Counted from the stretch's first letter, positions 1 through 64,000 are shown. The stretch is DNA of 64,000 nt from a bacterium (GCA_963674965.2 CAXXFL010000004.1:320001-384000), one strand, 5' to 3'. Notes: generated by a model not told the origin, from the sequence alone. Made by a program: numbers and translations.

Positions 1-378
1 AAGGCTTTCCTCGCCCTCACCGCACACCACCGCGTCAAGCGGAACGGGACACTCATTGAAAACGGCCGAGCCAACGGCCGAGGCGTGCGCCCCTCCAAGA
101 ACAAGGCGAGGGGCAACGGGCCGAAGGCGCTCGAGCACCGAAAAAGCGGACTCGAGGGTCGGCGTCATGGCGGTAAGTCCCACCACCTGGGGCGAAATCC
201 TTTTTACTGCCCGCTCGATCTCGGAGGGGCCAAGACCCAGGGCGTCCGCGTCGATAAGCTCTGTCTCGATACCCTCCTTTTTAAGCGCCGCCGAGAGGTA
301 AGCGAGCCCGATCGGAGGAGTGAGTATTCGCGCCGCCGTTCCCTCGGACACGGGAGGATTGATAAGGACCACGCTCAT
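1..378 (-). CDS. Cobalamin-binding domain protein, likely B12-dependent radical SAM (runs off window edge)
   Basis: Absent from the ORF track; hand translation gives MSVVLINPP..PPIGLAYLSAALKKEG..VVGLTAMT..LVLGGAHAS..DAVVCGEGEE, a typical B12-binding N-domain. ATG overlaps the upstream stop (ATGA). Confidence 0.85.
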   Translation of the reverse strand, partial: MSVVLINPPVSEGTAARILTPPIGLAYLSAALKKEGIETELIDADALGLGPSEIERAVKRISPQVVGLTAMTPTLESAFSVLERLRPVAPRLVLGGAHASAVGSAVFNECPVPLDAVVCGEGEESL

Positions 379-1418
379 GAGTTCTCCAGGGCCGCCATCT
401 CGCGCCGGCTTAGCCCGTAAGCCTTAAGCCACGCGGCCATGGTCCCGGGAGCCACGGCCCGTTTTCTTTTCCATTCCCGCCGAAGGGAAAGGTCGGTCCT
501 CGCTCGGCCAAGCGCCGCAAGGTAGGCCCTGCAAATGGACCATAAAACCGCCGGAATCGAGAAACCCTTCCCCGTTTTATCGTCCCCGTCGCCCGCCGCC
601 TTCCCGGCTACCTTTAACGCTCCTCTAAACATGGCCCAGTATCTCATCGCCGTAAAAATCGGGCTAAGCATGACGTAGCGCGCCGGGTAGTAGCGGATGA
701 GGATGGCGATCCTGTTCCGTTCCACCAGGTAGGCCTTGGCCGGGCTGATCATGCCAAGAGTGCCGCCCCCTCCCCGGTGGTAAACGTAAGCGTCGTCGGC
801 CAGCGCGCATTCATATCCCATCAGCCTCACCTTAAGGCCAAGGTCGGTGTCCTCGCTGTATGCGAAGAAATCCTCGTCAAAGCCGCCTATCCGGCTGAAA
901 ACCTCACGCTTTATCATCATGGCGCAGCCGCTGGGTAAGAGGACCGATGGACCAAAGACCTCCGCTTCCCTCCTGAAATGATACGCCCCCCTGCTCATTC
1001 CGTCCAGTCCCAGTTTGACTCCGACGTTGTCAAGCGCGCCGTCGTCGCGGCTAACCAAAATCCTGCACGCCGCCATGGCCGCGTTCCGCTCGAGTGAAAC
1101 GGCCCTCAAGGTCCGCTCGACCCAGCGGGGGTCCGCGACCGCGTCGTTATTGATAAGGGCCAGCCATTCTCCCGAGGCCTCCCTGGCCCCGGCGTTGTTG
1201 CCTCCCGCGAACCCAAGGTTCTCGTCCAGTTCCACAATCTTGACCCAGCCCCCGTGAGCGCGTCGGAGGAGGTCAGCGGAGCCGTCGCTGGACCCATTAT
1301 CCACGACGATTATCTCGTGAAGTGGGACCGTTTGACGGACCAGTGAATCCACGCACTCGATGAGCATGCGCGCCCGGTTATAGTTGACGACGATCGCGGA
1401 GACCGCGGGATACCGCAT
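375..1418 (-). CDS. Glycosyltransferase family 2
   Basis: SAIVVNYN, IIVVDNGSSDGS, NLGFAGGNN, INND, GGFDEDFFAYSEDTDL. Start moved to MRYPAV (TAATG overlap with upstream stop). Confidence 0.9.
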   Translation of the reverse strand: MRYPAVSAIVVNYNRARMLIECVDSLVRQTVPLHEIIVVDNGSSDGSADLLRRAHGGWVKIVELDENLGFAGGNNAGAREASGEWLALINNDAVADPRWVERTLRAVSLERNAAMAACRILVSRDDGALDNVGVKLGLDGMSRGAYHFRREAEVFGPSVLLPSGCAMMIKREVFSRIGGFDEDFFAYSEDTDLGLKVRLMGYECALADDAYVYHRGGGGTLGMISPAKAYLVERNRIAILIRYYPARYVMLSPIFTAMRYWAMFRGALKVAGKAAGDGDDKTGKGFSIPAVLWSICRAYLAALGRARTDLSLRREWKRKRAVAPGTMAAWLKAYGLSRREMAALENS

Positions 1419-2419
1419 TATTTCCCTCGTCTTTTCCGCGCCGCGGCGGCGTGAAAATCGGACCCGATAAGGCCCGAGGACTCGAGGTCCATCTCGAGAT
1501 CGCAAAGGCGTCCAAGCACCTCGAGGTCTTCTTCCCGATCCATGGCAAAATTACCCGCGATGCCGTCAAGAAGTGGATGAAGAAGGGCGCCTCCATAAGG
1601 CTGATCCTCGACCATATCAAACTTCTCCCGGACAAGCGGAAGAATTTCCTCCGACCTTATCGCCTCAAAAGGTGAATCGAGACCGCTACCGTCAACGGGT
1701 GGAACATAGACGCGCCTTTTATAGCCAAAGCCTTTCCTCAGGTCCTTGGCGTACCTTGGATAAAGGCTTTGCAAAACATCATTAATAACGCGCAACTGAT
1801 CTTTTTCCCACTGGAATTTCGACGGACCCACGTACTCGTTGAATATCAGGAGTCCTCCCGGCAACAGCGCCTTTTCAACCTCGGTCAGGACCCTCTCGAG
1901 ATTATCCACGTGATGGAGGCTACTCGCGAAAAAAACCACATTGTAGGACTCGGGCTCGAAACTCGCCTCGTTCACGTCGCATACCTCAAAAAATATCGGA
2001 GCGCCCTTTAATCTCGCCCGCGCCTTGGCGATAGCCTCACTGGACAGGTCGATCGAGTGGAAGCTTATCTCCGCGCCGAGTGAAAGGACGTGCTTCTCCA
2101 GGTCCCCAAAACCGCAGCCCACGTTCAAGGCTTTCCCTATCCCACCTGGCATATGCTTTTCAATAAAATACTCCAGCCAGTTCAAAATCGGATTTCCCGT
2201 TACTCTTATATTATTCCTTTCCCTGATAAAGGGATGATCCTGCCAATTGAGTATCTTGTCCTGGCCTCGGGAGATCGACCAATGCCTTGCCTCCTCCAGC
2301 GCGTGGTCTTCATTCCTCAAGGCCACCCGCGCCTGGTCCCTTAGCAATACATAAGCGCGCCAGGGCTGGTGGAGGGCCAAACCTACCGCCTTCTTGACCT
2401 TGATCCCGCGTGGCTTCAT
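1418..2419 (-). CDS. Class I SAM-dependent methyltransferase
   Basis: ALNVGCGFG motif I, IDLS, SLHHV, LLPGGLL. Confidence 0.85.
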   Translation of the reverse strand: MKPRGIKVKKAVGLALHQPWRAYVLLRDQARVALRNEDHALEEARHWSISRGQDKILNWQDHPFIRERNNIRVTGNPILNWLEYFIEKHMPGGIGKALNVGCGFGDLEKHVLSLGAEISFHSIDLSSEAIAKARARLKGAPIFFEVCDVNEASFEPESYNVVFFASSLHHVDNLERVLTEVEKALLPGGLLIFNEYVGPSKFQWEKDQLRVINDVLQSLYPRYAKDLRKGFGYKRRVYVPPVDGSGLDSPFEAIRSEEILPLVREKFDMVEDQPYGGALLHPLLDGIAGNFAMDREEDLEVLGRLCDLEMDLESSGLIGSDFHAAAARKRRGK

Positions 2420-3594
2420 CGTCTTTCCTCGATCAGCTCGCGGTAAAGGGAAGTGAGTTTTTCTCCTAGTTTGTCCATCGAGCGCTCATCCATGACTTTT
2501 TGCCTGCCCTCCCGGCCAAGCTTATCCCGAAGGTCCGCGTCATGGACAAGCCGAGAAACTCCCCTCGCCAGGGAGATAGCGTTTTGTTCTTGATCATCCG
2601 AAAGCTTCGCCCAAGCCGCAGACTCTCCAAGAAGTTCCCGGTTCAGGGGCGTGTCAAAAGCGACGACCGGCAACCCACAGGCCATATAATTGAGTACCTT
2701 GCCGTTCGATTCCGTCCGGGCGATTTTCGGCGCCAGGGCCAGATCGCCCAGGTTAAGATAATCGCGGGCCTGGAAATAATTCACCCTACCCGTGAAGGTC
2801 ACATGGTCTTCAACGCCCAGGGCGACGGCTTTTTCCGGATAATCTCCCAGAGGGTAGCCCATCACCAGGAAATGTACGTTCTCTTTTCTCTCGGCCATTA
2901 TTCCGGCGGCTTTTAAAATCAGGTCCACTCCCTGGTACTCGTTTATAAGGCCGAGATATACAATGATAGTCCGGTCTTGAGGCAAAGACAGGCCGCGTCT
3001 TAACTCATCGCGGGGGTCCCCGGGTCGAAAAGACTCCGAGTCCACGTGGTCCGCCATGGCGCGCGCCCTAAGGCCCCTGGCCGCCAGTTCCTTAGCCATA
3101 ACCTCGGCGCTGGTAATGACCGCGTCCGGCAGAGAGTCGATCATGCCCTCAATCTTCCTCAAGGCCCTGGCCTGCGCCTTATCCTTGGAAACGAAACCGT
3201 GATGCTCGCTTTCCGAGGTCATGCTGCCCTGATAATCGAACAACAAGGGAACGCGGAGTGACTTGCCGATAATATAACCGATAAGACATCCCTCGTGTAG
3301 ATGAGCGTGAATAACGTCGGGCTTATACTTCGCGGCCACAAAAAAGGCCTTGGCCAATAGCAGGGCGTCAAGATAGATTTTATGCCACGAGGGCCCCGCC
3401 TCCAATTTGTTGTAATTTGATATCCTTGGCGTCCTAGCCGTATCGACGCCGGGCGGGTCGTTTCCAATGGGGTAAGTAAGCACGACAACTTCGTGGCCGC
3501 GTTTTTGTAACGCCTTCACCTGTTCGTATATTCTTACGTGACAGCCTCGGTCGGAGAAAAACGGCGTTGGCGCTATCATCAACGCTTTATACAT
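2416..3594 (-). CDS. Glycosyltransferase family 4
   Basis: PDVIHAH, FTGRV, ESNGKVLNYMACGLPVVAFD. Confidence 0.9.
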   Translation of the reverse strand: MYKALMIAPTPFFSDRGCHVRIYEQVKALQKRGHEVVVLTYPIGNDPPGVDTARTPRISNYNKLEAGPSWHKIYLDALLLAKAFFVAAKYKPDVIHAHLHEGCLIGYIIGKSLRVPLLFDYQGSMTSESEHHGFVSKDKAQARALRKIEGMIDSLPDAVITSAEVMAKELAARGLRARAMADHVDSESFRPGDPRDELRRGLSLPQDRTIIVYLGLINEYQGVDLILKAAGIMAERKENVHFLVMGYPLGDYPEKAVALGVEDHVTFTGRVNYFQARDYLNLGDLALAPKIARTESNGKVLNYMACGLPVVAFDTPLNRELLGESAAWAKLSDDQEQNAISLARGVSRLVHDADLRDKLGREGRQKVMDERSMDKLGEKLTSLYRELIEERR

Positions 3595-4567
3595 CGGCCT
3601 TTTTCCAAATCTCCTTGACGATGTAAGTGGGCTTTTTCTGAGATTCGTAGTAGGTCCTGACCATGACCTCGCCGATCAGACCCAGCATAAGAAGCTGAGT
3701 GCCCACGATCGAGAAAAGAACGCCGATGATGAGGAAAGGGTTTCCGGTCATATCGGTCCCCGAGGCGAATTTCATAATCAGGAGCAGGGCGAAGGATATG
3801 ATCCCGAGGAAAATGGAGGTCAACCCTACCAGGCCGAAAAAATGCGAAGGTCTCGTGAAATAACCCGAGAAAAACTTGAGCGTCACAAGATCTAGTATTA
3901 CGCTCAAGGCGCGCCAGTTGGTGTATTTCGATTTGCCCGAGACGCGGGCATGGTGCTTGACTTCGACCTCAACGATCGACGCGCCCATCAGGTGAGCGAG
4001 AACGGGAATCATGCGGTGCATCTCGCCGTATAAGGATATCTCCCTGATTATCTCCTTGCGATACGCCTTGAGAGTGCAACCGAAGTCTTTAATCTTCACC
4101 CCCGTGAGAATTCTTATAAGAAAATTGCCTAATATCGAAGGCAGTCGCCTCATGATAAAGGAGTCTTTGCGGTCACGCCTCCAGCCGTTGACCACGTCGT
4201 AACCCTCTTCCAGCTTGGCAAGCATCATCGGTATATCGCTCGGGTCGTTTTGGCCGTCCCCGTCCATGCTGATGATCATCTCGCCGCGGGCGTGATCGAA
4301 ACCGGCGGCAAGAGCTGCCGTCTGTCCAAAGTTCCTCCTGAAAGATATCACCGTGACCGAACCGTCATGATCGGAAATATTCTTAAGCGCCTCGCGAGTG
4401 CCGTCAACGCTGCCGTCGTCAATAAATACTATCTCGGTCTCTCCATCTATTTTTTCGCAAGCGGATTTGATCTTGTTGTAAACTCCCACCACGTTGCGGT
4501 TCTCGTTGAAAAAAGGGACAACAATGGTCAGATAGCAGGAAGATTTTTTATCGGGTGGATAGGCCAT
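3587..4567 (-). CDS. GT2 polyprenol-phosphate glycosyltransferase (ArnC/GtrB-like)
   Basis: IVVPFFNE, DDGSVDGT, RNFGQTAA, MDGDGQNDP, two C-terminal TM helices. Confidence 0.9.
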   Translation of the reverse strand: MAYPPDKKSSCYLTIVVPFFNENRNVVGVYNKIKSACEKIDGETEIVFIDDGSVDGTREALKNISDHDGSVTVISFRRNFGQTAALAAGFDHARGEMIISMDGDGQNDPSDIPMMLAKLEEGYDVVNGWRRDRKDSFIMRRLPSILGNFLIRILTGVKIKDFGCTLKAYRKEIIREISLYGEMHRMIPVLAHLMGASIVEVEVKHHARVSGKSKYTNWRALSVILDLVTLKFFSGYFTRPSHFFGLVGLTSIFLGIISFALLLIMKFASGTDMTGNPFLIIGVLFSIVGTQLLMLGLIGEVMVRTYYESQKKPTYIVKEIWKKADV

Positions 4568-4696
4568 TATGAAAACTCCATCAGTGAAGCGCTAATTATG
4601 ATATTCGGAGCGATTATCTATTAATAAGACAACGGTTTGCGAATAAAGTTTATCGTTCTTTTTCGCTCGGTTACTATCTTATTACACTTCCAGAAT

Positions 4697-4732
4697 AAAA
4701 AAAAGCGGCGCTCCATGAGGAACGCCGCTTTT
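4697..4732 (-). terminator. Intrinsic terminator of the giant surface-protein gene
   Basis: Minus strand AAAAGCGGCGTTCC-TCAT-GGAGCGCCGC-T8, ~17 nt after the stop. Confidence 0.85.
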
Positions 4733-4749
4733 GGCTGTTGGTTTTACAA

Positions 4750-7700
4750 TTACTTGTAAACGACGAAGGTCGAGTCGCTGGCGACCTGGGTCTGAGCCAG
4801 ATCGACCTGCTGGACGTCGAAGTTGTTCCAGTCGAAGAGACCGGACTCGATTCCGCCGTACTCGTAATCATTAGTGTTGTAGACCAAGGTCGCGATCCGC
4901 CAGGATAGCTGCGTGGCGTTGCCGGCCGCTATGCCGTCGAACAGATCGGGGATTACGCCGGTGACGCCGTTAAGAGTCGTCGCTCCCGGGTCCACGTCGG
5001 GGACGTGAACGGTGATGGTGGCGCTGTCCAGGACTGGTCCGCTTACCGACCAGAAGTCGTTCTCTTTGCAGTGATAGCCGCCGGGAGGTCCGCCGGCCCA
5101 CTCGTCGATGATGCACATGCCGCGAGCCTGAGCGCGGATAACCCTGTAACGGATCAGGTTATCGCCCTCGAGACCCAGAGCGCTCCAGTCGGCGTTGACC
5201 GTCAAGAGCTCGTTGCTGAGCACTCCGGTGATCCTGCGCCTGGTGTTAAGCACGTTATGGCGCTCGCTGTTGATCCAGAGGGAGTCTCCAACCTGAACGC
5301 CCGCGTCCATAAACCTGGGGCCGTAGGAGCCCTGGGTGTCCTGGAAGTAACGAATGCCGCCGGTGGTATAAGCCCTGCCGTAGATGCTCGAAACCTTGGC
5401 CTTCGCGGAGAACTTGTCCTCGAAAGCGTTCGAGGTGCTTCCGTTGATGGTCATCACGTCCGCCTCGTACAGGGTGGATTCCCAGGCGTGTAGGGTCCTT
5501 GAAGTGTTGTTCACGAATCCGTTCACGCGGAACCTGAGGAAGAGCCTGTTCCAGTCGTCGCTGGTGTCGGCGATCATGGAGTTGCCCGCCAGGGTGGTGG
5601 TCATGTCCCTTCTCAACTCGCCGTTCCTGTTGCAGGTGGTCGAGTTGTTCGGGGTGTTGGACCACTGAGGGGCCGGATAGATGTAGCGGTCCGGGGACGG
5701 AGTGATGGCCCTGGGAAGGTTCAGGAAGTCGTCGATACGGATGTTCTCGTTGCCGCTGGACTCGGGAGCACCGATGCTCCAGACGGTGACGAGCGAACCG
5801 GGGTTCGATCCGATTTCGAGAAGTCCGCCTTCAACCAGGCCCGCGTCGCCGGTCGGCGTGTTGGTGAGCGATCCTCTGGAGAGCACGTGGATGACCGCGT
5901 AGTTGGTGGGACCGCCGTCCTGCCTGGCCTGGAAGTCAATATAGGCCCCAGGCTCGGCCCAGGTCGAATTGAGACCGGAGTGCTGAATGCTCACGACCTC
6001 GGTGTCGGCGCTGCCGGACCAAGGCCTGATGTCGCGGCTGCCCATCTTGGTGCCGGACGACTGGAAGAAGCCAACCTGGAAGATGGTGAACTCGGCGTCG
6101 TCGATCTTGATGTTGAGGGAAAGACCCGTAACGCCAATACCGGTTCCCACGCCGAAGTCCGCGCCGCTGGCTATGATCTGACTCTTCCTGTAGAAGCGGT
6201 CGTCCCAATCGGTGCCAAGCTCGGAGTCGGTGCGGTTGGGTATGGCGTACTGGTAGCCAAGCTGCCTAACCGAGTCTCTCCTGGCCGGGTCGATGGGAAG
6301 GTCCGAGTCGACGGTGAAGAGTATCTTCCGGTTGACGCCGGTGTCCGGGTCGTAGCCGTAGACGTCATTGTCCCAGTTTTCACGAATGTTGTATCTAAAG
6401 TTGGCCGCCGTGCCGGTGGCGATGATGGTCTCGCCGTTTATCAGGCCGGCGGGCACCGTGGCCTGGGTTAGGCCGATCGCGCATCCGTAGATCGGGAACG
6501 CGAAGAGGTCCAGACCGCCCGTAACCGAGAAGTTGGTGGCGTTGGCCAAGGCGCCAACGTTCCAGACTATCCTGTTTTCACCCGGAGTGTAGGTCCAGAT
6601 TTCCCACGAGGTCTTACCCGGATTGCTGGTCCAACTGTTGCAAGGCACGGTCCAGTTGTTGCGCACGATCTCGGGAGCGACGAGGTTGACGGGCAAAGCG
6701 GCTTTCAGGGCCACCTCGATGCTGTCAAGGTTGTCCAGACACAGGGATATGGATATCTCGTTGTCGGGCGTCATGAGAAGGTTGTCAAGGCCGCCGCTGA
6801 TCTGGTCGGTGCTCTTGAGCGTGGGAATCACGATGGCGGCGCGCAGGTAGACCGGGGGCGCGAAGAGCCGCCTGGCCCTTTCTTGCCTTTGAGCCGCGAT
6901 GTTGCTGTTAAAGGAAGCTATTGGGATGCTGCCCTGAATCCTGCCTTTGTACCTGCCGATCTGGGCGCCCTTGTTGAGCTTGAGATCGAGAGCGAGGTCG
7001 CTGGCGTCAAGGCCGTACCAGCTACGATACGCGAAGTTGCTGTAGTTGCCCGCGCGATACTGAGCAAGGCTGGCGCCTTCCTCCATCTTCGGGCAACGCT
7101 CGCCGCCGCACTTGTAGCCCATGGTAATCTCGTCGATGGGCAGAGGATCGAGGGTCATGGTCAGGTTGCCGGTGGCGTCCGTGAAGTATTCCCTCAGCGT
7201 GCCGCCCTGGATGACCTGGACGTAGACCTTGCCGGCGATAGGAATGTTCCTGTCGTTGTCAACGGCGGTCAGGGTGACCGTGCCGTCGCCGACGCTCGAG
7301 GCGCCACTGTCGTAATCGAGGCCGCCCACGTAGCCGCCGCCAACGCCGCCGGTGCTGGGAGCGCTGGACCAGGCCGTGTGCAGGCTGCCACTGGCGCTGT
7401 CGTTGCCATAGGCGTTGCTGACCGCGATCGAGCAGTTGTAGTCGTCGTCGCCGTTGTAAGAGCTAGTCGGCACGCACTGGGCGTCCGGCCAGTTGGTCAG
7501 GTTGCAGTTGAAGTTCACAACCGAGGAGTCCGACACCGAGGTGCAGGTCACGGTCGAACCGGTCGGCTGTCCTTCTCCAGCGTCGAATACCACCGTCAGG
7601 TTCTGGTTAACGTGAGCGTTCAGCCTGAACCTGTCAGCGTAATCCAGCGGGAACACCGACAGAATCACCGGGGCTGAGCCGCCGCTTACTATGATATCGG

Positions 7701-10700
7701 TCTCGTCATATCCGCCGGCATAAGTGGCGGAAATCGTTGCCGATCCGGGAGTACTCCCAGCAGAATAGGTCGGATTGGAGAAACTTCCGACGCCGGAATG
7801 ACTAAGAGAGGCGCCGCAGTCATCCACGCAACCATCGCCAAAGTCGGCCGAGCAGGAGAAAACGGTCGATCCACCGGTCGATAAAGTAACGGTGCTGTCC
7901 GGCTGCACGTCCACGGTGGCCGTGGTCTCGTTGTTGATGGCCTGGGCGGTGAAGTCGTCGTTGATCGCGCCGCCGCAGGTGGCCGTGTAGGTGTAGTCGC
8001 CGCAAGCCTCGTCGGTCACGTTGTCCGTGTCGTCGCAGCCCTGGCCGTCGGTGCAAAGGCAGGTGGCCACGCCGCGGTCGCAACCGTCAACGCTGGACTC
8101 GTAGTTGGCCGTGCAGTTGATGGCCGTGCCGTCGTTAACGTCCGAGCAGGAGCCAACGACCGAGTCGGCCGCGTCGTTGTCCGTAAAGGACGCCGTGAAG
8201 TCGTCGTTGATCGCGCCGCCGCAGGTAGCCGTGTAGGTACCCGGGGCGCAGCCCTCGTCAACCACGTTGTCAACGTCGTCGCAGCCCTGGCCGTCAGAGC
8301 ATACGCAGGAAGCCGCGCCGCGGTCGCAACCGTCAACGCTGGACTCGTAGTTGGCCGAGCAGGAGATGGCGTCGCCGTCGTCAACGCTCGAGCAAGAACC
8401 CACGACCGCGTCGGCCGCGTCGTTGTCGGTGTAAGAGGCGGAGAAGTCGTCGTTGAGGGTCGAGCCGCCGCAGGTAGCCGTGTAGGTACCCGGGGCGCAG
8501 CCCTCGTCAACCACGTTGTCAACGTCGTCGCAGCCCTGGCCGTCAGAGCATACGCAGGAAGCCGCGCCGCGGTCGCAACCGTCGACGCTGGACTCGTAGT
8601 TGGCCGAGCAGGAGATGGCATCGCCGTCGTCAACGCTCGAGCAGGAACCCACGACCGCGTCGGCCGCGTCGTTGTCCGTGTAAGAGGCGGAGAAGTCGTC
8701 GTTGAGGGTCGAGCCGCCGCAGGTAGCCGTGTAGGTACCCGGGGCGCAGCCCTCGTCAACCACGTTGTCAACGTCGTCGCAGCCCTGGCCGTCAGAGCAT
8801 ACGCAGGAAGCCGCGCCGCGGTCGCAACCGTCGACGCTGGACTCGTAGTTGGCCGAGCAGGAGATGGCATCGCCGTCGTCAACGCTCGAGCAGGAACCCA
8901 CGACCGCGTCGGCCGCGTCGTTGTCCGTGTAAGAGGCGGAGAAGTCGTCGTTGAGGGTCGAGCCGCCGCAGGTAGCCGTGTAGGTACCCGGGGCGCAGCC
9001 CTCGTCAACCACGTTGTCAGTGTCGTCGCAGCCCTGGCCGTCAGAGCAGGTGCAGGAAGCCGCGCCGCGGTCGCAACCGTCGACGCTCGACTCGTAGTTG
9101 GCCGAGCAGGAGATGGCGTCGCCGTCGTCAACGCTCGAGCACGAACCCACGACCGCGTCGGCCGCGTCGTTGTCCGTGTAAGAGGCGGAGAAGTCGTCGT
9201 TGAGGGTCGAGCCGCCGCAGGTGGCCGTGTAGGTACCCGGGGCGCAGCCCTCGTCAACCACGTTGTCCGCGTCGTCGCAGCCCTGGCCGTCAGAGCAGGT
9301 GCAGGAAGCCGCGCCGCGGTCGCAACCGTCAACGCTGGACTGGTAGTTGGCCGAGCAGGAGATGGCGTCGCCGTCGTCAACGCTCGAGCACGAACCCACG
9401 ACCGCGTCGGCCGCGTCGTTGTCCGTGTAAGAGGCGGAGAAGTCGTCGTTGAGGGTCGAGCCGCCGCAGGTCGCCGTGTAGGTACCCGGGGCGCAGCCCT
9501 CGTCAACCACGTCGTCAACGTCGTCGCAGCCCTGGCCGTCAGAGCAGGTGCAGGAAGCCGCGCCGCGGTCGCAACCGTCAACGCTGGACTGGTAGTTGGC
9601 CGAGCAGGAGATGGCGTCGCCGTCGTCAACGCTCGAGCAGGAACCCACGACCGCGTCGGCCGCGTCGTTGTCCGTGTAAGAGGCGGAGAAGTCGTCGTTG
9701 AGGGTCGAGCCGCCGCAGGTGGCCGTGTAGGTACCCGGAGCGCAGCCCTCGTCAACCACGTCGTCAACGTCGTCGCAGCCCTGGCCGTCAGAGCAGGTGC
9801 AGGAAGCGGCGCCGCGGTCGCAACTGTCGGCCGAGGACTCGTAGTTGGCCGTACAGGAGATGGCCTCGCCGTCGTCAACCGCCGAGCAGGAGCCGACAAC
9901 CGTGTCGGCCACGTCGTCGTCGGCCACGTCCACGGTGGCGCCGTCGCTGAGGGAGCTGTAATCCGCGGTAACCACGCACTGGTAGGCGGAGCATCCCTCG
10001 GGGGCCTGAATGAGGCCGGCGCTAAGCAGGGTGCATCCACCGCTAACGCCCCAGGTGGCGGCCGAGGTCACGTCGCCGTCCACGCTGTGGGTTGCGGTAA
10101 GGGAGAGGGTCTCGCCGTCGTTGATCGACGCGGTCGAGGGGGCGACGGTGAGAGTGGCTGGAGGCACGGAGCCTCCTGGCAGAACGCTTACGAGCGCTCC
10201 GAGTATCTGCGTGTCGAACCTTCCGCCCTGTACTCCAAACTCGGAGTCGGCCGGAATGCGGGCCTGCACCTCGATGGTGTTGCCGCAGGTCATCTTGTGC
10301 AGGATGACGGAGGCGGGAGCGGCGGTGGCGCCGTTCCAGGCCCCGGTGTATCCGTAGGCCGCGGCCTCGGTAACCGTCTGGTTCTTGCCGCCGAAGGCGA
10401 CGGGCGTCGGGTCGAGGCCCTCGATGCGGGCCGCCGTGCATCCGCCCACCACCTCGAACACGACTCCCCAGCCGGCGCCGGGAATATTGGCCGTGTTGGC
10501 GGAGACGTTGCGCCTGTAGACGATCGCCTCGAGGGTAATGGTGTCGGCAGTTCCCATGTCGATGACGGTGGCTCCGTCAACGAGCGTCCAGGGCGCGCCG
10601 CTGTAGGCTATGCCCGTCGGGTAGGCCAGGTTAACCCAACCCTGTAGTCTCGAATAATCGAGAGGTGAAACGTTCTGGTCGCCGTCAAGGTCCTGGACTT

Positions 10701-10923
10701 GCCAGCTTGCCGGTTTACACCCCGCGTATCCACCCGAGCTAGACGCAAGTTGCGTCTTCATCTGAGTAGCGTCCAGAGGGTCTATAATTCCGTCGCACGC
10801 GCCCGCGTCGCCGAAATAGTTGGACCCTGGGAGCTCCTCTTGGGCGAATACTGGAGTGGCTACCAGACCCACGGCGAACAGCAGGGCTATCGCCATGGAA
10901 ATAAAGCCAAACCTTTTCATCAT
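4750..10923 (-). CDS. Giant secreted surface protein: signal peptide, dockerin-like pair, Ig-like (Big-2-like) domain, 8 Cys/Asp-rich repeats, ~900-aa unknown C-terminal region
   Basis: AAGGAG SD before ATG 10923; signal peptide MMKRFGFISMAIALLFAVGLVATPVFA; DGIIDPLD..DLDGDQNVSPLD; TLTVAPSTASINDGETLSLTAT..DVTSAATW. Confidence 0.85.
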   Translation of the reverse strand: MMKRFGFISMAIALLFAVGLVATPVFAQEELPGSNYFGDAGACDGIIDPLDATQMKTQLASSSGGYAGCKPASWQVQDLDGDQNVSPLDYSRLQGWVNLAYPTGIAYSGAPWTLVDGATVIDMGTADTITLEAIVYRRNVSANTANIPGAGWGVVFEVVGGCTAARIEGLDPTPVAFGGKNQTVTEAAAYGYTGAWNGATAAPASVILHKMTCGNTIEVQARIPADSEFGVQGGRFDTQILGALVSVLPGGSVPPATLTVAPSTASINDGETLSLTATHSVDGDVTSAATWGVSGGCTLLSAGLIQAPEGCSAYQCVVTADYSSLSDGATVDVADDDVADTVVGSCSAVDDGEAISCTANYESSADSCDRGAASCTCSDGQGCDDVDDVVDEGCAPGTYTATCGGSTLNDDFSASYTDNDAADAVVGSCSSVDDGDAISCSANYQSSVDGCDRGAASCTCSDGQGCDDVDDVVDEGCAPGTYTATCGGSTLNDDFSASYTDNDAADAVVGSCSSVDDGDAISCSANYQSSVDGCDRGAASCTCSDGQGCDDADNVVDEGCAPGTYTATCGGSTLNDDFSASYTDNDAADAVVGSCSSVDDGDAISCSANYESSVDGCDRGAASCTCSDGQGCDDTDNVVDEGCAPGTYTATCGGSTLNDDFSASYTDNDAADAVVGSCSSVDDGDAISCSANYESSVDGCDRGAASCVCSDGQGCDDVDNVVDEGCAPGTYTATCGGSTLNDDFSASYTDNDAADAVVGSCSSVDDGDAISCSANYESSVDGCDRGAASCVCSDGQGCDDVDNVVDEGCAPGTYTATCGGSTLNDDFSASYTDNDAADAVVGSCSSVDDGDAISCSANYESSVDGCDRGAASCVCSDGQGCDDVDNVVDEGCAPGTYTATCGGAINDDFTASFTDNDAADSVVGSCSDVNDGTAINCTANYESSVDGCDRGVATCLCTDGQGCDDTDNVTDEACGDYTYTATCGGAINDDFTAQAINNETTATVDVQPDSTVTLSTGGSTVFSCSADFGDGCVDDCGASLSHSGVGSFSNPTYSAGSTPGSATISATYAGGYDETDIIVSGGSAPVILSVFPLDYADRFRLNAHVNQNLTVVFDAGEGQPTGSTVTCTSVSDSSVVNFNCNLTNWPDAQCVPTSSYNGDDDYNCSIAVSNAYGNDSASGSLHTAWSSAPSTGGVGGGYVGGLDYDSGASSVGDGTVTLTAVDNDRNIPIAGKVYVQVIQGGTLREYFTDATGNLTMTLDPLPIDEITMGYKCGGERCPKMEEGASLAQYRAGNYSNFAYRSWYGLDASDLALDLKLNKGAQIGRYKGRIQGSIPIASFNSNIAAQRQERARRLFAPPVYLRAAIVIPTLKSTDQISGGLDNLLMTPDNEISISLCLDNLDSIEVALKAALPVNLVAPEIVRNNWTVPCNSWTSNPGKTSWEIWTYTPGENRIVWNVGALANATNFSVTGGLDLFAFPIYGCAIGLTQATVPAGLINGETIIATGTAANFRYNIRENWDNDVYGYDPDTGVNRKILFTVDSDLPIDPARRDSVRQLGYQYAIPNRTDSELGTDWDDRFYRKSQIIASGADFGVGTGIGVTGLSLNIKIDDAEFTIFQVGFFQSSGTKMGSRDIRPWSGSADTEVVSIQHSGLNSTWAEPGAYIDFQARQDGGPTNYAVIHVLSRGSLTNTPTGDAGLVEGGLLEIGSNPGSLVTVWSIGAPESSGNENIRIDDFLNLPRAITPSPDRYIYPAPQWSNTPNNSTTCNRNGELRRDMTTTLAGNSMIADTSDDWNRLFLRFRVNGFVNNTSRTLHAWESTLYEADVMTINGSTSNAFEDKFSAKAKVSSIYGRAYTTGGIRYFQDTQGSYGPRFMDAGVQVGDSLWINSERHNVLNTRRRITGVLSNELLTVNADWSALGLEGDNLIRYRVIRAQARGMCIIDEWAGGPPGGYHCKENDFWSVSGPVLDSATITVHVPDVDPGATTLNGVTGVIPDLFDGIAAGNATQLSWRIATLVYNTNDYEYGGIESGLFDWNNFDVQQVDLAQTQVASDSTFVVYK
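7930..9900 (-). repeat. Intragenic tandem repeat, 8 units, 249-bp (83-aa) period, 8 Cys per unit
   Basis: GAGGGTCGAGCCGCC recurs at 8455, 8704, 8953, 9202, 9451 and 9700 (exact 249 spacing); two further GGAIN-variant units. Confidence 0.97.
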
Positions 10924-11057
10924 AATTTGCTCCTTTCTTTCCTTTTGATTAAAAGCCAAATCCCCAAAAACCTAAAACAACTGATAACCTTGATAAAACC
11001 ATAATAAAACCTTGTAAAACCCTTGACCCTATATAAAAAGCTTCCAGGCCGAAATTT

Positions 11058-11073
11058 TGCAAATTCCGTGCCC
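11058..11073 (-). promoter_or_regulatory. Sigma54 (-24/-12) promoter for the giant surface-protein gene
   Basis: Minus strand GGGCACGGAATTTGCA = GG-N10-GC, close to TGGCACG-N4-TTGCW; 135 nt upstream of the ATG, inside a ~1-kb AT-rich intergenic region. Confidence 0.7.
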
Positions 11074-11964
11074 TTTGATTGCCAAAATCCCAGCGCCTTT
11101 ATTAACGGCTTCTAATGACAAGATAAATTCCTTTTCATCCCCTTTCAGTCCCTGATCAATTTTTACTAAACCCTTTACTTTTTTACTAGTTACAACCCGT
11201 TTAACTATGAAAACATTTCATAAACATGCTTTTCGGGCGTTCTTCTCGCCCACTATGGCAATACCGACTAATAGCAAACCTGCAAAGCAATGTCAAGAAA
11301 AAAACCATATTATGTTAATGAAATTTAATTTTCTCTTTTATTACGGCCATTTATTTTTTAATAAAAAGAAAGTTCAAAAATTGGCGCCAAAATTAATTAA
11401 GGGGCAAGGTCCAAAAAAACCATGCCAACAAATATGCAAATATTTCATAGGGTAAGCGAACACCTTTAGATGCGGGCGCTGAATATCGGTTCAATTTTCT
11501 AACCCCTTTGCGGCATATAATTTAACGCTAGGTAAAATATTTTAAAAACTACCCTATCTGTCCATTAAGATTGAATATTATCCTTACCCCATCCAGCCGA
11601 CCATAATACTTCGTTAATACCGGGCTAATACTTCTTTAATAATCCCTTTTATCAAACATATCGCGCCAACTCTTTTTTTTATGAATTTATGGTCAAGAGG
11701 CAAAGCATGGCGAAAAAATACCTTCAATCCCTGTTTTTTCCCTCCAACGGGCGCCAGCCAATCCATTTTCCATCCCCCACTCCTGGTGACGAGGCCCCAG
11801 GCCTTGGCCAAGGTCCGGGAAAAAAACCGCATCCGGTCAATTTTTCAGCGGTATCTTTATTGAAAATGGCTTGGTACTGTGATAGTAATAAAAGCGTGCC
11901 AATGGTTGGGAATAAAAGCGGCTTCCCTTTACCGCGCGATGGCCGCTCGCAAGGAGGATAATTA

Positions 11965-13551
11965 GTGGAAAGCATTTTCAGTCGTCTTGGCGGACGCGCC
12001 GGTTTGTGGTTTTTGGCGGCGCTTACATTTTCATTATTGCTTGCATCTCCCTCTTCCCGGGCCGGTTCCCTTTCGGAGTCTCAGATCAAGGTCGAGCAGT
12101 GCAAGGTCAAGTTCTCCGAGGGCGATTATAAGGAGGCCCTTGGCCTTGCCGCGGCGGCGGCGGAGGACGACCCGAGCAGCGTCGAGGCCCACCATTACGC
12201 GGGCCTTTGCTACATGGCCCTCAAGGAATATGACTCGGCCCTCGCCAGCCTGGAGAAGGCCGGCGCCCTCAGCCCTAACCAGGCCCTTCTCCAGGAGGAC
12301 GTCGCCTGGGCCGCCCTGTCGGCGGGCAAGAACGACAGGGCCATCGAGGCGGCGGAAGCGGCCCTTTCGATTACGCCCGACTCTGACCGGGCGTCGTTTT
12401 TAAAGGCCCAGGCTTTAATGAGCGAAAACCGCCACGACGAGGCCCTGGCCCTTTACAAGGAATTGTCCGGGTCGGAGGCTTACGGGCAGGCGGCTAACTA
12501 TTACGCCGGCTACTGCCTGGTCAAGATGGGCCGCACCCAGGAGGCGTCCGATTATTTCGACCTTGCGGCCTCCCTGGGCCCGGAGACGGAGATCGGCAAG
12601 GACGCGGCGGTTTACTCGAGGGCCCTGAAGAGCGGTGACGATCTCGAGGAGAAGAAGCCCTGGAGCGTCCGCGTGCGGCTTCTTTATCAGTACGACAGCA
12701 ACATCGTGCCGGTGGACGACGAGCAGAACCTTCCCGAGGACGTGGAAAACATGGAGGACGGCCGGGTGGTGCTTGACCTCGACGCGGCCTACCGGCTGGT
12801 GGACGAGACGAAATATGGAGCGCTGGTAAGATATATCGGCTATATTAATATGCACTCGAAGGAATCGGACGTGGACCTCATGTATCATCTCGGCCAGGTC
12901 TCGGGTTGGTATTACGTCAACGCGGGCCAAGTGCCCATGAAGTTCGGGATGGACCTCGATTACTCGACGGCCAGCGTTGGGGGCGAGGCTTACTCGAGCT
13001 ATCTTCGGGCCTCGCCCGAGGTCTCGGCCTGGTGGACGGAGACCATCCGCACGCGGGTGATACTCAGCTACATGAGCGAGTCTTTCAGCGACCCCATCTC
13101 CGACGACCACGCTGACCTGGAGGACGCCGACGACTATAACCGCGACAATACCAGGATGGGGGCGAGCCTTATCCAGCACGTTTACTTTTATGAGGGCCGG
13201 CTGAACGTTTGGGCGGGCTACTCCTACTCGACGATCGAGGCGGACGGGAAGAACTACACTCGGGACGTTTCCGGGCCCATGGTCGGCGCGGTGGCCCTTT
13301 TCCCGAGGGACATAATAGCCACGGCCATGTTCAGGAACGAGTCGCGCCAATACTCCGATTACGAGGTCAACGACGGCGACAAGCGCGAGGAGCTCATGAA
13401 CTCGGCCACCTTTTCCGTTCAGGTCCCCGTTTACAAGTGGATAAGCGCCTACGGCGGCGTCATCTGGCAGGAGGTTGACGGCAACGAGTCCAACGGCGTT
13501 CTCGACTACGACCGGCTGATCTACTCGATCGGCATGATAGGCGATTTTTAA
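11965..13551 (+). CDS. TPR-repeat protein with C-terminal outer-membrane beta-barrel (Slam/DUF560-like)
   Basis: Signal peptide, multiple TPRs, YQYDSN motif at barrel start, amphipathic strands, terminal Phe (YSIGMIGDF). Confidence 0.7.
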   Translation: MESIFSRLGGRAGLWFLAALTFSLLLASPSSRAGSLSESQIKVEQCKVKFSEGDYKEALGLAAAAAEDDPSSVEAHHYAGLCYMALKEYDSALASLEKAGALSPNQALLQEDVAWAALSAGKNDRAIEAAEAALSITPDSDRASFLKAQALMSENRHDEALALYKELSGSEAYGQAANYYAGYCLVKMGRTQEASDYFDLAASLGPETEIGKDAAVYSRALKSGDDLEEKKPWSVRVRLLYQYDSNIVPVDDEQNLPEDVENMEDGRVVLDLDAAYRLVDETKYGALVRYIGYINMHSKESDVDLMYHLGQVSGWYYVNAGQVPMKFGMDLDYSTASVGGEAYSSYLRASPEVSAWWTETIRTRVILSYMSESFSDPISDDHADLEDADDYNRDNTRMGASLIQHVYFYEGRLNVWAGYSYSTIEADGKNYTRDVSGPMVGAVALFPRDIIATAMFRNESRQYSDYEVNDGDKREELMNSATFSVQVPVYKWISAYGGVIWQEVDGNESNGVLDYDRLIYSIGMIGDF

Positions 13552-13581
13552 TTTCGGTCCGATCCAGAAAAGGAGGATCCC

Positions 13582-14460
13582 ATGGCGAAGAAACTATTAT
13601 GCGCGGCGGCGGCCTTCGTGGCCCTTGCCCTTTGTCTTCCGGCGGCGGCCGACAACTCGGGTCAGTTCACCGAGCTTGACGGGACGGTGACGGTCAAGCA
13701 GGCCGCCGGCACTCAGGCCAAGGCCAGCCTGGGCTTCGTGGTCAAGCAGGGAGACGTCATCAAAACCGAGGCCAACGCCAAGGCGACCATCCTCTTCCTT
13801 GACGGCAGCGTCATGCGCCTTGCTCCCTCGACGGAGATCAAGGTCGAGAAGCTGGCCCTGGACGAGGACAAGGGAGTGGTCGAGAGCGCCTACGACCTGG
13901 CCTACGGGACCATGATGGGCGTGATGGGGTCCCTTTTCGGTTCCCCCGAGTCCAGCTATGACGTCAACACGCCGACGGCGGTCTCGGGCGTTCGCGGCAG
14001 CATCCACGTGGTCAGCGTAACTCCCGACCCCAAGACGGGCAAGACCCGGACCACGGTGGTAGGACTCGAGGGCATAACCACCCTGAAGAGCAAAAGCGGC
14101 GGCGAGACCGAGGAACTGAAGCCGGGCGAGTACGGCGTGGTTGACGCCCGGGGCAAGATGAAGCTGATGGGCGAGATGAGCGAGCGAGACCTCGATAACC
14201 TTCTCAACCTTTTCACTTACTCGTCGCCGAGCATCAACGACCGGGCCATGGACCTTCGCAAACTGAGCACCAGGCAGGCGCCCAAGGAAGTGGGAACGGA
14301 GTTCGTGCCTCCCCAGATCGTGCTGGTCCCCGAGAACGTGATCCAGGACTATGAGGACCTTGCGGGCATGGCCGACAACCCGGCCGACCTTATCTTCATC
14401 GAGCCGCCGGGCGCGGCCACCACGGAGTTGAATATCATCATCGTGGTGCCCACGCCTTGA
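13582..14460 (+). CDS. Secreted FecR-domain protein
   Basis: Signal peptide; GDVIKTEANAKATILFLDGSVMRLAPST; VNTPTAVSGVRGS. Confidence 0.85.
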   Translation: MAKKLLCAAAAFVALALCLPAAADNSGQFTELDGTVTVKQAAGTQAKASLGFVVKQGDVIKTEANAKATILFLDGSVMRLAPSTEIKVEKLALDEDKGVVESAYDLAYGTMMGVMGSLFGSPESSYDVNTPTAVSGVRGSIHVVSVTPDPKTGKTRTTVVGLEGITTLKSKSGGETEELKPGEYGVVDARGKMKLMGEMSERDLDNLLNLFTYSSPSINDRAMDLRKLSTRQAPKEVGTEFVPPQIVLVPENVIQDYEDLAGMADNPADLIFIEPPGAATTELNIIIVVPTP

Positions 14461-14557
14461 TCCAGTCAGGGAGAGGTCCAAAGGGGCCTCTCCCGGTTTT
14501 CCCCGGCATGGAAACGAGCGCCTTGCAAGGCCTTGAAGCGCTAAGGAGTTCAAAGGA

Positions 14558-15829
14558 ATGAAAACGACGAGGTTCAGTTCCCTCGCGACGGTGGCATTGG
14601 TTTTACTGACTTCCCCGGCCGTCTGGACGTGCTGCCGGGGAGTGGAGGACGCCGATTCCCCGGCCACCGTGTCTCTAAAGATCAAGGGACCCGCCACAAG
14701 GGGTCCCCTTTCCGGTTACGACCCCGCGGCCCTAGATTCGTACCACCTAAAAATCGAGCTTACCAACCCCACCGAGCTTCATTACGTTTTCGACTATACC
14801 CTCGGCGAGGAGGTGAGCGTCGACGTACTGGTGGGAGACGGCAGGGTGATCGACGTGGAGATGTATTACGTTCCTTCCTTTCCTCCCCCGCTCCCCGAGT
14901 TTCCCGCCGACCACTACGTCACCGTGACGCCGGAGGGCGACAGGACCATCAGCCTCGGCCAGGACGAGGGAAGGGAAGTTGAAATTGAACTGGACTACGA
15001 CCCTCTCCAGATCGGGACCGTGGTGGGAGATACTCCCTTTTACCTCGACCTGGACGGGGAGGCACTCGAGCTGGGAGGCTATAGCGACTGCCCGAGCGGC
15101 ATATTCTGGCTGACCGTCAGCGACCAGACCTTCGGCGGCCTGACCTTCCCCGAGATACCGGTGGTCCTTTTCAGCGACACGGGCCCGCCGCGGCTTAGCC
15201 TTTCCCGTTTCCCCCTCGAAACCACCTACACCGTCGGCCTCCATCATGACGGCATGGGCGTTGACGACGTTTTCACCGTGTCCATAGGGAACTCGGCCGA
15301 TCCCGTCGCGTACGTTAACTCGCTCAGCTTCACCGGGTTCGAAAACGGCAGGATCAGGTTCTCGCCCGAGTGGTTCACGGACGAGGCTCCCAACTCCATG
15401 GCCTCGACCATTCCCTACGTGGAGGGCGGCATGGGCTTCTCCGGAGAAGTCCCGAACCTCGGGGAAGGAGAGGAAAACGAGTGCGAGATAATAAGCTTCG
15501 GGGGCTTTCAACCTCCGGTTTTCTCGCATGATATCGTCCCGATGTTCCAGGAGATCACCTTCGTGACGCCGGAGGCGGGGCAAAGATGCCTGCTTCACGT
15601 GACGGGCACGGATTGCGGCGGGGCCTTCGTGGAGGGCAAGATCGTGGTGACCAGCTCGGACGAGGGAGGGGGATCGCTATGCGGCAACGACGCGTGCGAC
15701 TTCACGACCGGCGATCCTCCCTATAACGAGAACAACTCCAACTGTCCAGCGGACTGTTTTTGCGGAGACGGCTTCTGCCATCCCCTGTCGGAAAGCTTCC
15801 AGTCGTGCGTCATTGATTGCGGCTATTAG
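14558..15829 (+). CDS. Acidic secreted/putative lipoprotein with C-terminal myxobacterial-type Cys-rich repeats
   Basis: Hydrophobic leader ending VWTCC; C-terminus CGNDACD..NCPADCFCGDGFC..SCVIDC. Confidence 0.6.
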   Translation: MKTTRFSSLATVALVLLTSPAVWTCCRGVEDADSPATVSLKIKGPATRGPLSGYDPAALDSYHLKIELTNPTELHYVFDYTLGEEVSVDVLVGDGRVIDVEMYYVPSFPPPLPEFPADHYVTVTPEGDRTISLGQDEGREVEIELDYDPLQIGTVVGDTPFYLDLDGEALELGGYSDCPSGIFWLTVSDQTFGGLTFPEIPVVLFSDTGPPRLSLSRFPLETTYTVGLHHDGMGVDDVFTVSIGNSADPVAYVNSLSFTGFENGRIRFSPEWFTDEAPNSMASTIPYVEGGMGFSGEVPNLGEGEENECEIISFGGFQPPVFSHDIVPMFQEITFVTPEAGQRCLLHVTGTDCGGAFVEGKIVVTSSDEGGGSLCGNDACDFTTGDPPYNENNSNCPADCFCGDGFCHPLSESFQSCVIDCGY

Positions 15830-15851
15830 CGACTTGGCGATTCGATCTACG

Positions 15852-15882
15852 AGGGCGCCCGTTTCAAGGCGCCCTTTTATTT
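15852..15882. terminator. Hairpin between convergent genes
   Basis: AGGGCGCC-N8-GGCGCCCT-TTTATTT. Confidence 0.6.
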
Positions 15883-16899
15883 TGGCTCCTCGCCGACCTC
15901 CCTGTATCCCATCTCGCGGGCTATCTTCTCGTGCCTTTCGGCCCTGGTGACGAAACCGGTGGCTCGATATGCAACGGCCAGATAATGATGGGCCAGGGCG
16001 TTGTCGGGTTTTTTATCCAGCGCGGCCCTCAATACCTCGATGGCCTCTTGATACCTTGCGGTCAGGACGTAAAGGGTCCCCAGGTTGACCATGGTTTCGG
16101 CGTCCTCGGGGTCGGCCGTAAGTACTCTTTTATACTCATACTCGGCGTCCGCGTAGCGTCCATTCAAGGCGTAGATGTTGCCCAGGTTGGTATGGGCCTT
16201 CAGGTTGTCGGGGTTAAGAGCGGTTTCCATGAGGAAGGCCGCCTCGGCGTGGTCCCTCTTGCCGGCGGCGAGGAAGGCCACGCCCAGGTTGTGGTAAAGA
16301 CCCGGCAAGGTTGAGTCCAGCTGCGCGGTCTTTTGCAGCGTCGCGATGGCTTCTTGATATTCGCCTCTCGCGATCATGCTGGCGGCCAGGTTGTTATAAG
16401 ACACCGCGAAGTCGGGATCGCTTTTTATGGCGGCGTTAAACTCGGCCATGGCCGCGTCGTGATCTCCTTTCGACTGATATATCAGGCCGAGCTGGTTGTG
16501 GGCCGTGGGGTTGTCCGGCTCCATCTCGAGGGCCTTCATGAAGTCGGCCCTGGCGACGGACGCGTGGTCCCCTCCCCTGCCCTGCTCGCATATTCCCCTC
16601 GCGATCAGCGGCTCGGGCCTCTCGGGAAAACGCTCGGCGCAGGACTCGAACCATCGCGTGGACTGGGCGTAATCTCGGAGCTTGCAGTGGGCCATGCCCA
16701 GGCCGACGCAGGCCTTGACGTTGGACGGATCGCCCTCGAAAACGCTTTTGTAATGCTCGGCGGCCTCGGCGTAGTGGCCCAGTTCCATGAGCTTATGGCC
16801 GACAAGATCGGGCGAGGTCTCGTCTTGCCCTCCCGCCTTGAAGGTCAGGGCTAACAAGGCGAGAACAAAAACGAGCTTCTTTGCGATCGATTCATTCAT
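15877..16899 (-). CDS. Secreted TPR-repeat protein
   Basis: Signal peptide and ~8 TPRs (AHNQLG, SYNNLA, LYHNLG, AHTNLG). Confidence 0.9.
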   Translation of the reverse strand: MNESIAKKLVFVLALLALTFKAGGQDETSPDLVGHKLMELGHYAEAAEHYKSVFEGDPSNVKACVGLGMAHCKLRDYAQSTRWFESCAERFPERPEPLIARGICEQGRGGDHASVARADFMKALEMEPDNPTAHNQLGLIYQSKGDHDAAMAEFNAAIKSDPDFAVSYNNLAASMIARGEYQEAIATLQKTAQLDSTLPGLYHNLGVAFLAAGKRDHAEAAFLMETALNPDNLKAHTNLGNIYALNGRYADAEYEYKRVLTADPEDAETMVNLGTLYVLTARYQEAIEVLRAALDKKPDNALAHHYLAVAYRATGFVTRAERHEKIAREMGYREVGEEPK

Positions 16900-16923
16900 G
16901 ACGCCGGCCTATCTCTCCGATCT

Positions 16924-18393
16924 TTAACGCCTAACGCCAGACCCGTCCCTCAGTTTACGGTATACCTCGAGATATTCCTTGGCCGAGGCCGACCAGGAAT
17001 GGTCCTCATTCATGGCGTTGGCCATGATGGAACGCCACTGCTCCTTGTCCTTGTAAGCGCTCAAGGCGCCGGTCAGGCATTTCCAGAGGGCCTGGGGAGT
17101 GTATTCCTCGAACTTGAAACCGTTTCCCGAGAGGGTCTTGGCGTCCCAGTCCCGGATAGTATCGTCCAGCCCTCCCGTGGCCCGGACCACGGGCACGGTG
17201 CCGTATTTAAGGCTGATAAGCTGGTTGAGCCCGCAGGGCTCGTACTGGGAAGGCATGAGGAAAAGGTCGGCCCCCGCCTCGATCTTATGGGCCAGCTCGT
17301 CGTTATAAGCTATCTTGACTCCCATCTTTTCGGGGTTTTTTCTTCCCGCCTCGGAGAAAATATTTTCATAGGTTTTATCGCCCGTGCCTAAAAGGACGAA
17401 CTGGACGTCCATCTCGAGCAAGTCCTTTAATATGGACGTGACCAGGTCGAAACCCTTCTGATCGACCAGCCTCGAGATGCCCGCCACCAGGGGCACGTCG
17501 GGCTTTTGGGGCAGCCCGAACTCCTTTTGCAGGTCGGCCTTGCACCTGGCCTTGCCCGAGAGGTCGGCGGCCGAGAACTTGGCCGCTATTTTTTTATCGA
17601 CCTCGGGGCTCCAGATCGAGTAGTCGATGCCGTTGACTATGCCGAAAAGGGAGTCCGCCCGGTTTTGCAGGACCCCCTCCAGCCCGAAGCCGAACTTGGG
17701 ACCCCTGATCTCGGCCGCGTACTTCTTGCTCACCGTGGATATCCCGTCGGAAAAGACTATGGCGCCCTTTAGAAGGTTCATCTTGCCGAAGTACTCGAGG
17801 TAGTCCACCGTGAAGTAATCCCAGGGAAGTCCGATGAGCTTCATGTCCCATTTCCAGAAAATCCCCTGGTAGCCCAGGTTGTGGATGGTGGTAAGGGCCG
17901 GTACCCCCTTTAAACGCTCGTCGTCCTTGAAAAGGGTCCTCATATAGATGGGCACAAGGGCCGCCTGCCAGTCGTGGCAATGGATGACGTCGGGTTGCAG
18001 CCGGTCCATGATGAACTCGAGGGACGCCCGACAAAAGAAGGTGAACCTGGCGCAGTTGTCCGGATAGTCTCCCTCCCTCGAGGTGTAAAGGGCCTCGCGG
18101 TCGAAATACTCGTCGAGCTTGACCAGATACACGTCCACCAAGTCATCGAGCCTGGTCTTGAGGACCTCGCCTTTTTTATCGATCCAGTGATCTCCGTCAA
18201 GGACGGGAACGGTCACCTCGAATCCCGCGGGCTCGGGCGAGTATTTTTGCTCCAGGCCCCGGTAGCAGGGAAGCATGACCGACGTTTCGCATCCCATCTC
18301 GGCCAGGGCTGGAGGCAGCGCTCCCGTCACGTCGGCCAGGCCGCCGGTCTTGGCGTAGGGAACCATCTCAGGCGATACCATCACGATTTTCAT
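16924..18393 (-). CDS. glgA: Glycogen synthase
   Basis: PYAKTGGLADV, HCHDWQ, TIHNLGYQG, SRLVDQKG, PSQYEPCGLNQ. Confidence 0.97.
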   Translation of the reverse strand: MKIVMVSPEMVPYAKTGGLADVTGALPPALAEMGCETSVMLPCYRGLEQKYSPEPAGFEVTVPVLDGDHWIDKKGEVLKTRLDDLVDVYLVKLDEYFDREALYTSREGDYPDNCARFTFFCRASLEFIMDRLQPDVIHCHDWQAALVPIYMRTLFKDDERLKGVPALTTIHNLGYQGIFWKWDMKLIGLPWDYFTVDYLEYFGKMNLLKGAIVFSDGISTVSKKYAAEIRGPKFGFGLEGVLQNRADSLFGIVNGIDYSIWSPEVDKKIAAKFSAADLSGKARCKADLQKEFGLPQKPDVPLVAGISRLVDQKGFDLVTSILKDLLEMDVQFVLLGTGDKTYENIFSEAGRKNPEKMGVKIAYNDELAHKIEAGADLFLMPSQYEPCGLNQLISLKYGTVPVVRATGGLDDTIRDWDAKTLSGNGFKFEEYTPQALWKCLTGALSAYKDKEQWRSIMANAMNEDHSWSASAKEYLEVYRKLRDGSGVRR

Positions 18394-18501
18394 TGCATCC
18401 TCCCATGGCCTTCAATTTCCTCGGCCGGCGATCGAGCCGGCCGCGAAAGGCCCCAAGTATATCTTCAGTTCCTACCAATATGTAACGGACCCCGGGCGAC
18501 G

Positions 18502-19884
18502 CTAGAGGGAAACAATTCCACCCCTGTCCATGTCCGGTCCCTTCGGGCCCCCGTCGTCCTCGGACCTGTGCCTGTCCACCGTCCGCTTGAGCAGCTCGAC
18601 GAAAAACCTGGGAGGGGCCGACTCGCGGTCCAGAGCGGCCAGCCCCGCGGCCGCCGCCACGCGCGCCTCCTCCTCGTCCCCGATCCTGAAAAGGACCACG
18701 GCGCAGTTGAACAGACGGCCGGCGTACAAGTCCCTGCCCCTTATATCCAGCAGGTCTTTGGCTTCCCGCTCGTAGATACTCATCTCTCTTTCGAGTCTTT
18801 GCGAGGCGGAAAGTTCAATGGGTGACGTCTGCATGTCCTCAATCTCCGCCATCACCCTGCCCTCAACCAGGGGCTCGATCATCCAGTCCTCGAAGAGCCG
18901 GTGAGACAAAAGCTCGGCGCTCCGGGCCGCCAGCCCCTTTTCCTTAGCTATTTCCTCGCGGTTTAAAAGGTCCCAGACAAGGTGAGGGCCCTCGGGCTCG
19001 TCGGCCACGCCGATGGCCCTTCTCGAGCTTAAGTATCCCTGCTCCTGGACCTTGCCCCTCAAGGTCCCCTCCTTCTCCGCCGCGGCGATAAGGCGCCGGG
19101 CAAAAGAGGCGTCCACCTTGACTATTACCGCGTGAGGGTTGCGCTTGGTGGACTCGAGCATCTTCTGGAACCTGGCGACGGACACCTGGTAAGAATCGAA
19201 CTTGAGCACGCCCTCCTCGTCGTTTATCAGCGCCACGGCCAAAGTGTTCTTGCCGAAAATGGTGCGGAAAAGATATATAAAGGTCGTGCCCTCCGGGTCG
19301 GGGGGCGACATGTAAGCCTCGTCCACGTACTCGTCGCGCTCGGCCATAATGAACTTCTCACCCGACTCGTCCTTGATCACCGCCCCCGCGCTCTTGGCCT
19401 TGTGCAGGGCCTTGGCCAACTCCTTGGCCTTCTCCCGGGAGGGCGCCGCGTCCTTAAGCGCGGCCAGGAGGTCGGGCCGCATCCAGTCGGTCAGGTGCTC
19501 GACGACGGCTTTTTGCGCGGGACCCGAGAAACTGAAGAACTCGGCGGGGTCGCAGGAGGACTCGCTCTCATCGCAAAGCAGCGACCAGGCCTCGAGCTTT
19601 TCCGCCAGGCCCTCCTCGACGGGCCTGCCCAGTTCCTTCATGGACCGGGAAAGGGATATCATGGCCAGAAGGCCGGCCTTGCCGCTCCCGTACAGCTTCT
19701 CTACCGCCTCGGCCACGCCCTCCTCGCCTAGAAACCCGCCCAGCTTCTCGGCCACCTTCACCTGCTCGTCTCCATGCAGCTTGGGAAAGCGCTTCCCTAT
19801 TTCCTCGAAGGTCTTCTCCCAGTCCATGAGCCCGGGATGGGCCGCCATGAAGAGGTCGTACCACTCCTTGTTGCTTATCGACAT
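18502..19884 (-). CDS. Hypothetical alpha-helical protein
   Basis: 460-aa ORF with GGGAG SD and host-like codon usage; no motif recognised. Confidence 0.7.
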   Translation of the reverse strand: MSISNKEWYDLFMAAHPGLMDWEKTFEEIGKRFPKLHGDEQVKVAEKLGGFLGEEGVAEAVEKLYGSGKAGLLAMISLSRSMKELGRPVEEGLAEKLEAWSLLCDESESSCDPAEFFSFSGPAQKAVVEHLTDWMRPDLLAALKDAAPSREKAKELAKALHKAKSAGAVIKDESGEKFIMAERDEYVDEAYMSPPDPEGTTFIYLFRTIFGKNTLAVALINDEEGVLKFDSYQVSVARFQKMLESTKRNPHAVIVKVDASFARRLIAAAEKEGTLRGKVQEQGYLSSRRAIGVADEPEGPHLVWDLLNREEIAKEKGLAARSAELLSHRLFEDWMIEPLVEGRVMAEIEDMQTSPIELSASQRLEREMSIYEREAKDLLDIRGRDLYAGRLFNCAVVLFRIGDEEEARVAAAAGLAALDRESAPPRFFVELLKRTVDRHRSEDDGGPKGPDMDRGGIVSL

Positions 19885-19932
19885 TGTTACTCCCGTTATT
19901 TAATTTGTCCGCCGCCGCTGGAGCGGTGGGCC

Positions 19933-21069
19933 CTACTTTACAAAGGTCGCCTCGAAAACTCCCTCGGCCGTGAACTTCTCGTTGATGCCCTTGCCGGGCA
20001 TGACCAGATGATAATCGACCTCGGCGTTCTGGCGCGTGAAGACCGGGGCGCTTACGAACTTCTCGGCCACCGCCCGGATGAATCCGGGCAGGTTGTCCAT
20101 GGCGTCGATGGCCCCGATGTACTTGACTCCCCTAAGTTCCCCCGTAAGACGGCACTCGGGCTCGTCAATCTTGAAATTGAAAACGGTGGGGAACTGATAA
20201 CCCCTCCTCTCCTCCGCCTGGAAGCTGGAGGGCTCGTATTGCCATTTGTCCGTGGCGTACAATATCTCATCTCCCTTCATTACAAGTATCCAGGTGGACC
20301 TTTCGTAAGAGTGCTTTTCCGTCGCGATGTAATCGAGGAAATTGATCGAGTATTCGTCGCTGAAAGACCGAAGCGCGTAGAGCTTGCTTAGCTGCTCGGT
20401 GGGAAACACGCTTTGCGTGTTATGGTCCGAGTATCCCCACCCCTTGATCTTCCTCTCCTTCCCGCCGATGACCACGGTCCCCTCCACGTCGGCCCAGGGT
20501 ATCATCACGATAAGGTCGTACCAGGGGCCGTCGGGCGCGCCGTAATGCACCGGGCCCTCGCCGGGACGCCAGCCGGGAGTCCGGAGATTGAAATGAATGT
20601 CCCCCTTCATGGCCGGCCGGTCTTCGTCGGCCTCGAAATCGACGTGCACGTCAAACTCGGGATAATAGCCCTTCCAGTAATTGGGGCCCATCTTGAAATA
20701 AGGCGGGTCGTCCTGGTAGCTCATGGCCTCCGCCGGATAAAGGGACTGGTTATAGGAAAGGTTGCCGTCCGCGTCGGAAAAGGCGAAATACAGCCCCCTT
20801 TCCTCCTTGATGTAAAGCTTCCAGTAGGTGAACTGGATCATCATGCTCGACTTGTCATCCAGGTAGCACATGAAAGTGTAAGTCCAGGAGAAAAAACCGC
20901 CCGGGCTTTCCATGGGCTTCAACTCTTCCTTTGTCAGGCCCTTGTCGGCCCGGGTCGCGACCCCGCCCTTGAAATTGTATACGCCCTTGTCGGCTTTGTC
21001 GGCCCGAGCCACCCCGCAAACGAGAAGGTGCAAGGCCAAAAGGAAAAGGAACGCGCGTTTTCGTTTCAT
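19933..21069 (-). CDS. Secreted CrtC/AttH/Svf1-like lipocalin-fold protein
   Basis: Start moved to MKRKRAFLFLL (signal peptide, AAGGGG SD); VEGTVVIGGKERKIKGWGYSDHN motif. Confidence 0.6.
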   Translation of the reverse strand: MKRKRAFLFLLALHLLVCGVARADKADKGVYNFKGGVATRADKGLTKEELKPMESPGGFFSWTYTFMCYLDDKSSMMIQFTYWKLYIKEERGLYFAFSDADGNLSYNQSLYPAEAMSYQDDPPYFKMGPNYWKGYYPEFDVHVDFEADEDRPAMKGDIHFNLRTPGWRPGEGPVHYGAPDGPWYDLIVMIPWADVEGTVVIGGKERKIKGWGYSDHNTQSVFPTEQLSKLYALRSFSDEYSINFLDYIATEKHSYERSTWILVMKGDEILYATDKWQYEPSSFQAEERRGYQFPTVFNFKIDEPECRLTGELRGVKYIGAIDAMDNLPGFIRAVAEKFVSAPVFTRQNAEVDYHLVMPGKGINEKFTAEGVFEATFVK

Positions 21070-21209
21070 CCGGTAATCCCCCTTACAGCGGACGTGCCCT
21101 TGGACGGCGGATGGAACGCCCGCCGCGCCCTCGCGACCCAAGGAAATAGTATGATAACACAAATAGCGGCCCGCGCTAAAGGTTTTGCCGCGAGACTGGG
21201 AATCGCCCG

Positions 21210-22643
21210 TTAAAACTGGAAATAAATAAAAGGAGACGAGGCCGAGGAGAGAAGACTGAAAAGGGCCAGGGCCAGGGCCAGAATGGCCCCCTGCGCCGAG
21301 GGGGGAAGTCCCGTGAAGGCCGTCTTCATCTTTTCCTTCAACTCGGGGGAGGAAAAATGGAGGAAATAACCGAAGATCAGGACCGCCAGGACCTTGGCGC
21401 CCGGAGTTCCCACGCTGGTAAGAGGGCCGGTGGCCAGCTTCGAGACCATGACGGCGGCCTTTTCCATCGAGCCGCACCTGAACACAATCCATCCAATGCA
21501 GACGAGATGGAAAGTGACAAGGCGGGAGATAAAGATCGCGGCCTTACCCGCGTCATCTTTGTCTTGTCCCCTTTTCTCTTGCCAAAGGCGGGTAACGGCG
21601 AGAAGAACGCCGTGATAGGCGCCCCAGATGAGGAAGGTCCACGCGGCCCCGTGCCACAGGCCCCCAAGCGTCATGGTGACCATGAGGGCGAGCAGCATCC
21701 GGGCCCGTCCCTTTTTGTTTCCGCCCAGGCTGATATAGAGGTAATCACGAAGCCAAGTGGAAAGGCTGATATGCCATCTTCTCCAGAAGTCGCGGAGGTT
21801 GGCAGCCAGGTAGGGCCGGTTGAAGTTGACGGGTATATTAAGGCCCAAGATCCTGGCGCTTCCTATGGCAATGTCCGTGTAGCCGGAGAAGTCGCAGTAT
21901 ATCTGGAGGGCGTACCCGTACATGGCCAGCCAGGCCAGGGGCAGCCCGACCCTCGAGGGATCGGAGAAGGCCCGGTCAACATAAGCCTCGGCCAGAACGT
22001 CGGCGATGACTATCTTCTTGAACAGGCCGCAAAGGACCTGGAAAAGGCCGGACCCGATTTTTTCCCAGTCCCGGTCGGGCCCCCTTGCAAACTGGGGCAA
22101 GAGATTGTCCGACCTGACGATGGGCCCGGCCACGAGCTGCGGAAAAAAGGATATATACAGGGCGAAGTCCTTGAGAGAACGGGTGGCCGCCGTATGACCC
22201 CGGTAAACGTCGATAACGTAGGACAAACCCTGAAAAGTGTAAAAGGATATGCCCACGGGGAGAACGAACCGGACCGCCGGCTCCGTCCATGACGCGCCCA
22301 TCCAGGAAAGGGCCTCCGAGACCGACCCCGTGAAAAAACCGAAGTACTTGAAAACGGCCAGGGCCAAAAGCCCTCCCCCCGCGGCCAGGACCAGCCAGGC
22401 CTTGGCCACGCCCGGCTTGCCCCGCGACCGGCTCCTCTCGATCATCAGGCCCGAGACGAAATCGAGGAGAGTTACAGCCAAGATGAGAAGAAGATACGAG
22501 GCGTTCCATCTCGAGTAGAAAAAGTAGCTCGCGCCCAGCAGAAACCACGTTCTGAGGCCCCGTGCCTTCGACTCGGACAGCGCCCACCAGGCGATGAAAA
22601 CGGCGGCCAGGAAGAGCCCGTATTCTGTGGAATTGAAGGACAT
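21210..22643 (-). CDS. MBOAT O-acyltransferase (AlgI/DltB-like)
   Basis: LPVGISFYTFQ, FFPQLVAGPI, DFSGYTD, FWRRWHISLS, GLWHGA. Confidence 0.93.
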   Translation of the reverse strand: MSFNSTEYGLFLAAVFIAWWALSESKARGLRTWFLLGASYFFYSRWNASYLLLILAVTLLDFVSGLMIERSRSRGKPGVAKAWLVLAAGGGLLALAVFKYFGFFTGSVSEALSWMGASWTEPAVRFVLPVGISFYTFQGLSYVIDVYRGHTAATRSLKDFALYISFFPQLVAGPIVRSDNLLPQFARGPDRDWEKIGSGLFQVLCGLFKKIVIADVLAEAYVDRAFSDPSRVGLPLAWLAMYGYALQIYCDFSGYTDIAIGSARILGLNIPVNFNRPYLAANLRDFWRRWHISLSTWLRDYLYISLGGNKKGRARMLLALMVTMTLGGLWHGAAWTFLIWGAYHGVLLAVTRLWQEKRGQDKDDAGKAAIFISRLVTFHLVCIGWIVFRCGSMEKAAVMVSKLATGPLTSVGTPGAKVLAVLIFGYFLHFSSPELKEKMKTAFTGLPPSAQGAILALALALFSLLSSASSPFIYFQF

Positions 22644-22814
22644 GATTATTCGGAAAAGGCCCGGAATTGCGCGCCAGGCCAGCGAGGGAGATTATATTTC
22701 AAGAGCCCGCGCCTGGCAAGGACCATGGGGCGAGCCGTTGCGAACGATCTCGGGTTTTGCTAGGATTTTAATCCAGGAGACTATAGACCCCTCACCTGGT
22801 AAAAGGAGGCCGTC

Positions 22815-23408
22815 ATGAGTAAGGGATTAATTTTCTTGATAGTGGCGATAGCGTTGATTTTTCCCGCGGGCGCGGGGATATTTTCCTCACGGGCTTCGGC
22901 CGCGGGGGCGAATAAAAAAGAGCTTCGAGTCGTCGAAAAGGTGGACCTCGGGCGCTACCTTGGCGACTGGTTCACCATCGCCAGGATTCCCAATCCCTGG
23001 TCCGGCCGCTGCGCCGGCGGATACCCCCTTAACTACACCCTTAGCGAGGATGGCGATATCAACGTCCTGAACCGCTGTTACCTTAAGGACGGGAGCGTCT
23101 GGAACGTCAGGGGGCGGGCCTGGGTGACGGACACAAAAACCAACGCCAAACTGAAAGTCACCTTTTTTCCGCCTTTTTCCTGGAAGCTTTTCGCGGCCAA
23201 GTACTATATCATCGACCTGGGCGAAAACTACGAGTACGTGGTGGTGGGACATCCGAACCGCAAAGTCGCCTGGATCAACGCCAGAACCACCTCCCTTCCC
23301 GACGAGGTTATGAGGGGAATAATCGAGCGCCTCGAGGACCAGGGCTACGACTACGATAAATTCGAGAAAGTCGACTGGACCACCTACGAAGAAAAGGAGG
23401 GGAAATAA
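22815..23408 (+). CDS. Lipocalin (Blc-like)
   Basis: VDLGRYLGDWFTIARIP, NAKLKVTF, YYIIDLGENYEY, WINART. Confidence 0.88.
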   Translation: MSKGLIFLIVAIALIFPAGAGIFSSRASAAGANKKELRVVEKVDLGRYLGDWFTIARIPNPWSGRCAGGYPLNYTLSEDGDINVLNRCYLKDGSVWNVRGRAWVTDTKTNAKLKVTFFPPFSWKLFAAKYYIIDLGENYEYVVVGHPNRKVAWINARTTSLPDEVMRGIIERLEDQGYDYDKFEKVDWTTYEEKEGK

Positions 23409-23646
23409 GAAAAACCATGGGGGCGGGCCCCGGCGAAAAAGCATATCCTGCTTGAGGTCCAATCCGTGATTCCAATTATATAAAGCCGGCTCCGGCCAGG
23501 CCTGACAAATTATCCTTTCTATAAAACGGAAGACTTGTAAGCTTTCGTTATACAAAGGAAAAATATTTCTCTTCCCCAGTGTAACAAAATCCTCGATCCA
23601 ACCACTAATCATTACGAAAAGTAAATATAATGCCGGAGAGTGAAAA

Positions 23647-25053
23647 ATGAGGTTGATAGATATAATGAGCGGTTTTTTAAGGCCTTTGTGCTTTTCCATA
23701 GTTCTCGTTCTCGCCGTATTTCCTTTGCATGAGGCGGCCGGCGAGACGTCTTTCGCGAATGAAGGACCTGGTTTAATGGGCGATATCACCCTGCCCGGGT
23801 CCATTCAGACCGCACTCGAGAACAACCTGGACCTTAGGCTGTCCAAAAACTCGGTCGAGTCAGGCCAGATAGGCGTAAGCTCGGCGAAAAGCGTTTTCCT
23901 TCCCGACCTTAGCGCCAACGCTTCCCTGTCCGAGAAGTGGAGCGGGAAATACGACGCCGCCTCGGATCACACTGACCGCGTCTCGAGCGACTCCTTTGAC
24001 ACCAGTCTCAAATCGAGCCTTCTTCTTTTCAACGGCATGGCCAACGTGAACGGCCTTAAGAAAGCCCGCTCCGACCTTGGCGCCTCCGAGTTGGAATACG
24101 CCCGTCTTCAGGATTCGGTAATTTACGAGACGGCCTCGGCCTTTCTCCAGGTCTCGGCCGGGGGCGAGATGATCCAGGTCGCGAGGGACAGGCTGGAGAC
24201 AAAGGCCAAAGAACTCGAGCGCGTCGAGGCTTTCTACAAGAGCGGCAAAAGGCCCGTGTCCGACTTTCTGCAGCAGAAGGCCGACATAGCCCAGGCCGAG
24301 CAGGACCTTCTTGACGCCGAGCGCGACTTCGACGCGGGCAAGCTCAGCCTGCTCCAGTTGATGGGCATCCAGTCAAAAGGCGAGCTAACCTTGGCCGACC
24401 CCGGCCGGGACCGGCTGATGGAGAAGTTCCAGACCGGGCTTAAGGAGCCCGAGCTTGGCGAGGCCCTGGCCTCGAGGGCGGATTACCTGGCGCAAAAAAA
24501 GCGCCTCGAGTCGGGAGAGCTTGGATTGAAGACGGCCAAGGCCGGCAGGTGGCCCACCGTCAACCTCAGCGCGACCGCGGGCTCGAACTACTCGAGCGCC
24601 GTGGAGAACCTTGATTTCGACCGCCAGTACGGCGAGGTCAACCCCTATCTTTCGGTGGGGGTCAACGCCTCGGTCCCCATCTTCGATAAGAAATCGACCA
24701 GGAACGAGGTGGCCCAGGCCAGGACGTCATTATCCAACCAGGACATAGCGCTGAGGAGTCTCGAGCTGGAGATATCCAACCAGCTCAGGCTCGCCTGGCT
24801 CGACTACCAGAAGTCGCTCAAGGCGAGGAAGACCGCCGAGGCCAGGCTCGAGTACGCGTCCCAGGCCCTCGAGGCGGCCCGGGCCAGATACGACGTGGGC
24901 CTTATTACCTACATCGAGCTGAGTCAGGCGAGGTCGGACGAGCTCGAGGCGGCTTACAACAAGATCAAGTCCGATTACGACGTGCTTCTCGCCGGACTGA
25001 ACGTCCTTAACCAGAGCGGCGAGATAGTGGACGCTCTCGAGTGGATGGAATAA
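23647..25053 (+). CDS. TolC-family outer membrane efflux protein
   Basis: ALENNLDL, FLPDLS, PTVNLS, VPIFD, ARYDVG. Confidence 0.92.
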   Translation: MRLIDIMSGFLRPLCFSIVLVLAVFPLHEAAGETSFANEGPGLMGDITLPGSIQTALENNLDLRLSKNSVESGQIGVSSAKSVFLPDLSANASLSEKWSGKYDAASDHTDRVSSDSFDTSLKSSLLLFNGMANVNGLKKARSDLGASELEYARLQDSVIYETASAFLQVSAGGEMIQVARDRLETKAKELERVEAFYKSGKRPVSDFLQQKADIAQAEQDLLDAERDFDAGKLSLLQLMGIQSKGELTLADPGRDRLMEKFQTGLKEPELGEALASRADYLAQKKRLESGELGLKTAKAGRWPTVNLSATAGSNYSSAVENLDFDRQYGEVNPYLSVGVNASVPIFDKKSTRNEVAQARTSLSNQDIALRSLELEISNQLRLAWLDYQKSLKARKTAEARLEYASQALEAARARYDVGLITYIELSQARSDELEAAYNKIKSDYDVLLAGLNVLNQSGEIVDALEWME

Positions 25054-25072
25054 AGGGCTGAAAGGAAATCCA

Positions 25073-26317
25073 ATGAAAAAGAAAATCATCCTGGCCGCGG
25101 CGGTTTTGGTGGCGGCCTTGCTCGTGGTCCTCAAGTTCGCCGCGCCCGGACTTCAGGCTCGAGCGCCCGAGTTTAAGTTCGCCGAGCTGACAAGGGGGGA
25201 CGTGGAGGAGACCATCTCCTGCAGCGGCACGCTCAATCCCGTCAACTCGGTCGAGGTTGGCACCCAGATATCGGGCATCGTGGCCCAGGTCCTGGTCGAT
25301 TATAACGACGAGGTCAAGGAAGACCAGCTTCTGGCGGTGCTGGACACGGCCGTGCTCGAGGAGGACGTAAAGGAGGCGCGAGCCAAGCTCGACTCGGCCC
25401 AGGCCCAGTATGGCGAGGCCCTGGCCGAGTACCGGCGCCACAAGCCGCTACTTAAAAAAGGTTACGTTTCGGAGTCGGAGTTCCTTCCCATCTCGACCAG
25501 TCTGCAGACGGCCAGGTCCGGAGTCGAGACGGCCAAGGCCTCCCTCCAGCGCGCCGAGCGCAACCTGGGCTACGCGCACATCAAGTCGCCCATCGACGGC
25601 GTGGTCATATCGAGGAACGTCGAGGTCGGACAGACCATGGCCGCCAGCCTCAACGCTCCCACCTTGTTCGTGATCGCGGGCAACCTCTCGAACATGGAGA
25701 TCATCGCCCAGGTGGACGAGAGCGACGTAAGCCTGGTCAAGGAGGGCCAGGAGGTCAGGTTCGAGGTCCAGTCCTTTCCCGACCGGGACTTCCCCGGAGT
25801 GGTCGAGAAGATAAGGCTGCAGCCCGTCACCGTGTCCAACGTGGTCAACTACGAGGTGGTCATAAAAACGGCCAACGAAAAGGAACTCCTCCTTCCCGGC
25901 ATGACGGCGGAAATCGAGTTCATCGTCAAAAGCGCGAAAAACGCCCTCCTCGCCCCCAACTCGGCCCTGGCCTTCAGGCCCTCCGAGGAAATACGCGCCG
26001 AGCTCAGGAAAAGGAAAGGTCCCGGGCAAGCGGGAAAACGCCCAGCGCCGAGCGGGGAGAAAAAGGAAGCGAAAGGATCGAGCGCCTCGGGCAAAGGGAC
26101 CCTCTGGCACGTGAACGAAAAGGGAGAGATCGACATGGCCAGGGTATCTCTTGGCATGACGGACGGCTCCTTTACTCAGATAATGGAAGCGGGACGATTG
26201 AAGGAGGGCGATCCCGTGATAACGGGCCTGGCCGACTCGGAGGACTCGGGGTCCAGTTCCAAGAAATCCTTCTCCCTTCTGCCCCGCCCCAGGGGCGGAA
26301 GAGGTCCCCGGTTTTGA
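25073..26317 (+). CDS. Efflux periplasmic adaptor (MacA-like)
   Basis: VEVGTQISG, IKSPIDGVV, VDESDV, LLPGMTA. Confidence 0.93.
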   Translation: MKKKIILAAAVLVAALLVVLKFAAPGLQARAPEFKFAELTRGDVEETISCSGTLNPVNSVEVGTQISGIVAQVLVDYNDEVKEDQLLAVLDTAVLEEDVKEARAKLDSAQAQYGEALAEYRRHKPLLKKGYVSESEFLPISTSLQTARSGVETAKASLQRAERNLGYAHIKSPIDGVVISRNVEVGQTMAASLNAPTLFVIAGNLSNMEIIAQVDESDVSLVKEGQEVRFEVQSFPDRDFPGVVEKIRLQPVTVSNVVNYEVVIKTANEKELLLPGMTAEIEFIVKSAKNALLAPNSALAFRPSEEIRAELRKRKGPGQAGKRPAPSGEKKEAKGSSASGKGTLWHVNEKGEIDMARVSLGMTDGSFTQIMEAGRLKEGDPVITGLADSEDSGSSSKKSFSLLPRPRGGRGPRF

Positions 26318-26342
26318 CGACAATGGACCCGGCGAGGCGGCC

Positions 26343-27110
26343 ATGGATAATGTAATCGAAACCAGGAAGATGACCAAGACCTACCAGATGGGAGACGTCA
26401 AGGTCGAGGCCCTGCGGGGAGTGGACCTGACCATCTCGAGGGGAGAATACGTGGCCATTATGGGGTCCTCGGGCTCGGGCAAATCCACCCTCCTCAACCT
26501 CCTGGGATGCCTGGACTCCCCCACCTCGGGCGAGTACTTCCTGGAGGGAAAGAACGTGAGCGACATGGACATGAGGGGTTACGCCGACGCCCGCAACGAG
26601 AAGATCGGGTTCGTTTTCCAGATGTTCAACCTCCTTCCCCGGACCTCTTCCATCGAGAACGTCGAGCTGCCCCTGCTCTACGACCGTTCGGGCAGGATCA
26701 AGGACCACCGCAAGGCCGCCGCCGAGGCGCTCGAGAGGGTGGGACTGGCCGACCGGGCCCATCATTTTCCCCACCAGCTCTCGGGCGGACAGCAACAGCG
26801 GGTGGCCATCGCCCGGGCCCTGGTGAACAGGCCCGCCATCATCCTGGCCGACGAGCCCACCGGCAACCTGGACACCAAGACCTCGATCGAGGTCATGGCC
26901 CTCTTCAAGGAACTCAGCGAGGAGGGCAAGACCATCGTTATCGTCACCCACGAGCCGGACATAGCGGCCCATACCAAGCGGCTGGTCGAGGTAAGGGACG
27001 GCCTTATTAACGGCGACTATGAGATAGTTGGCGGCAAGATCAGGGGCGAGCAAGCCTCGGCCGCGAGGGGAGGGATCGCCCGGTCCCTCCTCCCGGCCGA
27101 CGCCTCGTGA
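26343..27110 (+). CDS. ABC transporter ATP-binding subunit (MacB-like)
   Basis: [34 protein letters not shown]. Confidence 0.96.
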
Positions 27111-27126
27111 ACGAACGGGATGGAAC

Positions 27127-28347
27127 ATGAGACAGATGATCAACATGCTCAAGACGGCGGGAAAAAGCATACTTAAAAACCGCACGCGAAGCCTTCTCAC
27201 CTCGCTGGGAATCATCATCGGCATATCCTCGGTCATCGTGCTGGTCGCCATAGGGGAGGGATCGAGGGTGCAGATCGAGGGCGAGATAAACTCCCTGGGC
27301 ACCAACCTTCTGATGGTAAGGCCGGGAGGGAGGAGATCGGGCGGAGTCAGCCTGGGCGCCGGATCGATGAACAGCCTGACCTTCGACGACGTGGAGAAAA
27401 TAAAATCCAAGTCCTCCCTTATCAAGCTGGCCTCTCCGGTGGTGACCTCCAACGAGCAGATAGTGGGTGGAAGCGGAAACTGGAACACCAGAATATACGG
27501 CGTGTCGCCGGAATATTTCGAGATCAGGGACTGGGAAATCGAGCAAGGTTCTTTTTTTACCGACAAGGATTTGAAAGGCAAGAAAAAGGTCGCCCTCCTC
27601 GGCAAGACCGTGGCCGACGAGCTTTTTCCCGACCAGGACCCGACCGGGCAAAAGATCAGGATAAGGAACATCCCCTTCAAGGTGGTGGGAACGCTCAAGG
27701 GCAAGGGCCAAAGCGGCATGGGCCAGGACCAGGACGACATGATCCTGGCGCCGGCCACCACGGTGCTATACCGTCTGAAGGGCGGCCGGAACATCGACAT
27801 GATCAACCTGAGTTCGATCACCATGGACGACACTTACAAGGCGGAGGAGGAGGTGGCCTCCATTCTTCGCGATTCCCACCGCCTGAGCGCGGGACAGGAG
27901 GACGACTTCGATATCCGGAACCAGGCCGAGATTCTGGATACCATGAACGAGGTCACGGGCGTAATCACCACCCTTCTCGGGTCGATCGCGGGAGTCTCCC
28001 TTCTCGTGGGCGGAATCGGGATCATGAACATCATGCTGGTGTCGGTCACGGAAAGAACGCGGGAGATCGGCATCCGTCTTTCGGTGGGCGCCAGAAAGAG
28101 CGACATAATGATCCAGTTCCTCGTCGAGGCCATAGTGCTAAGCCTGGTGGGAGGACTTATAGGCGTCCTGCTTGCCCTGGCCATCACCGGGATACTTAAC
28201 GCCTATTCATCCATCAACGCCGTGATCCAGATGAAGATAATTCTCATCTCCTTTTTGTTCTCCGGGGCGGTGGGCGTATTCTTCGGTTATTACCCCGCCA
28301 GGAAGGCGTCTTCTTTAAATCCCATCGACGCTCTAAGATATGAATGA
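27127..28347 (+). CDS. ABC transporter permease (MacB/FtsX-like)
   Basis: RSLLTSLGIIIG, GGIGIMNIMLVSVTERTREIGIR, NPIDALRYE; start moved to MRQMINML. Confidence 0.95.
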   Translation: MRQMINMLKTAGKSILKNRTRSLLTSLGIIIGISSVIVLVAIGEGSRVQIEGEINSLGTNLLMVRPGGRRSGGVSLGAGSMNSLTFDDVEKIKSKSSLIKLASPVVTSNEQIVGGSGNWNTRIYGVSPEYFEIRDWEIEQGSFFTDKDLKGKKKVALLGKTVADELFPDQDPTGQKIRIRNIPFKVVGTLKGKGQSGMGQDQDDMILAPATTVLYRLKGGRNIDMINLSSITMDDTYKAEEEVASILRDSHRLSAGQEDDFDIRNQAEILDTMNEVTGVITTLLGSIAGVSLLVGGIGIMNIMLVSVTERTREIGIRLSVGARKSDIMIQFLVEAIVLSLVGGLIGVLLALAITGILNAYSSINAVIQMKIILISFLFSGAVGVFFGYYPARKASSLNPIDALRYE

Positions 28348-28584
28348 CGTATAGCCGTCCGGGTCGGCTCGTAATCTTGTGCATATATTTGCCCGGATAC
28401 CGGCAATTTTCGCGCGGGCTTGTTATTCGCCCGTTAAATCTCCATTTAAGATATATACCATCATCACTTACAAGAAAGAACATTTGACAAAAGGGAAAAT
28501 AAATGCTAAATGAAAACCGCCGAGGAAATATTCGCGTATTCATCCTGGTAAATATGTTTAAATTGTTGGTTTACAAGGCAAATC

Positions 28585-29526
28585 ATGAACTTTCAGGACC
28601 TGATCCTCACGCTGCAAAACTACTTTGCAAAAAGGGGATGTCTAATCGTACAACCTTATGATATCGAAGTCGGAGCGGGAACTTTCAACCCCTCGACTTT
28701 TCTTCGCTCGATCGGGCCCGAGCCGTGGAACGCGGCTTACGTCGAGCCTTCCCGGCGTCCAACTGACGGAAGATACGGAGAAAATCCCAATCGTCTCCAG
28801 CATTACTATCAGTTTCAGGCCATCATGAAGCCATCGCCCCCGGATATCCAGGACATATATCTGGACAGCCTCAGGGCCATCGGCGTAGACCCTTGCGCCC
28901 ATGACGTGCGCTTCGTGGAGGACGACTGGGAATCTCCCACTTTAGGCGCCTGGGGCCTGGGCTGGGAAGTGTGGGTGGACGGCATGGAATGCACCCAGTT
29001 CACCTACTTCCAGCAATGCGGGGGCATCGACCTCTCGCCCATCTCCGTCGAGCTCACCTACGGGCTCGAGCGCATCTGCATGTACCTGCAGGACGTGGAC
29101 AACGTTTACGACCTGGCCTGGAACGACGAGTTCTCCTATGGGGACGTGCATCACCGCGGCGAGGTCGAGTGGAGCGGGTACAACTTCGAGAAGGCCGACG
29201 TTGACTCCCTTTTCCGGCATTTCGACGACTGGGAAAAAGAGAGTATCAGGCTCGCCGACCTGGGACTTGTCCTGCCCGCTTACGACGCCTGTCTCAAGTG
29301 CTCACACGCCTTCAACCTCCTCGACGCCAGGGGCGCCATCAGCGTGACCGAAAGGGTGACGAGGATACTCAGGGTCAGGGACCTGGCCGGAAGCTGCGCC
29401 CGCCTGTGGGAAAGGCAGCGCTACGATCTGGGCTTTCCCCTCATCAAGGAAGCGAAGGAAAAAGCCGACTGGCTTCAAAAGTACGAGGGAAAATTCGGGG
29501 ATAAGGAGCAGGAAAATGGGAAATGA
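28585..29526 (+). CDS. glyQ: Glycyl-tRNA synthetase alpha subunit
   Basis: [32 protein letters not shown]. Confidence 0.99.
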
Positions 29527-31630
29527 CCTTATCCTCGAGATCGGCTGCGAGGAAATCCCGGCCCGTTTCCTCGGTCCCTCCCTCGAGCGGCTGAGGGACA
29601 AAACCGCCGCCGCCCTGGACAAGGCCAGGCTCTCAAGAGGAGAGATCGAGACCCTGGGAACTCCCCGCCGCCTGGCGGTCATCGTAAGGGACCTGGCCGA
29701 GGCCCAGGAGAACTGGGAGGAGAAAAAAACCGGCCCCCTCCTCAAGCAGGCCTTCGCCGAGGACGGTTCTCCCACCAAGGCCGCCATAGGGTTCGCCAGG
29801 TCCTGCGGCGCCTCGGTCGAGGAACTCGGGAGGGAGGACTCCCCCAAGGGCGAGAAGCTGGTATTCGTGAAAAAGGTGGAAGGAAGGAAAGCCGGCCAGG
29901 TGCTGCCCGAGCTTCTGCCTGAAATAATCTCGTCGCTCGAGTTTCCCAAATCCATGAGATGGGGAAAGGGAGAGATGACCTTCGCCCGTCCCATCCACTG
30001 GATACTGGCCATGCTGGGCGATAAAACCGTTTCCCTCGAGCTTGGCGGACTTCAGTCGGGCAACTCGAGCCGGGGGCATCGGTTCACTCATCCCGATCCC
30101 TTCTCGGTGAAAGGAGCGGGTGATTACGTCTCGAGCCTTATGGAGCGGGACGTCCTCGTGGACCCGGCCGCGCGGCGGGAGATCATCGTCAGGGAGGCGA
30201 GCAAAAAGGCCAAGGAACTTGGCGGCGAGCTGGCGCCCGATCCCGGTCTCATCGGCGAGGTATCGAACCTGGTCGAGCGGCCGGTGGTGATAGCGGGCAA
30301 GTTCGACGACAAATACCTCTCCCTTCCCCCCGAGGTGACCGTCTCCTGCATGCGGACTCACCAGAAGTATTTCGCGGTGAGAAAGCCCGGCTCGGAAAAG
30401 GAGCTTTTGCCCTATTTCATCGCCGTGGCCAACACTCCGGCCAAAGACATGGGAGTCATCGTGAAGGGCAACGAGCGGGTGCTCGAGGCCAGGCTGGCCG
30501 ACGCCGAGTTCTATTGGGACGAGGACCTTAAGACCGGGCTCGAGCGGATGAAGGAAAAGACCTCGGGCATGGTCTTTTTCAAGACCCTCGGTTCCTACGC
30601 CGACAAGATGGAGAGGACCGCGAAAATATGCGAGCGCCTGGCCCTCGAGCTTTTCCCCGACGACGCGTCCATCCGGGACGCGGCGGTCAAGGCGGCCCAG
30701 TATTCCAAGGCCGACCTGGTCAGCCAGATGGTAGGCGAGTTCCCCGAGCTTCAGGGCGTGATGGGAGGCGAGTACGCCCTGGCCGCCGGCCTGGACAGGG
30801 ACGCGGCCGAGGCCATCCGCGACCAGTACCTTCCCCGCTCGGCCGAGGACGTGGCCCAGGGCAATTACGCCCTGACCCCCGCGGGCGACGCGCTGAGCGC
30901 CGCCGACAAGATCGACTCCCTGGTGGCCTGCTGGGCCGCGGGCCTGGCCCCCAGCGGCTCGGGCGACCCCTTCGCCCTCCGCCGGCAGGCCCAGGGCGTG
31001 GTGAACCTCATCCTGGCCAAGGGCTACGCGGCCAACCTGGCCGGCCTGGTCGAGCTGGCGGCGGGCCTTCTGCCCGAGGGCCTCAAGATCGCCGGCGAGG
31101 AACTGGCGAAACAAGTGCTCGACTTCATCCTCACCAGGGTCCGCGTCCAGCTTATCGAGTCCGGCTACGCCTACGACGTGGTCGACGCCTGCCTCGCGGT
31201 CTTCAATGGAGACCTTGTAACCACCATGCAAAAGATAGAGGCGGTCTCGAGGCTCAAGGAAAGGGAGGACTTCGACGACTTGATGCTCGCCTTCCGCCGG
31301 GTCATGAACATCATCGAGGGACAACCCGGCATGGTCGAGAGCGACGCCTTCGAGCACCAGAGCGAGGCGGTCCTCTACAGCGAGTACACCAGGGTCCAGA
31401 TTCGCGTCGAGCCCCTCTTGTCGGTGGGCAAATACGACGACGCCCTCGAGTTCATGGCCAGCCTCAAACCGGCGGTCGATAAATTTTTTGACGATGTGAT
31501 GGTAAACGTTGACGACGAGCGGCTGAGAAGGAACCGGCACGCCATCTGCTCGGTAATCGCCTCCCTGTTCAAGGAAGTGGCGGACTTCTCGCTCATCGTC
31601 GTCCAGGGCGACAAGGCGGGCGGCGGATAA
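29516..31630 (+). CDS. glyS: Glycyl-tRNA synthetase beta subunit
   Basis: [40 protein letters not shown]. Confidence 0.98.
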
Positions 31631-31672
31631 AGCGATCGAGGCCTTGCATCATCGGCACGGAAGGAGAGGAAA

Positions 31673-34591
31673 GTGAGCAAGAAATTCGTATATTTCTTTG
31701 GCGGGTCAAAGGCCGAGGGCGACGCTTCGATGAAGGAGTTGCTCGGCGGAAAAGGCGCCAACCTGGCCGAGATGGTCAACCTCGGCATGCCGGTGCCTCC
31801 CGGTTTTACCATTACCACCGAGGTCTGCACTTATTTCATGCAGAAGCAGAAGTATCCGCCGGCGATGAAGGAGGAGATCAAGGAGGCCCTGGCCCGGGTC
31901 GAGGAGATCATGGACGCCAGGTTCGGCGACACCTACAACCCCCTTCTCGTCAGCGTCAGGTCCGGCGCCCGTCAGAGCATGCCTGGAATGATGGACACGG
32001 TCCTAAACGTGGGGCTGAACAAGCAGACCCTGCAGGGCATCATCGACAAGACGGGCAACCCCAGGTTCGGCTGGGACTCCTACCGCCGCTTCATCCAGAT
32101 GTATACCAACGTGGTCATGGGGGTCTCGGGCCACGAGCTCGAGGAAATCCTCGAGGGCTTCAAGAAAAAGAAGAAAGCCCTGCGCGACGTCGAGCTTTCG
32201 GCCGAGGACCTCGAGGAACTGGTCGAGCTTTACAAGAAACGCCTGGGCGAGTTGGGGGTGACCTTCCCCGAGAAGCCCATGGACCAGCTATATGGCGCCA
32301 TCGGGGCCGTGTTCGAGTCCTGGAACACCCCCCGCGCCATCACCTACAGGAAGCTCAACGACATACCCGAGGACTGGGGCACCGCCTGCAACGTGCAGAG
32401 CATGGTCTTCGGCAACATGGGCGACAGCTCGGCCACGGGCGTGGCCTTTACCCGCGACCCGGCCACCGGGGAGGGCAGGTTCTTCGGCGAGTGGCTTCCC
32501 AACGCCCAGGGGGAGGACGTGGTGGCGGGCATCCGCACTCCTTACCCCATCAACCAGAAGAATAAAAAGTCAGACAAGGACGTCTCACTCGAGGAGTACA
32601 TGCCCAGCGCCTACAACCAACTGGTGCGGATTTACAAAAGGCTCGAGAAACATTACAGGGACATGCAGGACATCGAGTTCACCATCCAGGAAAAGAAGCT
32701 TTGGATGCTTCAGACCCGGGTGGGAAAGCGCACCGGCTTCGCCGCCGTCCGGATGGCGGTCGAGATGTGCGACGAGAAACTCATCGACAAGCGGGAGGCC
32801 GTGAAGAGGGTGACGCCCGAGGCCCTGATCCAGCTTCTGGCGCCCATCTTCGACGTCTCGGAGAAGAAGAAGTCCATATCCGCGGGCAAGTTCCTGGCCA
32901 AGGGACTGAACGCGGGTCCCGGCGCCGCCACGGGAAGGGTGGTTTTCTCGGCGGACAAGGCCGCGGCCCAGGCGAAAAAGGGTCCCGTCCTTCTGGTCAG
33001 GCTCGAGACCAGCCCCGAGGACATCCATGGAATGGCCGTGGCCCAGGGCATACTCACCGCCAGGGGAGGAATGACCTCGCACGCCGCCCTCGTGGCCAGG
33101 GGCATGGGAAAACCATGCGTGGTGGGATGCAAGGACCTGGACATTAACTATAAGGCCAACAAGATGACCGTGGCGGGCAAGACCGTCAAGGAGGGAGACT
33201 GGCTCTCCATCGACGGCACGACCGGAGAGGTGCTCCTGGGCCAGCTTAAGACTTTCCCCTCCGAGGTGGTCCAGGTCCTCATCAACAAGAAGATTAAACC
33301 CGACAAGTCGGTGGTGTACCAAAACTTCGAGAAGATACTGTCCTGGGGCAACGAGTACCGGAGGCTGGGAGTGCGCTGCAACTCGGACACGCCGGCCGAC
33401 ACCGAGGCGGGAAGGCTCTTCGGCGCCGAGGGCATCGGCCTTTGCCGCACCGAGCACATGTTCTTCGAGGGCAACCGCATCGACGCGGTGCGCGAGATGA
33501 TCCTGGCCGACGACGCCGCGGGCAGGAAAAAGGCCCTGGCCAAGATTCTTCCCATGCAGAAGAAGGACTTCGTCGGCATCTTCAAGGCCATGCCGGGAAT
33601 GCCCATAACCATACGCCTTCTCGACCCGCCCCTCCACGAGTTCCTGCCCCATGAGGACAAGGAAATCAACGCCCTGGCCAAGAAGATGAAGGTGGGGCCC
33701 GCCCAGTTGAAGGCCAAAGTGGCCCAGCTTCACGAGTTCAATCCCATGCTCGGGCACCGGGGATGCAGGCTGGCCATCACATATCCCGAGATTTACAACC
33801 TCCAGGTAAGGGCCATTATGGAGGCCGCGGTCCAGGTCAAGAAGCTGAACAAGATCGACCCCAAGGTCGAGATCATGGTACCACTGGTGGGACACCCGAA
33901 AGAGCTGTCCATCCTGCGGGAAAGGTCCGAGGCCATCATAAAGGAAATTCTCGAGAACGCGGGACTCCAGATAGACTATCACATCGGGACCATGGTCGAG
34001 CTGCCAAGGGCCGTCATCGCGGCCGACAAGGTAGCCGAGCACGCCGACTTCTTCAGCTTCGGCACCAACGACCTCACCCAGACCACCCTCGGCATGAGCC
34101 GGGACGACTCGGGGTCCTTCCTGCCCGATTACGTGGACCAGGGAATATACCAGCATGATCCCTTCAACACCATCGACCAGGAAGGCGTGGGGCTCATGAT
34201 GGAACTCGGCATCGAAAAGGGAAGAAAAACCAACCCCAAGCTCAAGATAGGCATCTGTGGCGAACACGGCGGGGAAACCGAGTCGGTGGTCTTCTGCCAT
34301 AAATTGGGACTCGACTACGTGAGCTGCTCCCCCTACCGCGTGCCCGTGGCCATTATGGCCGCGGCCCAGGCGGCCCTCGTCGATATGGTCGAGAAGAAAA
34401 AAGAAGAACAGCGCGAAAAGGCCAAACAAAAGGCCAAGGTCAAAAAAGCCGCCGAGGCCGCTAAAAAACAGGCCAAGAAAAAACCGGCCCGGCCGCTTCG
34501 TTTCCCGCCGGCCGCCAAGAAAGCCCAGGAAACCAAGACGGCCAAGCCGGACAAGGCGGACAAGGCGGACAAGGCGAAAAAGAAAAAATAA
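31673..34591 (+). CDS. ppdK: Pyruvate, phosphate dikinase with Lys/Ala-rich C-terminal extension
   Basis: LLGGKGANLAEM, GGMTSHAA, GIGLCRTEHMF, GICGEHGG, YVSCSPYRVP. Confidence 0.99.
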   Translation: MSKKFVYFFGGSKAEGDASMKELLGGKGANLAEMVNLGMPVPPGFTITTEVCTYFMQKQKYPPAMKEEIKEALARVEEIMDARFGDTYNPLLVSVRSGARQSMPGMMDTVLNVGLNKQTLQGIIDKTGNPRFGWDSYRRFIQMYTNVVMGVSGHELEEILEGFKKKKKALRDVELSAEDLEELVELYKKRLGELGVTFPEKPMDQLYGAIGAVFESWNTPRAITYRKLNDIPEDWGTACNVQSMVFGNMGDSSATGVAFTRDPATGEGRFFGEWLPNAQGEDVVAGIRTPYPINQKNKKSDKDVSLEEYMPSAYNQLVRIYKRLEKHYRDMQDIEFTIQEKKLWMLQTRVGKRTGFAAVRMAVEMCDEKLIDKREAVKRVTPEALIQLLAPIFDVSEKKKSISAGKFLAKGLNAGPGAATGRVVFSADKAAAQAKKGPVLLVRLETSPEDIHGMAVAQGILTARGGMTSHAALVARGMGKPCVVGCKDLDINYKANKMTVAGKTVKEGDWLSIDGTTGEVLLGQLKTFPSEVVQVLINKKIKPDKSVVYQNFEKILSWGNEYRRLGVRCNSDTPADTEAGRLFGAEGIGLCRTEHMFFEGNRIDAVREMILADDAAGRKKALAKILPMQKKDFVGIFKAMPGMPITIRLLDPPLHEFLPHEDKEINALAKKMKVGPAQLKAKVAQLHEFNPMLGHRGCRLAITYPEIYNLQVRAIMEAAVQVKKLNKIDPKVEIMVPLVGHPKELSILRERSEAIIKEILENAGLQIDYHIGTMVELPRAVIAADKVAEHADFFSFGTNDLTQTTLGMSRDDSGSFLPDYVDQGIYQHDPFNTIDQEGVGLMMELGIEKGRKTNPKLKIGICGEHGGETESVVFCHKLGLDYVSCSPYRVPVAIMAAAQAALVDMVEKKKEEQREKAKQKAKVKKAAEAAKKQAKKKPARPLRFPPAAKKAQETKTAKPDKADKADKAKKKK

Positions 34592-34618
34592 GCCCGGCCC
34601 GCGTAAACCGTTCCTGAA

Positions 34619-34647
34619 GCGGAGCGGCTCCGGGCCGCTCCGTTTTT
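34619..34647 (+). terminator. Intrinsic terminator after ppdK
   Basis: GCGGAGCGGC-TCCGG-GCCGCTCCGT-TTTT. Confidence 0.8.
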
Positions 34648-34690
34648 ACTTCGATACGGGTCGAGGGGACCCCTGGAGGATTGCCGATAG

Positions 34691-35485
34691 ATGAGGGCCC
34701 AAAAAAATATCAGCCAAAGGCAGTGGGGCAAGAGCGAGATATCCGGTGGGAGGCACGCTTTCAGAATCTCTCTTCTGGTGGAGGAAATATCGAGATTGCC
34801 CTCCCCCTCCGGCAAGGCCCTTGACGCGGGCAGCGGAGACGGGACGCTCACGCTCGAGCTTTTGAAAATGGGCCTTGCGGTCTCCGCAGTGGACGCCTCG
34901 ATCGATTGCCTCGAGCGGCTCCGTGAAAACCTGGCCCTGGCCGGAGAGGACATGGAATCCCCTTGCCCGCGGGTCACGATCGATCAAGCGGTCTTGACCG
35001 ACCTTCCCTTTCAGGACAATAGCTTCGACCTCGTGGTCTCCGGCGAGGTCCTCGAGCACGTCGAGGACCACCAGGCCGCCGCCGCCCAGATTGCCAGGGT
35101 CATGAAGCCCGGCGCCGCGCTGGTGGTCAGCGTTCCCGCCAACCCCGACCTCTTCAGCGTCGAGGACGAGTGGGCCGGGCATATAAGAAGATACGAGAAA
35201 AACCAGCTCGAGGATATCTTCAGCCGGGCGGGACTCGAGACCGTAAGGCTTTATCACTGGGGCTGGCCCGTCACGTATCTTTACGTCCGGCTCCTTTTCG
35301 TGCCGTGGCTGAAGCTGAGGGCGAAAAAGGGTGACCCCGACCGGAGCCGGGCCAAGAAAGCCGCCTCCCATCCCGCGGCCGTGAGGATCATGTCGGCCTT
35401 CTTCTCCATCGACCGCCTCTTCCTGGGACTGCCCTGGGGAATCGGACTTATCGGGGTCTTCAGAAAAAAAGAAACGCCGGAGTGA
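34691..35485 (+). CDS. Class I SAM-dependent methyltransferase
   Basis: ALDAGSGDG, LPFQDNSFDLV, EVLEHV, GHIRRY. Confidence 0.88.
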   Translation: MRAQKNISQRQWGKSEISGGRHAFRISLLVEEISRLPSPSGKALDAGSGDGTLTLELLKMGLAVSAVDASIDCLERLRENLALAGEDMESPCPRVTIDQAVLTDLPFQDNSFDLVVSGEVLEHVEDHQAAAAQIARVMKPGAALVVSVPANPDLFSVEDEWAGHIRRYEKNQLEDIFSRAGLETVRLYHWGWPVTYLYVRLLFVPWLKLRAKKGDPDRSRAKKAASHPAAVRIMSAFFSIDRLFLGLPWGIGLIGVFRKKETPE

Positions 35486-35520
35486 AACAATCCACCCCGG
35501 CGAGAAAAAAGCTCTCCAGA

Positions 35521-36369
35521 TCAGGTCTGGGTAAACATGGGGGTGTCAACCATGTGCTCCATGATGTACCTGCTGGTGCTGCCCATCAGGACCTCCCAAA
35601 TCTTCGAGACGCTGTGAATACCGATCACCGCCAGGTCTATGCCCTCCATGCCGGCGTAGTTCACTATCGCCTGCCCCGGGTTGTCGCCGTGGAGTATCTT
35701 GGACTTGACCGACATGCCGTGAACGTTGAAATATTCCTCGATCTCGGCGGGGAACTTCTTGCCGCCTCCGTTGTTGTGCTCGGGGGAAGCGTGAACGAGA
35801 TGGATTTCCGCCCCCGGAAAAGGATTGAGATGAACGTAGTTGAATAAAAGGCGGTCCGACAGCCGCTGAAGATCGAGCGCTATCATCACCTTCTTCACTT
35901 CTTTCTTCTTCTCGCTGGCCAGCATGAGGGGACGAAAGGAGCGGGCAAGCACCTCCTCCGCCGCGTTGCAGAACTGCCCGTCCGGAAGACCGCAGGTAAA
36001 ACGCGTCCTGCGGCCCATGATCACCAGGTCGCAAAGGGTCGAGTGCTTGAGTATCTCCTGGGTGGGGCTTCCCTCCACCAGGGACGCCTTGTACTTCACG
36101 CCGTGTTTCTCGCATATCTTGACCAACTGGTCCCGGGCCTTCTCCGCGAAGCCCTTGGCCTCGAGTATGGCCTTCTCGTAGTGCTCCTTGCCCGACGAGC
36201 CGGCCCCGAGGGGACGGGGCGAATGGTACGCCGTCTCGATGTCATAGGTGTCGGCTATCACCATCCCCAATACCTTGGCCTCGTGTATCTTCGCCAACTC
36301 GCATGCGTGCTCGGCCGCGCTCTCCGCGTACTCGCCATCGTCCATGGCGACCATTAACTGCTTTATCAT
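35521..36369 (-). CDS. Universal stress protein (tandem USP domains)
   Basis: LMVAMDD, DLVIMGRR, DLAVIG..VLMGSTSRYI. Confidence 0.9.
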   Translation of the reverse strand: MIKQLMVAMDDGEYAESAAEHACELAKIHEAKVLGMVIADTYDIETAYHSPRPLGAGSSGKEHYEKAILEAKGFAEKARDQLVKICEKHGVKYKASLVEGSPTQEILKHSTLCDLVIMGRRTRFTCGLPDGQFCNAAEEVLARSFRPLMLASEKKKEVKKVMIALDLQRLSDRLLFNYVHLNPFPGAEIHLVHASPEHNNGGGKKFPAEIEEYFNVHGMSVKSKILHGDNPGQAIVNYAGMEGIDLAVIGIHSVSKIWEVLMGSTSRYIMEHMVDTPMFTQT

Positions 36370-36661
36370 GAAAGAAATCCTCCTTAACTCGCTGCTGGGA
36401 GAATTATAGTTAATCTTTTGGACGGGAGCAAATGCAAAAGGTCAAGACCGGGCCGAAATAACCCCCGCCGCGCTTTTAACCGTTTATTAAATAGGCAAAA
36501 TCATGTTTGACAGACTAAGGCCGCGCCTTTATAATATGCAGAGCACGAAAAAATATACATTCGCGGACAAGCGGCCCAAGGCCGCCTCAACCGGCCGCGA
36601 AACGGGCGCTTCCAAGCAACGAAACGCCCAAATAGAGCGCTTTCCAATGAGGAGGTTACTT

Positions 36662-37999
36662 ATGCTGATGCGAAACGTTACAAGGGCTCTTTCCTATCCA
36701 TTCCAGATGATAGCTTTGACGGCTCTCGCCGCCGCGCTGGCTTTGCCGGCGCCGGCCTCGAGCGAGACCTACGCCCGTCCCGGCCAGGCCCGGGCCCACA
36801 TGGCCAAGGCCGCCAAGGCCGCCAAGGACGGCGAGTGCGAGGTCATGCGCTCGGAGCTGGCCGAGGCCGCCCGCCATGGCGTCTCCGTCGATCCCGGCGT
36901 GGCCCGGGAGTGGGGCTTCAAATGCGGGGTCCCCCTTAACGACGGCGTGTACTACTCGATGAACCTGACCAGCATGTCCGTCTCCGAGTCCGGAGAGGCC
37001 GCCGCCGCCGCCACCGCCGACGGCAAGGTCTTCATCTTCGACCTCTACGAGTCGAGGAGCGTGGCCCACTGGAACACCGGACTCTCCGAGGTCAAGAGCC
37101 TCGACTTCGCCCCCGACGGGTCCATGACCGCCGCCGGAGGCGACAAGTCGGTCGTCGTCTTCGACCCCAGGTCCAGGCGCGAGGTTTGGCGCGCCGAGAT
37201 GCCGGCCTTCGTCGACCAGGTCCGGTTCTCCCCCGACGGCAAGGCCCTGGTCGTGGGCATGAACAAGTTCACAGGAGGATCGGACGCCGGCATCAACCTC
37301 GAGGGCTTCGTCTCCTATATCAGCCTCCGCGACCCCGCCAGGACCGTGGACATGAAGTCGGTCTCAGGAAACCCCGCCGTGCTCGCCATTACCGCCGACG
37401 GGCAGCGCATCATCGGACTGTGCTGGTCCAAGAGGTACAGCTTCAGCACCGTCGCCAGCGTCCGCGTATGGGACGCGGCCCAGGGCAACCTGATACTCGA
37501 GCGCGAGATCAGGTCCTCCACCATGTACCCGGCCCACATCTCGAGGGACGGGAAAATCCTCGCCTACTCGAAGCTGCGGGACGAGGCCATCGACGCCAAC
37601 CGCAAGACCCTCGACCGGGAGGGGAGGATCAAGGACCCCTCCAAGTTCAGGACCTCCGCCTGGCTCCGCGACAAGGACTCCTACCAGGCCGTGGCCCAGG
37701 ACGTCTTCGGGGGAGGGGAAACCCCCATCATCAGCGGAAAGTACCTCCTCGGAGTTGACGACGCCGGAAAGTACGCCGCCGTCATCGACGCCAAAGGAAA
37801 CGCCCTCTTCGAGGAAATCGGCGTCGGACGCGTGTTCGACGTCAACGTCGAGTCCGGAGCGCTCGACGGAGCGGAAAAGCCCCTCGTCTCCATCGGCAGC
37901 GGGGTCATGGTCTTCGGAGCCACCAACGACGAGCTCCAAAGGTTCGGATGGCTGCGAAACGAAATCCCCTCCCCGAAAAAAGTCGCCGGCGCCATGTAA
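36662..37999 (+). CDS. Secreted WD40-like beta-propeller protein
   Basis: AGGAGG SD before ATG 36662; hydrophobic leader; FAPDG, FSPDG, ITADG, VRVWD blades. Confidence 0.75.
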   Translation: MLMRNVTRALSYPFQMIALTALAAALALPAPASSETYARPGQARAHMAKAAKAAKDGECEVMRSELAEAARHGVSVDPGVAREWGFKCGVPLNDGVYYSMNLTSMSVSESGEAAAAATADGKVFIFDLYESRSVAHWNTGLSEVKSLDFAPDGSMTAAGGDKSVVVFDPRSRREVWRAEMPAFVDQVRFSPDGKALVVGMNKFTGGSDAGINLEGFVSYISLRDPARTVDMKSVSGNPAVLAITADGQRIIGLCWSKRYSFSTVASVRVWDAAQGNLILEREIRSSTMYPAHISRDGKILAYSKLRDEAIDANRKTLDREGRIKDPSKFRTSAWLRDKDSYQAVAQDVFGGGETPIISGKYLLGVDDAGKYAAVIDAKGNALFEEIGVGRVFDVNVESGALDGAEKPLVSIGSGVMVFGATNDELQRFGWLRNEIPSPKKVAGAM

Positions 38000-38017
38000 A
38001 CCCCAAACCTACCACCC

Positions 38018-38048
38018 AACGCGGGCCCACCCGGCCCGCGTTTTTTTT
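38018..38048 (+). terminator. Intrinsic terminator
   Basis: AACGCGGGCC-N5-GGCCCGCG-T8. Confidence 0.85.
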
Positions 38049-38320
38049 AAAAAGGCCTCCTCCATTATCGCCGCCCCTTCACGTCCTCCCTATTATCGGT
38101 ACGTTTTCCGGCCAATTGTGCTCGATCGCGCGCACGGGCGCGCAAATCCGTGCTCACATATAAACTACCGTTATTATTATATAATCTCGGTTTTGATCGA
38201 AATATCGGCCTGATTTTGTGCATGGGCGTATACAAATCGTAGAAAATCGCGATTTTTCCATTTTGGGCCAAATCGAGGAAATGGAAACCGTTACGGACAC
38301 TTCCGGCATTATCGCGAAAA

Positions 38321-38336
38321 TTGGCATAAAATTTGT
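38321..38336 (+). promoter_or_regulatory. Possible sigma54 promoter
   Basis: TTGGCATAAAATTTGT (GG-N10-GT, -12 mismatch), ~90 nt before ATG 38428. Confidence 0.4.
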
Positions 38337-38427
38337 TTGTAATTCCTCGGGTTGGCGTCTATAATATAAACGGATCCAAAGACCTGCTAAAAGAAAATAA
38401 TGTCTTAGCCGCCCCAAGGAGGAGGAA

Positions 38428-41400
38428 ATGAAAACGCTCCCGATCTCGGCCAGGCAAAGGAAGATTAAATCTCTCATCCTATCCGCTCTCGTCTGCGTAA
38501 TGGCGGCGTTGCCGTTGCCGGCAGGCGCGGCCACATGGTACGTGAGCGCCACCACGGGAAACGACGCCACCGGCGACGGGTCGCAATCGGCGCCCTTCGC
38601 GAGTATCCAGTACGCCATGGGCCAAGCCTCGAGTAGCGACACGGTCCTGGTGGCCGGCGGGACCTACAATGAAACGGTAGAGGCCAAAGGCAACGTTAAA
38701 GTTTACGGAGGTCACGATCCAATCACGTGGGAAAGAAATCCTCTCGTCTTCAGGACGGTTATTGAAGGAGGTGGATTAAAATATTTTTCGTCTCATTGCC
38801 TTTTTGACGGATTCGTAATACAAAACGTAAATACTGGTTTATATGTCAAGAATAGTGGTTATGGAGCAATAAGCAATACAATCATCCGTAACGCGATCAA
38901 AGGCGTTAATATTGAAGCGACAGGGAATTATTTTTCGAATATGCTTATTAAAAATTCCCTTATTATCGGCAATGAATGGGGAATAGATACTAATCCAAGC
39001 TTGTACATTGAATGCTTTGAAGGTTATTGCGACCCTCATCACTCATGTCACTATTGGGGTTGCGAGTCTACCTTCTATAGTATTGGGTGTACAGGAATTT
39101 ATGGGGATAACGTTACAATTACGGACAATTCGAATCTTGCCTGGCTTACTCGATTTTCCGATGCGTGCTCGGCGCCAAATGGCGAGTATTGCAGTGGTAC
39201 CGCCGTGGGTTGGTTATCCGTAAGAAATTCCATATTGTATGGTAATGAAGCCGGCATAGCGGGGAATGGATCGCTTGGAGGCGACTACAATATACTCGAC
39301 CAAGACCCGTTATTCGGCGATACTTCACTGGGGGATTACGGCCTCCAATCGACTTCCCCCTGCATTGACGCGGGAGACACGGCCGAGAGTTACAAAGACC
39401 CCGACGGCTCGATAAACGACATTGGCGCCACGGGCGGGCCGGACTCGATATTCTTCGACGGCGACTACGACGGCATGCCCGACATATGGGAGGAATACTA
39501 CGGCCTCGATCCCGCCGACCCCTCCGACGCCGCCGGAGACCCCGACGCGGACGGCCTGACCAACTACCGCGAGTATCTGGCATGGAGCGATCCCGGCGTC
39601 CAGGACAATCCTTACGATACCGATAATGACGGCTTTAGTAATTGGGACGACAACTGCCCGGATCATTATAATCCAGGCCAGGAGGATGACGACACCGACG
39701 GAATAGGCGACGCGTGCGATTATGATTATGACTCAGACGGTGACGGCATGCCGAACGTGTGGGAGAACGATCATGATTGCATAATGGCGGACACGGTGGA
39801 CGCCGCTGAAAATCCCGACGGAGACGCGGTCACCAACCTGGAGGAATACCAGAATGGAACGGACCCTTGCGCTAGTAACGAATGCAGTGATGGGTTGGAC
39901 AACGACGGAGACGGCCTATCCGACCTTGACGACCCCGGCTGCGACGACCTCGCCGATGAGAGCGAGCGGGGAAGCAATATCTGCGACAACGGAGTCGACG
40001 ACGACGGCGACGGTTTGACCGATTATCCGGACGATCCGGATTGCTCGGGACCGGCGGACTCGAGTGAGTTATTAATAATCACCCCCACGCTTATAGGATC
40101 GTATGACACTCCGGACGAGGCCTGGGACGTGATGGTCGTGGGCGACTACGCCTACGTGGCGGACGACGGGGCCGGACTGCATATTATCGACGTATCGAGT
40201 CCGTCAAGCCCCGCCTTGATCGCAACTTACGATACATACCGTGCCCTTGGTATAAGCGTATCCGGTAGCCACGCCTATGTGGCGGACGGCACGGATGGTT
40301 TAAAGATAATAAATATTTCCAACCCATTCAGTCCTTATTTAGAGGGGGCGTATGACACGGCACAGGCCATAGGCCTTTACGTCTTGGGAGATTACGTATA
40401 CGTAGCGGTGCATGCATCAGGCCTTCAGATCGTCGACGCGTCCAATCCGGTCTCTCCAAGCCTTATAGGCGCTCTCAACACTTCCGGTTATTCATGTGAC
40501 GTTTGCATAGCGGGAAATTACGCTTACATGGCCGACGCGGAGGCCGGCCTGCAAATCATCGACGTCTCCAATCCCTCTTCCCCCACCCTAGTGGCCACCT
40601 ATGATACTCCCAACTACGCGCGCGGCGTTTTCGTCTCCGGTAACTACGCTTACGTGGCCGACCGCGACTCGGGTCTTCAGATTATCGACGTGTCCAATCC
40701 AGCCGCCCCAACCCTCACGGGCGCCTACAACACTCCAGGGTCGTCCAACGACGTTCAAGTTATAGGCGATTACGCTTTAGTAGCCGACGACTCTTCCGGC
40801 CTGCAAATAATCAACGTCTCCGACCCAGCCAATCCCGCCCTTGCGGCATCATATGACACCAGTGGAAGTTCCAGGGGCGTCTACTATGAAGGCGGCTACG
40901 CCTACGTGGCGGACGGCGCCGCCGGACTGCAAATAATAGCGCTTAATTTGCCGGCGCCAGATGAAGACGGCGACGGCCTTGGCGACGACGTGGACAACTG
41001 CCCGACCGTATCAAACCCCGGCCAGGAGAACGCCGACGGGGACGCCCTCGGCGACGCCTGCGACGCGTGCCCCAACGACGGAGACAATGACGCGGACAAC
41101 GACGGGGTTTGCGGGGACGTGGATAATTGTCCCGCCGTCTCGAACGCTGATCAATCCAATATTGACGGCGACGAGTATGGCGACGCCTGCGATAGTGACG
41201 CCGATAACGACGGCACCGACGACGGCTCGGACAACTGCCCTGGCGTTTATAACCCCGATCAGGGCAACATGGACGGAGATACCTTTGGCGACGCCTGCGA
41301 CGACGACAACGACGGCGACGGCATGCCCGACGCGTGGGAAAACGAGTACGCCTGCGTCAACGCCGAGTCCTTCGACGCGGACGCCAATCCCGACGGAGAC

Positions 41401-43401
41401 TCGTTTACCAACCTCGAGGAATATCAGAACGGCACCAATCCCTGCGAGATCATGGCTTGCGAGGATGGGTTGGACAACGACGGCGACGGCCTATCCGACC
41501 TTGACGACCCCGGCTGCGACGACCTCGCCGACGACAGCGAGAGGGGAAGCGACATCTGCGACAACGGCGTTGACGACGACTCCGACGGTTTGACCGATTA
41601 TCCGGACGACCCGGATTGCTCGGGACCGGCGGACTCGAGTGAGTTATTAATAATCACGCCCACGCTTATAGGATCGTACGACACGCCGGGGTTTGCATCT
41701 GCCGTTGTGGTGGTCGGAAACTACGCCTACGTGGCGGATAAGGTAGCCGGACTGCTTATTATAGATGTATCTAATCCATCAAGCCCCGCCTTGATCGCCA
41801 CCTACGATACAAGCAGCGCCCGCGACGTCCAAGTGTCCGGAAACTACGCTTACGTGGCGGACTGGGCCGAGGGCTTGAAGATTATTGACGTCTCCAATCC
41901 CCAAAGTCCATCTATGATAGGGGCATATGACACTTCAGACGCCACAGGCATTTTTATCTCGGGAGATTACGCCTACGTGGCGGACTATAGGTCGGGCCTT
42001 CGCGTTATTGACGTGTCCAATCCAGCCGTTCCAAGCCTTTTAGGCACTCTGGGATCCTCCGCTAATTCCTGCGGCGTATACGTGGTGGGCAATTACGCGT
42101 ATGTGGCGGACGGATCGGCCGGCCTGCAAATTATTGACGTGTCCGATCCCTCTTCACCCGTCCGCTTGGCAACTTATGATACCCCCGACTTCGCGAACGG
42201 AATTTTTATCGCAGGCGACTACGCCTACGTGACCGACCGCGACTCGGGGCTCCATATTTTCGACGTTTCCAATCCAGCCAGCCCTAACCTTGCGGGCGCC
42301 TACGACACCCCAGGCTGGGCCTACGACGCTCTCGTCATAGGCCAATACGCCCTCCTGGCCGACCTGTGGTCAGGTCTTCTAATCATTAATGTATCCAACT
42401 CCGCCAACCCCGTGCTTGTGGCTTCATATAACACTAATGGGACATCCCAGGAAGTTGACTTTGAAGGCGGCTATGCCTATGTGGCGGACGGAAACTCCGG
42501 GTTGCAAATAATATCGGTCAATTTACCGGACCCAGATGTAGACGACGACGGCGTTAGCAACGGCGTGGACAACTGCCCGGCCGTCTCGAACCCGAGCCAG
42601 GACAACGCCGACGGGGACGCCCTCGGAGACGCCTGCGACGCGTGCCCTAACGACATGGACAACGACGTGGACAACGACGGCGTATGCGGAGACGTGGACA
42701 ACTGTCCGGCGGTTTCCAACTCCAGCCAGGAAAACGCCGACGGGGACGCGCTCGGAGACGCCTGCGACGCCTGTCCAAACGACGCGGACAATGACGTGGA
42801 CAACGACGGAGTATGCGGAGACGTGGATAACTGTCCCAATGACGCGGATAACGACACGGACAACGACGGGGTCTGCGGCGACGTGGATAATTGCCCCGCC
42901 GTCTCGAACGCTGATCAATCCAATATTGACGGTGACGCGCTCGGCGACGCCTGCGACGCATGTCCCAACGACGCGGACAATGACGCGGACGACGATGGGG
43001 TCTGCGGGGACGTGGACAACTGCCCGGCCGCTTCCAACTCCAGCCAGGACAACGCCGACGGTGACGACCTGGGCGACGCCTGCGACGTCTGTCCCAATGA
43101 CGCTGACAATGACGCGGACGACGATGGGGTCTGCGGGGACGTGGATAACTGCCCGGCGGTATCCAATCCGGGTCAGGCGGACGGAGACGGGGACGGGGTG
43201 GGCGACGCCTGCGACGGCGGTGGTAGCGAGCCGAGTAGGCCCGACGGTGGGGACGACGGCGGCGGAGGCGGCGGGGGCTGCTCGATCTCCGGCGCGCCCA
43301 TGTCCGGAGGTGCGGCGGCCATGAACGGCCTTTTCCTGGCGGCCCCTCTTCTGATCGGGCTGGCCTTGAGGCTCCGCTCCCGGAGGACGGCGAGAGGATA
43401 G
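38428..43401 (+). CDS. Large surface protein: DUF1565-like/beta-helix N-terminus, two LVIVD-repeat modules, thrombospondin type-3 repeats, MYXO-CTERM-like anchor
   Basis: WYVSATTGND..GSQSAPFASIQ; many YAYVAD..GLQIIDVSNP; DNCP..NP.Q..DGD..GDACD; GGGGGGCS-hydrophobic-RLRSRR tail. Confidence 0.9.
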   Translation: MKTLPISARQRKIKSLILSALVCVMAALPLPAGAATWYVSATTGNDATGDGSQSAPFASIQYAMGQASSSDTVLVAGGTYNETVEAKGNVKVYGGHDPITWERNPLVFRTVIEGGGLKYFSSHCLFDGFVIQNVNTGLYVKNSGYGAISNTIIRNAIKGVNIEATGNYFSNMLIKNSLIIGNEWGIDTNPSLYIECFEGYCDPHHSCHYWGCESTFYSIGCTGIYGDNVTITDNSNLAWLTRFSDACSAPNGEYCSGTAVGWLSVRNSILYGNEAGIAGNGSLGGDYNILDQDPLFGDTSLGDYGLQSTSPCIDAGDTAESYKDPDGSINDIGATGGPDSIFFDGDYDGMPDIWEEYYGLDPADPSDAAGDPDADGLTNYREYLAWSDPGVQDNPYDTDNDGFSNWDDNCPDHYNPGQEDDDTDGIGDACDYDYDSDGDGMPNVWENDHDCIMADTVDAAENPDGDAVTNLEEYQNGTDPCASNECSDGLDNDGDGLSDLDDPGCDDLADESERGSNICDNGVDDDGDGLTDYPDDPDCSGPADSSELLIITPTLIGSYDTPDEAWDVMVVGDYAYVADDGAGLHIIDVSSPSSPALIATYDTYRALGISVSGSHAYVADGTDGLKIINISNPFSPYLEGAYDTAQAIGLYVLGDYVYVAVHASGLQIVDASNPVSPSLIGALNTSGYSCDVCIAGNYAYMADAEAGLQIIDVSNPSSPTLVATYDTPNYARGVFVSGNYAYVADRDSGLQIIDVSNPAAPTLTGAYNTPGSSNDVQVIGDYALVADDSSGLQIINVSDPANPALAASYDTSGSSRGVYYEGGYAYVADGAAGLQIIALNLPAPDEDGDGLGDDVDNCPTVSNPGQENADGDALGDACDACPNDGDNDADNDGVCGDVDNCPAVSNADQSNIDGDEYGDACDSDADNDGTDDGSDNCPGVYNPDQGNMDGDTFGDACDDDNDGDGMPDAWENEYACVNAESFDADANPDGDSFTNLEEYQNGTNPCEIMACEDGLDNDGDGLSDLDDPGCDDLADDSERGSDICDNGVDDDSDGLTDYPDDPDCSGPADSSELLIITPTLIGSYDTPGFASAVVVVGNYAYVADKVAGLLIIDVSNPSSPALIATYDTSSARDVQVSGNYAYVADWAEGLKIIDVSNPQSPSMIGAYDTSDATGIFISGDYAYVADYRSGLRVIDVSNPAVPSLLGTLGSSANSCGVYVVGNYAYVADGSAGLQIIDVSDPSSPVRLATYDTPDFANGIFIAGDYAYVTDRDSGLHIFDVSNPASPNLAGAYDTPGWAYDALVIGQYALLADLWSGLLIINVSNSANPVLVASYNTNGTSQEVDFEGGYAYVADGNSGLQIISVNLPDPDVDDDGVSNGVDNCPAVSNPSQDNADGDALGDACDACPNDMDNDVDNDGVCGDVDNCPAVSNSSQENADGDALGDACDACPNDADNDVDNDGVCGDVDNCPNDADNDTDNDGVCGDVDNCPAVSNADQSNIDGDALGDACDACPNDADNDADDDGVCGDVDNCPAASNSSQDNADGDDLGDACDVCPNDADNDADDDGVCGDVDNCPAVSNPGQADGDGDGVGDACDGGGSEPSRPDGGDDGGGGGGGCSISGAPMSGGAAAMNGLFLAAPLLIGLALRLRSRRTARG

Positions 43402-43472
43402 CTGGTTTTTTAAAGGATCAGGCAAGGGGAAAGGAAGTCCCTGGGAGGCTTAGCTCCGGGAGTCTGAGATAA

Positions 43473-43680
43473 TCAGCCCCCGGCCTCGCCGCCCACGCAA
43501 AACGCGTGGGGGACCCTGATTAAGGACCCGTGGGTGGCGCGGATAGCTCGCCTATCCGCGCGGCGCAAGCCGTTGGATATTCACGCGCGCGCCCGGCGGC
43601 CCGTCGCCCCCTTTCCCGCGCCTTTGGCGTCCAGATAGCCAAGCTATCCGGGCCACCCCGCGCAACATGCGTGGGGGGCC
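43473..43680. repeat. Cluster of REP-like GC-rich palindromes
   Basis: CCCACGC-N-GCGTGGG; GCGCGGATAG-N5-CTATCCGCGC; first unit matches 58611-58638 at 26/28 nt. Confidence 0.65.
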
Positions 43681-43700
43681 ATGATTTTAAATCAGGCGGG

Positions 43701-44042
43701 TCAGTGGTGGTGATGGCCGGACTCGGAGTGTCCGCCGGCCATGACGTAGACGACTTTTTCGTTCCCGGGGTTTGCTATGGCGCACTGATGGGCCCCCACC
43801 AGGTGGACGGCCTCGCCGGGGTGGAGGGTGAGGTTAAGTCCTTCGCCTTGAATCTCGAGGTCGCCGGTGACCGCCAGGAGGATTTCCTCGTGGCCCGCGC
43901 CGGGGCAGACCTTCCGGTCCTTCTCGCCGGGCCCCAGTTCGCCGTAGATGAGGTAGCAGGCGTGAGTGCCCAGTTCCTCGAGCCCGAGAACGTACTCGCC
44001 GCCCTCCTTTTTCGCCTTCTCGATCAGGTTGTATCTTTTCAA
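43701..44042 (-). CDS. Small cupin-like protein
   Basis: GHEEILLAVTGDL, LHPGEAV, IANPG..VYVMAGGH; His tail. Confidence 0.65.
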   Translation of the reverse strand: MKRYNLIEKAKKEGGEYVLGLEELGTHACYLIYGELGPGEKDRKVCPGAGHEEILLAVTGDLEIQGEGLNLTLHPGEAVHLVGAHQCAIANPGNEKVVYVMAGGHSESGHHHH

Positions 44043-44063
44043 CGCCGTTCCTTTCCTCAGGTT

Positions 44064-46613
44064 TCATATCCGGCCGTGTGAGGTCCGGGCGATAATGTCG
44101 TCCTGCACTGGTTTTCCCAGGTCCACGAAATAGGCGCTGTATCCCGAGACCCTTACCACCAGGTCCTTGTAGTCCTCCGGGTTTCGCTGGGCCGCTCGCA
44201 GGACCTCGTCGGAGACCACGTTGAACTGCACCTGCATGCCGCCCTGCTTGAAGTAGGCCAGGACCATGGCCGCTATTTTCTTCACCCCGCCGGGGGTCGA
44301 GAGCAACGTGGGCAGGAGCCTGATATTGGTCGAGCTTCCGTTGGGGATGAGCTCATGGTTCAGCTTGGCCGCGCTTTGCAGGGCGGCGACGGGCCCCTTT
44401 TGCTCGGCCTGGTTGGTGGGTGAGATGCTGTTCGAGATGGGCTCGCCCGCCTTGCGCCCGTCGGGGGTCGCGCAAAGGACCGTGCCCTCGAAAACGTGCA
44501 TGCCGTAGCTGAAGAAGCTGGGCCGGAATATCCCGCCGCGCCGGGGCTTGTGCTTCATGACCTCGCGGCAGAAATGCTCGGCGATTTCGCGGGCGATCGC
44601 GTCCGCCTCATCGTCGTCGTTGCCGTACTTGGGCGCGCGCGTTTTAAGGCGGCCCCGCAGGGTCTCCTCTCCCCGGAAGTTCTTGTCCAGGGCCTTGAGG
44701 AGGTCGGCCATCTTGAGGGACTTATCCTCATAGACCAGCTTCCTGATCGCTACCAGGGAGTCGGCCGCCGTGGCCAGACCCCGCCCCGAGATGGAGTTGA
44801 AGTTATAGCGGGCGCCGCCCCGGGTCATGTCCTTTCCGCTGTCGATGCACCCGTCCAGGGTGATGGAAACCAGCGGGTTGGGCAAAAGCTCCTCGAAGGC
44901 CTGGTCCTTGAGGTTGGTGGCCCGGGCGATAAAATCCACGCAGAAGCTTATCTGCTTTTTATAGGCGTCCATGAACTCCTCGAAGGTCTTGAAGCCGCGG
45001 GGGTCTCCGGTCCGGGGTCCGAAGCGTCTTCCCAGCATGACCAGCCTTCCGTCGCGCAGGGTCATCTCGAGGGCGCCCACCAGTGAGACGTCGTTCCCGG
45101 AGGTGCAGCCGAAGGTGTTGCCGTCGGAGGTCGGCTCGACGCAGCCGATGATGGCGTAGTCGCGGGCCTCATCAAGGGGATAGCCCGACCCGGCCAGGGC
45201 CGGCACGATGGCCTCGTCGTTGAAGATGGCCGGACCGTTCGAGCGCCCGTGCATGGCGATGATCTTCTCCACGTAGTCGCCGGGGGATTTCTCGCTGATC
45301 CGGAAGGACACGGAGTTGGACATGTGGCGCACGTTCTCGGTGGCCCGAATGAAAAGATAGCTGAGCGGATTGGTCGCGTCCTCTCCGTCCCGGCCCACGC
45401 CGCCGATGGTGACGGCCATGTTGTCGGCGCCCAGTTCGCTTCCCGTTTCCTTGCCGTAGGGCGGAAGCACGAGGAGGTTATAGCTGAGCTTGACGATCAA
45501 CTCCTCGAGAAGCTCGAGGGCGTCCTCCTCGCTTATCCGGCCGGCGGCAAGGTCGGACTCATAAAAGGGACAAAGGTACTGGTCCACCCTGCCCAGGGCG
45601 AATATGCCCACGATGCCGTGAGAGATAAGGGCCAGGGTCTGGGTCATCCATACCCACTGCAGGGCCTCGCGAAAGTCGCGGGGAGGAAGCCAGGGCACGC
45701 GCCGGCACCTCTCGGCTATGGCCATAAGCTCTTCCCTTCGCTTGCCGTCTCTTGCCTCCTTGGCCTTGGACTCGGCCAGGTCGGCGTAGCGTCCGGCAAA
45801 GTCGCGAGCCGCGTCGCAGCAAATAATCACCGACTCGAGAAAGGCCCTTGCCTCGGGGTCGCCGCCCGCCTCGAGGAGTTTCTTCTCCGCCCGGACCTTG
45901 GCCCCCTGGAAGCCCTCCTTGATCAGATATTTGTGGCCCAACACGAGGTGCCCCTGCATGTCGAACACGTTCATGCAAAGGCCGGGGTTGTTGAGCGGTA
46001 TCTCCGATCCGGCCATGGCCGCCACCTTGGGGTTGGCCCGGGCGTAGGACGCCTGCTTGAGGAGAGGGGCCAGGCCGAAGCTTTTCACCCTTTTGTAAAA
46101 GGCCGAGGGCGAAGTATTTAAGGGGACGAAAAGGCCCTCGTCTTTCCACAGCTCTTTCTTTCTATGCCGTATGCTCTTGTCCTTCCAATAGGGGATGATG
46201 TCGCCAAGGAGTTCCTTTTTCTCGTCGGGGCTTATTTTAAAGGGCCGGTCCTTGCGACTTAAAAGATAAGGAAGCTCCATCTCGAGCACCAGGTTGATGT
46301 CGCCCCTCTCGATGGGAATGACCGTGGCCACCAGCTTCGAGCTGCGGTTGCCCACGATGGCCTCCTCATCCAGGATGTAGACGGTGCAGTTCTTCAGGGT
46401 ATGGGCAAAGGCCTTGGCCGCCCGCAAGTCGGGGGCCTCGCCCTCGGTCTGGCGATAGCTCTGGGTGTAGTACCGGGCCCTTTCGACGCATATCTCGTAT
46501 GGAGCGTCCAGGATCCTTAGCCGGAGCCTCGCGGTCCTGGACTCCTCTGAAGAGGACGGCTGGACGGGGGCTGGGGAGGGGCCCGCCGAGTAGTCGGAAA
46601 CTGGCTGAGTCAT
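44064..46613 (-). CDS. Glycyl radical enzyme (PFL-like superfamily), function unknown
   Basis: Cys loop IIGCVEP; Gly loop LVVRVSGYSAYF; GRVDQYL; PKYGNDD. Confidence 0.93.
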   Translation of the reverse strand: MTQPVSDYSAGPSPAPVQPSSSEESRTARLRLRILDAPYEICVERARYYTQSYRQTEGEAPDLRAAKAFAHTLKNCTVYILDEEAIVGNRSSKLVATVIPIERGDINLVLEMELPYLLSRKDRPFKISPDEKKELLGDIIPYWKDKSIRHRKKELWKDEGLFVPLNTSPSAFYKRVKSFGLAPLLKQASYARANPKVAAMAGSEIPLNNPGLCMNVFDMQGHLVLGHKYLIKEGFQGAKVRAEKKLLEAGGDPEARAFLESVIICCDAARDFAGRYADLAESKAKEARDGKRREELMAIAERCRRVPWLPPRDFREALQWVWMTQTLALISHGIVGIFALGRVDQYLCPFYESDLAAGRISEEDALELLEELIVKLSYNLLVLPPYGKETGSELGADNMAVTIGGVGRDGEDATNPLSYLFIRATENVRHMSNSVSFRISEKSPGDYVEKIIAMHGRSNGPAIFNDEAIVPALAGSGYPLDEARDYAIIGCVEPTSDGNTFGCTSGNDVSLVGALEMTLRDGRLVMLGRRFGPRTGDPRGFKTFEEFMDAYKKQISFCVDFIARATNLKDQAFEELLPNPLVSITLDGCIDSGKDMTRGGARYNFNSISGRGLATAADSLVAIRKLVYEDKSLKMADLLKALDKNFRGEETLRGRLKTRAPKYGNDDDEADAIAREIAEHFCREVMKHKPRRGGIFRPSFFSYGMHVFEGTVLCATPDGRKAGEPISNSISPTNQAEQKGPVAALQSAAKLNHELIPNGSSTNIRLLPTLLSTPGGVKKIAAMVLAYFKQGGMQVQFNVVSDEVLRAAQRNPEDYKDLVVRVSGYSAYFVDLGKPVQDDIIARTSHGRI

Positions 46614-46789
46614 GTCCGCTCCTTTTCGCGAGAATGAAATAACCTTGTGAATAAAATAGCAGATTTTCAGACGGGTTTAAACCGCCCGGCGAATGAAGGC
46701 TAAATTCGTTTTTTCCGCGTGAACTCCTCAATACGATCTTGACTCTCCGGGTAAGTTTTGTTACCATCTTTATCTGTCAAATAACGAAA

Positions 46790-46865
<76 letters not shown>

Positions 46866-46912
46866 TGATCGTGAGGGATCGCAAAAAACATAAAGATTCC
46901 TTTGGATTTTCG

Positions 46913-46946
46913 CCGTAAGCCCAGTATTGGGGGTTTGCGGTTTTTT
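46913..46946 (+). terminator. Terminator after the tRNA
   Basis: CCGTAAGCCC-N8-GGGTTTGCGG-T6. Confidence 0.7.
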
Positions 46947-47010
46947 ATTGGAAGACCGGCAATTGTAGTAGAAGTATGGATAAACGCTTGAAAAATCGAG
47001 AAAGGAGAAC

Positions 47011-47442
47011 GTGGTGGACTTGGAGTCACTGGTAAATGGCGCGCCCTCGATGGCCCCGGCGATCAAAGTGGGCTTTTCCGGCGCGATGGGCAGGGGAGTT
47101 TTCGCGACCGCCGACTTTATGCCCGGCGATCTTATCGAGACGGCCCCCGTAATCGTCATCCCCGCGGCCGACTGGCCAATGCTTGAAAAAACCATTTTGT
47201 TTTCTTACGGTTACGATTTCAGTTCGAACGGGGACGAGGACATGGCCCTGGCACTCGGGCTGGGTTCAATGTATAACCATTCATATTCTCCCAACGCCAT
47301 GTACGTGAAGAAAATAACGGAGCGCGAAATCGGCTTTTTCGCCATATCCAGGATTAAAAAAGGCGAGGAGATCACGGTTAATTATAACGGCCGGCCCGAG
47401 AGTCTGGACCCGCTATGGTTCCAGGTCATATCCGGCGGATAA
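47011..47442 (+). CDS. SET-domain protein (putative lysine methyltransferase)
   Basis: GRGVFAT, YNHSYSPN, IKKGEEITVNY. Confidence 0.92.
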   Translation: MVDLESLVNGAPSMAPAIKVGFSGAMGRGVFATADFMPGDLIETAPVIVIPAADWPMLEKTILFSYGYDFSSNGDEDMALALGLGSMYNHSYSPNAMYVKKITEREIGFFAISRIKKGEEITVNYNGRPESLDPLWFQVISGG

Positions 47443-47494
47443 AGCCGACGACCTCGATTTATAGGCGAAGCGGGATGGTCCCGCGATAATGTCT

Positions 47495-47917
47495 TCAATA
47501 TCGCGGCCACCCCGCCGCGGCGAAGGTTTCGGCGGGCGAGTAGGACATGTCCAGCCGGCCTATCCTCATGAAGGCGCCATCGTACATGAGCTTGATCCAG
47601 CCCTCGTCCATGTGGAGCTTGCGGCCCTGGTCGTGCACGACCTTGTCCTCATGCCGGAGCAGGATGAAACCCTCGGCGTGCTCGCTCGGGTTGATGTGAA
47701 TTTTTAGGTCGGCGTACCGCACATGGACGGTGCTCACCTGCTCGTCGTCGGCCGCGCCCGAGTCGAAATGAAAATCGTTCAAAGTCACCCTGGCGTCTAT
47801 CTTACCCGAGAAGCTCACCAGCGGGGTCTCCTCGGCGCCAAGGCCCGCGCAGAGCGGCGCCATCACCGCGATCAAACAAATCATCGCTAACTTCCATGAC
47901 AATAACCTTACTTCCAT
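47495..47917 (-). pseudogene. Probable truncated outer-membrane porin (LbtU-like N-terminal part)
   Basis: Signal peptide then SFSGKID..GFILLRHED..MDEGWIKL..RIGRLDMSY; stops after ~140 aa with no C-terminal beta-signal. Confidence 0.4.
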
Positions 47918-48273
47918 AACTTGCCTCCTAAATGGATTGTTTTCTCCGGCGATCAAAGCAGACGTCCCCACTCGTCGCCGCCTTTAAAACCATATGATCG
48001 CTAACGGGTAAACAATATTTGCCTGTTCCCCGCTGTCGCCCATATCGAGCTATAGTTTATCCGTTCGGCTAAAATGGAGCATTCTGAAACGCGAGTCATT
48101 CCCGGAATGTCAAACTCGCCGACCTGCTCGCTATGCTCGCCCATATAGCGGAGCTATATGGGTTACTTATAATTCAAGACCCGTCTGTGAGTTACCTGTT
48201 GGCCCATGCATTTTCACAAAATGCACGGTTGTAGCCGCAGGCTGAGTATTGCTGTTTACTAAATCAAGCACGG

Positions 48274-48335
48274 TTTTTTAGCTCCTCCCCTTGAAAAAGG
48301 CCTTTCGATACGATTGGCGTCAGAAGCGTTCAGCC
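48274..48335. repeat. ~62-bp dispersed repeat, copy 1 (copy 2 at 58554-58616)
   Basis: TTTTTAGCTCCTCCCCTTGAAAAAGGCC..ATACGATTGGCGTCAG..CGTTCAGCC. Confidence 0.9.
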
Positions 48336-48342
48336 TATCCGC

Positions 48343-48951
48343 TTACCTATGAATATTTTTTACCATTATATTTTGCTTGGCCTCAGAGATAATGCCGTAT
48401 ACTTTCCTTACGTCTCTTACAGACTCGAGACATTGAACGGATGGGCCGCGATTACCCCAAAACATCTTTGCAATATGGCCTCTGCTGGAGTGGGCCAATA
48501 AAGATGAATCCGTTGCCAGCGTTATGGTCCCGCTTCCGTCGCTGTTTTCAGTGACTTCAACCATTTGGGTAGTGGCCAGAGGTAATAATTTCGATTTGCT
48601 TTTTATAAATTGGGAAATGAAGACAATCCTGTCCGAAGTCACCGCGTATATCGTGTTTTTTCTTTTGTACGAGTCAAGTAAGAATCTTCCGAAAGCAAAG
48701 TATAGCCCCGCTAATAATATGGAGAGTAAAAACGATAAAGGAAATACCATTGTTGCGAATTTCTCATGGCCTCGGGAGATAACTATATAACAAAATAGGC
48801 ATGCCCCGCATGATAAAATGAATCCAAGGGGAACCATGAATAGGTCAAGAGGCGTCGTCTTAAATCCTTTTTTGGGGGAATCATGCCAGAGAATATTTTC
48901 CTCCGGCGATAAAACACCTTCAATATTTTCAACGCTTGGATGCTTCATCAA
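48343..48951 (-). CDS. 2-TM + bacterial PH-like protein, candidate immunity (paralog of 49000-49593)
   Basis: L.PEE.ILW..P, two TM helices, TIYAVTSDRI, DGSGTI; low GC. Confidence 0.7.
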   Translation of the reverse strand: MMKHPSVENIEGVLSPEENILWHDSPKKGFKTTPLDLFMVPLGFILSCGACLFCYIVISRGHEKFATMVFPLSFLLSILLAGLYFAFGRFLLDSYKRKNTIYAVTSDRIVFISQFIKSKSKLLPLATTQMVEVTENSDGSGTITLATDSSLLAHSSRGHIAKMFWGNRGPSVQCLESVRDVRKVYGIISEAKQNIMVKNIHR

Positions 48952-48999
48952 CCATTCTCCTGATAATCGATTAAAGACATCGCGGTCGTCGCGCGCCTT

Positions 49000-49593
49000 C
49001 TAGATGACGATTCTTTTGTTCTTCTTGGCTTCATCGATAATATTATATACTTTTCTCACGTCATCGATAAATTCAAAACTTGGGACAAAGGGACCGGAGT
49101 TCAAAGATGTCCAAACCGCCATTTTGTGCCTGTTAAAGTAGGATGATAAATACGTTTTTGCTCCGAACAGAATGGTCCCGCTTCCGTCTTTCTTCTCCGA
49201 GATACCGACCACGCCAAGAGTAGCTATGCTTAACGAAAACAATTTTAATTTCGTTATCTTAGAAAGAAAGATAATTCTATTTGTAGTTACGGCATAAATT
49301 GTTTTATTCCTTTTATATGAGTCAATGAAGAATCTTCCGAATGAGAGGTATAATCCGATTGAAAATATAGGAATATTAAAAATAAAGGCAAATAAAGACG
49401 CCCAGAAATCTCCGGGGCTAGTGAAAATATCAACATAAAAAAAGAATGGTACTGAAAAGAAAGCAATGCCAAAAGGAAAATTAATTACATCAAACGGCCT
49501 CATCATTAACTTAATATCAGGATAGCCGTGCCAGAGTATCTTTTCCTCTGGTAGCAGAATATTTTCAATGTCTTTTTTGCTTAATGGCCTCAT
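49000..49593 (-). CDS. 2-TM + bacterial PH-like protein, candidate cognate immunity of RHS fragment 4
   Basis: Same motifs as the paralog; starts 18 nt after the toxin stop; low GC. Confidence 0.7.
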   Translation of the reverse strand: MRPLSKKDIENILLPEEKILWHGYPDIKLMMRPFDVINFPFGIAFFSVPFFFYVDIFTSPGDFWASLFAFIFNIPIFSIGLYLSFGRFFIDSYKRNKTIYAVTTNRIIFLSKITKLKLFSLSIATLGVVGISEKKDGSGTILFGAKTYLSSYFNRHKMAVWTSLNSGPFVPSFEFIDDVRKVYNIIDEAKKNKRIVI

Positions 49594-49611
49594 CGAGCAA
49601 TCTCCCGAGTT

Positions 49612-52000
49612 TCAGAAAAATGAAATTGGAACAGGCTCCGAGAAACCATATCCAATATAATTCCCACCACCAACGCCAAAACCAGCTGTTGGTTCAACGC
49701 TAAAAGGAGGTGTTTTACCTTCGCAAACATAATCTAATGAATTTGCAGGAATATTAAAATCAATATCATATCCATATCCATCATGCATTTCCCTTCCAAC
49801 TATAAATCCTGTCCCTGAATAATCCTCTTGAGTACCAAATCCAAGAAGTAAGCCTCCATTTAAATCAGCTCCAACCTGAGGACCCAAAGTACCATATCCT
49901 TGAACTAATAAAAATGGTTTAAAATTAGTAAAATCTATGCATAAATGTAATGATATTTCAGCTCCGATAATTAGACTTGCGCCAATTTCTGCTCCAAATC
50001 CAATAACAATAAGACCATATGGATCATTATAATTTATTGGGGAATTGACTACATATATATATTTATTGTTATATGTATTCACTATTGCTAATAAACCTGG
50101 CCACTTATCCTCCTGGGTAAATCGTCTTTGCTCGGGGCTGTAGTAGCGGGAGCGGTAGAACATGAGGCCGGTTTCGTCGTCATACTCTCTTCCTGTGTAG
50201 CCGTAGGGGGACTGGAGGGAGTAGGGGTTGTAGGTGGAGGTTTGGGCTCCGAAGGGGGAGTATTCGGAGCGCATGAAGACGGCGCCGTTGGACTCGAACT
50301 CGGTGAGGGAGCCGAGACCGTCGGTGAGGGGGAAGGCGGCACCCCCGGCGGAGTCCATCCCCTGGAGGAGGTCGTCGACGCCCGGGCCGTGGACGTAACG
50401 ATTCACCACCGTCGCCCCGTCGAACGACTGCACCACGTCCTCGCCGTCGTAAAAATAAATCGTCTCCTCCGTCCCAAGGTCCTTCAGCACCCGCCGCCCA
50501 AGCGCGTCGTAGACATACTCCACCACCGTGGTCGAGCCTTCCTTGACCTCCACCAGCATATCGTCGGCGTCATAATAATAATCACGAGCCTCCACCGTCG
50601 TGGTACCGTTAATCACGTCCCGGGAGGACATGGCGCCGGCGTCATCGTACTCGTACCGGACCACGTAATCCGCCGCCTCCGACGTGTTCCCGTCCGCGTC
50701 CATGTCATACCAGATCGCCTCCAGCCGGTTCATGCCGTACGCGTCGTAAAAGTACGTCTCCTCCTCCAGGTCGAAACCGCCGTCAACCTCGGTCACGGAC
50801 AGGATATTCCCCAGGGTATCATACTCGTACTCCAGCGTCGAGCCGTCCCAAGTCCCCGCCCTCGAAAGCCGATAAAACGAATCGTACTCGTACTCGACCC
50901 GCACCGACGAACCGCTCAAGGTCCGTACCTGCGCCGTTCGCTGCCCCTTGGCGTTGGCGCCCGAGTCGTATTCGTACTGATACCTCGACAGCGTGGTACT
51001 CCCGTCCTTGTGATGGATGTCCGTCAATCTCCCCTGCTCGTCGTAACCGTATTCCGTCGCCGACGACGCCGTCACCCCGTCCGCCCGGTACCGCGTAACC
51101 TTGCTCCGCATGCCCTGCTCATCGTACTCGTACTCCGCCACCGTCGTGCCGTTCCTGCTCACCGTTTGCAAAGACCCGTCGTCGTAATACCCGTACTCGA
51201 CCGTCTCCCCGTCCGCCGTCGCCATCCTCGTCACCCGGTCCCCGGCGTCATACTCATAATACACGGTCTCCCCGACCGTCGACCCGCAAGCCGCGTCCGC
51301 GCAAACCGTCTGCTCGACCGACGAAACCCGAAAGTACTCGTCATACTCGTAATCCAGCGCCGTGCCCCCAACCTTGTCGTCCTTGACGTAATCGATCCGC
51401 CCGCCAATATACCCCACCTCGATCGTCCTCAGAAGCGACCCCTTGTTCGCGCAGCTCGAACCGGCCCAATACTTCCTCTTCCAAGGCCGGTTCATGCCGT
51501 CGTATTCATAAGACACAACCGAGTTGCCCGCGTTCACCACGCACGTCACCCGTCCGATCTCATCGTAAGTATAGCTCGCCGTCGGGTCCCCCGCGCTCGC
51601 GTCCTCCCGGATCACCTTGTCCATCCGCCCGAAGTCGTCGTACGTGTACAGCGTCTCCAGCGCCGCGCCGGCCGGTTCCGCCGTGAAGCCGACCAGGTTG
51701 CCGACGCCGTCGTAGTCGAAGGTGGTGATGGACGCCGCGCTTCCGATCTCGACCTCGGCCAACCGCCCCCTGGCGTCGGACAGGTACTTCGCGTCCCTGC
51801 CGTTCACGTCGTTGACCGTCACCAGCGTCGCCGTGGCCGTGGTCCCGCCGATGGCCTCGGTCCCGTAGGTCACGCCGGTGTTGAAGCTCACGCCGTCCAC
51901 CTCGGGCAAAGTCACCTCGGTCATCCTGCCGATATCGTCCCAGGTGGCCTGCACTTTCCTGTGCGTGTCGCCGTTTAGCATGACGGACGCGGGCAGACCC
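49612..52000 (-). pseudogene. RHS fragment 4: 5'-truncated YD-repeat core + Gly-rich hydrophobic toxin tip
   Basis: YD repeats, YTGREYDDETGLMFYRSRYY, PINYNDPYG; begins mid-core at an arm-like motif. Confidence 0.88.
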
Positions 52001-52022
52001 AAAAAGTAACTATCTCCCCTTT
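52001..52022 (-). repeat. Solo junction arm (divergent)
   Basis: AAAGGGGAGATAGTTACTTTTT, 4 nt after the 52027 stop and abutting RHS fragment 4. Confidence 0.5.
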
Positions 52023-52026
52023 CCGT

Positions 52027-52401
52027 TCAGTCAATTGGCGGTTTGAACTCGAACTCTTTTTTGCCGACGGGAATTAACTGGAGATCGCCGAATTCAATGG
52101 TTAAGAAATGTTCGCAATCATCCGGCGTCCAAATTTCGGCACGATATCCATTATCCAATAATGTCACTTTAATATCAGTAATCCAATCCCAACTCTGTCT
52201 ATCTTTCATAATGATTTCATATGAGGTGACTTCCTGAAAAAGTAATATTCCAGGCTCCGGTATATATCCTTCAGCGTATTCCCAGTCGAAGTTGACGTTC
52301 TTGAGATGAAGAGCAATCGATTTTTCTTGTTTGTCAATGATGGTTTTCAGTATTCTTCCATCATGAAAACAGCCATAATCCTTTATAATTTCAATTCCCA
52401 T
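52027..52401 (-). CDS. Candidate immunity protein (FHD motif, Imm50-like)
   Basis: Directly downstream of RHS fragment 3; CFHDGRI; acidic; low GC. Confidence 0.6.
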   Translation of the reverse strand: MGIEIIKDYGCFHDGRILKTIIDKQEKSIALHLKNVNFDWEYAEGYIPEPGILLFQEVTSYEIIMKDRQSWDWITDIKVTLLDNGYRAEIWTPDDCEHFLTIEFGDLQLIPVGKKEFEFKPPID

Positions 52402-52477
52402 CTAAGTCCTCCCATTAATTGTCGAGAAAACATCTGAAGTAACTAAAACATTCTGACTTACTATAGAATCCTCACTT

Positions 52478-54062
52478 TTAATAAACGAAAACGAACGATG
52501 GTGAAGGGGATACCATGAACGCTGATGAACCACCTAACATATAGGGACTTATCATTGGGGAAAATAATAGCTGGGGAGTCGCTGGATTTCCAAATTGATC
52601 TACTCCATATATTTCTTTTAATGCCCATTCCCTATCCATGCGTTCTTTTTCTCTATTTGAGAGTGCTTCATTCCACGAGCAAGCCAATCTATTGAGCGTC
52701 GATGGGGGTGACAAATCAACTTCATCTCCAGGGCGGAGATGGTCGTCTCCGTCATTAAAATGCCAATGATCCTTTCCACCAGGTGCTTTCGGGCCTTTAT
52801 CAGGATTTGCAGGATGGTAATCAAGATAGTCATTAGTGTATGCGTTTCTGTATCTCATGCCGTTCGGATGTTTATGGGTCCAATCGGTTCTCCATTCAGG
52901 TCCCAAACCATTCGGGCCACTGGGCAATCTCATTCTGGTGAGACCAAACGCATCGGTGAACTGGGCGGGGGAATTGTCAACGTAACTGTATTTGTTCGCA
53001 TAAGTAATTGGAAGCACCAAAATCCCGGCAAATTTATCCTCCTGCACGAATCGTCTTTGTTCGGGGCTGTAGTAGCGGGAGCGGTAGAACATGAGGCCGG
53101 TTTCGTCGTCGTGTTCGCGGCCGGTGAAGCCGTAGGGGGACTGGAGGGAGTAGGGGTTGTAGGTGGAGGTTTGGGCGCCGAAGGGGGAGTATTGGAAGCG
53201 CATGAAGACGGCGCCGTTGGACTCGAACTCGGTGAGGGAGCCGAGACCGTCGGTTAACGGGAAGGCGGACCCGCCGGAGTTTTCGCCCTGGAGGACGTCG
53301 TCGACGCCCGGGCCGTGCACGCAGCGGCCTACCACCGTCGCCCCGTCGAACGTCTGCACGATGTCCTCGCCGTCGTAGAAGTATATGGTCTCGTCCGTCC
53401 CCAAGTCCTTCAGCACCCGCCTCCCAAGCGCGTCGTAAACATACTCCACCACCGTGGTCGCGCCTTCCTTGACCTCCACCAGCATATCGTCGGCGTCATA
53501 ATAATAATCCCGAGCCTCCACCGTCGTGGTCCCGTTAATCACGTCCCGGGCCGACATGGACCCCGCGTCGTTATAATCGTACCTCACCACGTAATCCGCC
53601 GGCTCCGACGTGTCCCCGTCAGCGTCCATGTCGTACCAGATCGCCTCCAGCCGGTTCATCCCGTAACTATCGTAAAAGTATGTCTCCTTCTCCAGGTCGA
53701 AGCCACCGTCAACCTCGGTCACGGACAGAATATTCCCCAGGGTATCATACTCGTACTCCAGCGTCGAGCCGTCCCACGTGCCCGCCCTCGAAAGCCGATA
53801 AAACGAATCGTACTCGTAGTCGACACGCACCGACGAGCCGCTCAAGGTCCGCACCTGCGCCGTCCTTTGCCCCTTGGCGTTGGCGCCCGAGTCGTATTCG
53901 TACTGATACCTCGACAGCGTGGTACTCCCGTCCTTGTGATGGATGTCCGTCAATCTCCCCTGCTCGTCGTAACCGTATTCCGTCGCCGACGACGCCGTCA
54001 CCCCGTCCGACCGGTACCGCGTTACCTTGCTCCGCGCGCCCTGCTCATCGTACTCGTACTCC
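52478..54062 (-). pseudogene. RHS fragment 3 + His-rich toxin tip (Ntox37-like)
   Basis: Core nearly identical to the other fragments; PAQFTDAFG; LDYHPANPDKGPKAPGGKDHWH..HLRPGDE; RHS identity ends at 54062. Confidence 0.85.
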
Positions 54063-54069
54063 TTGACTT

Positions 54070-54094
54070 TACTTATCATGGATGTCACCAGATC
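54070..54094 (-). repeat. Solo junction arm
   Basis: GATCTGGTGACATCCATGATAAGT, 1 nt after the 54096 stop; compare GATATGGGGACATCCATACTTAATT at 61609. Confidence 0.7.
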
Positions 54095-54095
54095 A

Positions 54096-54329
54096 CTAAC
54101 GCGCTTCTAATTCAGCAATTTGCCAATAATATGTGCAGCCTTTCTCAGAATTTAGCGTATTCAATCTATTCACTTCTAATTTGGCTCTTTCTAATGTTCG
54201 TACAAGCTTTTTAATTGTAAAATAAGTTCGCATGCCAGGCTTATGATCATAGTGATCTACTCGTACTATTGCATATACCTGATTCGCTGAAGTTTTATCC
54301 GTTGTATTCATGATGCTATCCTCATTCAT
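54096..54329 (-). CDS. Small candidate immunity protein (paralog of 54480-54695)
   Basis: VYAIVR..TLERAKLEVNRLN..YYWQ. Confidence 0.65.
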   Translation of the reverse strand: MNEDSIMNTTDKTSANQVYAIVRVDHYDHKPGMRTYFTIKKLVRTLERAKLEVNRLNTLNSEKGCTYYWQIAELEAR

Positions 54330-54479
54330 TATTCAGCATACTTGGGTAAAAGCGTTAGCCTCATATAAAGTCCAACAATCGTGATTATAAATCCGCTATA
54401 TTTACAGGCCGGATATCACGTTCTCTCACATTTGCACATACTGTCGAGATTATCTGCATTTCTCGCACTAAATTAATAC

Positions 54480-54695
54480 TCACCGCTCTTCCAGTCGAGT
54501 ATATCCCCAATAGTAATTACTGCCGTTTTCTGGATTAGTAGCGTTCAACCGCTCAACTTCAGACTCGGCTCTTTCCATAGTCCATACAATTTTTTCTATT
54601 GCAAGTTTCATCATAAATTCCCCATCGATTGATAAATGAACAATCCGCATTACCGCATATACCGGTTCAACCGGCCTACGATTCTTTTCTTTCAT
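54480..54695 (-). CDS. Small candidate immunity protein
   Basis: VYAVMR..TMERAESEVERLN..YYWG. Confidence 0.65.
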   Translation of the reverse strand: MKEKNRRPVEPVYAVMRIVHLSIDGEFMMKLAIEKIVWTMERAESEVERLNATNPENGSNYYWGYTRLEER

Positions 54696-54802
54696 AAATA
54701 ATTCCTATCATTTTTGCTCAATCCCTGTAAAACCAATAAGCCAATCAATTTTTCCCGGTGAAATGAGGGCTTCGATTTATATTAGCGTTCAACTTGCTCT
54801 TG

Positions 54803-54925
54803 CTAATCCCATGATGAGTCAGTCATGGTGCCCAGAAACTTACGTGTAACCGGATCATGCACGCCACCGCTATGATCGAACAGTACATTATCTGAAGGAC
54901 CACGGCCCCAGTACTTCTTAATATG
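54803..54925 (-). pseudogene. Probable 40-codon toxin C-terminal remnant
   Basis: Hand translation HIKKYWGRGPSDNVLFDHSGGVHDPVTRKFLGTMTDSSWD*; no start codon; begins at the first base outside the arm. Confidence 0.5.
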
Positions 54926-55063
54926 AGATCTGGGGACAGCATACTTATCTCGCCTTTATTTACGGCTAGAGAGGTGTTTATAAATATTCCATCAATATTC
55001 ATCGTCGAAGAACCCAGGTGATTCGGAATGTGTCAAGCAAAATGAGACACGCCTTTCCTGAAT

Positions 55064-56080
55064 TTAGTGTGGCAAACTGTTTGTTTCCTCCGGTTTCTCC
55101 GGTGGGTTGATCCACGCTTTGCCGGGCAACTCCGGCGCCGTCGGCGGTCTTTTCACGAAGCGCTCCGGGTTTTTTTCATAGGCGTGGTCGAGCGTTTTTT
55201 GCCGGGCGGCCACGATCTCGCTCGCCATTCCGTAATGGACCATCTCGGGCGTCATCAGGCCGATCCCGGTGTGCCGATGCTCGCGGTTGTACCAATCGAA
55301 AAACTTCACGCAAAAGGCCCTGGCGTCCTCGATGGAGCCGAACCGGCTCGGGAACTCGGGCCGGTACTTCATGGTCTTGAACTGGCTTTCCGAGTAGGGG
55401 TTGTCGTCGGACACGTGGGGCCGCGAGTGGCTCTTGGTCACGCCCAGGTCGGCCATCAAGAAGGCCACCGGCTTTGATTTCATCGAACTCCCCCGGTCGG
55501 CGTGGATTGTGAGTTGTCCCGGCTCGATCTCCTGTTTTCGGATGCTGTCCCCGATCAGGCGGCGGGCCAGCTCGGCGCTCTCGCGGCGGGCGATCATCCA
55601 GCCCACCACGCAGCGGCTGAAGATATCCATGATCACGTAGAGCTGGTAGCAGGTCCATTTGGCCGGTCCCTTGAGCTTGGTGACGTCCCAGGACCAGACC
55701 TGGTTGGGGGCCTCGGCCAGCAACTCGGGTTTTTTGTATCGGGGATGCCGAAGCTGGTTGCGCCGCTCCCTGACTTCCTTTTCCGAGTCGAGGACGCGGT
55801 ACATGGTGCGGACCGAGCACAGCCATGTCCCCTCGTCCAGGAGCGTTGCCCAGACCTCGCGGGGGGCCTTGTCGGCAAAGCGCTCGGAGTGGAGTCCGTC
55901 CAGCACCCGGCGCCGCTCGTCCTCGCTCAACGACCTTGCCGGCTTGGCCGCGCGCCTCGGCGGCGGAGGCCCGAAGGGAATTTTAGCGCGGCGGTCAAAC
56001 GTTGCCCGCGACAGGCCCAGGGCCTCGCAGGCGGCCTTGACGCCGACCCGGGGAGCGGCCGTGCTTGCCGATTCCATCAT
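55064..56080 (-). CDS. IS3-family transposase OrfB (DDE integrase core)
   Basis: PNQVWSWDVT, IMDIFSR, IHADRGS, DNPYSESQFKT, YNREHRH. Confidence 0.95.
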   Translation of the reverse strand: MMESASTAAPRVGVKAACEALGLSRATFDRRAKIPFGPPPPRRAAKPARSLSEDERRRVLDGLHSERFADKAPREVWATLLDEGTWLCSVRTMYRVLDSEKEVRERRNQLRHPRYKKPELLAEAPNQVWSWDVTKLKGPAKWTCYQLYVIMDIFSRCVVGWMIARRESAELARRLIGDSIRKQEIEPGQLTIHADRGSSMKSKPVAFLMADLGVTKSHSRPHVSDDNPYSESQFKTMKYRPEFPSRFGSIEDARAFCVKFFDWYNREHRHTGIGLMTPEMVHYGMASEIVAARQKTLDHAYEKNPERFVKRPPTAPELPGKAWINPPEKPEETNSLPH

Positions 56081-56616
56081 TCGCTCTCTTCGCCGGGCGG
56101 CTTGGCCAGGGGTATCCCCAGCAGATCGGCAACTTTTTTTTGGAAGTCGATTATCATCTCGGCCTGTTCGAGCCGCTTTTGGAGCTTCCGGTTCTCGCGC
56201 TCGAGGCGGGCCACTTCATCGGCCAGCGGGTTTTTGGCCTTGGGCTTGCGGCCCCGCTTTACGGGCGAAAGCGCTTTCAAGGCCCCCTCGTCCCGCTGCT
56301 TGCGCCAGGCCGTCAGGTGCGACGAATAAAGGCCCTCCCGGCGCAGCAGGGCGCCGACCTCGCCATGCCCCGAGCAGGCGTCGGCCTTCCCGAGGATTGC
56401 GAGCTTGTAAGCCGCGGTGAAGCGCCGCCGGGCGGGCTTTTCCGGGACCTCCGGGTCGGGAAGAATGATCGGCGCCCCTCCCCGCTCGGGCCGCTTGGCC
56501 GGAGTGTCCTCCGGCTCGGCCGTCCCGGTTGGGGAGACTCCGGTCGCCCTACGGGCTCCCTCCGTCTCCCCAACAATCCCTGCCTTCTTCCTGTCTTCAT
56601 CCATCTCTCTATACAT
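56077..56616 (-). CDS. IS3-family OrfA (HTH + coiled coil)
   Basis: RRRFTAAYKLAIL, LLRREGLYSSHLTAWR; A8G slippery site at 56133-56141. Confidence 0.9.
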   Translation of the reverse strand: MYREMDEDRKKAGIVGETEGARRATGVSPTGTAEPEDTPAKRPERGGAPIILPDPEVPEKPARRRFTAAYKLAILGKADACSGHGEVGALLRREGLYSSHLTAWRKQRDEGALKALSPVKRGRKPKAKNPLADEVARLERENRKLQKRLEQAEMIIDFQKKVADLLGIPLAKPPGEESE

Positions 56617-56723
56617 CCTAATACCTCCCCCGCCCTACAGTAATTTAACATAGGGGAAGTGTCTCATCTACGTTGGCACAGAGGGATTTTCATAAATTAA
56701 GTACTCTGTCCCCAGAACTCCCA

Positions 56724-57647
56724 TCAACGGTCGTCATATTTATTGAGCAATTCCAATATCTCAAGTTCACCACGATTCTTCGCAATGTCAAAAGCATTGT
56801 TACCTTTGTCGTTGCGGATTGTCGGGTCGGCGCCGTTCTCCAATAGTATTTTCACCATTTCGATGTGTCCCCAGAAAATGGCACGATTAAGCGGCGTATC
56901 TCTTTTAGAAGTTAGGGCATCAATTTCAGCTCCTTTTGATATTAGATATTTGGCCACTCCAGCTTTGCCATAGGAAGCAGCATGGTGTAAAGCCGTGTAT
57001 CTTGAAGAGCTGTTGCAAAAGTGTATGTCGGCGTTATGTTTTATCTGATCAGCAATTCTTTTTCTTTCAAAAAATCTATCCGCGATCTCTGGAGAAATTG
57101 TATTTCCAAGAACAATATCATACACTCCATTGTCGTTTAAGTTGAGATAGTAATCTATCAGTTCCCTATTATCATTGCGAACGGCATCCGCTAATGGATG
57201 ATGTCCTCCTAAGTTATGAATATCAGCGCCATAAGTAAGAAGTAGATTTATCATTTTTGTGTCACAAGCTGTTGCATAATTTATCGGACTTTCAAATTGG
57301 GCGCAAACATCGGGATTTGCACCACTTTTCAATAATTTTTCAGCTTCTTTATAATTGCATGCAATTACAGCTTTATGCAGGGGCGATAAGGGAGTGGGAA
57401 TTATATCAGAACCCTCTATTTCTTTTAACGACTCATTCTCACATGTACGATATTTTTGTTGAACTCTTGCTTCGTACAAAGGGCTCTCAGGACTGATACG
57501 CATGTGGTTTTTATAATTTTTTAAAAATGTGCTTGCGGAGAAAAATATAATGATAATAAATACCATGAAAACAACTGAAATAATGGCCAGGGTTTTGCCC
57601 CGATGCATCCAAAAACTTGTTTTTGAAGTTGTATTTAGGTTGTTCAT
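56724..57647 (-). CDS. Membrane-anchored ankyrin-repeat protein, candidate immunity
   Basis: N-terminal TM; SPLHKAV, TALHHAA, TPLNRAI; starts 1 nt after the toxin stop. Confidence 0.85.
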   Translation of the reverse strand: MNNLNTTSKTSFWMHRGKTLAIISVVFMVFIIIIFFSASTFLKNYKNHMRISPESPLYEARVQQKYRTCENESLKEIEGSDIIPTPLSPLHKAVIACNYKEAEKLLKSGANPDVCAQFESPINYATACDTKMINLLLTYGADIHNLGGHHPLADAVRNDNRELIDYYLNLNDNGVYDIVLGNTISPEIADRFFERKRIADQIKHNADIHFCNSSSRYTALHHAASYGKAGVAKYLISKGAEIDALTSKRDTPLNRAIFWGHIEMVKILLENGADPTIRNDKGNNAFDIAKNRGELEILELLNKYDDR

Positions 57648-57648
57648 A

Positions 57649-58548
57649 TCACTTGAATCCTAAATCATAGCAGGCTTGGCAGTAATCGCTACATGCTTCG
57701 GCACAGTCAGTTGTTTGAGGGTCTAGTCCTGCTTGAACTCCCTTCCGATTTGCCAAGATATCTCCTGCGCATTCTTCTGGTTGTGTATCAAGATATCTAT
57801 ACTCTTGTAGATATCCATACACTTCTGATCCTAACACCCCCGTAACTCCATACTTTTGTGTAACTTCACAGTGAGCATTACAATGAGCATATTCATCCCA
57901 ATTCATCCCACCCTGTTTTTTCAGTTCATCCTCAAAGTATGTTATTAATGGACCTCTTTTATTTCCTCTATTTGCTTTTCGCTCTTTCGCTAAATCCCGC
58001 TTAAAATTGCGTTTAGCACGCCAAAAATGTAGCGGGATTAATACCGCAAAATCAAGTAGAGCTAAAGGGGCCTCTGTAAATGGATTATGTCTTCGTTCAC
58101 CTTCCGGGTCAATATAAATTATTGGATTATTATAGACGTAAAGATATTTATCCACATAGGTAGCAGGGTCACTGATTTCTCCCCTCCACTTATCCTCCTG
58201 CACAAACCTCCGCTGCTCGGGGCTGTAGTAGCGGGAGCGGTAGAACATGAGGCCGGTTACGTCGTCGTGCTCGCGGCCGGTGTAGCCGTAGGGGGACTGG
58301 AGGGAGTAGGGGTTGTAGGTGGAGGTTTGGGCGCCGAAGGGGGAGTATTCGGAGCGCATGAAGACGGCGCCGTTGGACTCGAACTCGGTGAGGGAGCCGA
58401 GACCGTCGGTGAGGGGGAAGCCGGCGCCCCCGGCGGAGTCCATCCCCTGGAGGAGGTCGTCGACGCCGGGGCCGTGGACGTAGCGGTTCACCACCGTGGC
58501 CCCGTCGAACGTCTGCACGATATCCTCGCCGTCGTAAAAATAAAGCAT
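57649..58548 (-). pseudogene. RHS fragment 2 + toxin tip with HC..C / D..AN..G motif
   Basis: Last ~150 aa of core, PIIYIDPEG, DEYAHCNAHC..GDILANRKG. Confidence 0.85.
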
Positions 58549-58553
58549 TGATT

Positions 58554-58672
58554 GTTTTTAGCTCCTCCACTTGAAAAAGGGCCGTTCAATACGATTGGCG
58601 TCAGGAACGTTCAGCCCGCGGCTTCGCCGCCCACGCAATATTGAAGACAATATTGCGTGGGCCACCCCGCAG
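58554..58672. repeat. 62-bp repeat copy 2 fused to a REP-like hairpin
   Basis: Matches 48274-48335; followed by CCCACGCAATATTG-AAGA-CAATATTGCGTGGG, a perfect 14-bp stem. Confidence 0.9.
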
Positions 58673-58707
58673 ATTGTCCTCTCAATGAACTGGTAGAACA
58701 CTGCCAG

Positions 58708-59289
58708 TCACAAAACGGATAGCCTCTTCAGATCGTAAATATCAATTTGTTTTTCCACAAAGATATCTTCTAAAGCATCCGGCCCATTTTTTTCAGCAAA
58801 ATCAATTTCCTTTTCAGAAATAGGAACCGCTAATAACCACGCTACAGTCTTTTTTTCAAAGTACATTGTTTTCAATGTATCTTCCCATAAAAATGGAGGG
58901 ACGAATAAAAAATGCTTCATTGTTGGGGACAAGTTATACATTTTAAGTACGTCCGGGAAAATAGCCCCCGGGTAACAAGGCCATTTTGAGTTAATAATGC
59001 AAAATGCTGCCGTCCCTAGCGCAAGATCAAAGTCCGTGAATTCCGAGTAGCAAGCTCCCACAATTTCAAGTCGTGTTGGATACTCTAAGCCTTGCATGAT
59101 AAGCGGCGAGTCAGACAATCCGATCGTTGAATAAGACGACACGCCTTTTTCCGGATGATTAGGGCAAGTTAGTATGTCGACAAAATTCTCCTCCGCATCA
59201 TCCAGATGCCGACGTACTGTTGATTCCCTCCCGAAAGCTTGTACTAATGCCCTAGTGATTTCTAAGTTCTCTTCGGAAATGGCGCGCAT
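58708..59289 (-). CDS. Suppressor-of-fused (SuFu) domain immunity protein
   Basis: YSTIGLSD, RLEIV, PG.IF, HFLFVPPFLW, VAWLLAVPISEKE, G.DALE. Confidence 0.9.
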   Translation of the reverse strand: MRAISEENLEITRALVQAFGRESTVRRHLDDAEENFVDILTCPNHPEKGVSSYSTIGLSDSPLIMQGLEYPTRLEIVGACYSEFTDFDLALGTAAFCIINSKWPCYPGAIFPDVLKMYNLSPTMKHFLFVPPFLWEDTLKTMYFEKKTVAWLLAVPISEKEIDFAEKNGPDALEDIFVEKQIDIYDLKRLSVL

Positions 59290-59291
59290 AG

Positions 59292-59351
59292 TTATCCCCC
59301 CTGATGTGGTCTGTTATGGAATTTCGCTTCTATGATTACGGTTTGAACTTG
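59292..59351 (-). pseudogene. 19-codon remnant of an HNH/EndoVII-type nuclease toxin tip
   Basis: QVQTVIIEAKFHNRPHQGG*; stop 2 nt before the SuFu ATG; starts against the E2 arm. Confidence 0.6.
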
Positions 59352-59352
59352 T

Positions 59353-59481
59353 AGATCTGGGGACAGCATACTTATCTCGCCTTTATTGACGGCTAGAGAG
59401 ACGTTTATGAATATTCCATCAATATTCATCGTCGAAGAACCCAGTTGATTTTCAAAAATTAAGTACACTGTCCCCAGAACT
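59353..59481. mobile_element. 129-bp inverted-repeat mini-element E2 (intact)
   Basis: AGATCTGGGGACAGCATACTTA ... TAAGTACACTGTCCCCAGAACT; internal palindrome ATGAATATT-N5-AATATTCAT. Confidence 0.9.
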
Positions 59482-59520
59482 CAATATAGGTGATCTAAAT
59501 TCTCCCATTAGGCCTGACCC

Positions 59521-60114
59521 TCACTTCTTCCTGTTAGTAAATTTGGGATCATCTACATTTAATGAAGGTCCGGATATGCGATAATCATCCTGCAAATGAT
59601 AAATATCCCCCTTTTCATCAACCATCCAGATATCTAATCCACTATCCGCGTCTAAATTTGCCACCGCATATGCATTCCATTTGTCAACTTCCCTGACGCA
59701 TTTATAATAAGATGGTAAAGACTCCTTTAGATTCCATACGCTTGGCATTAAAGTATCATTGTAGAAAATTGTATATCTCCCTTTGTTTGTAATATACCCC
59801 ATGTCAGCAAAATTTACAGCGAAATATCCCTTTTCTTTTCTATAAATCAGTTGCTTAGAATGAACTGAACGCAATTCACGTTGCGCCTCAAGACCATTTC
59901 CTCGATAGTTGAAAGCCTTGTAATTATCAATGTTGAGTGCAAACAGAAAAGTTGCAAGAATTATTAATAGGTAGGATAGCGTCAATTGAAAAATTGTCAT
60001 GCTATACTTCCTGTTAATACTTTTTATCCATATCATCAAATCTTTCATGCCATACCTTTTACTTTCTAATGTTCTATTAACTCGGTTTATTAGGGATATG
60101 CCGGCTAATCCCAC
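59521..60114 (-). CDS. Type IV pilin-like protein in the immunity position (true start may be 60048)
   Basis: RKYS|MTIFQL-TM..EAQRELRSVHSKQLIYRKEKGYF..RY..AVANLDAD..DIW. Confidence 0.6.
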   Translation of the reverse strand: MGLAGISLINRVNRTLESKRYGMKDLMIWIKSINRKYSMTIFQLTLSYLLIILATFLFALNIDNYKAFNYRGNGLEAQRELRSVHSKQLIYRKEKGYFAVNFADMGYITNKGRYTIFYNDTLMPSVWNLKESLPSYYKCVREVDKWNAYAVANLDADSGLDIWMVDEKGDIYHLQDDYRISGPSLNVDDPKFTNRKK

Positions 60115-61605
60115 GGCTTACCTGTTAGGAATAGAGGGCCGAGCTTCCACCATGGGTCAAGTGAAAAAGATGTTCCATCGTCAAAGTTAACGTATGTGCG
60201 ATCATGAGATCCACCTGAATAACCAGGCACTTGGTGTGCATTAATCGTGACGTCATCAGGGAAATATCCCCAATTATTCATGAAATCAGCAAGGTCCTGT
60301 GAGTACACACTGCACTGAAAATCATCATCGATCCCGCCATCACACTTGCCCCCAAAAGCGCAGTCAACGACCACAAAGTAATTTAAAGGCCCGCTGAACA
60401 CTAAGCCATTTAGAGCTTTTAGTGGTGGAGGCACATCTGATGTCAACATCGATCTAAAGAAGTTGTTTGCAGGACCCCACATCCAATAGCGTGGGCTAGT
60501 AATTGACCATATTTGCATTAAAGCAACGGATTCAGCAGCAACCCATACTTTATCCTTAGCAGCCCATGCTTTATCCTTCAAATTCATTAAATATTTAATA
60601 TCTCGCCATATATAATCATTCGGGTTAAACTGATATTCTCTTCTTCCTGTTGGGTCAATTAGATTGACTGGATTATTGTCAACATATTTGTATTTGTTAA
60701 CGTAGGTTCCAGGATCATTAACTTCTCCCCTCCACTTATCCTCCTGTACAAACCTCCGCTGCTCGGGGCTGTAGTAGCGGGAGCGGTAGAACATGAGGCC
60801 GGTTTCGTCGTCGTGCTCGCGGCCGGTGAAGCCGTAGCCGCCCAGGCCGATGGAGTTGGGATCGTAGGTGATGGTTTGGTCGCCGAAGGGGGAGTATTCG
60901 GAGCGCATGGTGAGGGAGCCGTTGGCTTCGAGTTCCGTGAGGGAACCGAGCCCGTCGGTCAGGGGGAAGGCCGACCCGCCGGAGCCGACGTCCTGGAGCA
61001 CGTCATCTATCCCCGGCCCGTGCACGTAGCGGCCTACCACCGTCGCCCCGTCGAACGACTGCACGATATCCTCGCCGTCGTAAAAATAAATCTCCTCGTC
61101 CGTCCCCAAGTCCTTCAGCACCCGCCGCCCCAAAGCGTCGTAGACATACTCCGCCACCGTGGTCGCGCCTTCCTTGACCTCCACCAGCATATCGTCGGCG
61201 TCATAATAATAATCCCACGCCTCCACCGTCGTGGTCCCGTTAATCACGTCCCGGGAGGACATGGCGCCCGCGTCGTTATAATCGTACCGCACCACGTAAT
61301 CCGCCGCCTCCGACGTGTCCCCGTCAGCGTCCATGTCGTACCAGATCGCCTCCAAGCGGTTCATGCCGTAACCGTCGTAAAAGTATGTCTCCTTCTCCAG
61401 GTCGAAGCCACCGTCAACCTCGGTCACGGACAGAATATTCCCCAGGGTATCATACTCGTACTCCAGCGTCGAGCCGTCCCAAGTCCCCGCCCTCGACAGC
61501 CGATAAAACGAATCGTACTCGTACTCGACCCGCACCGACGAACCGCTCAAGGTCCGCACCTGCGCGGTTCGCTGCCCCTTGGCGTTGGCGCCCGAGTCGT
61601 ATTCG
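60105..61605 (-). pseudogene. RHS fragment 1 + papain/transglutaminase-like toxin tip
   Basis: RHS identity starts at 61605 (EYDSGANAKG); PVNLIDPTG; FQCSVYS..GSHDR..SLDPWW. Confidence 0.85.
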
Positions 61606-61607
61606 GA

Positions 61608-61790
61608 AGATATGGGGACATCCATACTTAATTCGCTGTTTGGCAAATTATCTCCTCCGAGTGCCCGGGATAATATTTCGTTTCCCGCTTGTATTAAGCT
61701 ATTCAAAAACCGGCCTCTATAACTATCATTGTCGATATTGACGTGATATACCGGAAACGTCCAATAATTTAGTATCATATCCCCAGATCC
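61608..61790. mobile_element. ~183-bp inverted-repeat mini-element E1 (different interior)
   Basis: AGATATGGGGACATCCATACTTAATT ... AATTTAGTATCATATCCCCAGATC. Confidence 0.8.
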
Positions 61791-61946
61791 CGCGCTATCT
61801 TAATATCTCTGAACTATAAGGGACCCATTTAGCTATAGAGGCGGCTATGTGTAACCTGTTTGAGAATCGCTCCGGGAGTAGCTGTCCCTGGCGGGAAGCC
61901 CGAGGTTTTTAGAAAAACCGTATGATGCGTCCGCCGTACGGCGGCT

Positions 61947-64000
61947 TCAGGTCAGGCCCAGCTCGCGGAACCTGGCGACGTAAAGGGCGCCCACCTTGGC
62001 GGGGTCGTACTTCTCCCTGATGAAGCGGGCGGCTTCGCGGCCGATCTTTCTTCCCCTGGCGGGGTCATCGAGAAGGAGCCTCATTTGCGCGGCCGCCTCC
62101 TCCACGTCGGGCTCGGCCCAGTACTTGCCGTTCCAGCGGGGGTAGGATCCACGCTCGATTGGGACCAGCTTATAACCCACGGGCAGGGAATTTTCCGGCA
62201 GGGTGAAGTCGAGGTTGCCCGAGTAGCCGGTGGCGATGACCGGCTTGCCCAGGTACATGGCCTCGGCCAGTCCGCGGCCGAACCCCTCGGCGCGGTGCAG
62301 GGAAACGTAGCAGTCGCACGAGTCGATAAGCGAGATCACGCGGTCCCTGTCCAGGCTGCCGGTTATCATTTTAATTCTGGGGTCTCGCCTGGCCGCCTCC
62401 CGCGCCTTCATGTAGGCCAGGGCCTGGTGGGAGGCGTTGACGCTCTTTATAACAAGGCCGACCTTTTCATCACCCGAGGGAAAGGCGGTCCTGAACGCCT
62501 CGATAACGGCCAGGGGATTTTTTCGGTCCAGGAAGGAACTCGAGTCGAAATGGAAATGAAAGAGGTAGTCCTCCTCGGGCAGAGCGAACTCATCCCGGCC
62601 GTAAACGGCCGACCTTTCGATCACGACCGCCGCGGGAGCGGTGACGACCGGCTTGTTCACCTTTTTAGCGATGGCTTCTCTTACGAAGTCCGATCCCACC
62701 CATATCTCGTCGAACAGGTCGGCCATGGGCGCGAACTCGTCGGGGAAATCCTCCAGCTCCCAGAACCAGTAGCCGATATTGTACCTGCCGGCGAAGGCGG
62801 AAAGGCCCAGAGTGCGCAGGGCGTGGAAGGCCTGGTCCGCGTTGACGTGGACCAGGTTGATCCGGTAGGGATTGTCCCGCTCGACCCGGTCCGCGAGGAT
62901 CGGCTCCGCGTGGCGCGAGCGTCCGTCCTCGAAGGGGTCGAGGGCCGCCGCGGGAACGCCCGCCGCGTCCAGGCCCTTGATAACCATGCGCAGGTTCTCG
63001 CCCAGCCCCTGCCGGCTGAGAACGTAGCCGATGGCGTTCACGCCATAGGGACGGGTGAAAATCCTTCGAGCCGCGGCCGGAGGATCGACGCTTTCCTCCG
63101 AGCGTTCATCGATAATGCTCTCGCCGGGTCCCTGCCCGCCAAGAAGCAATAATTTCTTGAGGCCTATCCAGGTCTCCCGCGCCTTGGGCTCGAGACCGGG
63201 CCACCTCGAGGCTATCGCCTCCCGCGCCCAGGGCCGGGCGCCGTCGAGAAAAAGATAAAGCTTGTTTTTTAAACGGGAGGCCAGTCCCCGCCCATAAACC
63301 GTTCCCACCCCCGCCCGCCTTTGCAGGGCGTGCTCGATGCCGTAATCGTCCACGCCCTGGACCAGGAACCAGTCGATGAATTCGGACCGTCCCTCCTGGT
63401 CCACGACGCTGAACCTCTCCGACAGCGTGTAGTCCGAGTTCCAGAGCATGTGCATGATCCGGGAAAGGGGATGTTCCTGGCCCAGATACTCCCGGGCCGG
63501 CTCGGTGAGAAAGTCGGCCAGGGCCATGGCTTCCGCGTCCAGGCCCTCCGATACTGCCCGCTTCTCCAGGAGGACGTGGGACGAGGAGTATTTCTCGAGT
63601 ATGGCGTGTTCCACAAGTCCCGTCGAGTCGAACCACTCGGAAAACTTTTTTGCGGCCTTCGGGCTTCGGAAAGTAAACTCCCGCATCAGGTCCTCGCGCT
63701 CCCGCCAAATCTTGTACATCAGTCTCGAGATCGGCGCCTTGGGATTTCGTGGAAGTCCCGGCTGGGGCGCGTTGCAAATGGGCCCGCCCCCGGCGAAGGG
63801 GTCCAGCCCGAGGGCCGACCCGTCCTCGATCATTTCGCGGTAAATCCTTCTGGCCTGGGGAAGTATCTTTTCGCCGTCGTCGTAATAATCGAACTTATAG
63901 GGAAGGTCCCTGGTCTCTTCCCAGCCGTTCTGGCTCGCGAGGCGGGAGTATTCCTCGATCAGCTTTTTCACCTCCGGCAAGTCATCTCTTTCAAACCTGG
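61947..64000 (-). CDS. Multidomain GT4 glycosyltransferase (5' end outside window)
   Basis: GYWFWELE, RKNPLAVIEAF, DCYVSLHRAEGFG, ATGYSGNLDF; frame open to the window edge. Confidence 0.92.
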   Translation of the reverse strand, partial: RFERDDLPEVKKLIEEYSRLASQNGWEETRDLPYKFDYYDDGEKILPQARRIYREMIEDGSALGLDPFAGGGPICNAPQPGLPRNPKAPISRLMYKIWREREDLMREFTFRSPKAAKKFSEWFDSTGLVEHAILEKYSSSHVLLEKRAVSEGLDAEAMALADFLTEPAREYLGQEHPLSRIMHMLWNSDYTLSERFSVVDQEGRSEFIDWFLVQGVDDYGIEHALQRRAGVGTVYGRGLASRLKNKLYLFLDGARPWAREAIASRWPGLEPKARETWIGLKKLLLLGGQGPGESIIDERSEESVDPPAAARRIFTRPYGVNAIGYVLSRQGLGENLRMVIKGLDAAGVPAAALDPFEDGRSRHAEPILADRVERDNPYRINLVHVNADQAFHALRTLGLSAFAGRYNIGYWFWELEDFPDEFAPMADLFDEIWVGSDFVREAIAKKVNKPVVTAPAAVVIERSAVYGRDEFALPEEDYLFHFHFDSSSFLDRKNPLAVIEAFRTAFPSGDEKVGLVIKSVNASHQALAYMKAREAARRDPRIKMITGSLDRDRVISLIDSCDCYVSLHRAEGFGRGLAEAMYLGKPVIATGYSGNLDFTLPENSLPVGYKLVPIERGSYPRWNGKYWAEPDVEEAAAQMRLLLDDPARGRKIGREAARFIREKYDPAKVGALYVARFRELGLT

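Follow-up and report, generated by a model that had tools for sequence, protein, structure and literature searches.

Architecture of the RHS array

The window analysed here is a stretch of 64,000 nt of bacterial DNA (GCA_963674965.2 CAXXFL010000004.1:320001-384000), in which the array under study occupies positions 48,274 to 61,790. The RHS region is low in GC and consists of a headless series of orphan toxin-tip/immunity modules. Four RHS fragments carry RHS_repeat and/or Rhs_assc_core domains and are followed by SUFU and ankyrin immunity candidates, while the head of the array lacks an rhs gene, its upstream neighbour being a glycosyltransferase. By tblastn, no full-length rhs gene of the array's family was found in the assembly, the longest piece comprising 796 aa. 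The runs that hold this region consist of short assembled contigs from one sample, the joints of which have 20-23-nt sides inside repeats. A preliminary description of this DNA had recognized eight copies of a GGGGACA-containing arm at the module junctions. The features are listed in the direction of transcription.

61608..61790, no strand: E1, a diverged E1-type REPIN-like element of 183 bp with inverted arms
60105..61604, minus strand: RHS fragment A (Pfam RHS_repeat, NCBIfam Rhs_assc_core, tblastn)
59521..60114, minus strand: candidate immunity gene A, 197 aa (ORF list), overlapping the RHS-A stop by 10 nt
59353..59481, no strand: E2, an intact REPIN-like element of 129 bp (PWM arms, fold, copies)
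59292..59351, minus strand: toxin 3'-end remnant of 20 codons, translating to ..FHNRPHQGG* and directly abutting the E2 arm
58708..59289, minus strand: SUFU-family immunity gene, 193 aa (Pfam SUFU, E 3.3e-27)
58549..58670, minus strand: leader repeat, a second, armless junction type with further copies in the window and on contig C2
57649..58548, minus strand: RHS fragment B, 299 aa, with its start near RHS residue 512 (NCBIfam Rhs_assc_core, tblastn)
56724..57647, minus strand: ankyrin-repeat immunity candidate, 307 aa (Pfam Ank families), stop 4 nt from the E3 arm
54926..56719, no strand: E3, one E2-type element in two pieces, 54926-55023 and 56685-56719 (similarity to E2)
56077-56616 and 55064-56080, minus strand: orfA and orfB of an IS3 within E3 (rve, HTH_Tnp_1 and transpos_IS3 matches)
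54096..54925, minus strand: low-GC stretch with small ORFs at 54823-55002, 54480-54695 and 54096-54329
54061..54094, minus strand: solo arm of 34 nt, identical at 33/34 nt to C6:487149-487182
52478..54060, minus strand: RHS fragment C, 5' truncated at about residue 286 (Pfam, NCBIfam, tblastn)
52027..52401, minus strand: candidate immunity gene C, 124 aa (ORF list), without Pfam or NCBIfam family
52001..52022, no strand: claimed divergent solo arm, unsupported as a family member
49612..52002, minus strand: RHS fragment D, 796 aa (Pfam, NCBIfam, tblastn)
48343..49593, minus strand: candidate immunity genes D, paralogous small ORFs at 49000-49593 and 48343-48951 (71% direct repeat D13)
48275..48336, minus strand: leader-repeat remnant at the distal array end, a copy of 58549-58670

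RHS fragment A, whose 5' truncation lies near residue 344 of the 796-aa reference, retains the core end and an unknown C-terminal tip, while fragment D is the longest piece of its RHS family in the genome, yet below full length. The reported start of RHS fragments beside arms could be reproduced, because homology by tblastn stops at 61604 and 54073, with the solo arm reaching to 54061; furthermore, the ORFs of fragments A (60105-61778) and C (52478-54088) begin within E1 and the solo arm, respectively. The distances from stop codon to arm likewise agree with our ORF list (4 nt at 56724, 1 nt at 54096 and 39 nt at 59521, where E2 follows immunity gene A). Immunity gene A has no Pfam family above cut-off and no NCBIfam match, and the immunity D ORFs gave weak PuhB-like NCBIfam matches far under cut-off. 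Within the low-GC stretch 54096-54925 there may be a toxin remnant as well as orphan immunity genes; its three small ORFs have no Pfam match, and a search of 54480-54695 and 54096-54329 against NCBIfam returned nothing. To judge from its translation and from the metagenome locus L063, the 20-codon remnant probably derives from the end of a GH-E nuclease. At L063, an RHS toxin with a GH-E domain precedes a SUFU homologue (58% identity) by 15 nt; the toxin's tail, translated by eye, reads ..NRSHRGED...

The arms are the ends of compact elements

The short motifs alone are close to chance in the window, with 13 matches to GGGGACA against 10.5 expected and 10 matches to TACTTAATT at no more than one mismatch against 5.4 expected. 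The signal is the full arm of about 26 nt, a terminal inverted repeat with the consensus AGATCTGGGGACAGCATACTTAAT; a subfamily represented by the solo arm has one added base (GGGGACATCCAT). The genome scan with a position weight matrix that had been proposed earlier was carried out with a PWM from which the window's four E2/E3 arms with at most two mismatches had been left out. It found 62 sites of at least 16 bits in the whole genome versus one in the reversed-genome null, and the E2 arms (43.9 and 41.6 bits) together with the two E3 arms (54926.. and ..56719) scored 38.8-43.9 bits.

In the array the arms are paired into compact units of 129 and 183 bp that stand on their own, and they do not bracket cassettes. 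They belong to two compact, non-autonomous element types, the 129-bp E2 type and the E1 type of about 181-183 bp, which share only their terminal ~24 nt with each other and with the flanks of a transposase gene described below, the interiors being different. The left arm of E1 (61608) was detected by nhmmer with 21.2 bits (E 4.8e-6). Its right arm is weak alone (PWM 21.0 bits, nhmmer E 0.2) and was accepted because E1 has copies that are 88% identical over 153-163 nt at C1:1464932-1465092 and C6:75963-76114. The outer arm of E1 lies 156 nt from the glycosyltransferase gene that it faces, and the other arm is 3 nt away from RHS fragment A. E3, described earlier as a pair of inverted arms, does not enclose a cassette: it is a single E2-type element, 95% identical to E2 over its left 98 nt and 94% over its right 36 nt, into which an IS3-family element of 1661 bp (55024-56684) has inserted, with duplication of the 3 bp ATT. 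This IS3 has 24 full copies with identical ends in the genome. E2 is 98% identical to copies at C4:239440 and C7:185287 and only 94% to the neighbouring E3; hence, E2 and E3 inserted independently of each other. The solo arm (54061-54094) is what remains of an element: its outer end is separated by 1 nt from the stop codon at 54096, and its inner end leads straight into RHS fragment C. Seven of the eight arms in the preliminary description could thus be verified. The divergent arm at 52001-52022 found no support, since blastn-short returned only the self-hit, the PWM score was below 8 bits and nhmmer gave no match at E<=100. Another inverted-repeat element sits at the end of the array.

As single-stranded DNA, E2 forms one long hairpin by pairing of arm with arm (-24.4 and -26.3 kcal/mol, z -6.2 and -6.3), which was matched by 0 of 200 shuffles. 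The fold of E1 is no better than that of its shuffles (z -0.99). Single arms from the transposase flanks (-1.1 and -3.8 kcal/mol, z 0.36 and -1.61) are not palindromes, unlike single REPs, which are short and imperfectly palindromic.

A RAYT-type transposase shares the arms

The preliminary description had connected the arms with RAYT or IS200-like Y1 HUH genes, and this connection proved right. The search for arm pairs around an ORF, combined with the Y1_Tnp model, identified the inverted pair C7:625997/626739 (arms 5998-6015 on the plus and 6723-6740 on the minus strand around the gene at 6040-6720 in the extracted locus), which encloses the only intact RAYT-type Y1 HUH gene of the genome (C7:626039-626716). 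The gene is located on another contig than the array, at a distance on the ~2 Mb scale, and its terminal inverted repeats are those of the elements. The 226-aa protein matches Pfam Y1_Tnp (PF01797, E 8.9e-12, 45.6 bits against a cut-off of 23) and aligns with NCBIfam REP_Tyr_transpos over positions 2-146 of 146, the 73.9 bits being under the cut-off of 80. It carries the HUH motif as HVH and the tyrosine in RYVEMNPVRAG. Its best solved relative, the E. coli TnpA-REP (4er8), is remote (E 8.6e-7, 31.8 bits); the HUH and Tyr-NPV motifs align, and our protein has a C-terminal extension of about 80 residues. There are 14 further matches in the genome, of which 13 are fragments of broken copies spread over six loci, each with arms still present, and one is a distant match (C7:508305, 26% identity). 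Such a set of one intact and many broken copies may differ from classical single-copy RAYTs. At some element ends the arm recurs in partial tandem copies, and some RAYT units, C6:73914-74264 among them, have lost internal sequence; both indicate that breakage and rejoining take place at the ends.

In other genomes, five of six checked RAYT orthologue loci (G003, G007, G011, G040 and G009; 66-42% identity) have inverted flanks with a GGGGACA or GGGACA core, whereas cognate repeats were not found at G033. An exact 19-mer of the arm occurs at 19 loci in 18 genome assemblies (MAGs) of several phyla, three of these loci having a full RAYT homologue beside it; none of the 70 adjoining ORFs at the 19 loci contains an RHS domain. 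E2 DNA was absent from the 40 other genomes searched.

Distribution of arms and armless junctions

The 62 arms form 38 clusters at 22 loci, and 20 of these loci have no RHS link, the remaining two being the window array and C2:1176-1304. Outside the window array there are ten full-length or nearly full-length E2-type copies, five of them 94-98% identical to E2, and three diverged ones (73-76%); a target-site duplication was not visible at the 11 copies inspected. The family is mostly extragenic, with 37 of 62 arms outside a crude ORF map that covers about 91% of the genome, and 26 of 38 clusters adjoin low-GC DNA compared to 19.6% of random positions. The neighbours at the non-RHS loci include DsrC/HNH, gyrB, a helicase-PLD protein, lectin proteins, IS110 and IS630, and no RHS match was found at the clusters with six to seven arms (C3:20-22.6k, C4:239-240k, C6:72-76k, C7:510-518k) or at the 4-arm cluster C1:628k. 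The window array contains four arm clusters, which correspond to three elements because E3 counts twice, the solo arm being outside the PWM set; 0.13 clusters are expected under uniform placement and 0.45 in low-GC neighbourhoods only (P ~1e-3, post hoc). The suspected enrichment of arms exists as a local excess in this array. The apparent hugging of stop codons is confined to the array's Ank junction and its duplicate.

Besides the arms, a different repeat was noted next to the sixth toxin fragment, and it is indeed present: the leader repeat at 58549-58670 comprises a hairpin (58630-58663), then GGAGGAG and the ATG of RHS fragment B. Three copies on C2 (11618.., 13664.., 16917..) bring it to five junctions or remnants in window and C2 combined. 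Four fragments share a breakpoint at RHS residue ~512 behind this repeat, without arms, so that identical toxin breakpoints lacking arms, which had been named as evidence against the arms' role, occur in part, and within the same genome. Arms were found at none of the four fragment 5' ends of the second RHS array (C2:9002-17363). The duplicate of the Ank junction at C2:1176-1304 lies 7.7 kb from that array and has IS copies at its bounds.

Comparison with known systems

Rhs orphan arrays, reportedly described by Koskiniemi et al. in 2014 and Jackson et al. in 2009, consist of 5'-truncated rhs core fragments in tandem, every one with its own variable tip and an immunity gene. Our array shares the truncated core fragments, variable tips and small downstream immunity genes with them, but it has no full-length rhs at its head and several truncations coincide with the ends of mobile elements. 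Integron attC cassettes and the Bacteroidales rAID arrays are promoterless modules with repeats in between. The array resembles them as a series of promoterless modules with intervening repeats; in contrast, no tyrosine recombinase adjoins it, and its repeats are missing from most junctions while being found at many unrelated loci. Moreover, van der Ende is said to have described in 1999 a porA deletion through recombination in a REP cluster.

Correia repeat-enclosed elements occur near Neisseria T6SS and effector loci (PMC10210955). Likenesses are the small inverted-repeat elements that edge toxin or secretion loci and disrupt genes, and the action of the repeats, as in REP clusters, as recombination substrates that delete flanking DNA; however, Correia elements are an unrelated family without RAYT link, and for our elements the deletion role is inferred. 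The closest parallel is the REPIN-RAYT system, in the accounts of which inverted repeats and a spacer form a hairpin (Bertels & Rainey 2011, PMC3337134, PMC3116915; for RAYT groups see PMC5581495). This arrangement is common to both, as are the same repeats around a short Y1 HUH gene with HUH and Tyr motifs, the extragenic, over-represented, non-coding nature of the repeats, and solo repeats as decaying remnants. Differences from REPINs as described there are the element size (129 and 183 bp versus 89 bp, PMC3337134), spacers conserved between copies instead of unique ones, tens instead of hundreds of copies, non-palindromic lone arms unlike REPs, GTAT instead of the GTAG tag given for many REPs (PMC3733652), and the several broken RAYT copies. 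The REP/BIME repeats of E. coli TnpA-REP (Messing et al. 2012, PMC3479197, PDB 4er8) are unrelated in sequence to our arms.

Origin of the arm-bounded junctions

Collectively, our data support the notion that the arms are, very probably, the ends of mobile, REPIN-like hairpin elements that have piled up in a decaying RHS toxin/immunity array. Since their termini match the repeats flanking the transposase, they represent mobile DNA of a familiar kind, as opposed to a novel system of gene capture. The preliminary description had proposed that a trans-acting enzyme uses the arms to capture or shuffle DNA of toxin 3' end and immunity gene in an integron-like way. In this genome the enzyme would be the RAYT, which would treat the arms as cassette boundaries and excise, insert or shuffle the modules; we consider this very improbable. 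A cognate Y1 transposase does exist in the genome, but a recombinase adjoining the array does not: the window has none of the 12 Phage_integrase matches of the genome (nearest on contig C4 at 115778), and no site-specific recombinase domain was detected among the 21 ORFs scanned at 44-64 kb. The arms are locally enriched and occupy four of the seven window junctions, each time between the stop of an immunity gene and a toxin truncation, yet they form compact doublets with 94-98% identical copies instead of cassette-specific sites, and at the C2 array, the residue-512 breakpoints and nearly all loci in this and other organisms arms and RHS fragments occur apart. The Ank tail together with its element recurs at C2:910-1304 with new sequence past the outer arm, as capture would predict, but this duplicate is bounded by IS copies, no arm-bounded cassette was found at a second place, and stop codons are hugged only at this junction and its duplicate.

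It is also unlikely that the elements are pure bystanders that entered short intergenic gaps, where insertion is tolerated or targeted, after the usual exchange of tips, in which recombination brings in new RHS tips and displaces the old, had truncated the toxins. Armless junctions in the same arrays, the independent insertion of E2 and E3 and the general clustering of the extragenic family in low-GC accessory DNA would fit such a scenario. However, at four junctions an arm sits exactly at the truncation point, and so many separate insertions are improbable without a targeting rule; together with the two arms only 4 and 1 nt past a stop codon, this coincidence is not predicted by passive insertion alone. 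Moreover, the 20 toxin-tail codons next to E2 are an odd endpoint for core-mediated exchange, and the solo arm, which enters RHS coding sequence with the remainder of its element missing, requires a deletion with one end inside an element. A different question is whether an IS-like, horizontally spreading Y1 transposon with MITE derivatives is the better label than a domesticated REPIN-RAYT pair, which we regard as possible without favouring it. One intact unit beside broken, arm-bearing copies at six loci, the conserved spacers, the low number of 62 arms and the identical 19-mer in MAGs labelled as distant phyla point in this direction, but the gene's match to the REP-associated model runs from one end to the other, and the RAYT proteins adjoining the identical 19-mer are just 49-62% identical, which indicates an old, constrained pairing of protein and DNA and argues against recent transfer.

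Returning to the REPIN-like interpretation, the RAYT would, according to the established RAYT and IS200-IS605 model, recognize and cut single-stranded DNA at the arm ends and move the doublets in trans. The dispensable RHS array has gathered mobile elements, namely three REPIN-like ones, one solo arm, one IS3 and one inverted-repeat element. We infer that the 5' truncation of the arm-abutting toxin genes resulted from deletions beside an element or from recombination between elements, while selection might have preserved the immunity genes on the far side of the elements.

Finally, the neighbours at the other arm loci of the genome are mostly unidentified low-GC ORFs. All 29 such ORFs lacked NCBIfam and PADLOC matches, and Pfam gave nothing at E 1e-4 in a first and 1e-5 in a second batch; some of these low-GC ORFs may be orphan immunity genes as well.

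Organization of the decaying toxin array

The inverted arms that recur in the toxin/immunity array are the ends of a mobile element of a known kind, linked to a REP-associated Y1 HUH tyrosine transposase (RAYT) and situated within a decaying toxin array. The genome (6.5 Mb, 58% GC, seven contigs, with the window on contig C4) resembles a sulfate reducer in its gene repertoire (DsrC, class III cytochrome c, NrfD). Four 5'-truncated RHS fragments lie on the minus strand from 61.8 to 48.3 kb, all with the Rhs-associated core end and with different C-terminal tips, and small low-GC ORFs are found downstream of them:

60105-61604, minus strand, RHS fragment (Pfam, NCBIfam, tblastn)
58708-59289, minus strand, SUFU-family protein, among the low-GC ORFs after RHS fragments
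57649-58548, minus strand, RHS fragment (NCBIfam, tblastn)
56724-57647, minus strand, ankyrin-repeat protein, among the low-GC ORFs after RHS fragments
52478-54060, minus strand, RHS fragment, 5'-truncated
49612-52002, minus strand, RHS fragment of 796 aa

Because the upstream neighbour of the array is a glycosyltransferase gene and 796 aa is the maximum length of this RHS family in the whole assembly, the array is headless and contains orphans only. The 796-aa fragment as query gave only weak matches (35-46% identity) in two of five related genomes. Two sequencing runs of one sample contain the region as short assembled contigs, none of which spans the whole stretch, and two 'joints' in these contigs have sides of just 20-23 nt within repeats. 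The Rfam scan of 47-64 kb returned no match at E<=1, and the promoter/terminator scan of 51.9-62 kb gave no signal particular to the elements (19 promoter-like sites versus 12.6 +/- 4.1 in shuffles, five terminator-like sites versus 10.7).

After the 796-aa fragment follow two tandem paralogous ORFs, 48343-48951 and 49000-49593 (202 and 197 aa), with a 107-nt repeat of 71% identity between them. Both have weak PuhB-like matches far under the cut-off and may represent duplicated membrane immunity genes. Directly beyond the array, 44064-46613 encodes a pyruvate formate-lyase-type glycyl-radical enzyme of 849 aa.

Arms and elements

The preliminary description had counted eight arms, six of them paired as inverted repeats in E1 (61608-61790), E2 (59353-59481) and E3 (54926-56719) and two solo, and this observation was largely right. 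The arms are the approximately 26-nt inverted termini of small elements. The 7- and 9-nt arm motifs by themselves occur at about chance level in the window. A 26-nt PWM was trained on 48 arms from the rest of the genome, with the window's four E2 and E3 arms excluded; at a threshold of at least 16 bits it detected 62 sites genome-wide versus one in the reversed genome, and it scored the E2 and E3 arms at 38.8-43.9 bits. The left arm of E1 was recovered by nhmmer (E 4.8e-6), its right arm is weak by itself, and the whole element shows 88% identity to two other copies of ~180 bp. The solo arm at 54061-54094 is genuine, since 33 of its 34 nt are identical to C6:487149-487182, while the 'divergent' arm at 52001-52022 failed in blastn, PWM and nhmmer searches and was rejected. 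ERIC elements and Tn3-type ends were rejected as the identity of the arms, since neither is known to match them.

The 129-bp E2 unit has ten full-length or almost full-length copies beyond the window array, five of them with 94-98% identity to it; its DNA was found in none of 40 other genomes searched. It folds into one long hairpin via arm-arm pairing (z -6.2), and arms taken singly gave no fold. In the alignment of E2-type copies an internal stretch, TTTATGAATATTCCATCAATATTCA, with a small hairpin (GAATATT/AATATTC) is nearly constant even where the copies are only 73-80% identical overall. E3 does not consist of two sites flanking a cassette. Its left 98 nt and right 36 nt are parts of the 129-bp E2-type unit, and these halves enclose an IS3-family element (55024-56684, 1661 bp, orfA and orfB) with a 3-bp duplication; hence, E3 is one E2-type element hit by an IS. 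The idea that E3 is an IS3 element whose own termini are the arms was rejected, because the IS ends are internal to the element. In the genome this IS is present as 24 full copies of 98.3-100% identity with 3-bp target duplications, at which its ends recur without arms. The RAYT flanks, the E2 type and the E1 type have the outer ~24 nt in common and differ in their interiors, and partial tandem arm copies are present at many element ends.

The RAYT transposase and its relatives

ORFs were annotated around all arm loci, as the preliminary description had suggested, and its lead that similar arms flank RAYT genes proved right. Between the inverted arms at C7:625997 and 626739 a protein of 226 aa is encoded. 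It has a Pfam Y1_Tnp match, aligns end to end with the NCBIfam model 'REP-associated tyrosine transposase' at 73.9 bits (cut-off 80), carries an HVH motif and the Tyr in RYVEMNPVRAG, and has E. coli TnpA-REP (4er8) as best solved relative. No second intact copy is present; the 14 other matches in the genome comprise 13 pieces of broken RAYT copies at six loci, several of which retain arms, and one distant match of 26% identity. Orthologues in other genomes (66-42% identity) have inverted flanking repeats at five of six loci, with a GGGGACA or GGGACA core and a variable remainder. The exact arm 19-mer occurs at 19 loci (L044-L062) in 18 MAGs labelled as Desulfobacterota, Alphaproteobacteria, Planctomycetes, Spirochaetes and others, and at three of these loci a RAYT homologue of 49-62% identity is immediately beside it. 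One of the 19, L055, carries tandem arm copies, with five exact 19-mer matches and six at up to two mismatches. Since the ~19-nt end is identical across distant-phylum labels while the transposases are only 49-62% identical, this well-delimited family of RAYT repeats from a sulfate-reducer-like genome offers a clean case for RAYT-DNA recognition.

Compared with the REPIN-RAYT system as presented in PMC3337134, where REPINs are inverted REP doublets, the family is alike in that its inverted doublet forms a hairpin, its repeats flank the RAYT gene and are over-represented and extragenic, and its transposase has HUH and Tyr motifs. It differs in its non-palindromic single arms, spacers conserved among copies, longer units, low copy number and extra broken RAYT copies, and due to these five departures it appears more IS/MITE-like. 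RAYT groups whose flanking 16-mers have low counts and which may have been transferred horizontally are described in PMC5581495. RAYT, REPIN and rhs occur together in one paper, which treats them separately. In the article texts searched, neither the arm 13-mer GGGGACAGCATAC, nor a link between REPINs and Rhs orphan arrays, nor Rhs orphan immunity together with 'miniature inverted-repeat' was found; the only match for orphan Rhs with repetitive extragenic palindromic deals with Correia elements (PMC10210955).

Arms at toxin junctions

The distances from arms to stop codons in the preliminary description agree with the ORF list, and arms do adjoin truncated toxin fragments, as judged from the ends of tblastn homology. 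The window array holds four PWM clusters (three elements, E3 counted twice) plus the solo arm, the expected number being 0.13 for a uniform distribution and 0.45 for one limited to low-GC neighbourhoods; by this post hoc test, arms remain over-represented there. The arm end coincides with the toxin truncation point at four junctions:

Beside E1: RHS truncated at about residue 344
Beside the solo arm: RHS truncated at about residue 286
Beside E2: 20-codon toxin tail
Beside E3: putative toxin remnant

The tail beside E2 is similar to the terminal part of a GH-E nuclease in L063, one of three loci found in a metagenome scan with the SUFU protein, where it precedes a 58%-identical SUFU gene. No arms were seen in these loci, judged by eye over the last ~1 kb of L063 only.

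The 62 arms detected in the genome group into 38 clusters, which are spread over 22 loci. Among the 21 loci beyond the window array, C2:1176-1304 is a duplicate of the junction between the ankyrin gene stop and the E3 arm, hemmed by IS copies; the neighbours at the other 20 are unrelated genes or low-GC ORFs without assigned family. No RHS match was obtained at the four clusters of 6-7 arms or the 4-arm cluster at C1:628k, and in other organisms the 70 ORFs situated up to 1.5 kb from the 19-mer all lack an RHS domain. PADLOC and NCBIfam matched none of 29 low-GC ORFs beside arms, and an added helicase-PLD protein, MkoA-like, was the sole PADLOC match near arms. On a crude ORF map, an arm lies within 10 nt of a stop only at the ankyrin junction, at its duplicate and at a doubtful ORF of 91 aa that lies between two tandem elements; all remaining distances are at least 14 nt.

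The duplicate on C2 (locus L005, 1-3611) comprises the last ~265 bp of the ankyrin gene and an intact E2-type element with 99-100% identity to the E3 halves. An IS3 copy cuts one side; on the other, homology to the window ends exactly at the outer arm end, and 156 nt of unique sequence precede a different IS found at five genome places. Contig C2 itself starts within one copy of the 1661-bp IS3-family element. IS110-family transposase genes lie 60-140 nt from arms at two other clusters (L007, 6642-7658; L014, 9675-10694).

How could the arms have come to mark toxin truncations? The integron-like capture of toxin-tip/immunity cassettes that had been proposed is not supported: arms are found mostly at non-RHS loci, a second RHS array on C2 has none at its four fragment starts, and the enzyme search yielded Y1_Tnp within the C7 arm pair and no tyrosine recombinase in the window. 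These results, which answer the checks set out in the preliminary description, speak against such a system. This removes the candidate new system, the arm being a mobile-element end and not a cassette recombination site. We rather infer that toxin 5' parts were lost by deletions at or between elements. The elements would have inserted into dispensable DNA, and such deletions would then have taken away the 5' parts. The solo arm borders RHS coding sequence without a gap, and the remainder of its element is missing, so that a deletion must have had one end within the element; the partial tandem arm copies at element ends also point to such deletions. REP-cluster recombination reportedly deleted porA in Neisseria (van der Ende, 1999), a precedent for element-linked deletion. 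If real, element-associated deletion would provide one concrete route from toxin arrays to orphan immunity arrays.

It is rather unlikely that element ends act as active breakpoints, at which RAYT cleavage or inter-element recombination repeatedly deletes toxin 5' parts and leaves up- and downstream immunity genes intact. In that case the elements would turn toxin arrays into arrays of immunity genes alone and would locally supply an in-frame start, so that the remnant is translated and the immunity gene coupled. The bolder form, in which two adjacent elements are able to move the intervening module, is very improbable. ORFs beginning inside elements run in frame into toxin remnants at 60105-61778, 59292-59468, 54823-55002 and 52478-54088. 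E1 (183 nt, 61 codons) is stop-free in the frame of the first, and in the two other E1-type copies stops interrupt each of the six frames. Eight of 12 E2-type copies keep one particular frame open; among shuffled sequences, 12% for E1 and 28% for E2 had at least one open frame. These element-initiated frames could be due to chance or to selection for translational coupling of immunity genes.

Arm-free junctions

The array has a second type of junction, which is free of arms and brings its own ribosome-binding site and start codon. In the other array formed by this RHS family (C2:9002-17363), one of the four fragment starts abuts a different inverted-repeat element and three lie behind a leader repeat of ~60-120 nt, in which a perfect hairpin (window 58630-58663) is followed by GGAGGAG and then ATG:

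Window 58549-58670: leader repeat, precedes the fragment at 58548
Window 48275-48336: leader remnant
L005 (C2), about 11618-11738, 13664-13785 and 16917-17001: leader repeats

All four leader-preceded fragments, three on C2 and one in the window, begin at RHS residue ~512 and therefore share an arm-free breakpoint. These short RHS modules may be translated independently. The inverted-repeat element of the other kind (..GGGCGAGCATAGCGAGCAGGTCG..) occurs at the distal array end in the window (48106-48166) and in L005 at 8905-9085, where it lies immediately next to the first RHS fragment (~9090).
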